A program made the translations under genes and the position numbers. Positions 1-64,000 of a DNA stretch of 64,000 bases are shown here, in pieces. How positions within the stretch are numbered: the first letter of the stretch is position 1; each line of letters starts with the position of its first letter. Source of the DNA: Eledone cirrhosa (taxonomy: Eukaryota); NCBI GenBank assembly GCA_964016885.1, contig OZ024744.1, positions 42,904,001 through 42,968,000 on the forward strand. The letters are read 5' to 3'. The notes beneath the pieces were generated by a model. The model searched no databases, was not told the origin of the DNA, and worked only from the letters and a program-made list of their open reading frames with translations.

Positions 1-379
1 TGGTCGACCCAGCTCTATAGTAGTTGTAGAAGACACCAATGAATTTTGGGACAAATGTGTCTTACTAGCTTCGCTCTGGTTCTATTTTAAAATGTTCATA
101 TTCAATCTAAAATTGTCCACCCTAATTTTATCTCAGAATATTTTATAAAGGCATGTTCCAAACACTGGTTTTACTAATAACAAAGTTATTTTATTAAATC
201 TCTCTAACTTATTTTGACTTACAAATATTAATTTGAAAGCATAGATATAGTATCTCTGATGAGATATGTTAATTAAGATAAATAAAGAGTACAAACCCTC
301 AAAATAAGAGTATAACTTGAGTGATGGTGTGATTGTGGATATATGTAAGGAGTTTTAACAATATACTGTTGTTATTGCT

Positions 380-670
380 GATAGACCTCCATCAGTTCCA
401 ATGAGTGTTCCAGTTATTTGATCACTCCACAAGTATGTGTACCCTTAACATAATTCTCAATGAGATTCAGCATGACACAGTGTGTGACAAGGCTGGCATT
501 TTGAATTACATGTAGATACAATTCATTTTCTTTTTCAGCTGAGTGGATTTTGAGCAACGTGAAATAAAGTGTCTTGCTCTTGGGCATATTACTTTGCCAG
601 GAAATCGAGTTTATGACCTTATAATCATGAGCCAAATACCCTAACTTCTACTAAGCCATGTGCCTTCACA
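380..670 (-). mobile_element. Degenerate tRNA-derived SINE
   Basis: aagtgtcttgctc...ggaaatcgag...accttataatcatgagcc...ctaa...ctaagccatgtgccttcac reads as a reversed tRNA-like head plus core. A related copy lies at ~5345-5460. Boundaries approximate. Confidence 0.5.
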
Positions 671-1451
671 ATTGTAGATGTAAGGAGAAATTATCAATAA
701 TAGGTAAAACAATATAGCTGTGTGCAGACCTGCCAACCTCTAAAAACCCAAACGGAGAGTACCATGAAAAAAGTGCCCCAAAACGGATAGAAATGAGGCT
801 AAAATGGGGAGATTTTACATAAGAGCTATACCCATTTTCACAAAAGAAGACATCTCTCACTCACCCCAAAGGCTATTGCAAATCTCCCCATTGGATGGAG
901 AGTCGACAGGTCTGTGATGTAAGAGGTTAATCACTGTATAGTCATAGTTGTATTGAATGCATTAAGTCATGCTTGTACCAACAATTGCGTAGGTAGCAAT
1001 AGTTTCTGCAGCTATTAGGGGAAGAAAAAAAATAACTATCTTTTGCCATGATCTTTAACTCTTAACTTACTGTGATGATATAGCAGAAAATATCTAAGTG
1101 TTTTGTTCTTTTAATTCAAATGTTAATAGTATCTTTATTGGTGGACAAATCTTTATGAAAAATTGCAGGATTAAAGTAAAGACTTCAATTTTTAGTGTAG
1201 TGCAGTCATAGTGTTTTATACTTTTTGTGCCTTGCTAATGTAGTTTCATGTGGTATAGGATATTAAAAGTTAAAGAAATTTCATATAAAATCTGTTGGTT
1301 TTATTTTTAACACAGTGACTTCCAACAATTTTCAGTTTCCCAAAACATTTTAAATACACTATTCTTTTAGCTGCACATTCCAATACCTGTGTCTCCTTCT
1401 TATAGCATTATTCAGGAAAGGGATTCACATGACATTTATTAAAGATAACAT

Positions 1452-1800
1452 GGATGCAAGTATAGCCAAATGGTTAAAAAGTTTGCTTCACAATCATATA
1501 GTTCTAGGTTTGATTCTACTACGTAATATCTTGGGCAGGTGTCATTTACCATACTATACTTTAGATTAACTAATACCTTGTAAATAAAATTGGGTAAATG
1601 GAAACTGTCTAGAAATCCATCAAATGCACGGTACCCATACTTCAAAGAGCTAGCTTTGTCACATATTGTGTCATGCTGATTTGGCCTGGGAATTAGATTA
1701 ATGATGAGCATGTCTGTGGAATACTCAACCATTTGCATGTTAATTTCATGAGTAGGCTGCCCCATTAATCAAACAACTGGAACATTTATTGTCAAAATGA
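1452..1800 (+). mobile_element. Degenerate tRNA-derived SINE
   Basis: A-box-like tagccaaatggttaa and B-box-like ggtttgattct, followed by cttgggcaggtgtc core and ggaaactgt...agaaatccatc. Boundaries approximate. Confidence 0.5.
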
Positions 1801-2095
1801 TAGCAGTTCATTTAGCTTTTTCCTTATTTTCATAAAAGATAATAACAGCAGAAATTTCAGAGGTATTTTAATAAATCCAATATATATATTATTGAAAGAA
1901 TATGTATTTAATATTTTTATTCACACCACATTAAGTAAATTTACTGCTTATTGGTGGTAAGTTATTTTAATTTAGACAGTCTACTGGATTTTCGGGTAAA
2001 TTAATGAAGAAGGCTCTATGTGGTCACTCTACATGCTAAAAATTAAAGACAAATCTCCCTCAAATGAGGTAGACTTAATCTGTCACCTGGTTTAA

Positions 2096-2323
2096 CCCTT
2101 TAGTTACCATATTTCTAATGAAAGACATTGCCCATGGTTTTCAAATCATTTTGAAAATAACCAAGAATTTAAAGGGATTTAGTAATATAATTAGATTTCT
2201 CATTATTAAATTGATGTCCTGAACATAATTTAAAAGATTCTTACATATATATAAATACTATAAAGCAAACAGCTTTGTATCATAGAATTAGGACCAGTTT
2301 CAGATGGTTTGATATCAAAAGTG
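2096..2323. mobile_element. piggyBac-like MITE (old)
   Basis: TTAA|ccctttagttacc ... gatatcaaaagtg|TTAA: TTAA on both sides with degenerate CCCTTT-type TIRs. Confidence 0.5.
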
Positions 2324-2954
2324 TTAACATCACTACTTGTTAACTCTTTAAGCTAGGTCCTAAGTCAAAGAATAACTTCTTTCAACCAATCTTAGAAGTC
2401 CCTGAAAAATATCATAGGCATTACACTTCCTCCTGATAATAAAAAAAAACAGGCCCTACTATTTTATAAAGAGGAAGAACATTTTGACTTATACAATATG
2501 AGGTACACTATGCTTGGAATGAAAAAGATTGATAGGATGATCACAGTTGAAATGTCATTGATCATAGTCTGCTCAATCAGAGCTGACTAATGCTATACAT
2601 TGAACGGTATCACTGATCTGTCAATATATTTTAGCTATTTGATTAGGATTCATTAGAGCATGTGTTCTGGATCTCTGCACTCTGAGTTTAAATCATACCA
2701 AGAGACAACTGTACCTTTCATCCTTTCAGAATTGATAAAATAGTACCAGCAAATGGCATTTAGTTGGTGAAATTGTTAGAACACTGAATGAAATGCCTTG
2801 CAATATTTATTCCAGCACATTGTGTTCTGATTTCAAATTCTGTCTGGTGATTCACATTACAATGATCGCCAGGGCTAATTACTCAAACAACAAACAACTT
2901 ATTAAGAAAGCTGCAATGAGAGGAGGGAATTGGCTGTCTGTTACTACTGTCAAA

Positions 2955-3140
2955 TAATTGTTTCTACTTTTGGCACAAGGCCAACAATGACTGCAGTGTG
3001 TTACTAGTGCTTTATTTTATCAACTCCGTAAGGATGAAAGGCAAAGTTAACCTCAGCGGGATTTGAACTCAGACCATAAAGGGTCATAGCTCTATGCAGC
3101 CAAGCATGGTATCTGGCCCTCTACCAATACTGTCAATCCG
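2955..3140 (-). mobile_element. Octopus-type SINE
   Basis: Reverse complement matches the copy at 17211-17398 (aaggatgaaaggcaaagttaac...atttgaactcaga). Plus-strand fragments also at ~2660-2850. Confidence 0.65.
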
Positions 3141-4093
3141 TCAAATAATGGGTTCCAATAGAATCATATGTTATCTTAGACAATTTTATCAATGTGCAGA
3201 CTTATGTATAGAAATGATGTGCCTGCATATCTTATGTGGTCTTTTGAGTTGTTAACACATCTTGGAGTTGCAACTGCAGATAGTATCATCAATAGAAAAA
3301 CTGATAGAACTAATGTTCCCTTGGTCCAATTTGATGGTCAACTCCTTTCTTCCTTTAGTGAATAGATCTTTGTGTTGTTGAAGTAGACAAGATTAGCATG
3401 GTCCCAATGGCTCCATAAGGTATATGTTGAAGAATCCTGACAAAGTTTTAGATAAATGAATAATATATTGTCTTTAAAATGCCAAGTCATTGAAAAAAAA
3501 ATTAAGTGTGATGAATTTTTTTTTTTACCGTTAACATGTCAGTTGCAAAGAGCAGCAGTTGGTCATGCAGTAGAATTCCTGTGAAGACTAGAACTATCTG
3601 ATAGCTAATTTACAAAGTTTGTATGATTTAAATGTATTAAATTACTTAATTGAATGAAACATGACAACACTTGTCACTGCTTGGTATGATACTTTCAGCT
3701 TAATCAAGAGACAAGTAGGTTATGGGAGGGTTTTTTTGGTGGGTGGGTGGTTTGAATATCTATTTTTAGACAACTACCATATTTACTAATATATAATGCA
3801 ATCAATTTTATTTTATTTTTTTTTTTTTTTCAATCAGCTCAAAATTTGGAGAGAAGTATTGTACTCAAGCTAAATAAATAAATAAATAAATATTACAAAC
3901 CTATGTAAATGAAGATACCAATGATGATAGCTCCAAGACATTTTGTGACTGATATTCATACACTCATTACCATTGTAGTTTATAGTGCATATATCCTATG
4001 GCAACTGTTAATTCTATTGGCATGCAAGTGGTGTGTGCTTATACACTCTATTGTTTAAAAGTAATTAACTAATTTAAAAGATTACAATTTTAA

Positions 4094-4308
4094 CCCTTTA
4101 GCATATAAACCAGCTGTATCCAGCCAGAATTTTATCACTTCTTTCTGTTCAAACCGGCTGTAACTGGCTGCTCATACTGATGTTAAGGTATTGTTCTCAA
4201 AATAAATAATATCAAAATCTCATAGATTCCATATTATGTCAGATAATTCTGTGAGCCTTTACCACAAAAATATAATAGTATATATGGAATAATGTAAATG
4301 TTAAAGGG
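4094..4308. mobile_element. piggyBac-like MITE
   Basis: TTAA|ccctttagcat ... atgttaaaggg|TTAA. A partial second copy lies at ~4561-4700. Confidence 0.7.
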
Positions 4309-5890
4309 TTAAAAGTAATCATCTAATTTAAAAGATTACAATTTTAAATGTGAAAATTACATTATTGATGTATGCTTGTATTGGAAAAGTTTGCCAGTTT
4401 ACACACACTTCTAAATGAAAGTACAGATGTGAAAAAAGTGATGCATTGCTTTCAGAGCTAAATTTAGAGTAATAGAATATATTGAAAAGAAAAAAATGTA
4501 CCACTTCTTGGAAATTTGGTGTCTCTGAGATTAACATTCGGTTATGAAGAAAGAACCAAAGCCCAATAGCATTTAAACCAGCCATATTCAGCCAGAATTC
4601 TCATACCTCTTTATCTTCAAACCAGCCCTAACTGGCCACTCATACCAATGATATGGTATTGTTCTCAAATGAATAACATCAAAATTTCATAGCTTCGATA
4701 TTAACTCCCTTCCATTTCAGAGGGTTGGGGGTAAAGTATCAGAAGTTACATCATATTTGAAATTGCATTGTACTCATTGTATTCAAGTTAATATGGTGTA
4801 TGTATTCAATAGAATCTTTGAATTTATACTATCTGGATGTTACGACTTCCTTGTTTTCAATGTCATTTTTAGTTAGTTGCAATAAGTTTTGTTCATGCTT
4901 TAAACCAGGAGTTGAGAACCTGCTGACATCATTGAATATATGATGTTGCATGCAAAAATACTTTTGTTTTCCTTATCAGTCTTTGGTCTATTAAGACATA
5001 AAAAAATTTCCAATTCGGCCCACCACCAGAAAAGTATGCTGACCCTTGTTTTAGACCATTATACCAAGTGTATACATCCTCATTCCCCACCCCCTATTTT
5101 TCTTTTTTATAAGTATTAAGGTGTACACTAAGAATGAGAAATCAGCAATAAAATAGCAGAGCAGTAATTAGATCTAGGGAATCTCATGAAAACAATGCTT
5201 AATTTCATAAGAAATAGAGTTAAAAAAAGTTAGTTACAGCTCACACCGATATAGGTATAGCTGGCCTGCTGTGAAGATATCTCTCATAGGCAGTTTCTCA
5301 AATGTTTTAATGATAGAGGCTCCTGTCCTATCATTGAAAACAAATATGAAATAAAGCATAGTGCTCAAGAACACAATGTGATCCCTGGTCCAGGAACTGA
5401 ATACATAATCTTATGATTGTGAGTTCAACACACTAACTACCAGGTCATGCGCTTCATAAGAAATATCATGAAACGATAGCAGATTTGATGCGTATTTCTG
5501 CATGATGATCATATTGATGGCAAAGAAAACAAGAACAAGTTTTAATTCTTTTTATACTAAATTGACCAAAACTGTCCCTGATTTTATGATTGTAAACTGT
5601 TTATCTAAAAACACTCCATCATAATTCTATGTAAGAATATTTAAGTTATGCTCCAAATGCTAGCTTGCTACAGTTAGTGATGTTACTAAATGCCTCCAAA
5701 TTCTTGATTATTTTCAAAATGATTAAAAAATGCAGTATTTATCTTGAGAAATATGGTAACAAATATGATTAAATATGGTTAAAAAATATCAAATGGTTTA
5801 CTAATTTCTCACCTATTCAGTAATATATATATATATATATATATAGCTTGTTGTTTTTGTTTTTAACACTGTTTTCCTTTTCTTTTGCAG

Positions 5891-6436
5891 AAACCTCACT
5901 CTATACAGGTTTTGAATTCTATTGGAAATTTTTTAAGAATAAAAGGAAAAACACTTTTAGCAATTGAGTGTTTTCGCAAAGTATTGTCACAGACACCTGA
6001 AGAACCAGATGTATTGTTAAATTTAGGTAGAATATTTCTTCGACTTCATTATCTCGATGATGCATTTTATTTAACTCAAATATCTCTTCTGAATCTTCCA
6101 GCATATCAAAATGCTTGGTCACAGCATTTTACACTTGGAGAAATTTTTAAAATTTCTGGACAATATTCAAAAGCTTGTGATCATTTCCAATATGTTCTTG
6201 ACTTAAAACCAGGATTTTCTCCAGCTGAAAGACATTTGAAAGAGATAAAAGAGATTCCAGAGCACCCTGTGATGCAATACATTGTATGTTTCTTTATATT
6301 ACTTGTTTGTTTTTTCATTTTTGGTGTTGTTAACTCTGGTAACAAACATATTAAAACACAACGGTCCTTCAACAGAGCTATGGCAATGAAATCTTTAAAG
6401 CACAGCTCCTCAAAATTTGTTAGGATACGGAGATGA
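5891..6436 (+). CDS. Terminal coding exon of a TTC17-like tetratricopeptide-repeat protein with a C-terminal hydrophobic segment
   Basis: Polypyrimidine tract and cag acceptor end at 5890 (phase 0). TPR motifs IGNFLRIKGKTLLAIECFRKVL, DVLLNLGRIF and HFTLGEIFK...YVLDLKPGFSPA; TM-like IVCFFILLVCFFIFGVV; TGA at 6434-6436; AATAAA signals downstream. Confidence 0.8.
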   Translation, partial: KPHSIQVLNSIGNFLRIKGKTLLAIECFRKVLSQTPEEPDVLLNLGRIFLRLHYLDDAFYLTQISLLNLPAYQNAWSQHFTLGEIFKISGQYSKACDHFQYVLDLKPGFSPAERHLKEIKEIPEHPVMQYIVCFFILLVCFFIFGVVNSGNKHIKTQRSFNRAMAMKSLKHSSSKFVRIRR

Positions 6437-7251
6437 ATTGGTTTAAGAAAATTAAAAAAATTGAATTCTGGGATACAAAATGAAAAAGGAATTGTTTTTT
6501 ACATATTCTGTTTCTTTTATTTTGCTTTACACACACATACACACATTCTCTCTCTTTCATTTTGAATGTTTAAATTCCAAATGGTCAACCATTTGTTATT
6601 GATCATTTAAATTTGATAAAAATGATAATAAAGGGATACCCAACAAAAGGAAATAATTCTGCCTGACCAATAATTAACTTTTTATTCTCTGCCCGAAATT
6701 GGTACATAAGGTATGCTTTAAATTAACAGAAAGTTGACCATCTCTTCAGTGATATTTAAGAATTTAAAAAAAGAAAAGAATGGAATAACCAAAAGAAAAG
6801 TCCAAAAATAAAACTTATCAGCAAAAAAATTCATGAATTTATTTTGAGTTGTAATTCATATATTTAATTAATTTTACTTTGCAAATTCTTTATATTAATA
6901 TTTAAAAAAGTTTTATTTACATTTTATACATATTTTCATTCTGTTTCAAGTACTTTGTGTGTGTGTCTGAGTGTGTGTATGTGTGTGCATTTAGGGGAAA
7001 ATGAGAAACTTGTGTGTCCTACAAAGTTCACCTTTTCTTTAGCAGGGGAAATGGCCTTAAAACGCTTGTTATTTTGTTATGTGTGTATATATATATATGT
7101 ATATAAAAGGTAAACAGAAATATCAAAACAAACGACACAGTACATGGAAGAAATATATTAATTTAACACTTGAAATAGCAGGAATATATATATGTACATT
7201 TGTAAGGCTTGTGCACTGACTGACTTATACAAGTAGAATGTGCAAGCATCG

Positions 7252-7850
7252 AGTCATCATCATCATCATCATTTTACATTTGCTTTTCCTTGCTTGCAAG
7301 AGTGGGACGAGTCCTCTTCATCTCTCCATTCGTCACGGTCCTTCGTCATCTCCACTGTGAGCTTCAGCAATCTGAGGTGAGCTCTCACCACCTCTGCTCA
7401 TATTTTTTATGGTCTTCCTCTATTGCATCTTCCTTCCACCGGGATTTCTTGGGACTTCTTCACCCAGCGGTCATCTTCCATGAGCATCACATGGTCATAC
7501 CAATATAGTCTTCTCTCCTGCACACTACAGTTTATCTCTTATAAACAGTTTCACTCTCAACTCGTCTATGCTTGGTCATTCATGTACATTGACATTGCAC
7601 ATCCATTGGAGCATGCTTGCTTCATTTCTCTCCAGCTGTTGCATATCCTCCACAGTTGCTGCCCATGTCTCACTACCATGCAGCATCCCGCATCTCACAC
7701 AGGATCATACAACCAGCCTTTCGTTTGTAGGGAGAAACCCTTTGTTGTCAACAGAGTAAGCAGCTCCCTAAACTTCTTCCATCCTGTCCTTATTCTAGAT
7801 ACTATGGCCTAGGTGCATCCTCCTCCCATGCTAATCTGATCACCTAGATA
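7252..7850 (-). mobile_element. RTE-clade LINE 3' fragment
   Basis: Antisense match to the GWKKFRELL/LHGSETW/RWYGHV segment of the other copies; (CAT)n tail at 7253-7271. Confidence 0.8.
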
Positions 7851-7854
7851 TCAT

Positions 7855-8560
7855 TTATCATAACCACTTAGATGTGTTGGGAAGTCATGTTATTCGTTTG
7901 AATGATGATACCCAAAGCTATTCTTTTATAGTCAGCTACATACTGGAAAGTACCCTCTACATAAGCCTAGGAAAAGATATAAGGACTACATTAAAAGTAA
8001 TCTAAAGAAACTGCAGATTGATGTTCGGAATTAAGAAGGATCTACTATGAAGTGGGCTGTATTGAGAAAGCATATCGAGGAAGGCTGTAAAAGATTTTGA
8101 AGAGGGACATTTTAACCATGAAAGCCTTAAGTGGGAGCTTCAGAAGGGTTATTGCCAGAATCTCAATTAGAATATAAAAAGCTAAAAGTGTAAAACATGC
8201 AGGTATGTTTTACTCTCTAAAGCTAGACATGTCCATCATTTGAAGTCTCATGGAAGACCAACAGCATACAGTCTTCCCTTCTGGACCAAATAAGATATGT
8301 GTGATGTGTAGAAAAGTTTATAAGTCAACTTCTGGTCTGAAACAGCATATGGCAGTGCACAAAGATCATCTACAATCATATCCAATTAACAACATAGCAT
8401 TTATATATCACCTTTGCTTCAAATCATACAGATCTGTAATAGGATTGCAAAATCACTTGAGAGGTGATAGGTGGGGAGATGGTGATAGAATTGAGTGATC
8501 ACAAACAGAAAGGAAATCATCTGTGAAGAGGGAGCAATCACCATATGAGTGTATGTATGT
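7855..8560 (+). mobile_element. Decayed 3' end of a second RTE-type LINE with C2H2 zinc fingers
   Basis: KPRKRYKDYIKSNLKKLQID C-terminal RTE motif, then CVMCRKVYKSTSGLKQHMAVH and a second degenerate C2H2 finger. Confidence 0.6.
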
Positions 8561-8681
8561 ATGTGTGTGTGTAAACAAATAAAAATGATAGAATAGATTT
8601 TTTAAATCATTTAATAGCATTACAAATGTTTCAATACAAGCTATTTAACAAATGCTTGTTATTACAATATAATTAAAAAAA

Positions 8682-9527
8682 TAAAAGGCAGATTGTATGA
8701 TGCCTGTATACGATCAACAATGCTACATGGCAGTGAGACATTGGCATTACGTGCAGAGGACCTGCACAGACTGGAAAGGAACGAAGCATGCATGCTCCGT
8801 TGGATGTGTAATAGTAATATACGTGAACGGCAAAGCATAAATGAACTAAGTGAGAAATTAGGAATAAGAGGGACCAGATGCTGTTTACTTGAGAGAAGAC
8901 TACGTTGGTATGGTCACGTGGTGTGCATGAAAGACGACAGCTGCATAAAAACGTGCAGGGCGATCAAAATTGATGCTAGTTACAGAGTAGGTAGACCCAG
9001 AAAAACCTGGGACGATCTGATAAATTCCGACCTCACACACTTGCACCTCTCTAAGATAATGTCAACGGACCGAGATCTTTGGCGCTACGCAGTAATACAG
9101 AAGACCCGCCTTGCCTATGTACAAAGCGAAACCTACAGTCAGTAGGCACCTCTTAGCCAAATATACACCCCAATCCACTACCCCTACTCCATCCCCCCAC
9201 TCCCACCAACACCACCCTCTCTCTGTAAAGTTGGTACCACAACGTCCAGTCCAAATAAATGAGATAATAAGATCGAGATCGTCTAGGTGTCACGACAAAA
9301 AAACACACAGTCCCCGCTGTAATGTGGCCGTGTAGGTAACACAGTAAAAAGTTCCCAGTTCCACACTGTATATGTGGTTGGTGTTAGGAATGGCATCCAG
9401 ACGTAGAAAACCTGCCAGATAGTCCTATACGAACGAGACACGGTCACCCGGCCAATCTTGCCTCAAGTGGGACAACTCCCGTCTAACCCATGCTAGCATG
9501 GAAGATGGACGTTAAACGATGATGATG
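8682..9527 (+). mobile_element. RTE LINE 3' end with 3'UTR and (GAT)n tail
   Basis: ORF 8693-9145 (MLHGSET, MLRWMC, RLRWYGHV, GRPRKTW). The 3'UTR is shared with the copies at 21.4-21.8 kb and 22.7-23.1 kb. Confidence 0.9.
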
Positions 9528-9664
9528 TACATCTTTAGAAGCAATATAAATGATTATACAATGACCTGGTGAACAGCAAGCCCTCCCCAAAAAGATTGTT
9601 GTACTGTCAGAAGACTACATCTTATATATGTATGTAAGTGTATATGTGTGTGTGTGTAAGTAGT

Positions 9665-11430
9665 AGTAGAAAGGTTTCAGGCAACACAAGAAGTAAAAGG
9701 TTTGCACATATTCTGTCACATAAAGATCAGACTTGTGAGGTGTTCTGAATAGCAAGACACTAGGAAGATGTGCATTCAGAATAATAAGGGTTTGCTTACC
9801 CTCATTGATGCTGAAAAGGAAAAGGCATGGAAGAGCTGTTACGAGAGATTATTGAATGAGGATAATGCATAGAAGAAAGAGAAGCTAGTTGACAGCAGTA
9901 GAGTAGATAAAGTGATTAAGAATATGAAGGCAGCTGAATCATCAGGTAGAATCACTGAGATGCTGACTATCTGGCATGCTAGCTCATGTGCTACTCAATT
10001 AGGTAGTGTAAGATGGTGTCAAGTAACTGTTATAGTAGCATCATTGTCAACTCCTACAAAGGCAACTCAGATATGCTAAAGAGAAGGAGCCACAGAGGCA
10101 TGAAGTTGATGACTCAAATCATGAAACTTACTGAAAGAGTTATATAGCATAACTAGTTAGGGAAAGAATTGCACATAGAGCCCAGATCTCACTACCATGC
10201 AACATGGCTGCTCGTATACAGACATCATACAATCAGCCCTTTATTTTGAGGGAAAAACTTTTAGTCGTTAGTGATGGTAGTAACTCCTTGAACTTTTCCC
10301 ATCCCATCATAACTCTCGCGATTGTGCTTTATGAAAACCCACCTCCATTGCTAATTTGGTCACCCAGGTAACAGAAGCTATCAACTGCTTCTATGGAACC
10401 TTCCAAGAATTTGAGAATGTGATAACACTTGTTTCCTCTGAGCATTTGTTACATACTGCACCTGTAAAATGACCACATGCTAAACCTACATTCTTAGCTA
10501 ACTTACTTTGGATCCCTTTACATCTCTTCTGCACCCATAGCTTGCTTTTGGAACAGAAGATGGAATTTCTACCTACACACTGAGCAGAGCTGTTTCCCAG
10601 AAGGCATCAGCACCTTGTCTTCCTTACTACTTACTATAACTTTAGTTTTTGTCAAGTTGACTTTAAGACCTTTTGATTTTAGGTCAGGAATTTTTTCTTT
10701 AGTTCTGACATGGATTCAGCTATGAGAGATCATCAGCATACAGGAGCTCCCATAGGCATCCTGTTTGAAACTCTTCTGTTATATCCTGGAGGACAATAGT
10801 GCACATGAAAGGGCTGCGGTGGACCCCAACTTGCACACTAAACTCTTTGCTATAGTCATTATTAATGGCCTTGTGCCAAAAGTAGCAACAATTATTAATT
10901 TTAACCTTGCTGACAGCACCTCTGTCTATGGCTTGTACCACCCACACTAGTCACTCTTCTACTCCTAGTTTCCTAAGTGCCCACCAGATAACAGAAGGGG
11001 GGACCCTGTCAAAAGCTTTTTCTATGTCAAAAAATGACAAATAGAGGGGTTTGCTTTTAGCTAGATACTTTTCATGAAATTACCCCACAAGAAAGAGGAC
11101 ATCCATGGTACTTCTACCTGGTACAAATCTCAACTGCTTCTCATCTAGGTTAATTCATTCTTTAATCAGTTGTACAATGATTCTTTCTGTAAGTTTCATG
11201 ACCTGGTCCATCTGCTTTATCCCTCGGTAGTTCCCCCTATTTAGGGTGTCACTCTTGCCTTTGTAGCATTTGACAATGATGCTGCTGCTCTGCCAGTCAT
11301 TGGGTATGGTATCATTTTGTATAACTTAGTTTAGAATATGGGTAGTTATGGTGTGTCCTACCATCCCAGCTGCTTTCAGCATCTACACCCAATGACCCAG
11401 CTGCTTTGCCTGTTTTCATGTCCTTAACCT
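9665..11430. mobile_element. Two decayed RTE LINE RT fragments (plus ~9665-10175, minus ~10178-11430)
   Basis: WELLYADDL on the minus strand at ~10725-10755; homology to RT regions of the other copies; many stops. Confidence 0.75.
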
Positions 11431-11759
11431 TCAGCACACTGTAAAAAAATAAAAGAGTAATCTTCTCTTAATACATAATGCAGTGTCAAGGGAAGCAATT
11501 CATAAAAAATTCTGCATCCTGAATGTCAATTACCTTACTTCCTAGACTGCTGCTAACTTGCACCGCTGGTCACACTGGCTTAGCCAGAGATAAAATGACG
11601 CCATCATCACTGGTTGCCCATACTTAGCTGCTGTTGGAACACACTAGATGGTGTTATGTTGTCAGTTTTCAAATTCATAGCGGGAGGCTTTCAAAATGTT
11701 TATTTATAAACATACTGTATGTCGCAGATATACATCACGTATTTCATATATATATATCC

Positions 11760-12540
11760 GTAGTTAGTAGAAGACTCAGTCCATAGGACAAATTTGGTAT
11801 AACGTTAGTTCCACAACAACTTAGTAAACTAAACCTATCTTCAATAGACAGGGTGAAACTCAGTTATTCCTGTGTTAAAAATATGAAAGCCTACATCACC
11901 ACCAACCCCAAGAGCTCAACCCCACCTGGATGCTCTTGCAGAAGCCAGAAACATGCCCCCTTCAACAACAGTGTAACCTACCCACAATAGTCTATGACAC
12001 TGAAGTTACATCTACTCAACCACCCAACAACAGGAGGTCATAACATATCTGGGCATGGCAGATGGCCGGTTTAAAGAATGCTTCTTTAACAATCAGGTGA
12101 CATTTAGACACTCAGATAAGCGATTGTCCACGAAGCTGGCAAGTGACATATGTTCACTCAAAGATGCAGACGTGGATTACTCCATTCAATGGAAAGTTCT
12201 GACCAAATCTAGGCTATACAGAAATGGGAATTTGTCTTGTGGGATGTACATCGATGAACAAATAAATATCTTGCAGAGATTACATAATAGTCCTTGTCTA
12301 AGTACAAGACCTGATTTTTTAATCTCTATCTTGACGCTTTAAAGTTCTTTCCAGAATGAACTCAGTTGTCTCCTTTCATCAGTCTAATTTGAGTTGTCCC
12401 CCCTTGTCGATGACCATGCACAAGACTGGTCAGCTCATATACACTTTCGTTTTTCAGCATAATCTCATTCGAGTTAAGAATCCATTAGGTGAAACACATG
12501 CCCTCGAGGATGGTTTGCTAATTTGTTGTGAAACTAACTT
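11760..12540 (+). mobile_element. Decayed Penelope-like element 3' part (GIY-YIG endonuclease)
   Basis: KLSYSC, CSC..CP...C, IVY...YIW-GMADGRFKE...TFRH...STKLAS...IQWKVL motifs typical of the PLE endonuclease C-terminus. Confidence 0.7.
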
Positions 12541-13159
12541 TATATATATATACATACATATATATACATGGGCGGAGGTGAAGGGCAGATGATGAAGGAC
12601 TGTGACAAATGGAGAGATGGTGTTGAAGAGGACCTGTCCCACACTTGCAAAAAGGGAAAAGCAGATGTAAAGTGATGTGATATATATATTTATATATATA
12701 CAAAATGCAAACAGAAATAACAAAGCAAATGACACAGTACATTGAAGAAGAAATATATTATTGGTTTTACGCTTGGTTCACAAACTTTTATCATGGACAA
12801 ATCAGTTCACGAACAATGTTTTTGAACGTAAAACATCTCAGACAAGAACATACATATGTGGGTGTGTGTGTATATATATATATATATATATGTTCTTATG
12901 TATCTGATGACCTTGTGATAAACAGGTGAAATTCCAGAGTAACAAGACTCAGTATTTAGTCTTAATAAAATGAATATGTGTATGTATATACATATGCATA
13001 TAAGATGTTCACTCAACAAGTTTTGAGACTTTTTCTTTTCAGGTATTTTTATTTGACTTATGTAATTGTCACTATAATACTAATACATCCTTGATACGGT
13101 TATAAGTTAACATGCCAAATTTTTTTCCCAGGTTGAAGGTTCAAGCCACTACAGCACTT

Positions 13160-15867
13160 TAAACACTACCAGTCATACACATCATCTCTGCCTATGCTCC
13201 CCAGGCAGGTCTATGTAAAGAAGAGAAAGACTGCTTTTACAAACAGCCTCAATGACAGTGGACAGAGACATCGTTATGCTAGCAGGGGACTTCAATGGAC
13301 ATGCTGGACAGCTCCAGGATGGATACACTGGGGTACATGGTGGGCACGGTTACGGCTCAAGAAATGAAGAAGGAGTGAGGCTTCTTGAATTTTGTGATGC
13401 AATTGCACTAACCATTTGCAACACTAACTTCCAGGAGCCTACCAACCACTTAATAACCTACAAATCGGGCAAGCACATAAGCCAGATTGACTTCCTGTTA
13501 GTTAGACAGCGAGACAGACAGATGGTGTCAAATACTAAGGCATACCCCAGGGAAGAATGTACCCCACAGCATAGGTTAGTCGTTAGTGACATCTCAGTAA
13601 GCATGAGAAAGAATGAGGTATACAGGAAGGTGTGGAAAAGAAAGGTCTGGAAACTAAAAGACCTTTCATTAAAATATAAATTTAGCAAAGCCCTTCAAGA
13701 CATGTATGACAAAAAAGAAGACGATTTAGAGTTGTATGACATAGATGATAACTGGAATTTCTTACGTGACAACTTACTGCAGACTACTGAAGAAACTTGT
13801 GGTTGGGGCAGAGCTTCAACCAGACAGAGAGTACTCTGGTGGTGAAACAGCACGGTAGATAGGGCCATTAGATACAAAAGACGCATGGAATGCTTGGAAA
13901 AATGGTGGGAGTAGAGAAGGATATACAGCCACTAAGAGAGAAGCTAGACATCAGGTGTACTTAGCACACAGGGAGGCTGAGAGTAGGAGGTTTGCCAATC
14001 TTCTATGACAGGAAGATCAGAGACGTGCAGTGTTCTGCATTGCAAGGCAGTGTGTCAGTGCAGATCAGGATGTTGGAGATAAGTGTGTCCGGAATGATGC
14101 TGGTGTACTTAGTGTCACGAATAATCAAAATAAGGAGGCCTGGAAATGTCACTATGAGAGACTGATGAATGTGGAGAACAAATGGGAGAGAGAGAAATTA
14201 CCCCCAGTAGACCCAAAAGAGGGGCCAGCTATTGCGATTGACGAATATAGGGTACAAGAGGCAATTATGGAAATGAAGAATGGTAAGGCTGCTGGACCAT
14301 CAGGGATAGTTGCTGAGATGCTGAAGGCATCAAGGGACGTAGGCACTAAACTGGTTGCACGCATCATCAATCAAGCTATATATGCTGCAGCAGTATTCAC
14401 ATAAATTGCTACAAAAGTAAAGGGGATGCTCTAGAGAGGAGCAATTATAGGGGCATAAAGCTGATGGATCAGGTTATGAAAGTGGCAGAGGGAATATTAG
14501 CGGCGCAACTGATTAGAGAAAGGGTCAAATTAGATGAGATGCAGTTTGGTTTTGTGCCTTGGTAAAGTACAACAGATGCCCTCTTCTTAGTGAGGCAACT
14601 ACAAGAGAAGAATAAGCCACTATACTTAGCTTTTGTTGACCTAGAGAAGGCCTTTGATAGGGTACACTGATCTGTCATCTGGTGGTCCCTAAGGAAACTA
14701 GGTGTAGAGGAATGGCTTGTGAGGACAGTGCAAGTTATGTACAGGGGTGATGTCAGTTAAATGAGAATAGGAATGGAGTTTAGTGAGGAATTCCAGATAC
14801 AAGTAGGTGTACATCAGGGTTCAGTCCTCAGCCTGCTCTTGTTTATTATAGTCCTCCAAGCCATAACCGAGGAGTTTAAGACTGGGTGTCCATGGGAACT
14901 TCTCTATGCTGATGATCTGGTTCTTATAGCAGAATCAGTAGCGGAGCAAGAGAATAAATTCTGGCTATGGAAACAGCAGTTGGAATCAAGAGGACTGAGA
15001 GTGAACATAGCTAAGACAAAAGTGTTGATAAGTAGGAAAGAGGACAAAACTCTGATTCCATCAGGGAAATGGCCATGTTCGATATGCAGAAAAGGAACTC
15101 GCATAAATCCATAAAATGTACGCAATGAGATCTTGGGTACACAAGAGATGTAGTGGGATAGCAGGCAAACTACAGGTAGGGAAACTACGTATGCAGTAGA
15201 TGTACAGGGAAAGTTGGCAATAGTAATCGCTGTGATAGACTCATTTTTCCAATGAAGGTGGGTGCTATTGAAATGGTTGATAGCTTCCGGTACCTGGGTG
15301 ATCAGATTAGCATGGGAGGGGGGTGTTCTGAGGCCATAGTATCTAGAATAAGGATGGGTTGGAATAAGTTTAGAGAGCTGCTTCCTCTGTTGACAAAGAA
15401 GAGTTTCTCCCTGCATACAAAAGGACGGTTATATGATGCCTGTGTGACATGATGCATGGTAGTGAGACATGGGCAGCAACTGCAGAGGATATGCGATGGC
15501 TGGAGAGAAATGAAGCAAATATGCTCCGCTGGATGTGCAATGTCAATGTGCCTGAACGACCAAGAATGGATGTGTTGACAAAGAAACTGGGTATAAGAGG
15601 GATAAGTTGTGGTGTGCAGGAGAGAAGGCTGAGATGGTATGGACATGTGATGCGCATGGAGGATGACTGCTGGGTAAAGAAGTGCCAAGAAATCCCAGTA
15701 GAAGTAGACCATGAAAAACATGGGCAGAGGTGGTGAGAGCAGACCTCAGATGGCTGAAACTCACCGAGGAGATGACGAAGGACCGTGACAAGTGGAGAGA
15801 TGCTGTGCTGAATAGGACCCATCCAACCCTTGCAAGCAGGGAAAAGCGGACGTAAAATGATGATGAT
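13160..15867 (+). mobile_element. 5'-truncated RTE LINE (APE endonuclease + RT), inactivated
   Basis: AGDFNGH and SQIDF endonuclease motifs; GKAAGPSG; GVHQGSVLS; LLYADDL; (GAT)n tail; several stops and frameshifts. Confidence 0.9.
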
Positions 15868-17210
15868 ATATATGCATATATGTGTGTGTGTGTGTATGTA
15901 TACATACATATATATCATCATCATCATTTAATGACTACTTTCCCTTCTAGAATTGTTAGGTGGATCTACATAGGCCAAGTCAGTACTGAAGCAGAGCCAC
16001 TGATGTCCCAGGCAGACTGAGGAGGTCTGTATGCAGTCATATTTAGTGCAGAAGAAAAGTTGCATCTTTTGACACAAACTGAAGGCTTCTCCTAACCTCT
16101 TGTTTGGCAAGCTTTTTACTACTGGATGCCCTTCCTAACACTAACCACTTTATAGCATGTATTGGGTGCTTTTATTTTGTAGATCACTAACAGATCGTAC
16201 CTTGAGCTGATCAATTATGAAACACGCATCACATCTAAATAAACTTAATGATGATATTCTGGCACCTTGTTCTTACATACTATTAATATTACACTGTTCT
16301 TATGAAGGAAACTGACCTTAATATAACTCCAAATGTACAACACCACATATTGTACTTAAACGATCCCACCTATGCATTAAATGGTCAAGTTGATGAACCA
16401 ACAGTAACGTATGGTTACAATCCATGAAACTGTATATATATGAGAATTTTTGGTAACATTTATCTATATTTTTCTTCAAACTTACATTTTAGACTTAGTT
16501 CTGTTTATATGATTATTTGTCTAGTTAATTTCTACGGACTAAGAGGAAAGATTAGGTAAATTTTATCTGACTGTTCCTCATAAAGGAATATCAATAACAT
16601 TTATCTGTTATTTGGTCAAAGTTATATTTTAAACTTAGTTTCGATTATTTATCTAGTTAATTTCTATGGACTAAGAAGAAAAGAATTGGATAAATTTTGA
16701 CTGACTATTCTTCATGGTAAGAACAGTGGATATGTGCATCTGTTTGTGTCTAGGCCCATGATTGGTCATTCTATATGCTTGTTTGTCTCTGGCTGGTTCG
16801 TCCACAGATTTGATGTGATTTTGTTGTGTTAACACTGGTCTGAGGATCAGGCAGATTGGAGTCTGGTCTGGGGTGCCAACCTTGACCACAAGCCAGCTGC
16901 TTGAGAAACATTTGTAACCAAGATTGAGCAATAAATTTCCTATGTAACATCTCCACTTTGTTATTATATAGACTCTGATCTGCATCAAGTGTTGACCTTG
17001 GTTCTCTCACCAGTTTTTTTCGGACTTACTGAAACTTCTCCACACTCATATACACACATACACACACGCATATATATATATATATTTATATAATTCAAAA
17101 TTCAATAAGACGAAGGATTAGTATTATTATTATTTATTTATATTAATAATACTATTTATTATTTATATTATTAATACTAATTTATATTAATAATACAATT
17201 TATTTATATT

Positions 17211-17398
17211 GAGGGTCGGAGAGGCAGTATCGGTAGAGGGTCGGACGCCATGCTTTGCAGCATAGAGTTACGGCCCTTTACGATCTGAGTTAAAATCCCG
17301 CCGGGGTTAACTTTGCCTTTCATCCTTACGGGGTCAATAAAATAAAGTACCAGTAATACACTGAGATAATTGCTGGCCTTATGCCAAAAGTAGAAACA
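17211..17398 (+). mobile_element. Octopus-type SINE
   Basis: tRNA-like head with B-box-like gagttaaaatcccgcc, then actttgcctttcatccttacggggtcaataaaataaagtaccag. Confidence 0.7.
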
Positions 17399-18299
17399 CT
17401 TATTATTTATTTATATAAATAAATAATAATACTAATCCTTGGTCTTATTGAATTGGTCTTATGCTACTGTAACTGCCCTTTATTGATCCAGTTTATGCTC
17501 GCTCCTGAAGAACAAAAGGTAAAAATAGTGCATTGAGCTTAACTCATCTTACCAATGAAAATAGTAAACTATTACACTATAACCTGATAATTTGCCTGGT
17601 ATAAGCAGTATTTAAAATCGAATTTCACAATAACATTGTAGATAACAATTTCAAGATGCATTGGATTACATAGGAGCCAATGAAACATGTTAATACTTGA
17701 AATAAGCCCTATAGTATAGCTCATCTGTGTTATTCTTCATTCATTCACTATTAATACACTGCTGACCTCAGAACTGTATGAAATCGGCCATCCGAATGCA
17801 ATAACTAAGTAAACATCTTGTTGAGTCAATCATTAAAATCCTCTATTTGGATTACCTTAAACGATACCTCATTTACTTATATATATATATTTATTAAAAT
17901 AACAGATTAAAGTTTAAGCAAAGAATCGCTGCTTTCACCCTTAATGGGATCTTCTATCCTTATCAAGGCCTCTTTAAGATTGGATTTTAGTCTTCATATT
18001 TATTATTACTATGCTGGCCAATATGACTGTCTCTACTAAGTCATCTACTCCCTTCCTCTCTCTTACATTATTATTATTGTTGTATTTATCATTTCGCTGG
18101 CCCTTTCACAACACATATTTATTCTTTACCCTTATCTTTGGCCAGTATGACTGTCTCTATGAAGTCATCTACTCCCTTCAAAATCCTAACATTTCGCCTT
18201 GTCTAATATAGGCACTCGTATCAGTTTATTTCGCCAAAATACCCTGAGATGCTATAGGCAATGATGGCTACCTATCTCACAATTTCCCTCCTGCCCACC

Positions 18300-20080
18300 C
18301 CCTCACACCGCCATAGCCTATTCGACCAATCAAATCTCAGCATGTCCCCCATTACCAACCCCAACAAACTCCCTGAATTCTACCGTTATGTATGGATGAG
18401 CTGAGAATAAATGGAGCAACCCCCGAATTAATAAATGAAAATGAATATGAATCCGCGAGCTACCAAGCACCCATGCAAAGCTCCAATTCAGAGACAGGAA
18501 GCACACACACCCCTGCAAAAATTTACCCTTTCCCACGAATGTTGACAAATGCCCAAAATTCTGAGTTGGTACCATCAATGTAAGCACAATGAAAGGAAGA
18601 GCAGGAGAAATCGTAGAGATGTTATAGCGAAAGGAAATTGATGTATGCTGTGTGCAAGAGACTAGATGGAGAGGAGAGTCTGCTAGAATCCTTGTAGGCA
18701 AAAGCAGTGCTACAAATTTTTCTGGGTGGGAAATGACGATGGGATGGGTGGTGTAGGTATCCTACTAGCTGACAAATGGGTAGATAAGGTAATCTCAATG
18801 AACAGGGTGAATGCAAGAATCATTAAACTCAGACTAGTCTTGAATAAAACAATTACCACAATAATATCAACTTACGCACCCCAAACGGGGTTGCCAGACG
18901 AACTTAAAGATAGGTTTTACGAGTCCCTAATGTATACTACTGTTGTAACAAACGACAATGACTTCCTAATCATTGCAGGAGATTTTAACAGGCACGTAGG
19001 TAAACACCGTGACGGCTTCTATAGAGGCCATGGGGTTGGCACAAGAAATGAAGAAGGCTTCAGGCTTCTAGAATTCTGCGACGCCAATGACATGTCGATA
19101 TGTAACACACACTTCAAAAATCCCAATAACCATCTGATCACCTTTAGATCAGGGGAGCATTCTAGTCAGATATATTTTATCCTCATCAGAGGACGTGACA
19201 GATGGACGGTCGTAAACACAAAAGCCTTCCTTAGTGAGGAATGTACTTCCCAACATAACTTAGTTGTCAGCGACCTCACGGTCAGAACTAGACGAACTTG
19301 GAAACAGAAGCCAACCTGGAGAAGAAAGATCTGGAAGCCGAAAGACCCCTCAGCCAGTAACAGATTTAAAGATATTTTACTCAACGCCTATGACAGTAAA
19401 GAAGAACAGAGAGAGACATTCAATGTAGAAGAGCACTGGGAGTTCCTAAAAAATAACATACTAAAGGCGACGGATGAGATCTGTGACTGGAGTAAGACCA
19501 CAGGCAGGAGGAGAGTGACTTGGTGGTGGAACAATAAGGTAGATGAGGCAGTTAAAGGGGGGGAGTACAATAACTAGGGTAAGAATGCAATGGAAGAAGT
19601 TCAGGGAGCTACTGCCACTGCTAGCTGCAAAAGGCTTTTGCCTCAAAATGAAAGGCAGACTGTATGATGCGTGTATACGAACATGGTAGTGAGACCTGGG
19701 CATTGTCTGTGGAAGACTTGCATAGATTAGAAAGAAACAAAGCCTGCATGCTGCGATGGATGTGTAATAGTAATATACGTGAACGGCAAAGCATAAATGA
19801 ATTGAGAGAGAGACTGAGCATACGAGGAATCAAATGCTGTGTGCAGGAGAGGTGGTTGCGTTGGTATGGAAATGTGATGCATATGAAGAATGACAGCTGC
19901 ATAAAAAGGTGCAGAGCACTAGAAGTCGATGGAAACCGCGGAGGGGGGAGACCCAAGAAGATCTTGGATGAGGTGATAAAAGCCAACCTTACCCAATTAC
20001 ACCTTTCAAAGGTGATGACACACGACCGTGACCTCTGGTGTCATGCAGTAATACAGAAGACCCGACTTCCCACAGGAACA
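18300..20080 (+). mobile_element. RTE LINE with large internal deletion
   Basis: Endonuclease motifs (CCVQETRW, GVGIL, YAPQ, AGDFN) to ~19555 join directly to the post-RT 3' region (KKFRELL...GRPKK). Confidence 0.85.
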
Positions 20081-20204
20081 AGCCCCGAAGCTGAAGTATA
20101 TAGACACTGCAAAGTGGTCGTGGTATCTTAGCGTGTATCACAAACTTACGATTTGAACACATATATGTATATATCTGTGTTCGTTTTTCTTTTATATTCA
20201 ATTA

Positions 20205-21800
20205 TATATCCCCTGTTCCATTATCTGGTGGGCTCTTAGAAAACTAGGTGTTGATGAATGGCTTGTGAGAGCTATACAAGCCATGTATAAAGAAACAGTC
20301 AGCAAGGTTAGAATTAACAACGAATATAGTGAAGAGTTTAGCGTAAAAGTTGGTGTTCATCAGGGCTCCGTTCTTAGCCTCCTACTATTTATTATTGCCC
20401 TTCAGGCTATAACAGTGGAGTTCAAGACCGGCTGCCCATGGGAACTCCTATATGCAGATGATCTAACGCTCATAGCTGAATCAATTGGCGAACTAGAGAA
20501 GAAATTCCAAACATGGAAGCACGGCCTAGAATCAAAAGGCCTTAAAATTAACCTGGCTAAGACTAAAGTTCTAGTTTGAAGGAAGGAAAATAGGGCGCCG
20601 GTCCCATCCAGGAAATGGCCATGCTCAGTGTGTAGGAAAGACGTAGGTAGAAACTCCATTTTATGTCCCAAATGCAAAGTATAGGGTGCATAAAAGATGT
20701 AGTGGGATCACAGGTAAGGTAACTAAGAACATAGATTTTACATGTGGCCGGTGCTCTGGTGCAATAAGTAGCAGCAAGTGCCCACAAATACTAGCTCTTT
20801 CAATTGCACAGAGGGTTCTATAGAAATAGTGGACAGCTTCCGTTACCTGGGTGACAAATTCAGCAGTGGGGGAGGGTGCTCTGAAAGTACAGTAGCTAGA
20901 GTCAGAACTGGATGGGAAAAGTTCAGAGAGCTTATACCACTATTAGCCGCTAAAGGGTTCTCCCTAAAAATGAAAGGCAGGCTGTATGATGCCTGCATAC
21001 GAACAGCAATGTTGCATGGCAGTGAGACCTGAGCATTGTGTGCAGAGGATATACGCAGACTAGAGAGGAACGAAGCTTGCATGCTCCGCTGGATGTGTAA
21101 TAGTAATATACGTGAACGGCAAAGCATTAACGAACTAGGGGAAAAATTAGAAATAAGAGGGATCAGATGTTGTTTACTCGAGAGAAGGCTACGTTGGTAT
21201 GGTCACGTGATGCGCATGAAAGACGACAGCTGTATAAAAAAGTGCAGGGCAATAAAAATAGACTGGAGCCACGGAGTAGGCAGACCCAGAAAAACCTGGG
21301 ACGACTTGATAAATTCCGACCTCACACACTTACACCTCTCCAAGACAATGTCACTGGACCGAGATCTTTGGCGGTACTCAGTAATAGAGAAGACCCGCCT
21401 TACCTAAATACAAAGTAAAACCTACTACAGTCAGTAGGCACCTCTAACAAAATACACCCCCGTCCCACTACCCCCACCCCATCCACACCGCCCCTTTCAA
21501 TGTAAAGTTATGTTGGTACCACAACATCCAGGTCGAAACAAATGAAGTCGTGTAGGTGTCACGACAAAAAAAAACACACAGTCCACGCTGTAATGTGGCC
21601 ATGTAGGTAACACGGTAAAAATCTCCCAGTTCCACACTGTAAATGTGGTTGGTGTTAGGAAGGGCATCCAGCCGTAGAAAACCCTCCAGACAGTCCTATG
21701 CGAGCAAGACAACCACTCTTGCCTCAAGTGGGAAAACTCCCGTCCAAACCCATGCAAGCGTGGAATATGGACGTTAAACGATGATGATGATGATGATGAT
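20205..21800 (+). mobile_element. RTE LINE 3' half with 3'UTR and (GAT)n tail
   Basis: GVHQGSVLS, LLYADDL, Cys-rich insert, FRYLGD, RLRWYGHV; tail at 21780-21799. Confidence 0.9.
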
Positions 21801-22188
21801 ATATATATATATATAATATACTCTGCTCTGTGTGAGCATTGAGTGCTCAATCAGCATATCGCCTACAGCCGCATTTACCTTGCAACCCTACAACTATATA
21901 TATATATATATATATATATATGCAGAGGTTATATTTGATTTGTTGGGATTCAACAAGCTTAATAACATTTTTATAACTTGTGGACTATCCAAGAAGCTCC
22001 AACCGTTAAGGTTGTCTTTTTTTCCGAGTATGTCAATATTTATTTATAAAACAAATCTGTATTTTATCTGATGAAAGCGCACCATAATTTGCCTTGGGTG
22101 TCCTTGAAATATATATAATAAAATAAATGTGGTTTTATAGATATAGTTTCCATTTATTAATATATTGTATATACATTTATATATATAT

Positions 22189-22360
22189 AGGAAAATGTTC
22201 AAGACCCCGATGGCAGAGCTCAAGCCGTTTCGATGGCTATTTCTGGACCCTACAACTATATATATGTAAGGAACCAGATGGACCATAACGTACCAGAGTA
22301 CTCAATACTTAGGGTAGTAGAGTGGGTAATAGGAATATATATATATATATAGATAGATAT

Positions 22361-22409
<49 letters not shown>

Positions 22410-22602
22410 AAGATATATGCACAAATGTTCAAGACCCCAATGGCAGAGCTCAAGCCGTTTCGACAGCTATTTCTGGTCCAGAAAATGCCGTCGAAACGGC
22501 TTGAGCCCTGCCATCGGTGTGTCTTGAATATTTTCCTATTACCCATTCTAATACCCTAAGTATTGAGTACTCTGGTACGTTATAGTCCATATGGTTCCTT
22601 AC
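22189..22602. repeat. Foldback inverted repeat with microsatellite interruption and a duplicated arm
   Basis: 22266-22335 pairs with 22532-22602; ~22424-22475 pairs with ~22478-22532; 22189-22247 is a direct copy of the inner arm. Confidence 0.8.
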
Positions 22603-22665
22603 CACACTTCTTTCATTATATATATATATATATCTGTGTGTGAGTGTGTATGTGTGCGCGTATAT

Positions 22666-25600
22666 ATCATCATCATCATCATCATCGTTTAACGTCCATC
22701 TTCCACGCTAGCATGGGTTAGACGGGAGTTGTCCCACTTGAGGCAAGATTGGTCGGGTGACCGTGTCTCGCTCATATAGGACTAGCTGGCAGGTTTTCTA
22801 CGGCTGGATGCCCTTCCTAACACCAACCACATTTACAGTGTGGAACTGGGAACTTTTTACCGTGTTACCTACATGGCCACATTACAGCGTGGAATGTGTG
22901 TTTTTTTGTCGTGACACCTACACGATCTCAATCTCATTATCTCATTTATTTGGACTGGATGTTGTGGTACTAACTTTACAGAGAGAGGGTGGTGTTGATG
23001 GGAGTGGGAGGTTAGAGTAGGGGTAGTGGATTGGGGTGTATATTTGGTTAAGAGATGCCTACTGACTGTGGGTTTCGCTTTGTACATAGACAAGGCGGGT
23101 CTTCTGTATTACTGCGTAGCGCCAAAGCTCTCGGTCCAGTGACATTGTATTAGAGAGGTGCGAGTGTATAAGGTCGGAATTTATCAGATCGTCCCAGGTT
23201 TTTCTGGGTCTACCTACTCCGAAACTACCATCAATTTTGATCGCCCTGCACTTTTTGATACAGCTGTCGTCTTTCATGCGCATCACGTTCCCATACCAAC
23301 GTAGTCTTCTCTCAAGTAAACAGCATCTGATCCCTCTTATTCCTAATTACTCACTTAGTTTATTTATGCTTTGCCGTCCACGTATATTACTATTACACAT
23401 CCAACGGAGCATGCATGCTTCGTTCCTTTCCAGTCTGCGTATATCCTCTTCACACAATGCCCATGTCTCACTGCCATGTAACATTGCTGTTCGTATGCAG
23501 GCATCATACAATCTGCCTTTCATTTTTAGAGAGAAACCTTTTGTGGCCAACAGCGGTACAAGCTCTCTGAACTTTTTCCATCCCGTTCTGACTCCGGCTA
23601 CTGTACTTTCAGAACACCCTCCACCACTGCTGATTTCGTCAACCAGGTAACGGAAAGTTTCCACTATTTCTATAGAACTATCTGGGCAATGGAAGGAGGT
23701 AGTATCCTGTGGGCACTTGTTACTTATTGCACCTGAGCATCAGCCACATATAAAATCTACGTTCTTAGATAGTTTACCTGTGATCCCACTACAACTTTTA
23801 TGTACCCATAGTTTGCATTTGGGACATAAAATGGAATTTTTGCCTACTCCTTTCCTACACACTGAGCATGGCCATTTCCCTGAGGGCACCTGTGTCGTAT
23901 TTTCCTTTCTACAAACTAAAACTTTAATCTTAGACAAGTTAACTTTAAGGCCTTTTGATTCTAGGCCATGCTTCTATGTTTGGAATTTCTTCAAAGTTCA
24001 GTCATTGATCAGCTATGAGAGTTAGATCATCTGTGTATAGGAGTTCCCATTTCTGTGACCTTCATGACCTGGTCAACTAACTTAATGCCTCTATAGTTTC
24101 CCCTATCTAGAGCATCCCCTTTACTCTTGTAACAGTTAATGATGATGCTGCTATGCCAGTCTTTTGGTATGACCCCATTCTGTATTACTTGGTTAACTAT
24201 CCGGGTGACCATAGAATGTCCCACCATTCCAGATGCCTTCAACATCTCAGCAACTATCTCCGAAGACCCAGCTGCCTTGCTTGTCTTCATATCTTTGATT
24301 GCCTTACTTATTATATTACCTTTAACTTGCACCGCTGGTCCTTCTATTGGATCGATTTGGAGTAGACTATCTTTTTCCCACTTATTCTCCTCATTTAATA
24401 GTCTCTCGTAGTGACACTTCCATGCTATTTATAATTATCAGTATTAGTGAGGGCAAGTACACCATTATCATTATGGACACACTTCCCGCCGACAATATCA
24501 CGGTTTTCCTTGACACATTGTCTAGCAACCCTGAACACCTCACGTTTTTTGGTCCTCACGTTGTAGAACATGCTTGAACTTTCTATCCTCTGCTTCCCTT
24601 TTTGCAAGGTACACTTGTCTCCTAGCTTCTCTCCTGGCCACTTGATAGTGCTCTCTACTTCCCCCATTCTGCCATACTTTCCAAGCCTGCTTTTGGCCTT
24701 GAGTGTCTCTTCCACCTTACTGTTCCACCACCAAGTTACTCTCCTCCTGCCAATAGGTCTCCTCCAGCCATAGATTTCATCCTTCACTTTCAGCAGGTTC
24801 ACTTTCAAGAATTCCCACTGTTCCTCCTATATTGCACATCTCTAATTGCTCTACCTTATTGTCAAAGGCATCAAGTAATAAGCTTTTAAATTTGTCACTG
24901 GCTATGGGGTCCTTCAACTTCCATATTCTTTTCCTCAGGGTAGGCCTCTTCTGTCGTCGTGTACATCTATTCCTAACTATGAGGTCACTAACTACTAGGC
25001 TATGTTGGGAGGTGCATTCTTCACGGCGGAGGGATTTAGTGTTTACAACAGACACTTTGTCACGTCTGTCTTCTAGTAAGGATATAATCTATCTAGCGGG
25101 CGTGTTCCCCTGATCTATAGGTGATCAAGTTGTTTTCTCATTTTTTGAAGTTTGTGTTACATATAGTTAGGTTATTAGCGTAACAGAATTCCAGGATTCT
25201 GAAGCCCTCCTCATTTCTATTTCCAAACCCATAGCCTCCATGGATTCCATCATAGCCATCACTATGTTGTCCGACGTGGCCGTTTAGATCGCCAGCAATA
25301 ATTAGGTAGTCGCTGTCGGTTATTTGGGAGGTAGTCTGCATTAGCGTCTCATAGAACCTGTCCTTGTCAGGTAGATAAGATTGGGGTGCATAAGCGGATA
25401 TTATTGTCACAGTAGTTCTATTTAGAACTAGTCTTATTTTAATTATTCTGTCATTCACTCTATTTACGTCAATTACCTTATCTACCTATTTTTTAGCTAA
25501 CATAATTCCTACACCACCCAGTCCGTTGTCATTTCCCACCCAGAAAAGTTTATAGCATCGCTTTTTACCCACGATGAATCTGGCAGACCCACCTCTCCAC

Positions 25601-25900
25601 CTAGTCTCTTGAACACAACACTCATCAACTTCTTTACGTTCAAGCATCTCTACAACCTCATTTGAGCGACCTTTCAATGTGCCTACTTTCATGGTACCAA
25701 CTATGAAGTTGGGAGGGTGGGATAGATGGGTTGGAGGGGCAGGGAGGGGTGTGGGAGACGGAATTATGTTGGTCATCCGTGTATGAAATAAAGAGGGGTC
25801 CTTGTATTCTCGTCCTGCAGCGGGAGGTGAATTTATCTTTATCTGTGACATTGACATTGAGTGCTTAGACTTTCCAAATTCCGCAGTCCACCGATCAAAC
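22666..25900 (-). mobile_element. Near full-length RTE LINE with an internal RT deletion at ~24050
   Basis: Endonuclease ORFs 25486-25857 and 25138-25458, RT pieces, 3'UTR and (CAT)n tail at 22667-22686. Confidence 0.9.
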
Positions 25901-26039
25901 AGGTCTAAACTTAAGGAGTAGTAACCGAGGTGGTAGCTTTGCTATACTGATTTGTGGAAGGGTCCAACAGAATGAGACATATTATTAAAAACATGTAAAA
26001 TATTAATTGATATTCCGAGAGAAATATGTGTATATGTAC

Positions 26040-26340
26040 ACATATATATACTGCATTTTTTGTATTTGTTTTGCAAGATTTTTTATGTAAAAATGTTGTT
26101 GAACAGATATTATACATTAGAAGGATCATGTTGCAAATAAAAACACACACACACCTGTTGAGTTTTACTTCAATTTATTATCACAATTTCCTGTCAGTTA
26201 GTTTAATAATCAGATGGTTGTTTAGTTGTTGATTATCAGAGCCCTTTCGTCACACATTCTTTGACCTCTTCAGTGACTATTTTAGTTATTTTGTGTCTCC
26301 TCTTTGTTCTCTTTTACACCATCTTGTCGGTGTGGGTTGT
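26040..26340 (-). mobile_element. Old solo pLTR remnant related to PLE family 2, with degenerate hammerhead
   Basis: gttgaacagatatt...ttcaattt...ctttcgtcacaca...tgacctcttcagtgact aligns with the pLTR at 53820-54070. Confidence 0.7.
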
Positions 26341-26623
26341 ATACCTGGACTGCACATGCCTTACACTATTTATTTATTTATTTGTTATTTATTTTTCTCG
26401 CTCTTTTCTCTCTTTCCTACTTATCACTAGTTAGTTGTTATCCTGATTTTTTATTATATATATATGTGTGGGGGAGGGGGGTGTCTGTGACTAAGGACAA
26501 TATAAAGACACAAGATCAAAACTAAAAATGAACAGATAGATTCCCTTCCCACACTACACACATATATAGTACACAAAAACCAGGATAACAATTAATTAAG
26601 ATAACAATTACTTATGACTCACC

Positions 26624-26681
<58 letters not shown>

Positions 26682-26704
26682 ATACATATATGTACATATA
26701 TACA

Positions 26705-29297
26705 TGGCGTGATAGATGGACGGTCGTAAACAGAAAAGGCTTCCCTGGTGAGGAATGTACTTCCCAACATAACTTAGTTGTCAGCGACCTCACAGTCAGA
26801 ACTAGACGAACTTGGAAACAGAAGGCAACCTGGAGAAGAAATATCTGGAAGCTGAAAGATATTTTACTCAACGCCTATGACAGTAAAGAAGAACAGATAC
26901 AGACATTCAATGTAGAAGAGAACTGGGAGTTCCTAAAAAATAACTTACTAAAGGTGACGGACAAGATCTGTGGTTGGAGCAAGTCCACAGGGAGAAGGAG
27001 AGTGACTTGGTAGTGGAACAATAAGGAAGATGAGGCAGTTAAAGCTAAGAGACAGGCATGGAAAGAATGGAATAACGGAGGTAGCAGGGTACATTACATA
27101 GAGACCAGGAGGGAAGCTAGGTGACAAGTATACTTAGCTAGAGGGAAGCAGAGGATAGAAAATTCAAGCATGTTTTGCAATGTGAGGACCAGAAACAGGA
27201 TGTGTTCAAGATTGTGAGGCAGTGTGTCAGAGAGAATTGTGATGTCATTGGTGAGAAGTGTACCCGGAATGATAAAGGTGAGCTTGCCCTCACAAGTGCT
27301 GAGAAGAAAGCTGCGTGGAACAACCATTATGAAAGATTACTAAACGAGGAGAATGCATGGGAAAAAGAGACCCTACTCCAAGTGGACCCTATAGAGGGGC
27401 CAGCAGTACAAGTCAGCAGTAGAGTAGTAAGTAAGGCAATCAAAGATATGAAGACAGGGAAGGCAACTGGTCCATCGGGTATAGCTGCCGAGATGCTGAA
27501 GGCATCTGGGTCTGTAGGTCGCACCACAACCACACGAACGTTAACCAGGTAATACTAGGGAGTATCATACCAAAGGATTGGTGCAGCAGCATCATTGTCA
27601 ACTGCTACAAAGGTAAAGGCGATGCACTAGATAGAGGTAATATAGAGGTATGAAGCTGATGGACCAGGAGAGAGTTATAGCAGAGTTGATTAGGGACCGG
27701 GTGAAACTAGATGAGATGCAATTTGGGTGAAACGAGATGATATGCAATTTGGGTTTGTACCAGAAAAGGCACCACTGATGCCTTCTTCCTTGTGAGGCAG
27801 TTACAGGAAAAGTACCTAGCTAAAAGTAAGCCGCTCTACCTGGCATTCATCGATCTGGAAAAAGCTTTCAACAGAGTCCCTATAATCTGGTGGGCTCTTA
27901 GAAAATTAGGAGTAGATGAATGGCTTGTGAAATCTGTACAAGCAATGTATAGAGGAAGCAGTCAGCAAAGTTAGGGTTAGCAATGACTACAGCAAGGAAT
28001 TTAGTATATAGGTCGGTGTCCAGCCCGGAATTTAGTATACAGCCCTCTCCTGTTCAATATAGTTTTGCCGGAAATAACGGAGGAGTTTAAGACCGGATGC
28101 CCATGGGAACTCTTATATGCGGATGAGCTCGCACTTATAGCTGAATCCATGGTGGAACTAGAGAAGAAATTCCAAACATGGTAGCAGGGCCTAGAAAGAA
28201 AGAGTCTCAAAGTCAACCTGACAAAGACTAATGTTCTTGTAAGTAGACGAGAAAACATAACCCAGACCCCCTCGGGGAAATGGCCTTGCTCAGTATGTAG
28301 GAAAGGTGTAGGTAGGAACTCCATCCTCTGCCACAATTGCAAACAATGGGTACACAAGAGATGTAGTGGGATCTCAGGAAGTTTAACTAAGAATGTAGGC
28401 TTCACATGCAGTAGCTGTGCTGGGACAGCAAGCAGCAAACGACCGCAGGAGACAAGCACCACCAATCTCTGGGAAGGCTCTGTAGAAACAGTAGACAGCT
28501 TCTGCTACCTAGGTGACCGAATTAGCAACGGAGGTGGGTGTTCGGAAAGTACAATAACTAGGGTAAGAACGGGATGGAAGAAGTTCAGGGAACTACTGCC
28601 ACTGCTAACTGCAAAAGGCTTTTCCCTTAAAATGAAAGGCAGACTATATGATGCATGTATACGAACAGCAATGTTGCATGGTAGTGAGACCTGGGCGCTG
28701 AATGTAGAAGACTTGCGCAGATTAGAAAGAAACGAAGCTTGCATGCTAAGATGGATGTGTAATAGTAATATACGCGAACGGCAAAGCAAAAACTAATTGA
28801 GGGAGAGACTGAGCATAAGGGGAATCAAATGCTGGAGAGGAGGTCGCGTTGATAGGACTTGTGATGCATATGAAGGATGACATCTGCATAAAAAGGTGCA
28901 GAGCACTAGAAGTCGATGGAAGCCGAGGAGTAGGGAGACCCAAGAAGACCTGGGATGAGGTGAAAAAAGATGACCAATTACACCTCTCAAAGGTGATGAC
29001 ACGCAGTAATACAGAAAACCCGACTTCCCACAGGAACAAGTGGTTGTGGAGGTGCCACGGCAAAAAAGCATCCAGCCCACACCGTAAAGTGGACGCGTAG
29101 GCGCCTCGGAAAAAAAGCACCCAGCACTCACTGTAAATGAAGTTGGTGTTAGGAAGGGCATCCAGCTGTAGCAACCAAGCCAGAATCAATTCTTGTATGA
29201 GCATGACAAGGTCAGCTGACTGGACCCTGCCTACAACAGGACAACCCGTCTAACCCATGCTAGCGTGGAAGAACGGACGTAAAACGGTGATGATGAT
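26705..29297 (+). mobile_element. 5'-truncated RTE LINE with 3'UTR and (GAT)n tail
   Basis: EECTSQHNLVV, GKATGPSG, AFIDLEKAF, LLYADEL and Cys-rich insert; stops and frameshifts. Confidence 0.9.
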
Positions 29298-29360
29298 ACA
29301 TACATACATACATACATACATACATACATACATACATACATACATACATACATACATACA

Positions 29361-29968
29361 TGGTGGCTGCCAACTCGTTTTCGAGTACGGTCACTACTTT
29401 ATATCCATGTAGGAGAACCCCTACCGATGCGCTGAACGAGTGTGACTTTTTAGTCCAGCCAGTGACTTGAAAACTCTGGTACAAACACTACACTTGTGAC
29501 AATTATTGACACATAGTGCTGGGCCCATGGTACCATGTGACGACAAGTGCAGAGAGATCTCCAGATATAAAGCAATGCCTGTGCCGTGAAGCTTTTATAG
29601 TGAGCAAAGGCACTGCACAAAGCCAGTCCCACTCTCTTAACCAAGATGATATTTACCAAAAAGAAGAACAAGTCAACATCATTGGATACCATCAGGGTTG
29701 CAGGTGTTATATCAGAGTTTTCCTTCTCCTAGAATTCTGCCTTGACAAAGGCTAAGGGGTCATCTCTCCCGGTGATTTTGGATGGCCATTGACTCTTAAG
29801 AGCTCCTTTGCCCTTTGACAGGTTTTGTTTTTAGTCCTGCAGGATGTCCAAAGTCCCCCTCCTCACCAAGAAACCTTGGTGGGGTTGCCAGTTTAGTCGC
29901 CAACGACCCGACCATGAGACAGGTTGTACTGGGATACATGTTACCAGTAGCACCAACTGGTGACCTGA
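29361..29968. repeat. Unclassified interspersed repeat bounded by (TACA)n on both sides
   Basis: GC-richer 600-bp block between two (TACA)n tracts with no convincing ORF; resembles RTE-associated non-autonomous repeats. Confidence 0.35.
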
Positions 29969-30039
29969 CATACATACATACATACATACATACATACATA
30001 CATACATACATACATACATACATACATACATACATACAT

Positions 30040-30076
<37 letters not shown>

Positions 30077-30117
30077 CGAAACATAAGTCAATTGTATGAA
30101 CTCATAATCCTTTATTT

Positions 30118-30173
30118 ACTGCTATATATATTTCGATGATAGCCATTGAATGGCTATGACCTCATCAGGCAGT
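30118..30173 (-). ncRNA. Minimal type I hammerhead ribozyme
   Basis: Minus strand: actgc CUGAUGA ggtc atagccatt c aatggctat catc GAAA tatata UA gcagt. 5-bp stem I, 9-bp helix in stem II, palindromic stem III. Confidence 0.75.
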
Positions 30174-30486
30174 TAGTCAGTTCTTAGATATGCCAGCTCT
30201 GTGTGTATAGTGTTGATGGTATCAGAGCCTTGGAACATATATATATATAACCCTCTTCCTGCTGTTTCAAGCATTAACCTAATATATTCCTTCCATATAC
30301 TGTACCGACTGTGTTGTTATTCCTGTATACGTTTTACATATATATATATACTTACTTCATTTTTGAATTTGTATTGCAAGATTTCTTATCTGAAAACGTG
30401 TGTTGAACAGATATTGTTATACTTTGCAAAAAAAAACCCAAAACAACCGCACACACCTGTTGGTTTTCACTTCAATTTATTATATA

Positions 30487-31422
30487 GTAGCAGCAGTACC
30501 CACCGTTGCCTGGGTAGGTAAAATAATATCTGCTTTGATGAAAAGGTGTTGATCTTAGCGACTGCGGGTTTCTTGAAAATCGATCGTAAGGTGTAGCAAA
30601 TGGCGAAATGTTGAGTGAAATCGTGTGGAATATGTGGGAGGTGGAAAAAATCGTATTTTGAAGTGTTAAACGGCTGCCACGCCGTCCCTGAACAAAAAAT
30701 GCAAAGTGTAAAGCTACTATAAGATGTGTAATGATAGGTTCTATCGTAGTATAAAAGTTGAACCAAATAAATTGATTTATGTGTGAGGTGGAGCCGAAGT
30801 TTCGAATTTGAACGAAATTGGTTGAAAAATGTGGGAGCTAGAGCCGACAAGGCGGACATTTGAGCGAAAAGGTGGTATTTTCGAATATTTAAGCGGCTGC
30901 CACGCCGTTCCTGAACAAAAAATCCAAAATGTAAAGCCACTTTAAGACGTGAAATAATCAGATCTAGCGTAGTGTAAAATTTGAAGAAAGTAGGTTGATT
31001 AATGTGGGAGCTAGAGCCGAAAAAGTGGAAATTTTAGTCTAAAAGTGGTATTTTTGAATATTTAAGCGGCTGCCACGCCGTCCCTGGACAACAAATGCAA
31101 AATATAAAGCCATTACAGGATGTGCAATGATAAATTCTATTTTGCTTTAAAATGTGAACGAAATCGGTGGCAAAATGTGGGAGCTAGAGCCAAAGATCTT
31201 ATTTTTCGATACCTAAAAAAAGGTCACCCCCCTATCGATTTTTATCTGCAGAATGACCCCGGAATAAAAAAAAAAGATCCGCTGATATATAGAAAACACT
31301 CCCCGATAACTAATCTATGAGGCTGTAAAGTTTCATGAAAATCGGTCCTAAGATGTAGGCCCCTATAGGTAATACACAAACACACAGACACACACATACT
31401 TAATTTTATATATATATACAGA
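30487..31422 (-). mobile_element. Non-autonomous canonical Helitron
   Basis: Minus strand: A|TCTGTATATATATATAAAATTAAG ... TACCCAGGCAACGGTGGGTA hairpin, CTGCTGCTAC|T (CTRR variant). Sits between A and T with no TSD; internal cggctgccacgccg repeat units. Confidence 0.85.
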
Positions 31423-31554
31423 TTTCCGGTTGTTTGGTTCGATAACTGGATGGTTGTTTATATATAATCAAAGCTCTTTCGTCATACATTTTGTGACTAG
31501 GTTTTTATTTTGTGTCTCTCTTTTGTTCTCTCCTACACCATCTTGTTTTTGTGT

Positions 31555-31968
31555 GTTGAAATCTGATCTTGCCCAATTACACCTCTCAAAGATGATGACA
31601 CAGGATCGAGACCTCTAGCATTACGCAGTAATACAGAAGACCTGACTTGCCACGGGTACAAGCCAAAGTTGCATATTGACAGAATGCCCCCACCCCACCC
31701 TCCCACTGTAAAGTGGTCATGTAGTTGTCACGACAAAAAGTATACGGTCTACACTGTAAAATGGTCGTGTAGGGCCGCGATAAAAAGCACCCAGTATTCA
31801 CTGTAAATGAGGTTGGTGTTAGGAAGGGCATCCAGCTGTAGAAATCAAACCAAAATCATTTCTGTATGAGCAAGACATGATCACCTGATCTGACATTGCC
31901 TACAACAGAACAACTCATCTAACCCATGCTAGCGTGGAAGAATGGTTGTAAAAAGTGATGATGATGAT
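31555..31968 (+). mobile_element. RTE LINE extreme 3' fragment
   Basis: LKSDLAQLHLSKMMT, shared 3'UTR and (GAT)n tail. Confidence 0.8.
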
Positions 31969-32070
31969 ATATATAAAATTTGTTTCTCTCCGCTACCGCT
32001 GGAACAAAAGAATGACGTTGTCATCTACCACGTGGTGTTTTATGAAGCTGTTAACTTGTAAATAAACTAA

Positions 32071-33116
32071 ACCAGATAGAAAAATGCGTACAGCAAAAAA
32101 AAGTAATATTGTTGGAATATAAACCTTTAAAAATACAGGACAAGAAACTAAAATAAAACTTTAAAAGAATAGGACAAGAAACTAAGATAAAACTTTAAAA
32201 GAATAGGACAAGAAACTAAGATAAAACTTTAAAGAATTGGACAAGAAATAAAAAATTTTACAATAATATTAGTGGCAAAATTTTTTTATTCGTTTCCTGT
32301 GCTATGCCCCAGTATCTTCTTGATTAGTGCATAATAATTGTCATGCTCTCATTGTGCGTTGCCCCTGAGCGGTTGGTTCTGGTTGGGGTTGGTTGGCTGA
32401 GCAGTTCTGCTCCGTCAGAATGACCATTGCAAGAAGAATTGGCCGATGCAGGTGCAGGTCTCCTCCAAGAATGCACTTCTGATCCCGCAACACCAGACGA
32501 AGATGGAGAAGACGACCGGGACAAGATGTCGACTCTGACCACCGACTACGGCACCTCCCTCAACCACCGGTCCTCCCTCCCTCTGTCCCGTCATCCCTCC
32601 AGTCCTCCTGCTCCCCCTTCCTGTACCAGAAAGCTGTGGCACGCATTCATCTGGACTGTCGGAGTTGAAATCAAGGACAAGATGCAAGGAGAAGATGGAC
32701 GGGTTGGTCAACATCAAGGATGAACGGGACGACAAGACCGTCCGCTGCTGCTCAAGATCTGTGCTCATGGACCCATGGGCCCATGGGTCCATTCACATTA
32801 TGCATGACACATGAGGCGTGTCGCCGAATGATGAAATAGGGGTATGGTTATGGCCCAATTGGTGTTCAAACCAGGATCAAATGATCCCCCCTTTCTGACG
32901 ACGACCTCTGAATGTGGAACTCGATTTTTTACCAATAAAAATTTTGCCACTAATATTATTGTAAATTTTTTTATTTCTTGTCCAATTCTTTAAAGTTTTA
33001 TCTTAGTTTCTTGTCCTATTCTTTTAAAGTTTTATTTTAGTTTTTTGTCCTGTATTTTTAAAGGTTTATATTCCAACAATATTACTTTTTTTGCTGTACG
33101 CATTTTTCTATCTGGT
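32071..33116. repeat. Long inverted repeats (~215 and ~180 bp) enclosing a GC-rich core
   Basis: accagatagaaaaatgcgtacagc...agtggcaaaatttt (32071-32285) is the reverse complement of 32937-33116. The left arm has one extra ~33-bp subrepeat. Confidence 0.9.
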
Positions 33117-33914
33117 GTACTATTTTTTAAGGCAATGCAAGCAACAACTATCTAATAATTAAATGATCATAGTGAATTACTGACAAGTGATTGACATTTT
33201 AAAGTTCTTTTGAATATAATTGCAATCTAGTTGAGGCAACTGGCTTAATGACAAAGCTAGTAAATCATGAATGCATTTGAGATGATTAGTGCATAATAGT
33301 GAATTGGTGAAACTTGTGCATTTCAATGGTGTTACAACAATAGATGTAAGTAGTAATACTTTATCATTTTAACTTTTTAGAATGGACAAAAACCCATGCA
33401 AAGAAATGACTTTGACTGCAGTGATTCTCTCCAATTTACTTACAAAGCAAAACGTGGTCAAATACCTTATCATCTCTGATAAAATGCCCATTGAATCACT
33501 GAAAATCGGATGCATGGAATTCCTCATAAAATGCACCTATGAATCGGAAGCCATCATAGGGAGTTGTTCACACTGGAAGACCATCACTTCATTTGTGACT
33601 TCATCAGTTATCTCCACGATTATCTCAGACACCCAATGCCATTGATGAGAGGTGATCCAATGTGTGAGCATGTAACTAATCTTATAGAAGTTGTTATCGA
33701 CCACCTGGCTTTTAGTGACATTTGACTGCTTTGACTGATTTGACTGATAATGATGTATTTTTAAAAAGTATGTGTACATTCTTGTTACTATTTTAAGGCA
33801 ATGCAAGCAACAACTATTTAATAAAATTTAAATTTAAAAATGACCATTGTGCATTACTAGTATGATGACATTTTATTAAGTCACAAAATTAGTCAGTCAG
33901 CCATAGAACAAGGA

Positions 33915-35296
33915 TCAGGTGGCAAAAACATTGGCAAAAATTTGTGTCAATGTAAGATTTCCAACATTGTTTAAATGAATCATATTTGAAGTCAGATTTG
34001 TCAAATTTTGACCAATTTTCAATGTTTTGAAGATTGGGCAAGTTCAATTTTTGAATCATTTCTTCATGCAGTAATTAAACTTTTCCAAACGAGAATTTCT
34101 CTTGCCCAAGTCATTTTTTATTTTCAATTACACTTTGTGGGCGTGGAATGACACCACTGTAGAAAATGGGTGTACAGTGGGGTTTTTCCGCTATTTTCTG
34201 TAGCCTTGCAAAGAGACTCTTCCCCTGTTTTTCCGGTTTTGTGCCTCGAATGGGCACTTTGTCCTTAATTTACAAATAAATGATTAATAAAAAGTACTTG
34301 GGCAAAAATTATTGTATTACTTTGCACAGCTTTGTAGTGCCAACGGTGCGACGAGGATTCAGATCATTAGAGCCGACATGAACCACCAATACTTTCACAA
34401 AAGGACAACAGATAACAATGTTGGCGATTAACATTACCTGGCCCTGACGGGCCCCAGGTATACAAAATATCTAAGTATTTTTGTTGGTATGATAAGTAAA
34501 TACATTTGAATTAATATTTTTATACCTTCTGGTCATTCGATTTCGCCACATTTCTAATTATTGAATCACCCACAATATACTTGAATTGTGGGTGATTTTT
34601 ATTCAAAAGTGCACGGACGACCATTAAACAACGGCCATGGAGATTTGTACCATTCCCATTAAATCCTCGCCCCCAAATTGGATTAGGGGTGTCCCCGACC
34701 AATTGTTGCTACAAATATTCAATAAATGAGCTAGATTCAAATGGTTTTTCCCTCAAAAAACGTTTTTTTACCGTTTTTTACTGGTTTTTAATGGTAAAAA
34801 AACCGTTTGTAACTTTTTTTGTAAACTTTTTCAAGTCTGGTAAAAAACGGTTTTTTAACCGTTTATTACTGGTTTTTTAATGGTAAAAAAACCGTTTGCA
34901 ACCCTAGTCACATGTACATACAGTCCCCGTGTCACGAAGTTTTGATGCCAGTAGAGGATCATTTTCGAATTTCATTGACAACAGTACCACCATGAGATCA
35001 AACTGGATTGATTCCCATTTGAAATCTCTCTCTTTGCAGAAAGTTGACAATCTATCAAAAAATAGCATTGTAAACTTTTATCAAATATGTATGGGATATG
35101 TTTACTTAAATGGGTCTTTTTCTGCCAAAATGTGGCAGAGTTGGTCATTTCTTCCATAAAATAGGGTCTTGATGTACTTATAAGCATGTTCAACTGTGAT
35201 GAATGAACATTCCAATAAATTCAGTGGACTGTTTAATTTGCTCATATTGGATAAAAACTGATGCTGCTGTCTACGACCTTTATATAGGATTGTCAT
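33915..35296 (-). CDS. Spliced NADAR (YbiA/DUF1768-family) + SGNH-like fusion gene; last exon frameshifted
   Basis: Exons 35296-35106, 35051-34922, 34708-34526, 34470-34321 and 34263-33915; all GT-AG and frame-preserving. NADAR motifs: FLSNM, TVEHAYKYIK, WESIQFDLM, MKFENDPLL..KLRDTG, LVGDTPNPIWGRG, GTNLHGRCLMVVR. SGNH motifs: IVGDSIIRNV, CIPGA, VVHVGSNDL, FYSGVIPR, D..HLN. Confidence 0.8.
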
Positions 35297-35485
35297 GTTT
35301 CTCTGTATCTGCAATGTGGGTATACAAAATAAGAATTATGATATTAACTTTTATTTAAAATCCCAAAAAATGCTGTGCATGAAAACTTCAAAAAGTTGCT
35401 CATACTAATTTTGTAAAAGATTTCAAGTCAATAATCAGAATGATCTGGTATAATTTTTATGCAGATAAATGACTAATTAGTATAA

Positions 35486-35552
35486 AGGGCCATCCAGATA
35501 TCATGTGGACACCGCGAACCAAAAATGGTCACATGATATCTGGATGGCTCCT
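35486..35552. mobile_element. Tiny palindromic Harbinger/PIF-like MITE
   Basis: agggccatccagatatcatgtg ... cacatgatatctggatggctcct. A related element lies at 44248-44371. Confidence 0.55.
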
Positions 35553-36455
35553 AAGCATCCACTCCACATGGCGGGGACATGGGTCATCATCGTGGAGCAC
35601 TCACCTATTTTTAAAATATTAGACTATGATAAATGAATTTAGTTAAACATACAATTTGAAATATATTAGATAATATTTAGTAGGTGAGCATTAACAACTG
35701 AATCTAAATGGTGCAATTACACCATTTGCATTTAGTTGAAAATTACATTTTAATTAGACATGACAATAAATGTGACAAATGTTACACAATACAAAGCAAA
35801 TGTCAATTTTCACATGCAAGTTTTTTTGAGGTTTTTTTTGATTTTTTCACACACAGCATTTTTGTCAATTTTCACATGCAAACTTTTTGGGGGATTTTTT
35901 TCACGCGCGCCATTTTTTTTTGATTTTTCACATTAATTTTTTCGGGGGATTGATTACAAATTTTATGTGCATTTTTTACAATTTTTCGCATGTATATTAT
36001 TTGTTTGCTTATGATGTGGCTTGCTTGTTGCTTGTTTTGTTTCACCTGATTTGACTGTTCATATTTATTTTAAAAATCCACCCCCAAGTCCAAGTTGTGA
36101 CCAAGAAATTTAATAGTAAAGAATTGCCAGTAAAGATGTGTAACTCCATTAGACATACATATAAATGTTTATAATATAAAATGTTACATTTTGGCAGACA
36201 ACAGATACATTGGATAGACCTACTGCATACTTCGGAACTATCCTCTGACACTGTAGCTTGACAAATGTAACAAATTTCCTGTAGTACTACATATAAATGA
36301 AATATTGCTCATGTTACAAAACAACAGTTACATTGGACAGACCTACTGCATACTTCGGCACTGTCCTCTGACACAGTTGCTTGACAAATGAAACAAATTT
36401 TTCATATAGTAGTACAGATTTTTATACTCTATATTATTTTAATGTATAATAGAGT

Positions 36456-39400
36456 TCACTTGGATGTGTAGGAAAGAGCATTCTGGAGTGATATTGGACC
36501 TATAGTTTTTTTAAAAAAAAGTAAAACAATATTTGGCAATTTAGGTGGAAATTTGGGGTGCCTTTTGGTTATGCACGTGTCACTAATTTCATCCCATTTG
36601 TCACCATCTTTGTGAATTAAACAAGTGTAATGACCTCCTGATGTGGAACCTAATGTGTGAACAATTGCTGATTGAAGTTGGAAATTGGTACCAAAAAACT
36701 GCTGGCGTTTTGAACTGAAATTCAATAAATCACAATGTATTTGAGTTTCTTGACCACTGGTTATGAGGAATCGGTTGATTGATACTACAAGGTAGTGCAT
36801 TGTGGGTGGGAAATCTCTCCTGATGGTTGTTTTGTGCTCTGTATTGGTGGTGCAGGTGGGTGTCACATTGTTTTATTATGGTGTCATTTGATACAAGTAA
36901 AGTACGAAACTGTTGAGGGCCTTGAATAGGATGCAATGTCAAGTCTGTTTGAATTTCTGGTGTTTTGTGAGTTTCGAGTCCACATCCAGGTCTATGTGTG
37001 CAAGTACAAATTTGATCATTCAAAAGTGGGCATTCATTTTCATGACTTTTAGTGCATCTTAGTGTTTCATTCACTTGAAATTGGAATATTTGCTGTGCAT
37101 TTGGTGGAAAATGTGGGTAGATATTTTTCCAAAAATCATGGGCACATTGCTGAGCACCATCATTAAATCTCCCCCCAATTAATCTTCGCAGAATTGAAAC
37201 ATCCCGATCCCCTGGTGTGACAATATTTGCTATTTCCTGAACAACTGGACTGAGTAATTGGGTAGACAACAAAGTTTCCCAAAGTTTGGGCAATTGGGCA
37301 ATAGCTTGAAGTGTGGAATTGGCAAAACAGGCATTTTCCTTATTTTGTAGTCTAATCATGGGAGTGAGCATGGAAATTGTAGCTAATTTAGGTTTTTTGG
37401 TAGGAGGAGCATATTCAGAAGGGTTGTCCACATTCAACATTCGCCTTGATAGTTTTTTTGGCATGCAAGATTCAGAAGCCATGCATGGTGGTTTATTTCT
37501 ACATGGTCCAAGTGGAGGCAATTTTGTTGTAGAACGCAATTTGTTGTACTCTTCCCAAGCATATTTGTCACACATGATCAGGGTTCGTGGGTCAAAATCT
37601 ATCAAATAGACATTGCAGAGTTTCCTAGCTCGTGAAAGTGCAACATAGGCCATTCCATCTGCGAACACCAGAGGACCAAGATCAGCAATGACCCCATCAA
37701 CACTTATTCCCTGTGATTTATGGATGGTGATGGCATAGGCAAGGCATAGGGGGAACTGTTTTCGTGTCACATACACACCAGGAGAGATTTCATAGTCTGC
37801 AGTCACCTTTTCTATTGAAATGTCATTGCCTATCATGTGATCAAATTCCACAATGATTTGTCCCATTTTCCCATCTTTTCCATTGACCATGCTTTGCACT
37901 GTTCCCATGACACCATTACATAGCCCCTTCACCAAATTAATGTTTCGTCTCAGCATTACTCTGGCCCCAACTCCAACTTGCAATTCAGTCTCAAGTCCAG
38001 CAGTGTCTGATGCCTTTTTTGGTTTGGAAAATTTGTTTGACTTTGACTTTTTTTTACGACCTTTCTGGTGCATTCCTGAGTCCTCAGCAATAACTACAAC
38101 TGTACTGATGTTGGCATGCTTAAGCATTTCCTTGTTGAATTCATCTACAGATTCATTGACAGGCAAAATACAGACAAATGTTTGACTAGGTAATGTGCAA
38201 AGTTGCATTAGTTTCTCAGTTGCCTCTCTCATTGTTGCCCTGCGATCTAGGAATAGGCAATGTTCACTCAAAGTCTTGATGTCCATGTCTGTAGGTGATC
38301 CTATTCTTATTCGACGCAACATTTCAGAATAGTTTTCACTGTCATATTTTTGCCGTATGTTTATAGTGAGCTCATCATAGTCGAAAGATTTCCACAGTGA
38401 CTGCCCACTTATTCCCAGACCAGTCCTTTTAGCATCATATGCAGAAATACTGGAAAAGACTGTTTTTTCATTTACTGGTGGAAGTTGAAGTAGATCGCCA
38501 AAAACCAGAATATTTATTTTTCCAAAAGGGCTGGTCATTTGACTCTGGCACCCAAAAATCTCCTCTACGCGCCTATGGATAAATGCCAACATCAGATGAC
38601 TGACCATACTTATTTCATCGATAATTATCAGACGGACATCCTCTAGAGTGGATCGCAAAATTTTGAGTTCACCACTTTCTAATTCCCTATATGATGGTGA
38701 CTTTTCATGTTGGACTGGGAGTTTCAAGAGCCTGTGCAAAGTGGTCCCCTTGATTTGGAAAGCAGCCATACCAGTTGGTGCAGAAATGACTACTGGGGCC
38801 CCATTTCTCTTGCAACAAATTTGAGTAACTTTGTCAGAAATTATATCAATGAGAAAACTTTTTCCTGTACCTCCTACACCAGAGACAAAGTTTAGAAATT
38901 GTGGGCAATCATCACATCTGCACCTTGGTAGTGGTTTTTCCGAATTCCAATGCAATTCCTGTTTTTCAATTGCTGATACAATTAGATTGTATATGGATCT
39001 TTGATCTGTATTAAGCTGTGTTTCTTTTTGTCTGTAGAGCAGTTTCATCTACATCTCGAATTTGGGGAACATCAATACCAGCCTCATCTCTTTCCTCCTT
39101 CTCCCCCCTTCTATCCGTCCTTCTCCGACCTCTCCCTCCTTTTCACCCTCCTTCTCCAACCTCTTCCCCATCTCAACTGCATCAGTGATTTTTTTCCTCA
39201 CATTTTGAAAATTCACCATATCTGGCAAATTGTTTGCACACAGATGAAAGGACTCTTCAAATGTTTTGCAGCCCCCCAACAAATCTTTGTCCTCATCGCG
39301 CCAGGGTTTGAACAGCATTAGAAGATTGTGGTAATAACGTTCTTTTGTGTCATTTTTGAGCTGTATATTTGGTGCTTTAACTACCCGCTCTTTTACACTA

Positions 39401-42400
39401 TGAAAATACCCCTTGTCATTGAGCAATTTCATTTTTGTAGCCACATCTTTGTCAACAGGTTTTTTTTGTGTCCTCTCATATTTGCTGGCAACTTCATATA
39501 AGGAGGAATCTTCCAGGAATTTTGGCCGGTTTTGTAAAAAGTTTCCACCATGTTCTCGTAGAACAAGTCCATTGAGTCTTCACTCAGTTCATCGAGATCA
39601 TTTTGAGATTTCAATCTGCGGCCGCGCCTACCGGGAATGTCTGCACCTACCCAAATAACATGATCTGATGACCCGTAAAAATGATGCCCCAAAAGTTTGT
39701 CAGCAGCTTCATACCCTCCTGTATCCCTTTTCCCAAGCAATTGCAGTCCAGCACTTTTGTATTTCCCATATTTTGTTTTGGAATGATCCAGATTCGCCCA
39801 CACTCCCTCAGCCTCATTTTTTTCAGCCTTAGTCTGATAGCAGGTGACATATCTATTCAAAATCATACTATTCTCACCAATGTATTGCACATCTATATTT
39901 GCTTGCCAGTAAACATGGATTGTAGTCATTTATGTACTTTTCTGATTCTTTTCTTTCCAATTGGTACAGTTTTTTTGCCCCATTACCATTTTTTCGTGAT
40001 TTGATACTTTCAGAAACTGAGAAAAATTGAAATTGCCCCACTGCACGTGCAAAACCAAAACGGCATTTTTACTCAAATTTTTCCCTCTCCCCACTATTCT
40101 CCAGCATGCTTTGGCACAAGTATGAACCGTCTAACGAGATTTGCCAAGTTTGGGCTGGCCACAGGGGATGGTAGCCGGCAAGTAATGCAGCGTTCAATAA
40201 ATTGCTTGATTTTTTCTTTATGATCTTTGTCAAAAATTACACTGTCCCGAACCCAGGCTTTAAGGTGAATGTGAGGGGCACCACGTTGTTGATACTCGAG
40301 TCGCCAAAAGTAATGAATAATTTCCCCAAATGGGCCTTTTTTATTTAAAATTACATCATGAAAAACAGCACTAAAACGATGGTGAAAGTACTCACTGACA
40401 GCCACAACATCATTTGCACAGAGATTCCCTATCGGCCTTGTTTCAACATTTGCAGTGTCTTTATTGAGTTTTTCCAAAAATTCCCTCAAGCCTGGCCAAA
40501 AGTATTCAGCACATGAAAGAGTGATAAACAAATGGGCAGGACCGAATTTCTCATCTATGGCATTCAAGTCGGAGCACTTGCGTTCCCAAAATGGTTTTGT
40601 TCCACGAACATTCGCCATCATTATTGACAAACCACTTTCCAATTGTTCATCATTGGCTTCCAATCTTTTATAAAATTGAGCAAGTGTCAATTTTGAACTT
40701 TTGAGTGATTTCATTACGGCATAAATGCCAGAATCTAGTGCTCTTTTGTCAGCCTTGTCCAAATTGTAGAGAATGTACTGAATGTCTCTACGAAACCGGG
40801 GGTCCTCATGTCTGAGTCTGTTTCTGATGAACATGTATGGCTTTACTCTACCATGGGGTCTGTTCATGTGCATCATTCCAAATTTTCCTTTAGGGAATAA
40901 GTGGGGGAAGCACATCAGATCCAGGTTTGGATCATTGTCCGGAAGAAGAGTACCTTCAACTCGTTTCATGCGAAACATTTCAAGGTCCTTTTGATTTGGG
41001 AGTGCAGGCTTGATTTGCTGTACAGTATGGTGTTCATAGACTGTTTCAGCACCAGTTTGTGTGAGAATGTGTGGAAAATTGATGGAAACATTTTCACCAG
41101 TGCATGTAACAATGTCCTCTAAATTTGTGGTTCTGTCTATCAAAATGTCATTGTAAATGTCATTGTTGTTTTTCAGCCACTCCAAGGCATCAAAGACATT
41201 TTGCATATTCACTAGCGATAGCCAAATTGTGCCCTTTTTAGTTGGAAGACTATCAACAATTATTTCAAATGCATCATTTTGATTCGATGGAAGTTTTTTC
41301 ATTACATGATTGATTGTGTTTTCTACTGGTAGTGGCATGTGAGTTGCTATTCCTTTAATAGCAGCTACTAGATCTGATGGTGCACCTTTGAAACGATAGG
41401 GTGACAATTTAATGACATTGATGAAGCATTTGTCCATTTGGATCAAAATCTGCTCATACATGTTCAACTTTGACAACACATTTGGAATTTTGACCACTTC
41501 TAGGCCATTGATTGAAGCCAATGATGGTATCGACTTTATGACAAGACTATTTCTACATGTAGAGCAAATCGTACATGGTAGAGAGTAGTTTTGTTGAATG
41601 GTTTCCAGGAGATAGAGATTTGTCAAAGTCCTCCCAGACTTTGAGTTTAGCATCTAATTCTCGTTGTTTGCAAATGTCACAGGAGTTGATTTTCATTTTT
41701 TGAATCTCTTTATTAAAATGTTTGATAATGGATGCAAAATTGGCCCTGATTGAGGATTCTGAATGCAAGCTCTCATTTTCATTTTCCACTATCTCATTCA
41801 AACGGTTTAGCAGATTGTTGGACATGTTTTGGGGATTTACTAGATCATCAAACATTGACCAATTTCCTTCCAAGATTGAAATGTCATAGGAGTCTAGCCA
41901 GACACAGACTGATCTCACTTTGTACACACATCTCAGAAGTGTACGGATGCGAGGAGAGTGAGGAGCCATACTTCGAAACAGTTCAAGTCCATTTGTGCAG
42001 TCAGACTGTCCTATGCAATAGATGTTGTCCCTATGGAATCATTTACACTGCTCAAAGATTTCCATTTTTTTCCGAATTTGGGACACAGTCAAATCAGGTG
42101 AAAGTTAATGTATGGCCTTGTGCATTCGTTTAGCTAGCTTTAGTCGTGCAGTGGGATCTGGGAAATTTGATGGGGGACCAAATTTGCACAATCTAGCCAA
42201 AGTCAGAAGTTCTGTACATTTTCTGCCATCAAAATCTTCCTGGTCACTTTGCTCACCCCCCTCTTTTTGTGCACCTGTCTCACTTTGCTCACCTCCATCA
42301 GTTGGCTCATCTACCCCTCTTTGTGAACATTTCTCACTTGGCTCATCCCCCCCTCTTTGTGCACCTCCCTCACTTGGCTCATCTCCCCCTCTTTGTGCAC

Positions 42401-43690
42401 CTTTCTCACTTGGCTCATCCCCCCCCTCTTTGTGCACATTTCTCACTTTGCTCACCTCCCTCTCCTTGTGCACCTCCCTCACTTGGCTCATCTCCCCCTC
42501 TTTGTGCACCTTTCTCACTTGGCTCATCCCCCCCCTCTTTGTGCACCTTTCTCACTTTGCTCACCTCCCTCACTTTGCTCATCACCATCTTTACACCTGC
42601 CCTCATTTGTTGGACAGTCATCAATCAGAAATTTGTGGTTTTCAAGTTGTGTTAGAGGAAAATAATCAACTGTACTTTTGGGGAATAGAAAGTGTTCATT
42701 TGTGAAAGTATGGTAAAATATTTCCCCCCAGTATGCAGTCAACCCCTCCTTCTTAGCTAATTTGATGTGTGCATAAACTGAAGCCATTGTTTTTTTCAAT
42801 TCATTAAACATGAAATTTCGAATTCCCTGTGCTTCTCTGTAGATTTTGGAAACTTTTTCAAGGCCCTGTTTGAATTTCTTCCTATACTGTGCCCGACTTT
42901 TTGGTTTTTCTTTTTTCGAAGCCAAATATGATTTTGTGAATTTGTGTAACATGATTTCCCTTTGCATGCGAATGTCTTTAAATCGTTGAATTCGTTTTTT
43001 TCTGTACAAAAATTTGTGTTTTTGTTATATCAACCGTGCATTATTAAAATGATAATGTGAAAAATATCTGGCATCTTTTTCTTTTCCTTCTTCTCCTGTT
43101 CTCAATCTGTGTGCTTTTTGATACAATGCCTGTTGACTTTTGCCCTCATCGCCTGCTCTCACTCTGTGCTCTTTTTGATTCAATGCATGCTGATTTTTGC
43201 CCTCATCACCTGCCCTCAGTCTGCGCACTTTTGATACGATGCCTCCTGACTTTTGCCCTCATCGCCTCTTCTCAGTCTATATGCTTTTTGCCATGCCTTA
43301 TTTTTAAATTTTGCTTCGTCTGATTGTCTTTTTTCTCTTATTTCTGCAGCTTTCCGTTGTCTGTACTCCCTATTCCTAATTGCAGTTTTTCTCCGTTTTT
43401 CATTCTCTTTATCAATGTTTTGATCTTTGTCAGTCTCATTGAATTCAAATTCAGGTCCAGGATTTAATTCGACCGATTATGAGTAATGATAAGATTAACG
43501 CGCGCGTTCTATATTTCTGATTGGAAATAGGATAATTTCGTTTTTTGGATTTGTAAAAACTGGCATGAATGTGAATTTGATCAGTCCAATTGCCCGATTT
43601 TAGTGAAAAGTTTTGATTCGAAATGGAAATACTCCATTTCCGTGCCATGGAAAAAATGAATAAGCCGATCAAAAAGCCGCGAAACATCAT
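36456..43690 (-). pseudogene. Helitron RepHel: N-terminal repeats, HUH Rep, PIF1 helicase, C-terminal USP (C19)-like peptidase; multiple frameshifts
   Basis: Rep: FITLSCAE, RLEYQQRGAPHIH, WQANIDVQY...RYVTCYQTK. PIF1: GVGGTGKS, APTGMAA, IIDEISMV, FGDLLQLPPV, QFPLCLAYAITIHKSQG, YVALSR. USP: LQNKENACFANSTLQ, QQCAHDF, AIVHTLGSTSGGHYTC, WDEISD. Confidence 0.9.
42250..42580 (-). repeat. ~36-bp coding minisatellite (GGDEPSEKGAQR) in the RepHel N-terminus
   Basis: About nine units of ctctttgtgcacct...cacttggctcatc-cccc; poly-C length variation breaks the frame. A separate 57-bp repeat (RLRAGDEGK...) lies at ~43070-43290. Confidence 0.85.
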
Positions 43691-45041
43691 TTTTAATTAA
43701 GCGAAATTAGTGGATGCAAATCTCAGAAAATATTGTACACTATTCGCACCTATCGCACTATTCGCACCTATCGGTACAAAAATATAGCGCACTATTCGCA
43801 CCTATCGGTACAAAAAATCGCACGACTGTTAATAATACTAGAAGTGCAAACTATCTGTTGAATACCTGGTATATGAAGAGCAACCGATACGATCGGTCGG
43901 CGATCGGTCTTGAAGAAGAATGAAGAATGAAGTGAAATTTTGGTCTGGTTGTTGTCATGGGTGTTTCGCAGAGATGCCGGCACGAACAAAGGTGTCAGTG
44001 ACACAAAGTTGTTCGCTTGAACAAAGGTGTCCGACAAAGGTGTCAGTCAGACAGTGTCACAGTCGGTGCGACAAAGCGATCGATGCGATTAAAAAAGATT
44101 TAACTCACATGTTTACCTATATTTTCGCAAACTATTGATAGATTGGTACAAAAAATAGCTTTGATAATAAACATAAATTTTTAACGAAGTATTTAAAAAG
44201 CATTTTAGCAGTGAAAAGTGAAGTAATGTTTTACACTGACGCAAGTAGGGCCGTTCAGAAATGACGTAGTCAATTAGGAGGAGGGGATTCGGCGATTTGA
44301 CTACATTTGACTAACGTAATCACAATCACAAGAGTTCCGCCGAAAAAAATTCGTCATTTCTGGATGACCCCGTAGAGAGAGAGAGACTCGTAATTACCTC
44401 CCCTTGTTATCTCGGGCCGATTCTTCTCATAGATGCATCAAATGCACACAGCGTCACGCTTACTACTCACTCACTTGAACACAAGATTTATCAGCAAACT
44501 TTGATTATAAACTTTTTCCCGCTGGACCAAATTTCTAGATTTTTAAGCCGAAAGATGCGTAATGATCAACTGTTCATGCTCATATAAGTTTTATCTCAGT
44601 TAAATAAAGTAGAGCCGCGCTGCACTGTCGTAAACAGACGATTGCCAACGAAAACACGACCACAACAATATTACTAAACGGACTACCGTCCGTTTAGGAT
44701 ATTAATAATATTATAATATTATATTATTTGTATTCACTCACACACACACACACATACACACATACACACACATATATATATATATTAAACAATAACAAAA
44801 GGCCAGACTGGAAAGTATGCTTTAAAATTTTAATTCGGTGAAATCACTATACAGATTTTGATGGCCCAATTCTATCTTCCAAATATGATGCAAAATAGGA
44901 TGATCTTATAGGGCAACCTTGACAATTGAACAGTTCTTTTTTACAGGCAGTCCCTGAATCGAATTTTCAATTTCCTATTCTCTTTTCCTTATCTTTCATA
45001 TGTTTGGGTTCAACGTAACCCTGTTATGTAATTCTGTCAAA

Positions 45042-45116
45042 GTTACCTGATGAGGTCGTCCTGGCTTGCATCATATTAGGATGATGGAGCTGGGCCATTG
45101 AAATATGTATAGTGAT
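45042..45116 (+). ncRNA. Type I hammerhead ribozyme with extended stem II
   Basis: gttac CUGAUGA ggtc...catcat attagg atgatg...ggccatt GAAA tatgta UA gtgat. Same core flanks as the 30118 motif; stem I contains GU pairs. Confidence 0.55.
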
Positions 45117-45877
45117 TGGGTACACAAGAGATGTAGTGGGATAGCAGGCAAACTAACAGGTAGGGAGAAATACGTATGCAGTAGATGTACAGGGAAATAT
45201 GACAGTAGAAGTCGCATTGATAGACACAGTTTTCAAATACAGGTGGGTGCTATAAAAGTGGTGGATAGCTTCCGGTATCTAGGTGATCAGATTAGCATGA
45301 GAGGGGGGGGGGGTTCCAAGGCCATAGTATCTAGAATAAGGACGGGTTGGAAGAAGTTTAGGGAGCTGCTTCCTCTGCTGACGAAGGGTTTCTCCCTGCG
45401 TATGAAAGGCCGGTTATATGATGCCTGTGTGAGGTGCGTGATGCTGCATGGTAGTGATACATGGGCAGCAACTGCAGAGGATCTGCGACGGCTGAAGAGA
45501 AATGAAGCAAGCCTGCTCCGCTGGATGTGTGATGTCAATGTACGTGAACGACCAAGCATAGATGAGTTGAGAAAGAAACTGGATATAAGAGGGATAAGTT
45601 GTGGTGTGCAGGAGAGAAGGCTGAGATGGTATGGACATGTGATGTGCATGGAGGATGACCGGTGGGTAAAGAAGTGCCAAGAAATGCCAGTAGAAGGAAG
45701 ACGCAGTAGAGGTAGACCATGAAAAACATGGGCAGAGGTGGTGAGAGCACACCTCAGATGGCTGAAGCTCACGCAGGAGATGACAAAGGACCGTGACAAG
45801 TGGAGAGATGCTGTGCTGAATAGGACCCGTCTCACCCTTACAAGCAGGGAAAATCAGGCGTAAAATGATGATGATGA
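45112..45877 (+). mobile_element. RTE LINE 3' fragment with (GAT)n tail
   Basis: WVHKRCSG, FRYLGD, MLHGSDTW, RLRWYGHV; same subfamily as 13160-15867. Confidence 0.9.
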
Positions 45878-46079
45878 TTTCACGAAATTGAAATTTACAG
45901 CATATCTTCCAGTTCGGCCTTCTGTTGTTTAATAAATACATTACTCTGTTCCTGCACCACCCACTTGATACCACATCTACGATGGATGACTTTGTTGAGT
46001 GCTTTTATTTATTTATTATATCATGGTTTACCAACCACAACCACCAGTTCTACTCATTGGTAATCTAAATAACTTAAAT

Positions 46080-46193
<114 letters not shown>

Positions 46194-46723
46194 AAAGAAT
46201 ACAGGTGTAACACACAAGTTATTATATATTGGTAAACGGAATAGAAAATGCTGACAAATTGTTCACAGTTGAAAAATGGTTTAATTAGGAATAAAAGAGT
46301 ATTAGTGACTGTATGGGTTAGTATTCAGTTGTGGTTTTAAGTTTTTAAGTTTTTACCGGTTGCGCATTTCTAAATGCTTTTCAAAAATAATTTTGAGATA
46401 GAGTGTCCGTGCTGTTTGCTCTGATCTGATTAGTTTTGGGAATTCTACCTGTTTTTATGTTAAAAAAATGGCTCCAGCGTTATTTTTGTGTTGCAAAAAT
46501 GCTTGTGGTCAAAACAATTTTGATTGGTCGGTAGAGGTCATGTGAATGTAAAAAGTTGATTTTGCGCCAAGACTGTTTTTATGTTAAAATGTTAGAAAAG
46601 TGGCTCCAGCAAAAATTATTGGTCAAAACAATTTTGATTGGTCGGTAGAGGTCATGTGGATAAAAAATTGGTTTTGCGCCAAGATTGAGAAATGACTCTT
46701 TCACAACAAATATGTGTGTGTGT

Positions 46724-46767
<44 letters not shown>

Positions 46768-47361
46768 TAGTAGTAGTAAGGTGTTCGATGCTGCGACAAT
46801 AGCCACCAGCGATGTGTGTCAAATGGCTATTAAGATAAGTGTGTGTGTGTGTGTGTGTGCGTACATACACACAGCAGAGTCATTCGAAGGTCAAAAGATA
46901 TTTTTCAGCTTTTGTCTTATACGGAGAAGTGCGTGTGTGTGTGTGTATAAGTCTCTTTGTATGTTGATGTACGCGTGTGTATGTGTTTGTGTATATATAT
47001 GTGTGTGTGTGTGTGTGCGTGTGTGGGTGGACCAGTATTTTTTCCCCCCTGGTAAAATGGTGTACATTATTCGATTTTTTCAGTAAAATCGGTTCTCTTA
47101 ATAGAACATCAACAATCTTAACAATAAAAGGTGTGAAATGATATTCACTATATATATATACACACACACACACACATATATATTTTCACTACATATATAT
47201 ATATATATATATACATATATACATACATATATATGCACATATATTTTTTTGTATTGCACCATAGAGCATGTGTGTTTACGTGTGTCATTGTGTTTATATG
47301 TGGGTAGAGATGTGTGCTGATGTAGGTATGTATGTTGACGTGTGTATGTTGTGGGTTCGTC

Positions 47362-49716
47362 TTAGGGAGAAGTGTTTAGACGGGGTCCGTATTTGTTAAT
47401 GAAGTAAGATTCCTTGCTGATGCGCTGGGTGTGGGTGGCATTATCTTTAAATTTGTAGAGGGGAAAGATTCTGAAGTTGGGATGATTTTGGGCGGCGCAG
47501 GTATCAATGTGTTCACTCAGTGGTATTTTCCTGTATTCCCGTATTTTAATTTGGGATCTATGGACAGTCATGCGTTGGCGGAGGCTGTTTTTGGTCTGGC
47601 CTATGTATTGTTCTCGACAACCTGAACAAGTTAATACATATATTAAATTTTCCGATGCACATGTGAAATTGTGTTTTACTATAAAACGTTGTCCATCTTT
47701 GAAATAGAATTCCGAACCCTCTATTAGGTTGATGCAAATGCCACAGTTGGGTCTATCGCATTTTTTTACTGTGGGTTTCGTTGTTGTGGTTGGCAGTACT
47801 TTGGCATGTGTCAAGATGTTTTTCATTGACTTGGATTGTCTTTTGCTCTTTATGATATCGTGTGTTCGTAGAATTTGGTTCATTCTATGGTCCTTTTTCA
47901 ATACAGGGATGTTCTGGAGGATGGTGTCAAAGGCCTCGTTGTTGAGGGGGTTGTGTGTGGAGATGTATGGAAGAGCTTTTAGTTTTGGTTGATTTACTTT
48001 AGGGTGTCTAAGGTCCTGGGTACTGAGTTTTAGGGCACGTTGGATTCCATTGTCAATTAGTGATGCAGGGTAGTCCCTGCCTATGAGTGTGTCCTTTAGT
48101 TCTTGTAGCCGTAAGTAGCAGATGTTTTTATTGGAGACTATAGTACAGATTCTCTTGGCTAAGTTGTAGGGAATATTAATTTTAACGTGTCTAGGGTGGC
48201 AAGAGTTGAAGGGGAGGTATTGCTTGGAGTCTGTGGGCTTGTAGTATATGTCTGTTTCTATTTTTTTGTTATGGATCTTAATGAGGATGTCGAGGAAGGG
48301 GAGTTGTTGATGGCTGTATTCCATCGTGAAGTTAATATTTGTGTTGAGCCCATTTATAAGGGTGTGAAATTCTTTAAGTTTTTCGATGTTTTCGTGCCAA
48401 AGGATGAAGCAGTCATCTAGATATCGCTTCCAGTTCCTTTCAATGTGTAAGTGGAGGGTGTTTCCAAATTTGTTTAGGACTTTAGTGTAGAGGGTGATTT
48501 CCAGGTATCCCATGACTAGGTTGGCATACGTAGGGGCTGTTTTCGTTCCCATAGCGGTCCCAGATTTCTGCCTGTAGGGTTTGTTATTGAAAACGAAGTA
48601 ATTGTTCTCCAAGATAAATTTGAGTCCCTCTATCACGAATTCTTTTTTGATGCGTTGTGGGAGTTCATTGTGGAAGTTATCCAGCCAGAATTGGATAGCT
48701 TCTATTCCTAGGTTGTGGGGGATGTTGGAGTATAGGTTGACTACATCGAACGTCACTAGTAGGGTTTGTTCAGAAAGTGGCATATTAGGGAGGTGATTGA
48801 GCATATGTAGGTCGTCCCTTATATAGCTTTTGATGTGCTTGAGGAAGGGTTTGAGAAGGGTATCAATGAAGTTGCTAAGACGGTGCGTTTCGCAAGCGGG
48901 GCCTGCTATTATAGGTCTTAATTTGAGATCATTGGGTGAGGGGACATTGATGACTATGTCTGTGGCTTCCTTGCATGCCTTACTGATTGATTCGCTTTTA
49001 TGTACTTTAGGGATACCGTAGAAAAGGCTGGATTTACTTGTGAAGTCTGTGATGAAGCTGAATTCCTTGTTAGTGAGTCCTTCTTTGTATTGGTTGATTA
49101 GAGTTTTTAGGTTTCTCATAATTTTCTGTTGATTGTAGTGTTCAGCCTTTTCGTAGTATGTTTCGTTTTCCAAAGTGGAGAGCGCTAAGTTGATATAGAA
49201 TTCTGTCTCCATTAGGACTACTGTACTCCCTTTATCAGCCTCTTTAATTGTAATGGTTCTGTCGGTTTTTAATCTATTTAATTCTTCCCATTCTTTCTTG
49301 TTGAGGTTTGGCTTGTGTTTTTGTCTGTGCAAGTGTTGGTAAGGGAAGTTTGTGATGTGTTCACAGAATTCGTCCAGGATTTTATTTCTACCTTTTGAAG
49401 GGGTGTAATTGCTTCTATTTCTGGCTAATGATTCATCCTCATTGTACTGGTCGAATAGTTGTTCACTAAGTCGTAACTTTCTACAGAAGTCTGTGATGTC
49501 TTCCTTCATTTCATAGTAGTTAGGACGTAGTGGGGTCGGTGTGAATTTAAGACCTTTGGAGAGTAAGTTGATAAGGTTGGGTGTTGGTTCTGCACTAGTA
49601 AGATTGATAATTTTTATTACTATCGGTTTCTCCTCCCTGTCTTGTGTTATTTTGTTTGCCTGTATCTGTGTGCTGTGTCTAAAAAATGGTTGGGGTAGAG
49701 GGGTTGTCTGCTGATG
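47362..49716 (-). CDS. PLE family 1 reverse transcriptase + GIY-YIG endonuclease (ORF2), intact
   Basis: Frame open from 49716. Motifs INL...LLSKGLKFTPTP, EADKG, FYGIPKVHK, LRPII, FDVVNLYSNIP, GTAMG, RYLDD, LPFLD, CDRPNCGIC, NLIY..TCSGC..QYIGQT. Confidence 0.95.
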   Translation of the reverse strand, partial: HQQTTPLPQPFFRHSTQIQANKITQDREEKPIVIKIINLTSAEPTPNLINLLSKGLKFTPTPLRPNYYEMKEDITDFCRKLRLSEQLFDQYNEDESLARNRSNYTPSKGRNKILDEFCEHITNFPYQHLHRQKHKPNLNKKEWEELNRLKTDRTITIKEADKGSTVVLMETEFYINLALSTLENETYYEKAEHYNQQKIMRNLKTLINQYKEGLTNKEFSFITDFTSKSSLFYGIPKVHKSESISKACKEATDIVINVPSPNDLKLRPIIAGPACETHRLSNFIDTLLKPFLKHIKSYIRDDLHMLNHLPNMPLSEQTLLVTFDVVNLYSNIPHNLGIEAIQFWLDNFHNELPQRIKKEFVIEGLKFILENNYFVFNNKPYRQKSGTAMGTKTAPTYANLVMGYLEITLYTKVLNKFGNTLHLHIERNWKRYLDDCFILWHENIEKLKEFHTLINGLNTNINFTMEYSHQQLPFLDILIKIHNKKIETDIYYKPTDSKQYLPFNSCHPRHVKINIPYNLAKRICTIVSNKNICYLRLQELKDTLIGRDYPASLIDNGIQRALKLSTQDLRHPKVNQPKLKALPYISTHNPLNNEAFDTILQNIPVLKKDHRMNQILRTHDIIKSKRQSKSMKNILTHAKVLPTTTTKPTVKKCDRPNCGICINLIEGSEFYFKDGQRFIVKHNFTCASENLIYVLTCSGCREQYIGQTKNSLRQRMTVHRSQIKIREYRKIPLSEHIDTCAAQNHPNFRIFPLYKFKDNATHTQRISKESYFINKYGPRLNTSP

Positions 49717-50957
49717 TTAAGTGGTCTCCTGTGTTTGTTATATTCCTTGTTGTTGTAAAATGTGGTTCGGGTTGGTGGTTGTAGATTGAATGGGGTGTTC
49801 CTGTACTGCGAGTATGGGTGTGTGTTTCTATGTGCCATGTTGTATTGTGGTGTTATAAGTGGCCTACGTTGTTGGTTGTATCGTGTGGTGTGGGTTTGTT
49901 GTGTATTGTGGAAGTGAGAGTTGAGAAAATGGTAATTACCTTGCTGTCCCCTTGAGGCGGGGAAGTTGTTGCATCTATCATGGCGGTGGTATCTTTTCCC
50001 TATGTTTGACGATGAGGAATCCGCGTAGTAGTTGAGTGATTTGGTATGGTGTCTCCTTGAAGGGGGAAAGTTGTAAATGTCATTCTGAGGGAGATGATTT
50101 CTTGGGTTTTTGTTCCTTCTTATGGTAGCGAGGTTGGGAAGTTCATCTTCGGTGTGGTGCTTCCTTCTTCGTTTGTTTGAGGCTTGGGGGTTTGAGAAGT
50201 TGTTGTGCGGTTCAGTTATGGGTTTTCCTATTTTTATGAACGGGTTATTGGAGGTGTAATCCGTTTGAAAAGTCGATTCATAGTGTAGGAACCAAGCGGC
50301 ACTTTTTTCCCAGCGTTGAAGGGATTTCAGTTCTTCTCTGTTGCAGTCCCCTTTCCATAATTTGGAGATCTTCTCTACCTTGGGGCCTTCAGTTTTGTTG
50401 TTGATTTCCAGGAGGATCTCTTCATCGATGGTTTTGATTTTTTCCTCATTTGTCTGGGCCCTCAGTTTAAGAAGTTCAATTTCTGTCTTCATTTTTTCCA
50501 ATGCCATTCTTTCCCTAAGGTGTCTTTGAGGTTCGGGTTCATTTGGAATGGACTTTATTTGTAGTTTACGGGGGAGAGTTAGAGGGGTTGAGTTAAGCCA
50601 TTTTTCATATATCTCTGCTTTGTTGTGATTTTGTATCATCTTCCAGAATGAGAACTTTCTGTCTCTGAGGGATTTGTTCCATTTTGGAATTGTTCGAATT
50701 TTCATTTTGTGTGAATCAATCTCACATGGTTCTTCGTTGGTTTTTCCTGGGTTGGTAGTAGTGAACATAGTTTGGATAGTATCGCAAAGGTTTTGGAGTT
50801 TGTCGCCGATTTCGGAGGGTTTGTATCCGGTGGCGGTTTCCTTATTTGTGGAGTCAAGTTTGTCGACCAGCAAAGATAGGTTGGTGTTGATTTTCTTGAG
50901 TTCCTGTAGGATCTCTTCATTTGAGTTGATGAGGGTTGTATCCGTTTTTGTTGGCAT
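49647..50957 (-). CDS. PLE family 1 ORF1, predicted coiled-coil protein with an N/H/R-rich tail
   Basis: Uninterrupted frame (first ATG 50957, MPTKTDTT); heptad-like ERMALEKMKTEIELLKLRAQTNEEKIKTIDEEILLEI; overlaps ORF2 by 70 nt. Confidence 0.8.
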   Translation of the reverse strand: MPTKTDTTLINSNEEILQELKKINTNLSLLVDKLDSTNKETATGYKPSEIGDKLQNLCDTIQTMFTTTNPGKTNEEPCEIDSHKMKIRTIPKWNKSLRDRKFSFWKMIQNHNKAEIYEKWLNSTPLTLPRKLQIKSIPNEPEPQRHLRERMALEKMKTEIELLKLRAQTNEEKIKTIDEEILLEINNKTEGPKVEKISKLWKGDCNREELKSLQRWEKSAAWFLHYESTFQTDYTSNNPFIKIGKPITEPHNNFSNPQASNKRRRKHHTEDELPNLATIRRNKNPRNHLPQNDIYNFPPSRRHHTKSLNYYADSSSSNIGKRYHRHDRCNNFPASRGQQGNYHFLNSHFHNTQQTHTTRYNQQRRPLITPQYNMAHRNTHPYSQYRNTPFNLQPPTRTTFYNNKEYNKHRRPLNISRQPLYPNHFLDTAHRYRQTK

Positions 50958-51621
50958 TTTCTGTATCTCGTGTGAGGATATGATAGTTAAAAGAATAGAG
51001 GTGTAACACACAAGTTATTATATATTGGTAAACGGAATAGAAAATGCTGACAAATTGTTCACAGTTGAAAAATGGTTTAATTAGGAATAAAAGAGTATTA
51101 GTGATTGTATGGGTTAGTATTCAGTTGTGGTTTTAAGTTTTTAAGTTTTTACCGGTTGCGCATTTCTAAATGCTTTTCAAAAATAATTTTGAGATAGAGT
51201 GTCCGTGCTGTTTGCTCTGATCTGATTAGTTTTGGGAATTCTACCTGTTTTTATGTTTAAAAAATGGCTCCAGCGTTATTTTTGTGTTGCAAAAATGCTT
51301 GTGGTCAAAACAATTTTGATTGGTCGGTAGAGGTCATGTGAATGTAAAAAGTTGATTTTGCGCCAAGACTGTTTTTATGTTAAAATGTTAGAAAAGTGGC
51401 TCCAGCAAAAATTATTGGTCAAAACAATTTTGATTGGTCGGTAGAGGTCATGTGGATAAAAAATTGGTTTTGCGCCAAGATTGAGAAATGACTCTTTCAC
51501 AACAAATATGTGTGTGTGTGGGTGTGTGTGTGTGTGTGTGTGTGTGTAGTAGTAGTAGTAGTAAGGTGTTCGATGCTGCGACAATAGCCACCAGCGATGT
51601 GTGTCAAATGGCTATTAAGAT

Positions 51622-51671
<50 letters not shown>

Positions 51672-51800
51672 ACATACACACAGCAGAGTCATTCGAAGGT
51701 CAAAAGATATTTTTCAGCTTTTGTCTTATACGGAGAAGTGCGTGTGTGTGTGTGTATAAGTCTCTTTGTATGTTGATGTACGCGTGTGTATGTGTTTGTG

Positions 51801-51832
<32 letters not shown>

Positions 51833-52000
51833 AGTGTGGGTGGACCAGTATTTTTTTCCCCCCTGGTAAAATGGTGTACATTATTCGATTTTTTCAGTAA
51901 AATCGGTTCTCTTAATAGAACATCAACAATCTTAACAATAAAAGGTGTGAAATGATATTCACTATATATATATACACACACACACACACATATATATTTT

Positions 52001-52039
<39 letters not shown>

Positions 52040-52175
52040 CATATATATGCACATATATTTTTTTGTATTGCACCATAGAGCATGTGTGTTTACGTGTGTC
52101 ATTGTGTTTATATGTGGGTAGAGATGTGTGCTGATGTAGGTATGTATGTTGACGTGTGTATGTTGTGGGTTCGTC

Positions 52176-53330
52176 TTAGGGAGAAGTGTTTAGACGGGGT
52201 CCGTATTTGTTAATGAAGTAAGATTCCTTGCTGATGCGCTGGGTGTGGGTGGCATTATCTTTAAATTTGTAGAGGGGAAAGATTCTGAAGTTGGGATGAT
52301 TTTGGGCGGCGTAGGTATCAATGTGTTCACTCAGTGGTATTTTCCTGTATTCCCGTATTTTAATTTGGGATCTATGGACAGTCATGCGTTGGCGGAGGCT
52401 GTTTTTGTTCTGGCCTATGTATTGTTCTCGACAACCTGAACAAGTTAATACATATATTAAATTTTCCGATGCACATGTGAAATTGTGTTTTACTATAAAA
52501 CGTTGTCCATCTTTGAAATAGAATTCCGAACCCTCTATTAGGTTGATGCAAATGCCACAGTTGGGTCTATCGCATTTTTTTACTGTGGGTTTCGTTGTTG
52601 TGGTTGGCAGTACTTTGGCATGTGTCAAGATGTTTTTCATTGACTTGGATTGTCTTTTGCTCTTTATGATATCGTGTGTTCGTAGAATTTGGTTCATTCT
52701 ATGGTCCTTTTTCAATACAGGGATGTTCTGGAGGATGGTGTCAAAGGCCTCGTTGTTGAGGGGGTTGTGTGTGGAGATGTATGGAAGAGCTTTTAGTTTT
52801 GGTTGATTTACTTTAGGGTGTCTAAGGTCCTGGGTACTGAGTTTTAGGGCACGTTGGATTCCATTGTCAATTAGTGATGCAGGGTAGTCCCTGCCTATGA
52901 GTGTGTCCTTTAGTTCTTGTAGCCGTAAGTAGCAGATGTTTTTATTGGAGACTATAGTACAGATTCTCTTGGCTAAGTTGTAGGGAATATTAATTTTAGC
53001 GTGTCTAGGGTGGCAAGAGTTGAAGGGGAGGTATTGCTTGGAGTCTGTGGGCTTGTAGTATATGTCTGTTTCTATTTTTTTGTTATGGATCTTAATGAGG
53101 ATGTCGAGGAAGGGGAGTTGTTGATGGCTGTATTCCATCGTGAAGTTAATATTTGTGTTGAGCCCATTTATAAGGGTGTGAAATTCTTTAAGTTTTTCGA
53201 TGTTTTCGTGCCAAAGGATGAAGCAGTCATCTAGATATCGCTTCCAGTTCCTTTCAATGTGTAAGTGGAGGGTGTTTCCAAATTTGTTTAGGACTTTAGT
53301 GTAGAGGGTGATTTCCAGGTATCCCATGAC
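52176..53330 (-). pseudogene. 5'-truncated second copy of the PLE family 1 RT-EN
   Basis: Nearly identical to 47362-48516; begins at VMGYLE. Confidence 0.9.
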
Positions 53331-53980
53331 CTCTACCAGGTGATTTCCAGGTATCCCATGACCTCTTCCAGGTATCCACATGACCTCTACCGACCAATCA
53401 AAATTGTTTTGACCAATAATTTTTGCTGGAGCCACTTTTCTAACATTTTAACATAAAAACAGTCTTGGCGCAAAATCAACTTTTTACATTCACATGACCT
53501 CTACCGACCAATCAAAATTGTTTTGACCACAAGCATTTTTGCAACACAAAAATAACGCTGGAGCCATTTTTTTAACATAAAAACAGGTAGAATTCCCAAA
53601 ACTAATCAGATCAGAGCAAACAGCACGGACACTCTATCTCAAAATTATTTTTGAAAAGCATTTAGAAATGCGCAACCGGTAAAAACTTAAAAACTTAAAA
53701 CCACAACTGAATACTAACCCATACAATCACTAATACTCTTTTATTCCTAATTAAACCATTTTTCAACTGTGAACAATTTGTCAGCATTTTCTATTCCGTT
53801 TACCAATATATATATATATATATTGTTATACTTTGGGAGGGTCATGTTGCCAATAAGAAACACACGCACCAGTTGCTTTCACTTCAATTTAATTTAATAT
53901 ATATTTATAAATTTACAAATTTATAAATTTCTGGTTGGTTGGTTGGTTCCACAACCAGATAGTTGTTTATATATATATAT

Positions 53981-54025
53981 AGTCATAGTTCTTTCGTCAC
54001 ACACTCTGTGACCTCTTCAGTGACT
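53981..54025 (-). ncRNA. Minimal type I hammerhead ribozyme in the PLE-2 pLTR
   Basis: agtca CUGAAGA g gtcaca gagtg tgtgac GAAA gaac UA tgact. Confidence 0.75.
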
Positions 54026-54305
54026 GGGGATTTCTTTCTTCGTTTCTGTGCCTTTCCTTTCTTCTATCCTACGCCATTTTGTTTGTGTGTGGGTTGCGTG
54101 CTCAGTTTGCGCATGCGCCACATCCGGGTGTCTGTGTGTGTTTGTGTTCATTTTTCTATTTTTCTATTTATATTTGTTTGTTTATTTATTTATTTATTGT
54201 TGGTTGGTTGTTTGTTCTATGTGTGTGTGTGTTTTCATTTTGTCTTGTGTGTGTTTTTAATTGTAAGTTGTTTGTTCTATGTGTGTGTGTGTTTTCATTT
54301 TGTCC

Positions 54306-57300
54306 TTAATTGTAAGTTGTGATGTTGCTGTTCCACTCATATTTTCTATTTAATTTTGGTTTTAATTCTTTTATGCTTACTGCCTCTGTAATTTGCCTAA
54401 ACATTGCGTCTTTCTTGTGTGTGGATTCTATTTTTATTTCTATGCTCTCTAATTTACCCCTGTGTTCTATCTTAGCATGTTGGTAGAGCACAGATGATTC
54501 TTTACTATCTTGGAGGTCTCGCCAGTGTTCATTTATTCGTTCCCCTATACTACGAGCTGTCTCACCTATGTACACTATATTTTTGTTTCTACATTGTCCT
54601 TCAGTACATCTTATGCTATATACTACATTTCTAGTTTTACAGTTAATATGGGGGCTTATTTTACAGGTTATACATTTCTTATCTATACATGAGGGTCTTT
54701 GGAACGGGTATGTCTTGCTAATAAGTGTTTTTACGGAGGTACCAGGTCTTTCTACTATCTTAATATTGAGATTATGTTTCTTTAGGGCCCTTCTAAATTT
54801 GTAGGCTAGTTCGCCTCTAGGGGTTGTATTGATGAACATTACACTCTGGTATTTATTGCTATCATACCATGAGTTTATTCTATTGGCCTTGTTCTTAGTT
54901 CTTTCTATTCTATTCCAAAATTTGCTCCTATACAAGGGGCAGGTCCCATTTATGTCATTATTTACCATTTTTTCCCATTTGGTTCTGGCTCCTTTATACA
55001 CTCTGATTCTATCTCTCTGATTGTAGCCAGAGAACTGCATACGGTGGATGAAGTGTTGTATGTGTCTCTCTAGTTCTTCGGGGTTGCACATGCGGGACAC
55101 ATTTCTCATCACCCGTATCAAATCCGCAATCAGTATGTTGATTTTGGTATGGTCCGAAATGGCCGAGTTTCGGTGGATCAGATGTTTGGAAGTCATGGGT
55201 TTGGCATAATGGGAATGGAGGATTTGTTTTTGGTTGTTAATAGTATCTAACCAGAGCTCTGTGTCTAGTACAGGTAATCGATGGTTGGGGTGTCTACTTG
55301 GGTAGTCTACAGTAACTCTAATGCTCTGGTGGATGGAGTTTGCTATTTGCTGGATGCTTTCCATTGTGTTTTTCTCTGGTTCCTGACTGTTCTTTAGTGG
55401 GGGTGTCTTAACTACGATGTTTATATCATCTACGTAGCGGGAGTACATTATCAGGGTTAAGCTGTCTTCTAATTGTTCTTTAAGTTTTTGTTTAAGTCTA
55501 CTGTCCCACCATACCATGAACAAGTTAGCTATGTCGCCTGCAATGCTAACACCAATGGCTGCTCCTTCCTCTTGGGCATATGTTTTACCATTAAATTTGA
55601 ACATATGTTCCTTAAGGGTTAATTTTATGCTGGCCCCTACCGCATGTGCAATCATTTTCTTCAGTTCATCGTGGTTTTCGGGTGTCCGTATGGCTCTGGT
55701 CCACCCGTTCCATCTATCTGTGTGGGTTTTCTTGGCCATTGAGGTAATGGTAGGTGGTCTGCCTCTTGCTGGTCTTGTAGGGCACAGGTTGCTAAGGTCA
55801 TAAGTGTCTAGGTAACTATTACTATGGGTAAGCTTAAGTAGAAGTCCCAGCTCACTGGTATCAATCCCACGGAACTCAACCTTGCTCTCGCTGATCATTT
55901 CGACGCATTTCTCCACAGCAAAATCCACGTCAATAGATGGATACAGGGACACAACATCCATACTGCCTATTATGCAGTTTGTTAGGTCCCCAGATCGGTT
56001 ACCCGCGCCGATTCTGCTGAGGAGGTCCTCCGTGCTGTCACACACATCTGGGGACATCTCAATGATGGGGCGTATGATCAGGGAGAGGAAGTAGGACAGT
56101 CTGTAGTTACTAGCAATGTTAGCCCCACAGACTGGCCGTGTTGGTGGTCCCGCGACAGGGTCCCAGCCCGTTTTATGGTCTTTTCGAAGCCCATACAACG
56201 CCGGCACGTCATTGTTCCAGGCCTGGAAGTTGTTGGCAGTCCTTTTGTTGGGCTGCATTATATTTGTCCACATCACCATATGGGCATTGAGGGTTTTTTC
56301 TCTATCCTCATGCTCCTGTGGTGTTACCTCTCTTGTGTTAGTGATGTGGGGTTGCATTGCCTGGGTGTAGTTTGGCAGGCTGTCAACCGACATTCTGCCA
56401 GACTTGTCTGTTGGAAAGCATGCTATCTCTCCATTACGCGAGCGCTGCATGAGCTTACGCAAGCCATTTGCAGATTCTTCTCCCAGTTGCTGGGCCTCTA
56501 TTCTATTATGCTTCTTGCTATACTGTTCTATAATATTTCTAAGTTCGGATTTAGCTATACTAAATTGTGCTTCTGTTTGTTCATCGACCTGCGACGGCAA
56601 CTGCGTGCGTTTGTTAAATGGCAAAGTCGTGGCGTGGACTCGTCGTAGGTCGAATGATTTATCGGAGTGGTTATAAAACGGAGAGTTCCAGGCTGCTGCT
56701 TTATGTGTACTAGTGCTATTGTTAGTTGTGTTGTTTCTATTTCCACCAACAGCAGCAGCCTCAGCTTCATGGTTGTTTCTATGTCTCTCATAATTACTCC
56801 TGTCTCTTTCCACTGGCTCAATGTTGTTATCTACCCTATTTTGTGTGTCTGTGTGTTCGTCTTGGTTATTCTCTTTGTCCTTAGTCTCCCTACTCCTTTT
56901 AATCCTATTACTTTCTCTTATTTCTCTGATTTCTGTGCTACTGTCATTACTTGTTTTCTGTGTCTGTGTGTTTGTTAAGATTGTAGTGGTGGTGAGAGGC
57001 ATAGAATGTGTGTGTGTTGTTGTTGTTGATGTGTGTTGTTGTTGATGTGTGTTGTTGTCTCCGTGTGTGTGTTATCGTTGTTGTGTGTGTTGTTATTGTT
57101 GTTTGTGTTTGCGTGTCTGTTGTTGTTGTATCTGGGTATGTTGCTGTTGTTGTTGTTGTTGATGTGTGTGTTGTTGTTATTGTTGTCTCCGTGTGTGTTG
57201 TTATTGTTGTTTGTGTCTGCGTGTCTGTTGTATCTGGGTATGTTGCTATTGTTGGTGTTGTATCTGGGTATGTTGCTATTGTTGTTGTTATTGTTGTTTG

Positions 57301-58109
57301 TGTCTGTGTGTCTGTTGTTGTTGGGATGTGTGTTGTATATGTGTGTGCGTATATTGTTGCTTTTGTTTTTGTTTTTGATGCTCCAGCGTAGTTTCGTAAA
57401 TGATTTTTCTATTTCTGACAGACAACTAATCATATTTACCTTCTTGAATGTCGCAAATTTGGGTGGCAGACGTAACACAGACATTTCATTATTATCTATT
57501 TTCGTGTTTCCATAAATGTTGGTATTTTCATTGTTGAACTCTTCAGATAATGAGGTGTCGGCCATGTTGATACGGTCAATTTTGTCGGGATATCTATTGG
57601 TATACTCTATAGTATCCCGATTTAGCTTTGCCTGTTTAAGCCACTTTAATTTTCTGTTAAAGTGCTTATTACATTCTTGAGTAATGTACTGTTCTTCGGG
57701 GCGTATAAGGCTTATAAATGTTAGTTTTTCTGCTGGTGTGGTGATTTTAGATATTTCATCTATTAGGTTACGCTTTAGTTTTTCTTGATGACTTAATTCT
57801 CTATAGATCTTCTTTTTTATGTTTAGAATTAAAGTTCGTTTTAGCCTATCTGCTTGTTTTTTGGTGAGTTGTAATCTTCTAACGTCGGTATTGATGGTGT
57901 TGGTGTAGATTCTAGAAGTGGTGCACAGTTTTATGAAGTGTAGTTGTCGAGATGTTATGGTTTTTCGTAGACAACAGAACATGGTGGTTTTCAGTATCTT
58001 GTTAGCCTGGCTAAGGCTTACGATATTTCGTTTCTGAATTTGTTTAGCAAGATTCTTTATCTGAAATCGTGTGTTGAAACCGATATTGTTATACTTTGGG
58101 AGGGTCATG
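54306..58109 (-). CDS. PLE family 2 RT + GIY-YIG polyprotein, frame broken in an (AAC)/(CA) low-complexity tract at ~57000-57350
   Basis: Upstream part MTLPKY...VLRLPPKFA...EIEKSFTKLRW. Downstream part PTDKSG, YGLRKDHK, TRPVCG, SMDVVSLYPSI, GAAIG, RYVDD, LPVLD, NVVY..RC...YIGETAR. Confidence 0.85.
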
Positions 58110-58243
58110 TTGCCAATAAGAAACACACGCACCAGTTGCTTTCACTTCAATTTAATTTAATATATATTTATAAATTTACAAATTTATAAATTTCTGGTTG
58201 GTTGGTTGGTTCCACAACCAGATAGTTGTTTATATATATATAT

Positions 58244-58288
58244 AGTCATAGTTCTTTCGTCACACACTCTGTGACCTCTTCAGTGACT
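58244..58288 (-). ncRNA. Minimal hammerhead ribozyme (second pLTR copy)
   Basis: Identical to 53981-54025. Confidence 0.75.
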
Positions 58289-58568
58289 GGGGATTTCTTT
58301 CTTCGTTTCTGTGCCTTTCCTTTCTTCTATCCTACGCCATTTTGTTTGTGTGTGGGTTGCGTGCTCAGTTTGCGCATGCGCCACATCCGGGTGTCTGTGT
58401 GTGTTTGTGTTCATTTTTCTATTTTTCTATTTATATTTGTTTGTTTATTTATTTATTTATTGTTGGTTGGTTGTTTGTTCTATGTGTGTGTGTGTTTTCA
58501 TTTTGTCTTGTGTGTGTTTTTAATTGTAAGTTGTTTGTTCTATGTGTGTGTGTGTTTTCATTTTGTCC

Positions 58569-60584
58569 TTAATTGTAAGTTGTGATGTTGCTGTTCCACT
58601 CATATTTTCTATTTAATTTTGGTTTTAATTCTTTTATGCTTACTGCCTCTGTAATTTGCCTAAACATTGCGTCTTTCTTGTGTGTGGATTCTATTTTTAT
58701 TTTTATTTCTATGCTCTCTAATTTACCCCTGTGTTCTATCTTAGCATGTTGGTAGAGCACAGATGATTCTTTACTATCTTGGAGGTCTCGCCAGTGTTCA
58801 TTTATTCGTTCCCCTATACTACGAGCTGTCTCACCTATGTACACTATATTTTTGTTTCTACATTGTCCTTCAGTACATCTTATGCTATATACTACATTTC
58901 TAGTTTTACAGTTAATATGGGGGCTTATTTTACAGGTTATACATTTCTTATCTATACATGAGGGTCTTTGGAACGGGTATGTCTTGCTAATAAGTGTTTT
59001 TACGGAGGTACCAGGTCTTTCTACTATCTTAATATTGAGATTATGTTTCTTTAGGGCCCTTCTAAATTTGTAGGCTAGTTCGCCTCTAGGGGTTGTATTG
59101 ATGAACATTACACTCTGGTATTTATTGCTATCATACCATGAGTTTATTCTATTGGCCTTGTTCTTAGTTCTTTCTATTCTATTCCAAAATTTGCTCCTAT
59201 ACAAGGGGCAGGTCCCATTTATGTCATTATTTACCATTTTTTCCCATTTGGTTCTGGCTCCTTTATACACTCTGATTCTATCTCTCTGATTGTAGCCAGA
59301 GAACTGCATACGGTGGATGAAGTGTTGTATGTGTCTCTCTAGTTCTTCGGGGTTGCACATGCGGGACACATTTCTCATCACCCGTATCAAATCCGCAATC
59401 AGTATGTTGATTTTGGTATGGTCCGAAATGGCCGAGTTTCGGTGGATCAGATGTTTGGAAGTCATGGGTTTGGCATAATGGGAATGGAGGATTTGTTTTT
59501 GGTTGTTAATAGTATCTAACCAGAGCTCTGTGTCTAGTACAGGTAATCGATGGTTGGGGTGTCTACTTGGGTAGTCTACAGTAACTCTAATGCTCTGGTG
59601 GATGGAGTTTGCTATTTGCTGGATGCTTTCCATTGTGTTTTTCTCTGGTTCCTGACTGTTCTTTAGTGGGGGTGTCTTAACTACGATGTTTATATCATCT
59701 ACGTAGCGGGAGTACATTATCAGGGTTAAGCTGTCTTCTAATTGTTCTTTAAGTTTTTGTTTAAGTCTACTGTCCCACCATACCATGAACAAGTTAGCTA
59801 TGTCGCCTGCAATGCTAACACCAATGGCTGCTCCTTCCTCTTGGGCATATGTTTTACCATTAAATTTGAACATATGTTCCTTAAGGGTTAATTTTATGCT
59901 GGCCCCTACCGCATGTGCAATCATTTTCTTCAGTTCATCGTGGTTTTCGGGTGTCCGTATGGCTCTGGTCCACCCGTTCCATCTATCTGTGTGGGTTTTC
60001 TTGGCCATTGAGGTAATGGTAGGTGGTCTGCCTCTTGCTGGTCTTGTAGGGCACAGGTTGCTAAGGTCATAAGTGTCTAGGTAACTATTACTATGGGTAA
60101 GCTTAAGTAGAAGTCCCAGCTCACTGGTATCAATCCCACGGAACTCAACCTTGCTCTCGCTGATCATTTCGACGCATTTCTCCACAGCAAAATCCACGTC
60201 AATAGATGGATACAGGGACACAACATCCATACTGCCTATTATGCAGTTTGTTAGGTCCCCAGATCGGTTACCCGCGCCGATTCTGCTGAGGAGGTCCTCC
60301 GTGCTGTCACACACATCTGGGGACATCTCAATGATGGGGCGTATGATCAGGGAGAGGAAGTAGGACAGTCTGTAGTTACTAGCAATGTTAGCCCCACAGA
60401 CTGGCCGTGTTGGTGGTCCCGCGACAGGGTCCCAGCCCGTTTTATGGTCTTTTCGAAGCCCATACAACGCCGGCACGTCATTGTTCCAGGCCTGGAAGTT
60501 GTTGGCAGTCCTTTTGTTGGGCTGCATTATATTTGTCCACATCACCATATGGGCATTGAGGGTTTTTTCTCTATCCTCATGCTC
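58569..60584 (-). pseudogene. 5'-truncated second copy of the PLE family 2 RT-EN
   Basis: Matches 54306-56315 apart from a 6-bp duplication (IKIKIE). Confidence 0.9.
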
Positions 60585-61712
60585 GTAGATGATATAAACA
60601 TCGTAGTTAAGACACCCCCACTAAAGAACAGTCAGGAACCAGAGAAAAACACAATGGAAAGCATCCAGCAAATAGCAAACTCCATCCACCAGAGCATTAG
60701 AGTTACTGTAGACTACCCAAGTAGACACCCCAACCATCGATTACCTGTACTAGACACAGAGCTCTGGTTAGATACTATTAACAACCAAAAACAAATCCTC
60801 CATTCCCATTATGCCAAACCCATGACTTCCAAACATCTGATCCACCGAAACTCGGCCATTTCGGACCATACCAAAATCAACATACTGATTGCGGATTTGA
60901 TACGGGTGATGAGAAATGTGTCCCGCATGTGCAACCCCGAAGAACTAGAGAGACACATACAACACTTCATCCACCGTATGCAGTTCTCTGGCTACAATCA
61001 GAGAGATAGAATCAGAGTGTATAAAGGAGCCAGAACCAAATGGGAAAAAATGGTAAATAATGACATAAATGGGACCTGCCCCTTGTATAGGAGCAAATTT
61101 TGGAATAGAATAGAAAGAACTAAGAACAAGGCCAATAGAATAAACTCATGGTATGATAGCAATAAATACCAGAGTGTAATGTTCATCAATACAACCCCTA
61201 GAGGCGAACTAGCCTACAAATTTAGAAGGGCCCTAAAGAAACATAATCTCAATATTAAGATAGTAGAAAGACCTGGTACCTCCGTAAAAACACTTATTAG
61301 CAAGACATACCCGTTCCAAAGACCCTCATGTATAGATAAGAAATGTATAACCTGTAAAATAAGCCCCCATATTAACTGTAAAACTAGAAATGTAGTATAT
61401 AGCATAAGATGTACTGAAGGACAATGTAGAAACAAAAATATAGTGTACATAGGTGAGACAGCTCGTAGTATAGGGGAACGAATAAATGAACACTGGCGAG
61501 ACCTCCAAGATAGTAAAGAATCATCTGTGCTCTACCAACATGCTAAGATAGAACACAGGGGTAAATTAGAGAGCATAGAAATAAAAATAGAATCCACACA
61601 CAAGAAAGACGCAATGTTTAGGCAAATTACAGAGGCAGTAAGCATAAAAGAATTAAAACCAAAATTAAATAGAAAATATGAGTGGAACAGCAACATCACA
61701 ACTTACAATTAA
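60585..61712 (+). pseudogene. Inverted 3' part of the PLE family 2 RT-EN (from VDDIN)
   Basis: Reverse complement of 54306-55433. Confidence 0.9.
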
Positions 61713-61992
61713 GGACAAAATGAAAACACACACACACATAGAACAAACAACTTACAATTAAAAACACACACAAGACAAAATGAAAACACACACACACATA
61801 GAACAAACAACCAACCAACAATAAATAAATAAATAAACAAACAAATATAAATAGAAAAATAGAAAAATGAACACAAACACACACAGACACCCGGATGTGG
61901 CGCATGCGCAAACTGAGCACGCAACCCACACACAAACAAAATGGCGTAGGATAGAAGAAAGGAAAGGCACAGAAACGAAGAAAGAAATCCCC

Positions 61993-62037
61993 AGTCACTG
62001 AAGAGGTCACAGAGTGTGTGACGAAAGAACTATGACT
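61993..62037 (+). ncRNA. Minimal hammerhead ribozyme (inverted pLTR copy)
   Basis: agtcactgaagaggtcacagagtgtgtgacgaaagaactatgact. Confidence 0.75.
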
Positions 62038-62372
62038 ATATATATATATAAACAACTATCTGGTTGTGGAACCAACCAACCAACCAGAAATTTATAAATT
62101 TGTAAATTTATAAATATATATTAAATTAAATTGAAGTGAAAGCAACTGGTGCGTGTGTTTCTTATTGGCAACATGACCCTCCCAAAGTATAACAATATCG
62201 GTTTCAACACACGATTTCAGATAAAGAATCTTGCTAAACAAATTCAGAAACGAAATATATATATATATATATATATATAAAAGGTATATATTGAGTTAGA
62301 AACTCAAAATATTCTCTTACAATTAAATAGCTCAAGAAAGAGGTTTTTCTGAGCCGTATAATATATTAAAAT

Positions 62373-62839
62373 ATTTTGAAGACCTTGCGCTATCATTTTT
62401 AAAGTAGTGACTATGTCACTTATTTTTAAAATGTCACTACTTTAAAAATGATAGCGCAAGGTCTTCAAAATGTTCTTAATTAAACACAAGGTATATTGCC
62501 AAATATACTATACATACATTCATGTATACATTGTTATTTCAGAGCACCAATCCTAATACCTAATTTTGGCTGGACCGGCAATCGCTCTGTATAATCAGCT
62601 CCTGGTTATTACTGGAATTTTATAAGCATCCAGCTTCTATAATTTTCAGCAAAGGCGAGGAGTACGTTGCTCTGATGATCACCAACAGGGTGAAACAGAC
62701 TCTGTTAGCTTTTCTCCCTTCTTTTGCCGAAAAAAAGAAGTAAGTGATATAGTCACTACTTTAAAAATGATAGCGCAAAGTCTTCAAAATGTTTTTAATT
62801 AAACATACGGTATATTGCCAAATATACTCTACATACATT
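62373..62839 (+). mobile_element. Short non-coding PLE-like/retrozyme-like element
   Basis: Direct repeat 62433-62520 / 62752-62839, inverted piece 62373-62422, hammerhead-like core at 62669-62709. Confidence 0.55.
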
Positions 62840-63140
62840 AATATCAGTCACCAATACCACGATCTTGCCATTCAAGTAAGTCTGATATTTGATTTCGGAT
62901 TCAGAGAAACACTTTAAACGTATCCCCGTTTGATTTCTCAACCTGATTAGTTCTATCGTTCCTTTGGTATATATTGTGTGTTAGTTTAGCCTACCACAAT
63001 GTTCGATTTGTCAAGCTATTTAAACGTATGTTATAACTCTGAGACCTATCTTATCGAGTGCTTTGCTAACTCATCATTTCATATAAGTAGGCGGAATTTA
63101 CTTGCAAACCGCCAGAGATTCGATTTTACTGATTTCCAAT

Positions 63141-63255
<115 letters not shown>

Positions 63256-63539
63256 GAAAGTGAAATCCTTAACCACACAACCATGCCTGCATGCGACGAT
63301 TGGCAGATATAGAAATTTGTTAAGTCTGGTGAGACATGGAAAAGGGATATTAGCTGGTTTGAGCATAGTGTAATTATAATAGTTGACAATGAAAAAACTG
63401 TGGGAAACTAAATAAGAACAACCTGTCATTTCCTATATATTATCATAAGCTGGAATCCAGATAGAAATCATTGTCCTTAAATGCATGTAGTCTATGAAAC
63501 AAGATCCATCTTTTTGATTCTTACGTCAAAAGTATCGAT

Positions 63540-64000
63540 CCCGATTTCATTACAGTCACGGAAACATAGTTGTATTCTTTACTCTGTGATGGGGTTTTAA
63601 TATTATTGGCTACTTCTTTTGCAAAGGCCGCATTAATTGTGGTGGTGGTGTGATGGTCTACGTTCGTTCAAACTTTTCAGCAATTCTTTGCGATGAACCA
63701 GTCACAAGAAGTATTTTTCTGTGATATAGGTATGACCATGTCAACACTTCTACTTGGAGTTGTTTACCGCCCTCCCCTACCCCTAATTACCATCAAGAGA
63801 CACAAATTTTTATATCCTCAGAGCTCTTGCCAGGAAAACAGCCACTTATGTTTTTATTGCAGGCAACTTCAATCACCCTGAGATTAATTGGAAATCCTTT
63901 CATTGGCCACACAGAGCAAGTGATTTCCTTGAGTTAGCACTGGACTCGAATTGGTCCCAAGTAGTCACCTCCTCCACAAGAAGTAACAACACTTTGGATC
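63540..64000 (+). mobile_element. CR1/L2-type LINE APE endonuclease fragment running off the window
   Basis: GGGVMVYVR, GVVYRPP, IAGNFNHPEINW, QVVTSSTRSNNTLD. Confidence 0.7.

Follow-up and report, generated by a model that had tools for sequence, protein, structure and literature searches.

Does the Helitron at this locus of Eledone cirrhosa carry a set of enzymes that erase modifications from its own transposition intermediate? The window we analyzed is a 64,000-nucleotide stretch of contig OZ024744.1, and the original prediction was that one element within it joins a USP deubiquitinase and a NADAR module in a counter-defence kit, a combination thought to be new. We find that the apparently new part is the NADAR-SGNH enzyme cargo; the Helitron type and the deubiquitinase fusion are already known. 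We propose that this cargo is most likely an optional ADP-ribose-removing accessory.

Structure and classification of the element

The window copy is a 12,628-bp HLE2-type Helitron on the minus strand (32072–44699), inserted between A and T without target duplication. Its ends are those common to copies across the genome: 5′ ends read A|TCCT in 29 of the 31 listed copies, and outer 3′ ends read CTRR|T in 17 of 18. These shared ends place one boundary at 32072, so we rejected the predicted boundary at 31976, and positions 31976–32071 are flank. The 5′ terminus (44674–44699, minus strand) consists of TC and a 10-bp hairpin with a GGTA loop (z = −4.5). A sister subfamily carries a compensatory G-C to C-G change in this hairpin, a more distant family has another stem with an unchanged loop, and in one copy the loop is inverted. 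Adjoining the hairpin is a 12-nt sub-terminal inverted repeat (44663–44674, minus strand), the partner of which lies ~30 nt from the 3′ end (~32101–32112).

Several features place the element in HLE2. The 12-nt pair and the 5′ hairpin correspond to the short asymmetric terminal inverted repeats and hairpin of that class, the RepHel protein combines an HUH Rep with a PIF1 helicase, and DUF6570, described as an HLE2 marker domain (PMC11417382), is present (E = 6.6e-16). The T|T insertion usual for HLE2 was not observed here, the element, with its TC and CTRR ends, having inserted at A|T; FoHeli members are also reported to depart from the TT target (PMC5148889). As described, FoHeli3-5 and HLE2-reverse elements (PMC5148889; PMC11417382) share with the window element a 5′ hairpin before the left repeat, the lack of a 3′ hairpin, and a 3′ repeat 20–40 nt from the end. 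The window element differs from them in its HLE1-like TC, CTRR and A|T features and in a 3′ end doubled as a 1-kb foldback with invertible filler. This terminal foldback (32072–33115) has ~215-bp inverted arms around GC-rich filler and is a duplicated 3′ end, found in all three families with a different filler in each. The filler occurs in both orientations: among 26 other copies scored, one agrees with the window copy and 25 have it reversed. We rejected the foldback as an independent MITE, since its arms diverge family by family and contain the sub-terminal repeat. The further ORF-like pieces that had been predicted for the element come down to a second subfamily insert of 0.67 kb (33165–33830, minus strand), which has a ~40-nt flanking direct repeat and a 96-codon frame; the rest is foldback filler. 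A strong internal hairpin (35484–35548, minus strand; z = −9.4), absent from the sister subfamily, lies upstream of the NADAR gene.

The RepHel-USP gene (36456–43700, minus strand, start approximate) encodes N-terminal repeats, DUF6570, a Rep domain with HUH and YxxxY motifs, a PIF1 helicase and a USP domain; profile matches on the minus strand follow the order DUF6570, Helitron_like_N, PIF1, UCH. The window copy of the Helitron is dead. Its RepHel-USP is split over at least eight frames by frameshifts and stops, one frameshift falling between the Cys box (near 37328) and the His box (near 36631) of the USP/UCH domain (36456–37340, minus strand), which also has the catalytic Asp. Among the copies of the window subfamily that were translated, no intact RepHel was found, the longest frame being 1174 aa. 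A sister-subfamily copy at C13:18.886 Mb reads through ~2412 codons with a single stop and no intron, indicating that RepHel-USP is one intronless ORF; on the same grounds we rejected the frameshifts as introns. The UCH domain of this sister copy scores 41 bits against a Pfam PF00443 cut-off of 23.9, and the Cys, His and Asp are invariant in all 10 compared copies that cover them. The profile match and this triad predict that the USP likely cleaves ubiquitin.

The USP is under purifying selection. Its dN/dS is 0.40–0.59 relative to the sister subfamily (excluding a copy with just 45 USP codons) and 0.25 relative to the distant family; the corresponding values against the sister are 0.11–0.12 for Rep and 0.11–0.26 for the helicase, and values within the window subfamily scatter around 1.

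Deubiquitinases on such elements have precedents. UCH is described as nearly confined to HLE2, with enrichment in its subgroups c and d (HELIANO, PMC11417382), and the UCH-bearing c/d elements described there resemble ours in DUF6570, Helitron_like_N, PIF1, a downstream UCH and short terminal inverted repeats, a likeness drawn from domain content and ends. In 77 RepHel homologues we found UCH in 14, at the same place as here, OTU in 17, Peptidase_C48 in 6 and Herpes_teg_N in 4 (41 in total), and never two of these four domain types in one protein. Helentron VTD/OTU enzymes likewise lie inside the transposase ORF (PMC9741609); ours, a predicted deubiquitinase, differs in its USP fold and in the lack of an AP endonuclease. 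The C-terminal AP endonuclease of Helentrons sensu stricto had no match in our element, where the USP comes after the helicase instead. Helitron VTD deubiquitinases were reported to be active and were proposed in 2022 to protect transposition proteins from degradation (Erven et al., PMC9741609). The novelty claimed for the element therefore narrows: both the presence of USP on HLE2 and the idea of protection had been published before (PMC11417382, PMC9741609), and the NADAR-SGNH cargo was not found in print.

The NADAR-SGNH gene and its relatives

Downstream of RepHel-USP and in the same orientation, the NADAR-SGNH gene (35296–33915, minus strand) has five exons separated by GT-AG introns of 54, 213, 55 and 57 nt. 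Exon 1 (35106–35296) contains the ATG and the first catalytic Glu and Lys, and is followed by exon 2 (34922–35051). Exon 3 (34526–34708) contains the second catalytic Glu, a WG motif and the GDS motif of the SGNH domain; the window copy alone has Gly in place of this Glu. Exon 4 (34321–34470), the 3′ splice site of which is the least sure, contains SGNH blocks II and III, and exon 5 (33915–34263), with the DxxH block and the stop, is frameshifted in the window copy. The Pfam NADAR profile matches exons 1–3 at positions 5–67, 82–115 and 120–162 with 18.1, 14.4 and 15.7 bits; each is below the 35.1-bit cut-off alone, and their sum is 48. The three exons in profile order, together with the family profile, cover the whole domain. 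The spliced model from the C2 copy has an open frame of 335 aa and aligns to a profile built from intronless NADAR-SGNH proteins along positions 4–324 of 341 (218 bits), an independent check of the splice model. With the minus-strand domain order and the five-exon model, this match bears out the co-oriented block of RepHel-USP and spliced NADAR-SGNH that the original prediction had described.

The catalytic motifs of both halves are intact in the element. The residues reported as catalytic in Phytophthora nicotianae NADAR, E43, K50 and E125 (PMC11543638), are kept as E, K and E, as are W89 and W133; against this, two pyrophosphate contacts are altered (R93 to Q, D130 to N). In the SGNH half, the S, G, N, D and H are kept across copies, and blocks I (GDS), II (G), III (GxND) and V (DxxH) are present. 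By Pfam alone the SGNH match is weak (E = 0.013); the family profile matches 2hsj and 4c1b.

NADAR-SGNH fusions in the same order were found in nine proteins elsewhere, six of which were aligned and are 25–33% identical to that of the element. They come from a search by HMMER only, which returned 19 proteins, eight with NADAR followed by a whole or partial SGNH domain, and one more came from a cluster; the contigs are short. A word-index protein search with exons 1–3 read through gave no match in 540 candidates. A tree built from 37 NADAR domains, with 13 near-duplicates left out, placed the element with six fusions at 89/87, below the strong-support mark of the tree tool, and put the protein P0089 apart from this group. 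A structural model of the fusion P0079 (pLDDT 87, pTM 0.88) comprises YbiA and SGNH folds and matches YbiA, 8bau and SGNH esterases; none of the PDB or viral matches listed covers both halves. The same-order fusion family seems to be undescribed.

Some relatives lie in what may be mobile DNA. On contig L077, a truncated fusion member adjoins an 837-aa ORF with D-D-CxxH motifs, which we take to be transposase-like and treat as a candidate only. Searches of Pfam, PDB and its own genome gave no match for this ORF, and a model from the single sequence reached a pLDDT of 38, too low for use; in the Atlas it matched eukaryotic clusters at 0.90–0.95 and hAT-like clusters only at 0.77–0.78. Protein P0082 has a PHD-like region, SGNH, NADAR and a zinc knuckle, an architecture that we presume to be LINE ORF1-like. 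One giant-virus NADAR, without SGNH, was present in viral_contigs, where a search with RepHel and P0089 gave no match.

Known systems resemble parts of this cargo. NADAR domains are reported in an Ectocarpus Gypsy Pol and an oyster Tx1 ORF1 (PMC12477816); these and the YbiA-subfamily NADARs (PDB 2b3w, 8bau) share with ours the YbiA type and a Glu in the last strand, and the Gypsy and Tx1 domains are also carried by eukaryotic transposons. Those two, however, are retrotransposons with NADAR inside Pol or ORF1, unlike the separate, intron-containing and SGNH-fused gene on a DNA transposon found here. The texim genes of fish Helitrons (PMC4021074) are, by their description, likewise spliced whole SGNH hydrolase genes moved by a Helitron, but they have 15 exons, lie upstream of the Helitron ORF, were shown to be expressed in testis, and are described without mention of NADAR. 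NADAR and SGNH are also absent from HELIANO's 20 stably carried domains (Table S11, PMC11417382); because that scan was ORF-based, spliced genes with short exons may have escaped it. We found no Helitron-borne NADAR in the published literature, Repbase and subscription journals lying outside the scope of the search.

Linkage, dispensability and selection of the cargo

A DNA search with RepHel gave 26 loci at ≥95% identity (40 of 137 candidates scored), of which 17 were fetched besides the window. As the original prediction expected, RepHel and NADAR-SGNH are collinear inside shared ends beyond the window, at the C2, C12 and C28 copies, and the element is mobile as one unit. The linkage is nevertheless loose: NADAR exons are kept in 4 of the 26 RepHel-bearing loci and are missing from the other 22. 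Seven RepHel copies have lost USP and most of NADAR-SGNH through a deletion common to them all, and such copies were probably mobilised in trans. Three further NADAR loci keep both ends and lack the RepHel core. Exons 1 and 2 match seven loci, all within the element (10 matches among 93 candidates, every one of them scored), and SGNH exon 5 occurs in ~120 of the 150 matches that were scored from 297 candidates; the 13 short copies examined are non-autonomous derivatives. Contigs from four sequencing runs contain no spliced joints, and the small shares in organisms B–D mostly cover non-autonomous parts.

The sister subfamily, 87% identical, is without the NADAR-SGNH gene, its gap beginning 30 nt before the ATG and ending ~100 nt past the stop. 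Its 3′ region is 99–100% identical at all 40 scored loci (the best 40 of 674 candidates), compared with 94–99% among copies of the window subfamily, indicating that the sister spread more recently. The two long sister copies seen have a stop codon in common, and the sister master may thus be absent from the assembly. Three copies of the family at 66% identity are also without NADAR-SGNH within the 20 kb fetched. On parsimony across these three lineages, a single gain of NADAR-SGNH is the simplest history compared with two losses. The linkage evidence thus divides: most RepHel copies, the sister and the distant family do without NADAR, counting against a fixed partnership, and the gene is neither a neighbouring insertion nor a host locus. 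In other species, we saw no NADAR-SGNH linked to a Helitron.

These distributions invite a neutral reading, in which the gene was captured whole shortly before a burst of the subfamily and never served the element. Helitrons are known to capture genes (PMC6431247), the sister spread without this one, and among six copies NADAR-SGNH has a pN/pS of 0.61 (40 non-synonymous and 17 synonymous changes; within-family variation only) that is not significantly below 1 (P = 0.065). Measuring selection on the cargo had been suggested along with the original prediction, and the outcome is clear for USP, with the 0.25–0.59 given above, and confined to this within-family ratio for NADAR-SGNH. Synonymous divergence from the sister is ~0.2–0.5, suggesting that the open gene was either recently gained or selected. 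Against a passenger stands the missing donor: a DNA search with exons 1 and 2 (93 of 93 candidates) and a Pfam NADAR search of the genome, in which the C12 copy was the sole match, found no host copy. Capture of a complete gene, from ATG to stop and with its four introns, is, moreover, described as exceptionally rare (PMC6431247), and NADAR and SGNH are both typical mobile-element domains. We consider this reading possible, at roughly one chance in four, and even as a mere passenger the gene would be an uncommon case of whole-gene capture with no donor in sight.

Possible roles of the cargo

We favour, by a modest degree of confidence, the reading of NADAR-SGNH as an accessory, and we call it optional because the closest sister transposons spread without it. 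The subfamily likely acquired the complete gene from other mobile DNA. RepHel would nick at the TC end and displace a single strand, and the fused USP likely strips ubiquitin from RepHel or the RepHel-DNA complex, slowing degradation, a role that we propose by likeness to other Helitron deubiquitinases. The NADAR half is a predicted N-glycosidase that would remove ADP-ribose from bases in the single-stranded DNA or RNA of the element. The SGNH half is a predicted esterase whose target would be an acyl or ester group, perhaps of the same substrate. Transposition would not need the gene, which would bring a benefit in some conditions. A counter-defence role of the cargo is plausible.

A stricter version, close to the original prediction, holds that USP and NADAR are jointly required to shield the RepHel-DNA intermediate from ubiquitin and ADP-ribose marks. 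One element does have catalytic residues in both, NADARs have been reported to act on guanine-ADP-ribose in single-stranded DNA (PMC11125620; PMC11543638), and DELTEX ligases are described as attaching ester-linked ubiquitin to ADP-ribosylated nucleic acids. Joint need is difficult to reconcile with sister and distant families that have USP and no NADAR; the NADAR-SGNH profile, moreover, matched none of the 77 RepHel homologues (a comparison of fused domains, to which separate neighbouring genes are not visible), and this scheme leaves the SGNH half unexplained. We regard it as unlikely. Least probable of all is a role away from the DNA intermediate, on small molecules or membranes, with NADAR removing soluble ADP-ribose derivatives or riboflavin-type intermediates and SGNH attaching to lipids like a LINE ORF1p: among solved NADARs, E. 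coli YbiA is the nearest, the phospholipid-binding ZfL2-1 ORF1 esterase is among the closest SGNH matches, and viral NADARs were proposed to prefer soluble derivatives (PMC9503650), but hydrolysis of guanine-ADP-ribose on DNA in vitro is also reported for YbiA-type NADARs (PMC11125620), and a DNA transposon has no obvious need of membrane targeting.

Returning to the accessory reading, we raise a broader conjecture, speculative and held at rather long odds: that NADAR-SGNH is a hitherto undescribed anti-defence enzyme traded among eukaryotic mobile elements, which would erase an ester-bearing ADP-ribose mark, acylated or ubiquitylated, placed by animal cells on transposon single-stranded DNA. 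The roles of animal NADARs were stated to be unclear (PMC11125620), and a selfish element that passes through single-stranded DNA and carries a small, expressible NADAR enzyme offers a concrete candidate for the substrate. If the conjecture is true, the gene would be a sign that invertebrates use ADP-ribosylation as a hidden defence against DNA transposons, and animal NADARs would gain a substrate.

Sequence flanking the Helitron

Outside the Helitron, the minus strand of window 47362-51014 carries a 784-aa frame with reverse transcriptase and GIY-YIG-like motifs and, upstream of it, a 455-aa frame, which from these motifs we take to be a Penelope-like element. LINE fragments ending in (GAT)n, presumably RTE-like by their motifs, flank the Helitron at 28000-29300, 31550-31970 and 45100-45880, and a tandem repeat of about three copies of a 173-bp unit lies at 30656-31194.

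RepHel-USP, NADAR-SGNH and its relatives

Past the USP stop, a unit of ~90 nt that translates as a Cys-rich peptide is present in two to three copies (window 36187-36400); the unit is kept in the sister subfamily. In another copy of the element, intron 2 of NADAR-SGNH is interrupted at an A|T target site by a non-autonomous element of the sister subfamily (searched genome G000, contig C28, 136.462-136.467 Mb; loci L030 and L031). On the metagenome contig L077, NADAR-SGNH is flanked on both sides by long, unclassified ORFs (1-948 and 2565-5078), one of which, judging by its motifs, we regard as a candidate transposase. Contigs L078 and L079 share downstream DNA with L077 but lack the ORF bearing these motifs.

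Terminal foldback and 5' hairpin

The terminal foldback (window 32072-33115) has a different filler in each of the three families. Inside that of the sister subfamily, a 205-codon frame (L054:1470-2084, from G000 contig C13) has a PHD-finger-like Cys/His pattern (Atlas 0.82), which we treat as a lead only. Among copies the filler occurs in two orientations, that of the window being shared by one other copy and flipped in 25, and the 5' hairpin loop is inverted in one copy. These arrangements suggest that segments flip-flop while the single strand is replicated, or that the two arms recombine with each other.

Follow-up and report, generated by a model that had tools for sequence, protein, structure and literature searches.

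The closest described relatives of the element reported here are the UCH-bearing Helitron-like elements of the HLE2 group catalogued in the HELIANO survey (PMC11417382). In that survey, DUF6570 is the marker of the HLE2 group, and the UCH domain (PF00443) is among 20 stably captured domains and is enriched in HLE2 subgroups c and d. The article and its preprint both count UCH among the domains "encoded in different ORFs", and accessory domains in general are described as often fragmented and perhaps not essential. In Helentrons in the strict sense (PMC4067079), the transposase is likewise of the HLE2 type and bears a fused domain after the helicase, in their case an AP endonuclease; these elements also have subterminal inverted repeats that include a hairpin, and internally deleted derivatives. 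A third point of comparison comes from Erven et al. (2022, PMC9741609), who demonstrated that Helitron VTD domains are active deubiquitinases, proposed that they give protection from proteasomal degradation, and suggested that different deubiquitinase classes can serve the same need and be exchanged for one another.

The 64,000-nucleotide stretch of Eledone cirrhosa DNA analysed here, hereafter the window, carries on its minus strand a PIF1 helicase followed in frame, within the same transposase ORF, by a ubiquitin-specific protease (USP, Pfam UCH) domain. Its domain content (DUF6570, Rep and PIF1 without an AP endonuclease) identifies the gene as an HLE2 Helitron-like transposase; the element is probably about 12.6 kb long (Table 1). 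DUF6570, Helitron_like_N, PIF1, a UCH domain at a conserved position and the lack of an AP endonuclease are all shared with the UCH-bearing HLE2 c and d elements of HELIANO, and a provisional placement in subgroup c or d follows from the UCH enrichment only. In contrast to the separate ORFs of the HELIANO description, the UCH domain lies inside the transposase ORF both in the window and in 41 of the 120 best long relatives. The first-pass annotation of this DNA had called a USP in this position unusual, with Helentrons as the comparison. This is not supported, because HELIANO already catalogues UCH in HLE2 and those 41 relatives share the architecture; precomputed PF00443 matches alone mark 27 of the 120, so that PIF1 plus UCH is largely a catalogued and common combination. 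No Exo_endo_phos match was found in the window ORFs, and two AP endonuclease queries run by tblastn against 32001-36456 gave no match, so the element does not belong to the Helentrons in the strict sense. It has a USP where Helentrons have the endonuclease, and its candidate terminal hairpin lies upstream of the ORF, unlike theirs (PMC4067079). With the VTD and OTU domains of other Helitrons it shares the principle of a cysteine deubiquitinase built into the ORF, but VTD has a different fold and belongs to endonuclease-bearing Helentrons, and VTD activity has been measured whereas that of the Helitron USP is predicted (PMC9741609). The available HELIANO text places OTU upstream of RepHel, whereas in the relatives described below it is C-terminal, and its sections on domains hold nothing on catalytic residues, on tandem dead and live pairs or on replacement by OTU or Ulp1 (PMC11417382). 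In the literature on Helitrons and deubiquitinases that was covered, with most subscription journals and Repbase Reports outside that coverage, we found neither a test of a Helitron USP nor an account of USP, OTU and Ulp1 exchange behind the helicase. UCH in HLE2 is therefore already known, and what we did not find described is the USP within the transposase ORF, the swap pattern and the backup isopeptidase.

Table 1. Coordinates of the features of the HLE2 element, numbered from the first letter of the window.
Feature	Positions	Strand	Remarks
Candidate left end	44663..44697	-	10-bp-stem hairpin 44674-44697, then 13-bp inverted-repeat arm 44663-44675; upstream of ORF
Frameshifted 2A-like motif	43453..43498	-	hydrophobic run, then VELNPGP; likely transposase start
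Degraded N-terminal transposase part	41622..43500	-	36/18-bp repeats 42244-42589; 57-bp repeats 43059-43290; indel 41628
DUF6570, HLE2 marker domain	41129..41533	-	E 6.6e-16
Rep (HUH) region	39049..41000	-	Helitron_like_N ~40262-40831; small indels 40123, 40065, 39907, 39529, 39102, 39025
PIF1-family helicase	37531..39048	-	PF05970, PF21530, PF13538
Predicted flexible linker, helicase to USP (low confidence)	37357..37530	-	aa 507-564; motif VI to Cys, 100 aa
USP N-terminal half (Cys box, thumb helices, QQ box, first finger cysteines)	36863..37374	-	in frame with helicase
Catalytic Cys and oxyanion-hole Asn codons	37327..37344	-	Cys 37327-37329; Asn 37342-37344; aligned to USP12 Cys box via family profile
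4-base tandem duplication causing frameshift	36855..36862	-	inside second finger CxxC; absent from same-species contigs
USP C-terminal half, up to transposase stop codon	36456..36854	-	UCH E 6e-7
Catalytic His, Ser and Asp codons	36579..36632	-	His 36630-36632; Ser 36582-36584 (third position); Asp 36579-36581 (fourth position)
3' region, no protein domain found	32115..36455	-	
Candidate right end	32095..32114	-	exact 13-bp partner arm 32102-32114, then T run on ORF strand

The USP domain is spread over two overlapping reading frames. ORF 36730-39048(-) encodes PIF1 at aa 54-250 (E 9.5e-26) and the motif YVALSR at aa 468, after which the Cys box and the QQCAHDF box follow in frame; ORF 36456-36872(-) encodes LVVSINRF, the His box and WDEISD, the second half of the domain. 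Against Pfam UCH the C-terminal half scored 29.8 bits, above the cut-off of 23.9, and the N-terminal half 22.3 bits (E 1.1e-4), just below it because the domain is split. The fusion behind the helicase proposed in the first-pass annotation is thus borne out by UCH matches on both halves. A local family profile built from the tails of 16 relatives matched the N-terminal half at E 3e-21 (profile positions 8-126), the C-terminal half at E 4e-24 (169-281) and the whole domain, read through the break with an X, at E 3e-44; all 15 rows of the family alignment match UCH at E<=0.1.

The catalytic Asn, Cys, His and Ser-Asp residues are all kept in the window. Retention of a Cys/His/Asp triad had been claimed before and holds, with the refinement that the canonical third catalytic position is occupied by Ser and the Asp is the fourth and more conserved position. 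Ser at the third position is rare among USPs, yet it is shared with the active enzymes USP16, USP30 and USP45, and the Asp that follows it is described as the more conserved residue in USPs (PMC10867860). The QQD box departs from the usual form in that a Cys replaces the Asp, and both this Cys and the third-position Ser also occur in relatives. The structural model of the window helicase ORF is poor (pLDDT 57) and was used for the linker and the thumb only; the helical thumb was modelled with a pLDDT of 57-76 per block, and the model of the split domain is a low-confidence, partial one.

To describe the lesions in the window copy, four of seven same-species sequencing runs were compared over 34000-42200, three of them as contigs (two from one sample) and one as raw reads. 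The break near 36855 that the first-pass annotation had placed in the USP is indeed there, as a 4-base tandem duplication inside the second zinc-finger CxxC. One contig from each contig run covers it, and in all three the four bases are absent (depth 57/57, 64/64 and 12/12); the raw-read run has zero depth at the break. A 791-base contig that covers most of the USP differs from the window only by this 4-base gap and 11 other letters, and none of the ten differences inspected introduces a stop or affects a catalytic codon. Since the contigs lack the four bases and the relatives are continuous, we rejected programmed frameshifting at 36855. The earlier count of a single frameshift is accurate within the USP, but the rest of the transposase is broken at seven more places (Table 1). 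These eight contig-supported indels explain all five tblastn frame steps and both stop codons along the homologous path, which leave no continuous transposase ORF, and the window copy is therefore dead. Four of the eight indels have a length of 4-8 bases, which makes assembly error unlikely as the sole cause, although it could account for those of a single base. In other copies or alleles of the species the frame is predicted to be open; an intact copy is a prediction because the element is not covered from end to end by any one contig of the three contig runs and because the contigs differ from the window by 19 indels and 504 substitutions beyond those listed.

The window transposase as a whole is collinear with residues 291-2139 of a 2140-aa protein (P0003), with Rep upstream of PIF1. 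The motif near its likely start is one that we take to be 2A-like, of the StopGo type; an intact ExNPGP lies near the N-terminus in 4 of the 120 best listed relatives and in 4 cluster members, and a literature search on 2A-like motifs in Helitrons turned up nothing relevant. Candidate ends flank the element. Only two GC hairpins with a short loop occur in the window, and the left hairpin is one of them; its adjacency is what recommends the end pair, since 239 of 4511 random 12-mers (about 5%) have an exact partner 3-15 kb away; a third copy of the 13-bp arm lies at 33073-33085. The hairpin's own arm was rejected as a terminal repeat for want of a partner. A stem-loop upstream of the left repeat is also the layout of HLE2-reverse elements in the available part of HELIANO (PMC11417382), although, in comparison with HLE2-reverse and FoHeli3-5 (PMC11417382, PMC5148889), the window ends are candidates taken from one copy. 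The ends of five contigs carrying relatives (L001-L005) showed no hairpin or comparable ends, and these contigs probably lack the element ends.

Within the 3' region, contig depth is high over 34000-34547 and 35250-35650, behind 34561, 35093 and 35671 the loose ends of contigs correspond to the 5' region (matched by eye), and one contig joint skips 34293-40337. These high-depth segments and joins to the 5' region suggest that internally deleted derivatives exist, as they do for Helentrons. Two other structures were seen in this part of the window. An inverted duplication at 32073-33117, with arms at 32096-32285 and 32937-33092 that are 94-99% complementary, includes the candidate right terminal repeat and has a perfect palindrome at 32767-32792 between its arms. 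A hairpin with a 19-bp stem occupies 35489-35548, where contig depth is about 420-480 (35370-35643) against about 30 nearby; this segment may represent a non-autonomous element, either inserted or derived.

Long proteins were searched with a query that included the USP, and the best 120 of the 423 matches are the relatives counted here. Relatives that carry a USP are favoured by such a query, and the count as well as the inferred ancestral state may be biased as a result. Tails behind helicase motif VI were classed with local profiles built from these same proteins, and their positions were confirmed with Pfam in 22 selected relatives, in which UCH was C-terminal in 10 of the 10 tested. The 41 relatives with a USP-like domain behind motif VI divide into 30 with one USP, six with two and five with a USP and an OTU. 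OTU-only tails are found in 57 (50 single, 6 double and 1 fragment), which brings the OTU total to 62 when the USP+OTU proteins are included, and Ulp1/C48 tails in a further seven (4 complete, 3 partial). The other 15 of the 120 lack a tail, and 13 of these 15 have 136 aa or fewer and look truncated. The spacing from motif VI to the catalytic Cys is 85-184 aa in the 32 relatives in which the Cys could be located, compared with 100 in the window. Among the named hosts of USP-bearing proteins are a sponge, an ant, a whitefly, a psyllid, a wasp and a bug. The N-terminal half of the USP alone, searched against longer proteins, gave 67 candidates and no relative, which is weak evidence; the wider query then found the family. 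A scan of viral contigs matched one stretch, with none confirmed, and revealed no viral carrier. Run against 1.84 billion representatives, the family profile returned 248 matches at E<=1e-30, not all of them transposon-borne; in 35 of the best 150, parts of a Helitron helicase belong to the same protein, and fragments or conventional USPs in repeats make up many of the rest. Three kinds of unusual protein were met along the way. P0004 is deposited as a protein of a Gammaproteobacteria MAG, yet it is a full HLE2 transposase with a USP and is probably eukaryotic DNA binned into the MAG. P0145, P0146 and P0147 have 6-10 tandem USP domains with intact triads in up to 3205 aa, and their origin could be an assembly or gene-model artefact. 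In the HLE2 protein at L065:958-9534, an AP endonuclease-like domain (aa 1598-1800) lies midway through the Rep region and not behind the helicase.

The pattern of catalytic residues in these tails bears on whether the domain is of any use to the element. Cys, His and Asp are intact in 17 of 20 full single USP domains at a mean identity of only about 22%, a count from which 12 partial rows, three of them dead by eye, were set aside. Where two USPs stand in tandem, the first lacks the Cys in five of six pairs and the second is intact in all five complete ones; where a USP is followed by an OTU, the USP is dead in five of five, with the Cys of the OTU retained. Where a single USP is dead, an N-terminal Ulp1-like or USP domain is present in all four relatives that are long enough to judge. 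Three of these (P0026, P0028 and P0099) show Ulp1-like motifs, with a Pfam match at E 4e-6 for P0026, a weak one for P0099 and the motif plus a local profile only for P0028; the fourth, P0211, has an N-terminal USP. Two more relatives with a dead USP, P0088 and P0044, are truncated. From their sequences, then, another intact-looking isopeptidase appears to accompany the USP wherever it is dead, a relationship for which we found no prior account. We therefore regard a passenger role, with the USP a fragment captured from a host and of no use to the element, as very unlikely: dead USPs do occur in several relatives, Helitrons capture genes readily, and HELIANO describes accessory domains as often fragmented and maybe non-essential (PMC11417382), but the triad persists at this low identity across sponge, insect and other hosts, the dead copies are paired with a second enzyme, and functionally similar folds have replaced the domain repeatedly. 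As a separate observation, P0243, P0192, P0032 and P0052 have an N-terminal Ulp1-like domain besides an intact USP, and in P0243 and P0192 the Ulp1-like domain and the USP stand together at the N-terminus.

A helicase tree bears on the direction of these replacements. It comprises 97 rows, includes 29 of the 57 OTU-only proteins, leaves out 13 tail-less ones, uses 11 metagenome loci as the outgroup and carries two rows relabelled Ulp1-like by eye; it comes from a quick search with SH-aLRT support only and has several open deep forks. In the ingroup of 86 rows (SH-aLRT 98), the deepest branches bear the USP, and at least four tail changes are required. A single OTU clade was rejected (p-AU 4.6e-6) in a test chosen after the tree had been seen. 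The USP is thus likely to be the ancestral tail of the clade, replaced at least twice by OTU and also by Ulp1, and where a dead USP remains ahead of an OTU, the direction of at least one swap follows without recourse to a root. The distances between helicases are correlated with those between USPs (rho 0.70, n=35, 0/2000 permutations). We infer that the USP was captured once, early in the clade, was inherited together with the helicase and afterwards underwent duplication or inactivation, or gave way to OTU and Ulp1-type domains. The outgroup HLE2 loci L008, L009, L012 and L013 have no such tail, and together with the 15 tail-less relatives they indicate that the activity is not needed by all Helitrons.

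Comparison with solved structures places the domain among ubiquitin-specific enzymes. The best solved matches of the family profile are USP12 (E 9e-30) and USP46 (E 6e-29). P0004, whose USP is the closest to that of the window among the relatives listed (26% identical), yielded a tail model with a pLDDT of 92, a thumb-palm-fingers fold with a complete finger domain and a TM of 0.81 to USP12 (5k16). The family shares with USP12 and USP46 (PDB 5k16, 5cvn) this fold, the Cys and His boxes, two CxxC finger motifs and the Asn five residues before the Cys. Unlike cellular USPs, the Helitron USP is compact (about 290 aa) and transposase-tethered, and it is only about 20% identical to them. Orthology to one particular cellular USP is not supported at this identity of the solved matches, and many of the top representatives in the profile search rank high through summed, repeated USP domains.

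The fold also bears on whether the substrate is ubiquitin. That the USP cleaves SUMO or another ubiquitin-like modifier, or processes a transposase polyprotein, is in our estimation rather improbable, since the best sequence and fold matches are the ubiquitin-specific USP12, USP46, USP2 and USP14, the fingers, which bind a fold the size of ubiquitin, are complete, and OTU is the commoner replacement. The case for it draws on the Ulp1/C48 tails at the same position in one clade, on a weak Peptidase_C98 match in one family member and on a precedent, USPL1, which is reportedly a SUMO protease with a USP fold. Subunit cleavage has in addition been proposed for the Helentron OTU (PMC4067079).

Our preferred reading, to which we give somewhat better than even credence, is that this stretch is the C-terminal USP-family domain of an HLE2 transposase and that in intact copies it would serve as a tethered deubiquitinase, protecting the transposase from ubiquitin-dependent removal. 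The domain is predicted from its conserved residues to be an active cysteine isopeptidase that would act in cis on its flexible linker. Its substrate would be the transposase itself, for example as a covalent DNA adduct, or proteins at the nick, and this is the most conjectural step. Proteasomal clearance would thereby be delayed until strand transfer is complete. Helraiser has been modelled with a 5'-phosphotyrosine DNA adduct (PMC4778049), and in hosts, DNA-protein crosslinks are cleared through SUMOylation, ubiquitylation by RNF4 and the proteasome (PMC8441304), a route of which USP, OTU and Ulp1, when fused to the transposase, would each oppose one step. Action in cis is favoured by the retention of the fusion across the clade, and the same retention counts against the idea that an active deubiquitinase works on host chromatin or defence proteins (H2A ubiquitin, replication-fork or immune factors) to enable expression or insertion. 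We consider that idea unlikely. Thomas et al. (2014, PMC4067079) did raise chromatin modification as a role for the Helentron OTU, stand-alone compact USPs of the same fold exist in giant viruses (TM 0.75-0.76 to the P0004 tail model, Pithovirus 0.76), and the USP is found at the N-terminus instead in P0211 and P0243, so that a position beside the helicase is not obligatory; but no chromatin-reader domain was seen beside the USP with Pfam in the relatives tested.

A bolder extension of protection in cis, which we put forward tentatively and regard as doubtful in its full form, is that the animal HLE2 clade has an obligatory, interchangeable isopeptidase slot, with the USP ancestral, OTU acquired at least twice, Ulp1 once and a backup present when the USP is dead, which would strip ubiquitin or SUMO off the covalent adduct and so disarm SUMO-RNF4-proteasome crosslink repair. 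Three unrelated protease folds for ubiquitin-like tags alternate at one site of one transposase, and this alternation suggests that rolling-circle transposition is held in check by host ubiquitin and SUMO marking, against which the elements fight back. Should the proposal hold, it would name a host restriction pathway for Helitrons and offer a route to higher activity of Helitron tools such as Helraiser. The window copy alone adds little, and the comparative swap pattern matters more; the family also adds many compact USP candidates among its 248 cluster representatives.

The remainder of the window is occupied largely by other elements. Several Penelope-like retroelements (reverse transcriptase plus GIY-YIG), arranged in tandem and inverted, lie at 47362-62055, with open frames of 784, 921 and 683 aa. 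Many LINE-type fragments, including repeated reverse-transcriptase-like 3' ends, are present at 7259-29000 and 45102-45878, with endonuclease matches at 13219 and 18687 and a PHD finger at 28185. A TPR-repeat open frame at 5867-6436 (+) is probably an exon of a host gene.
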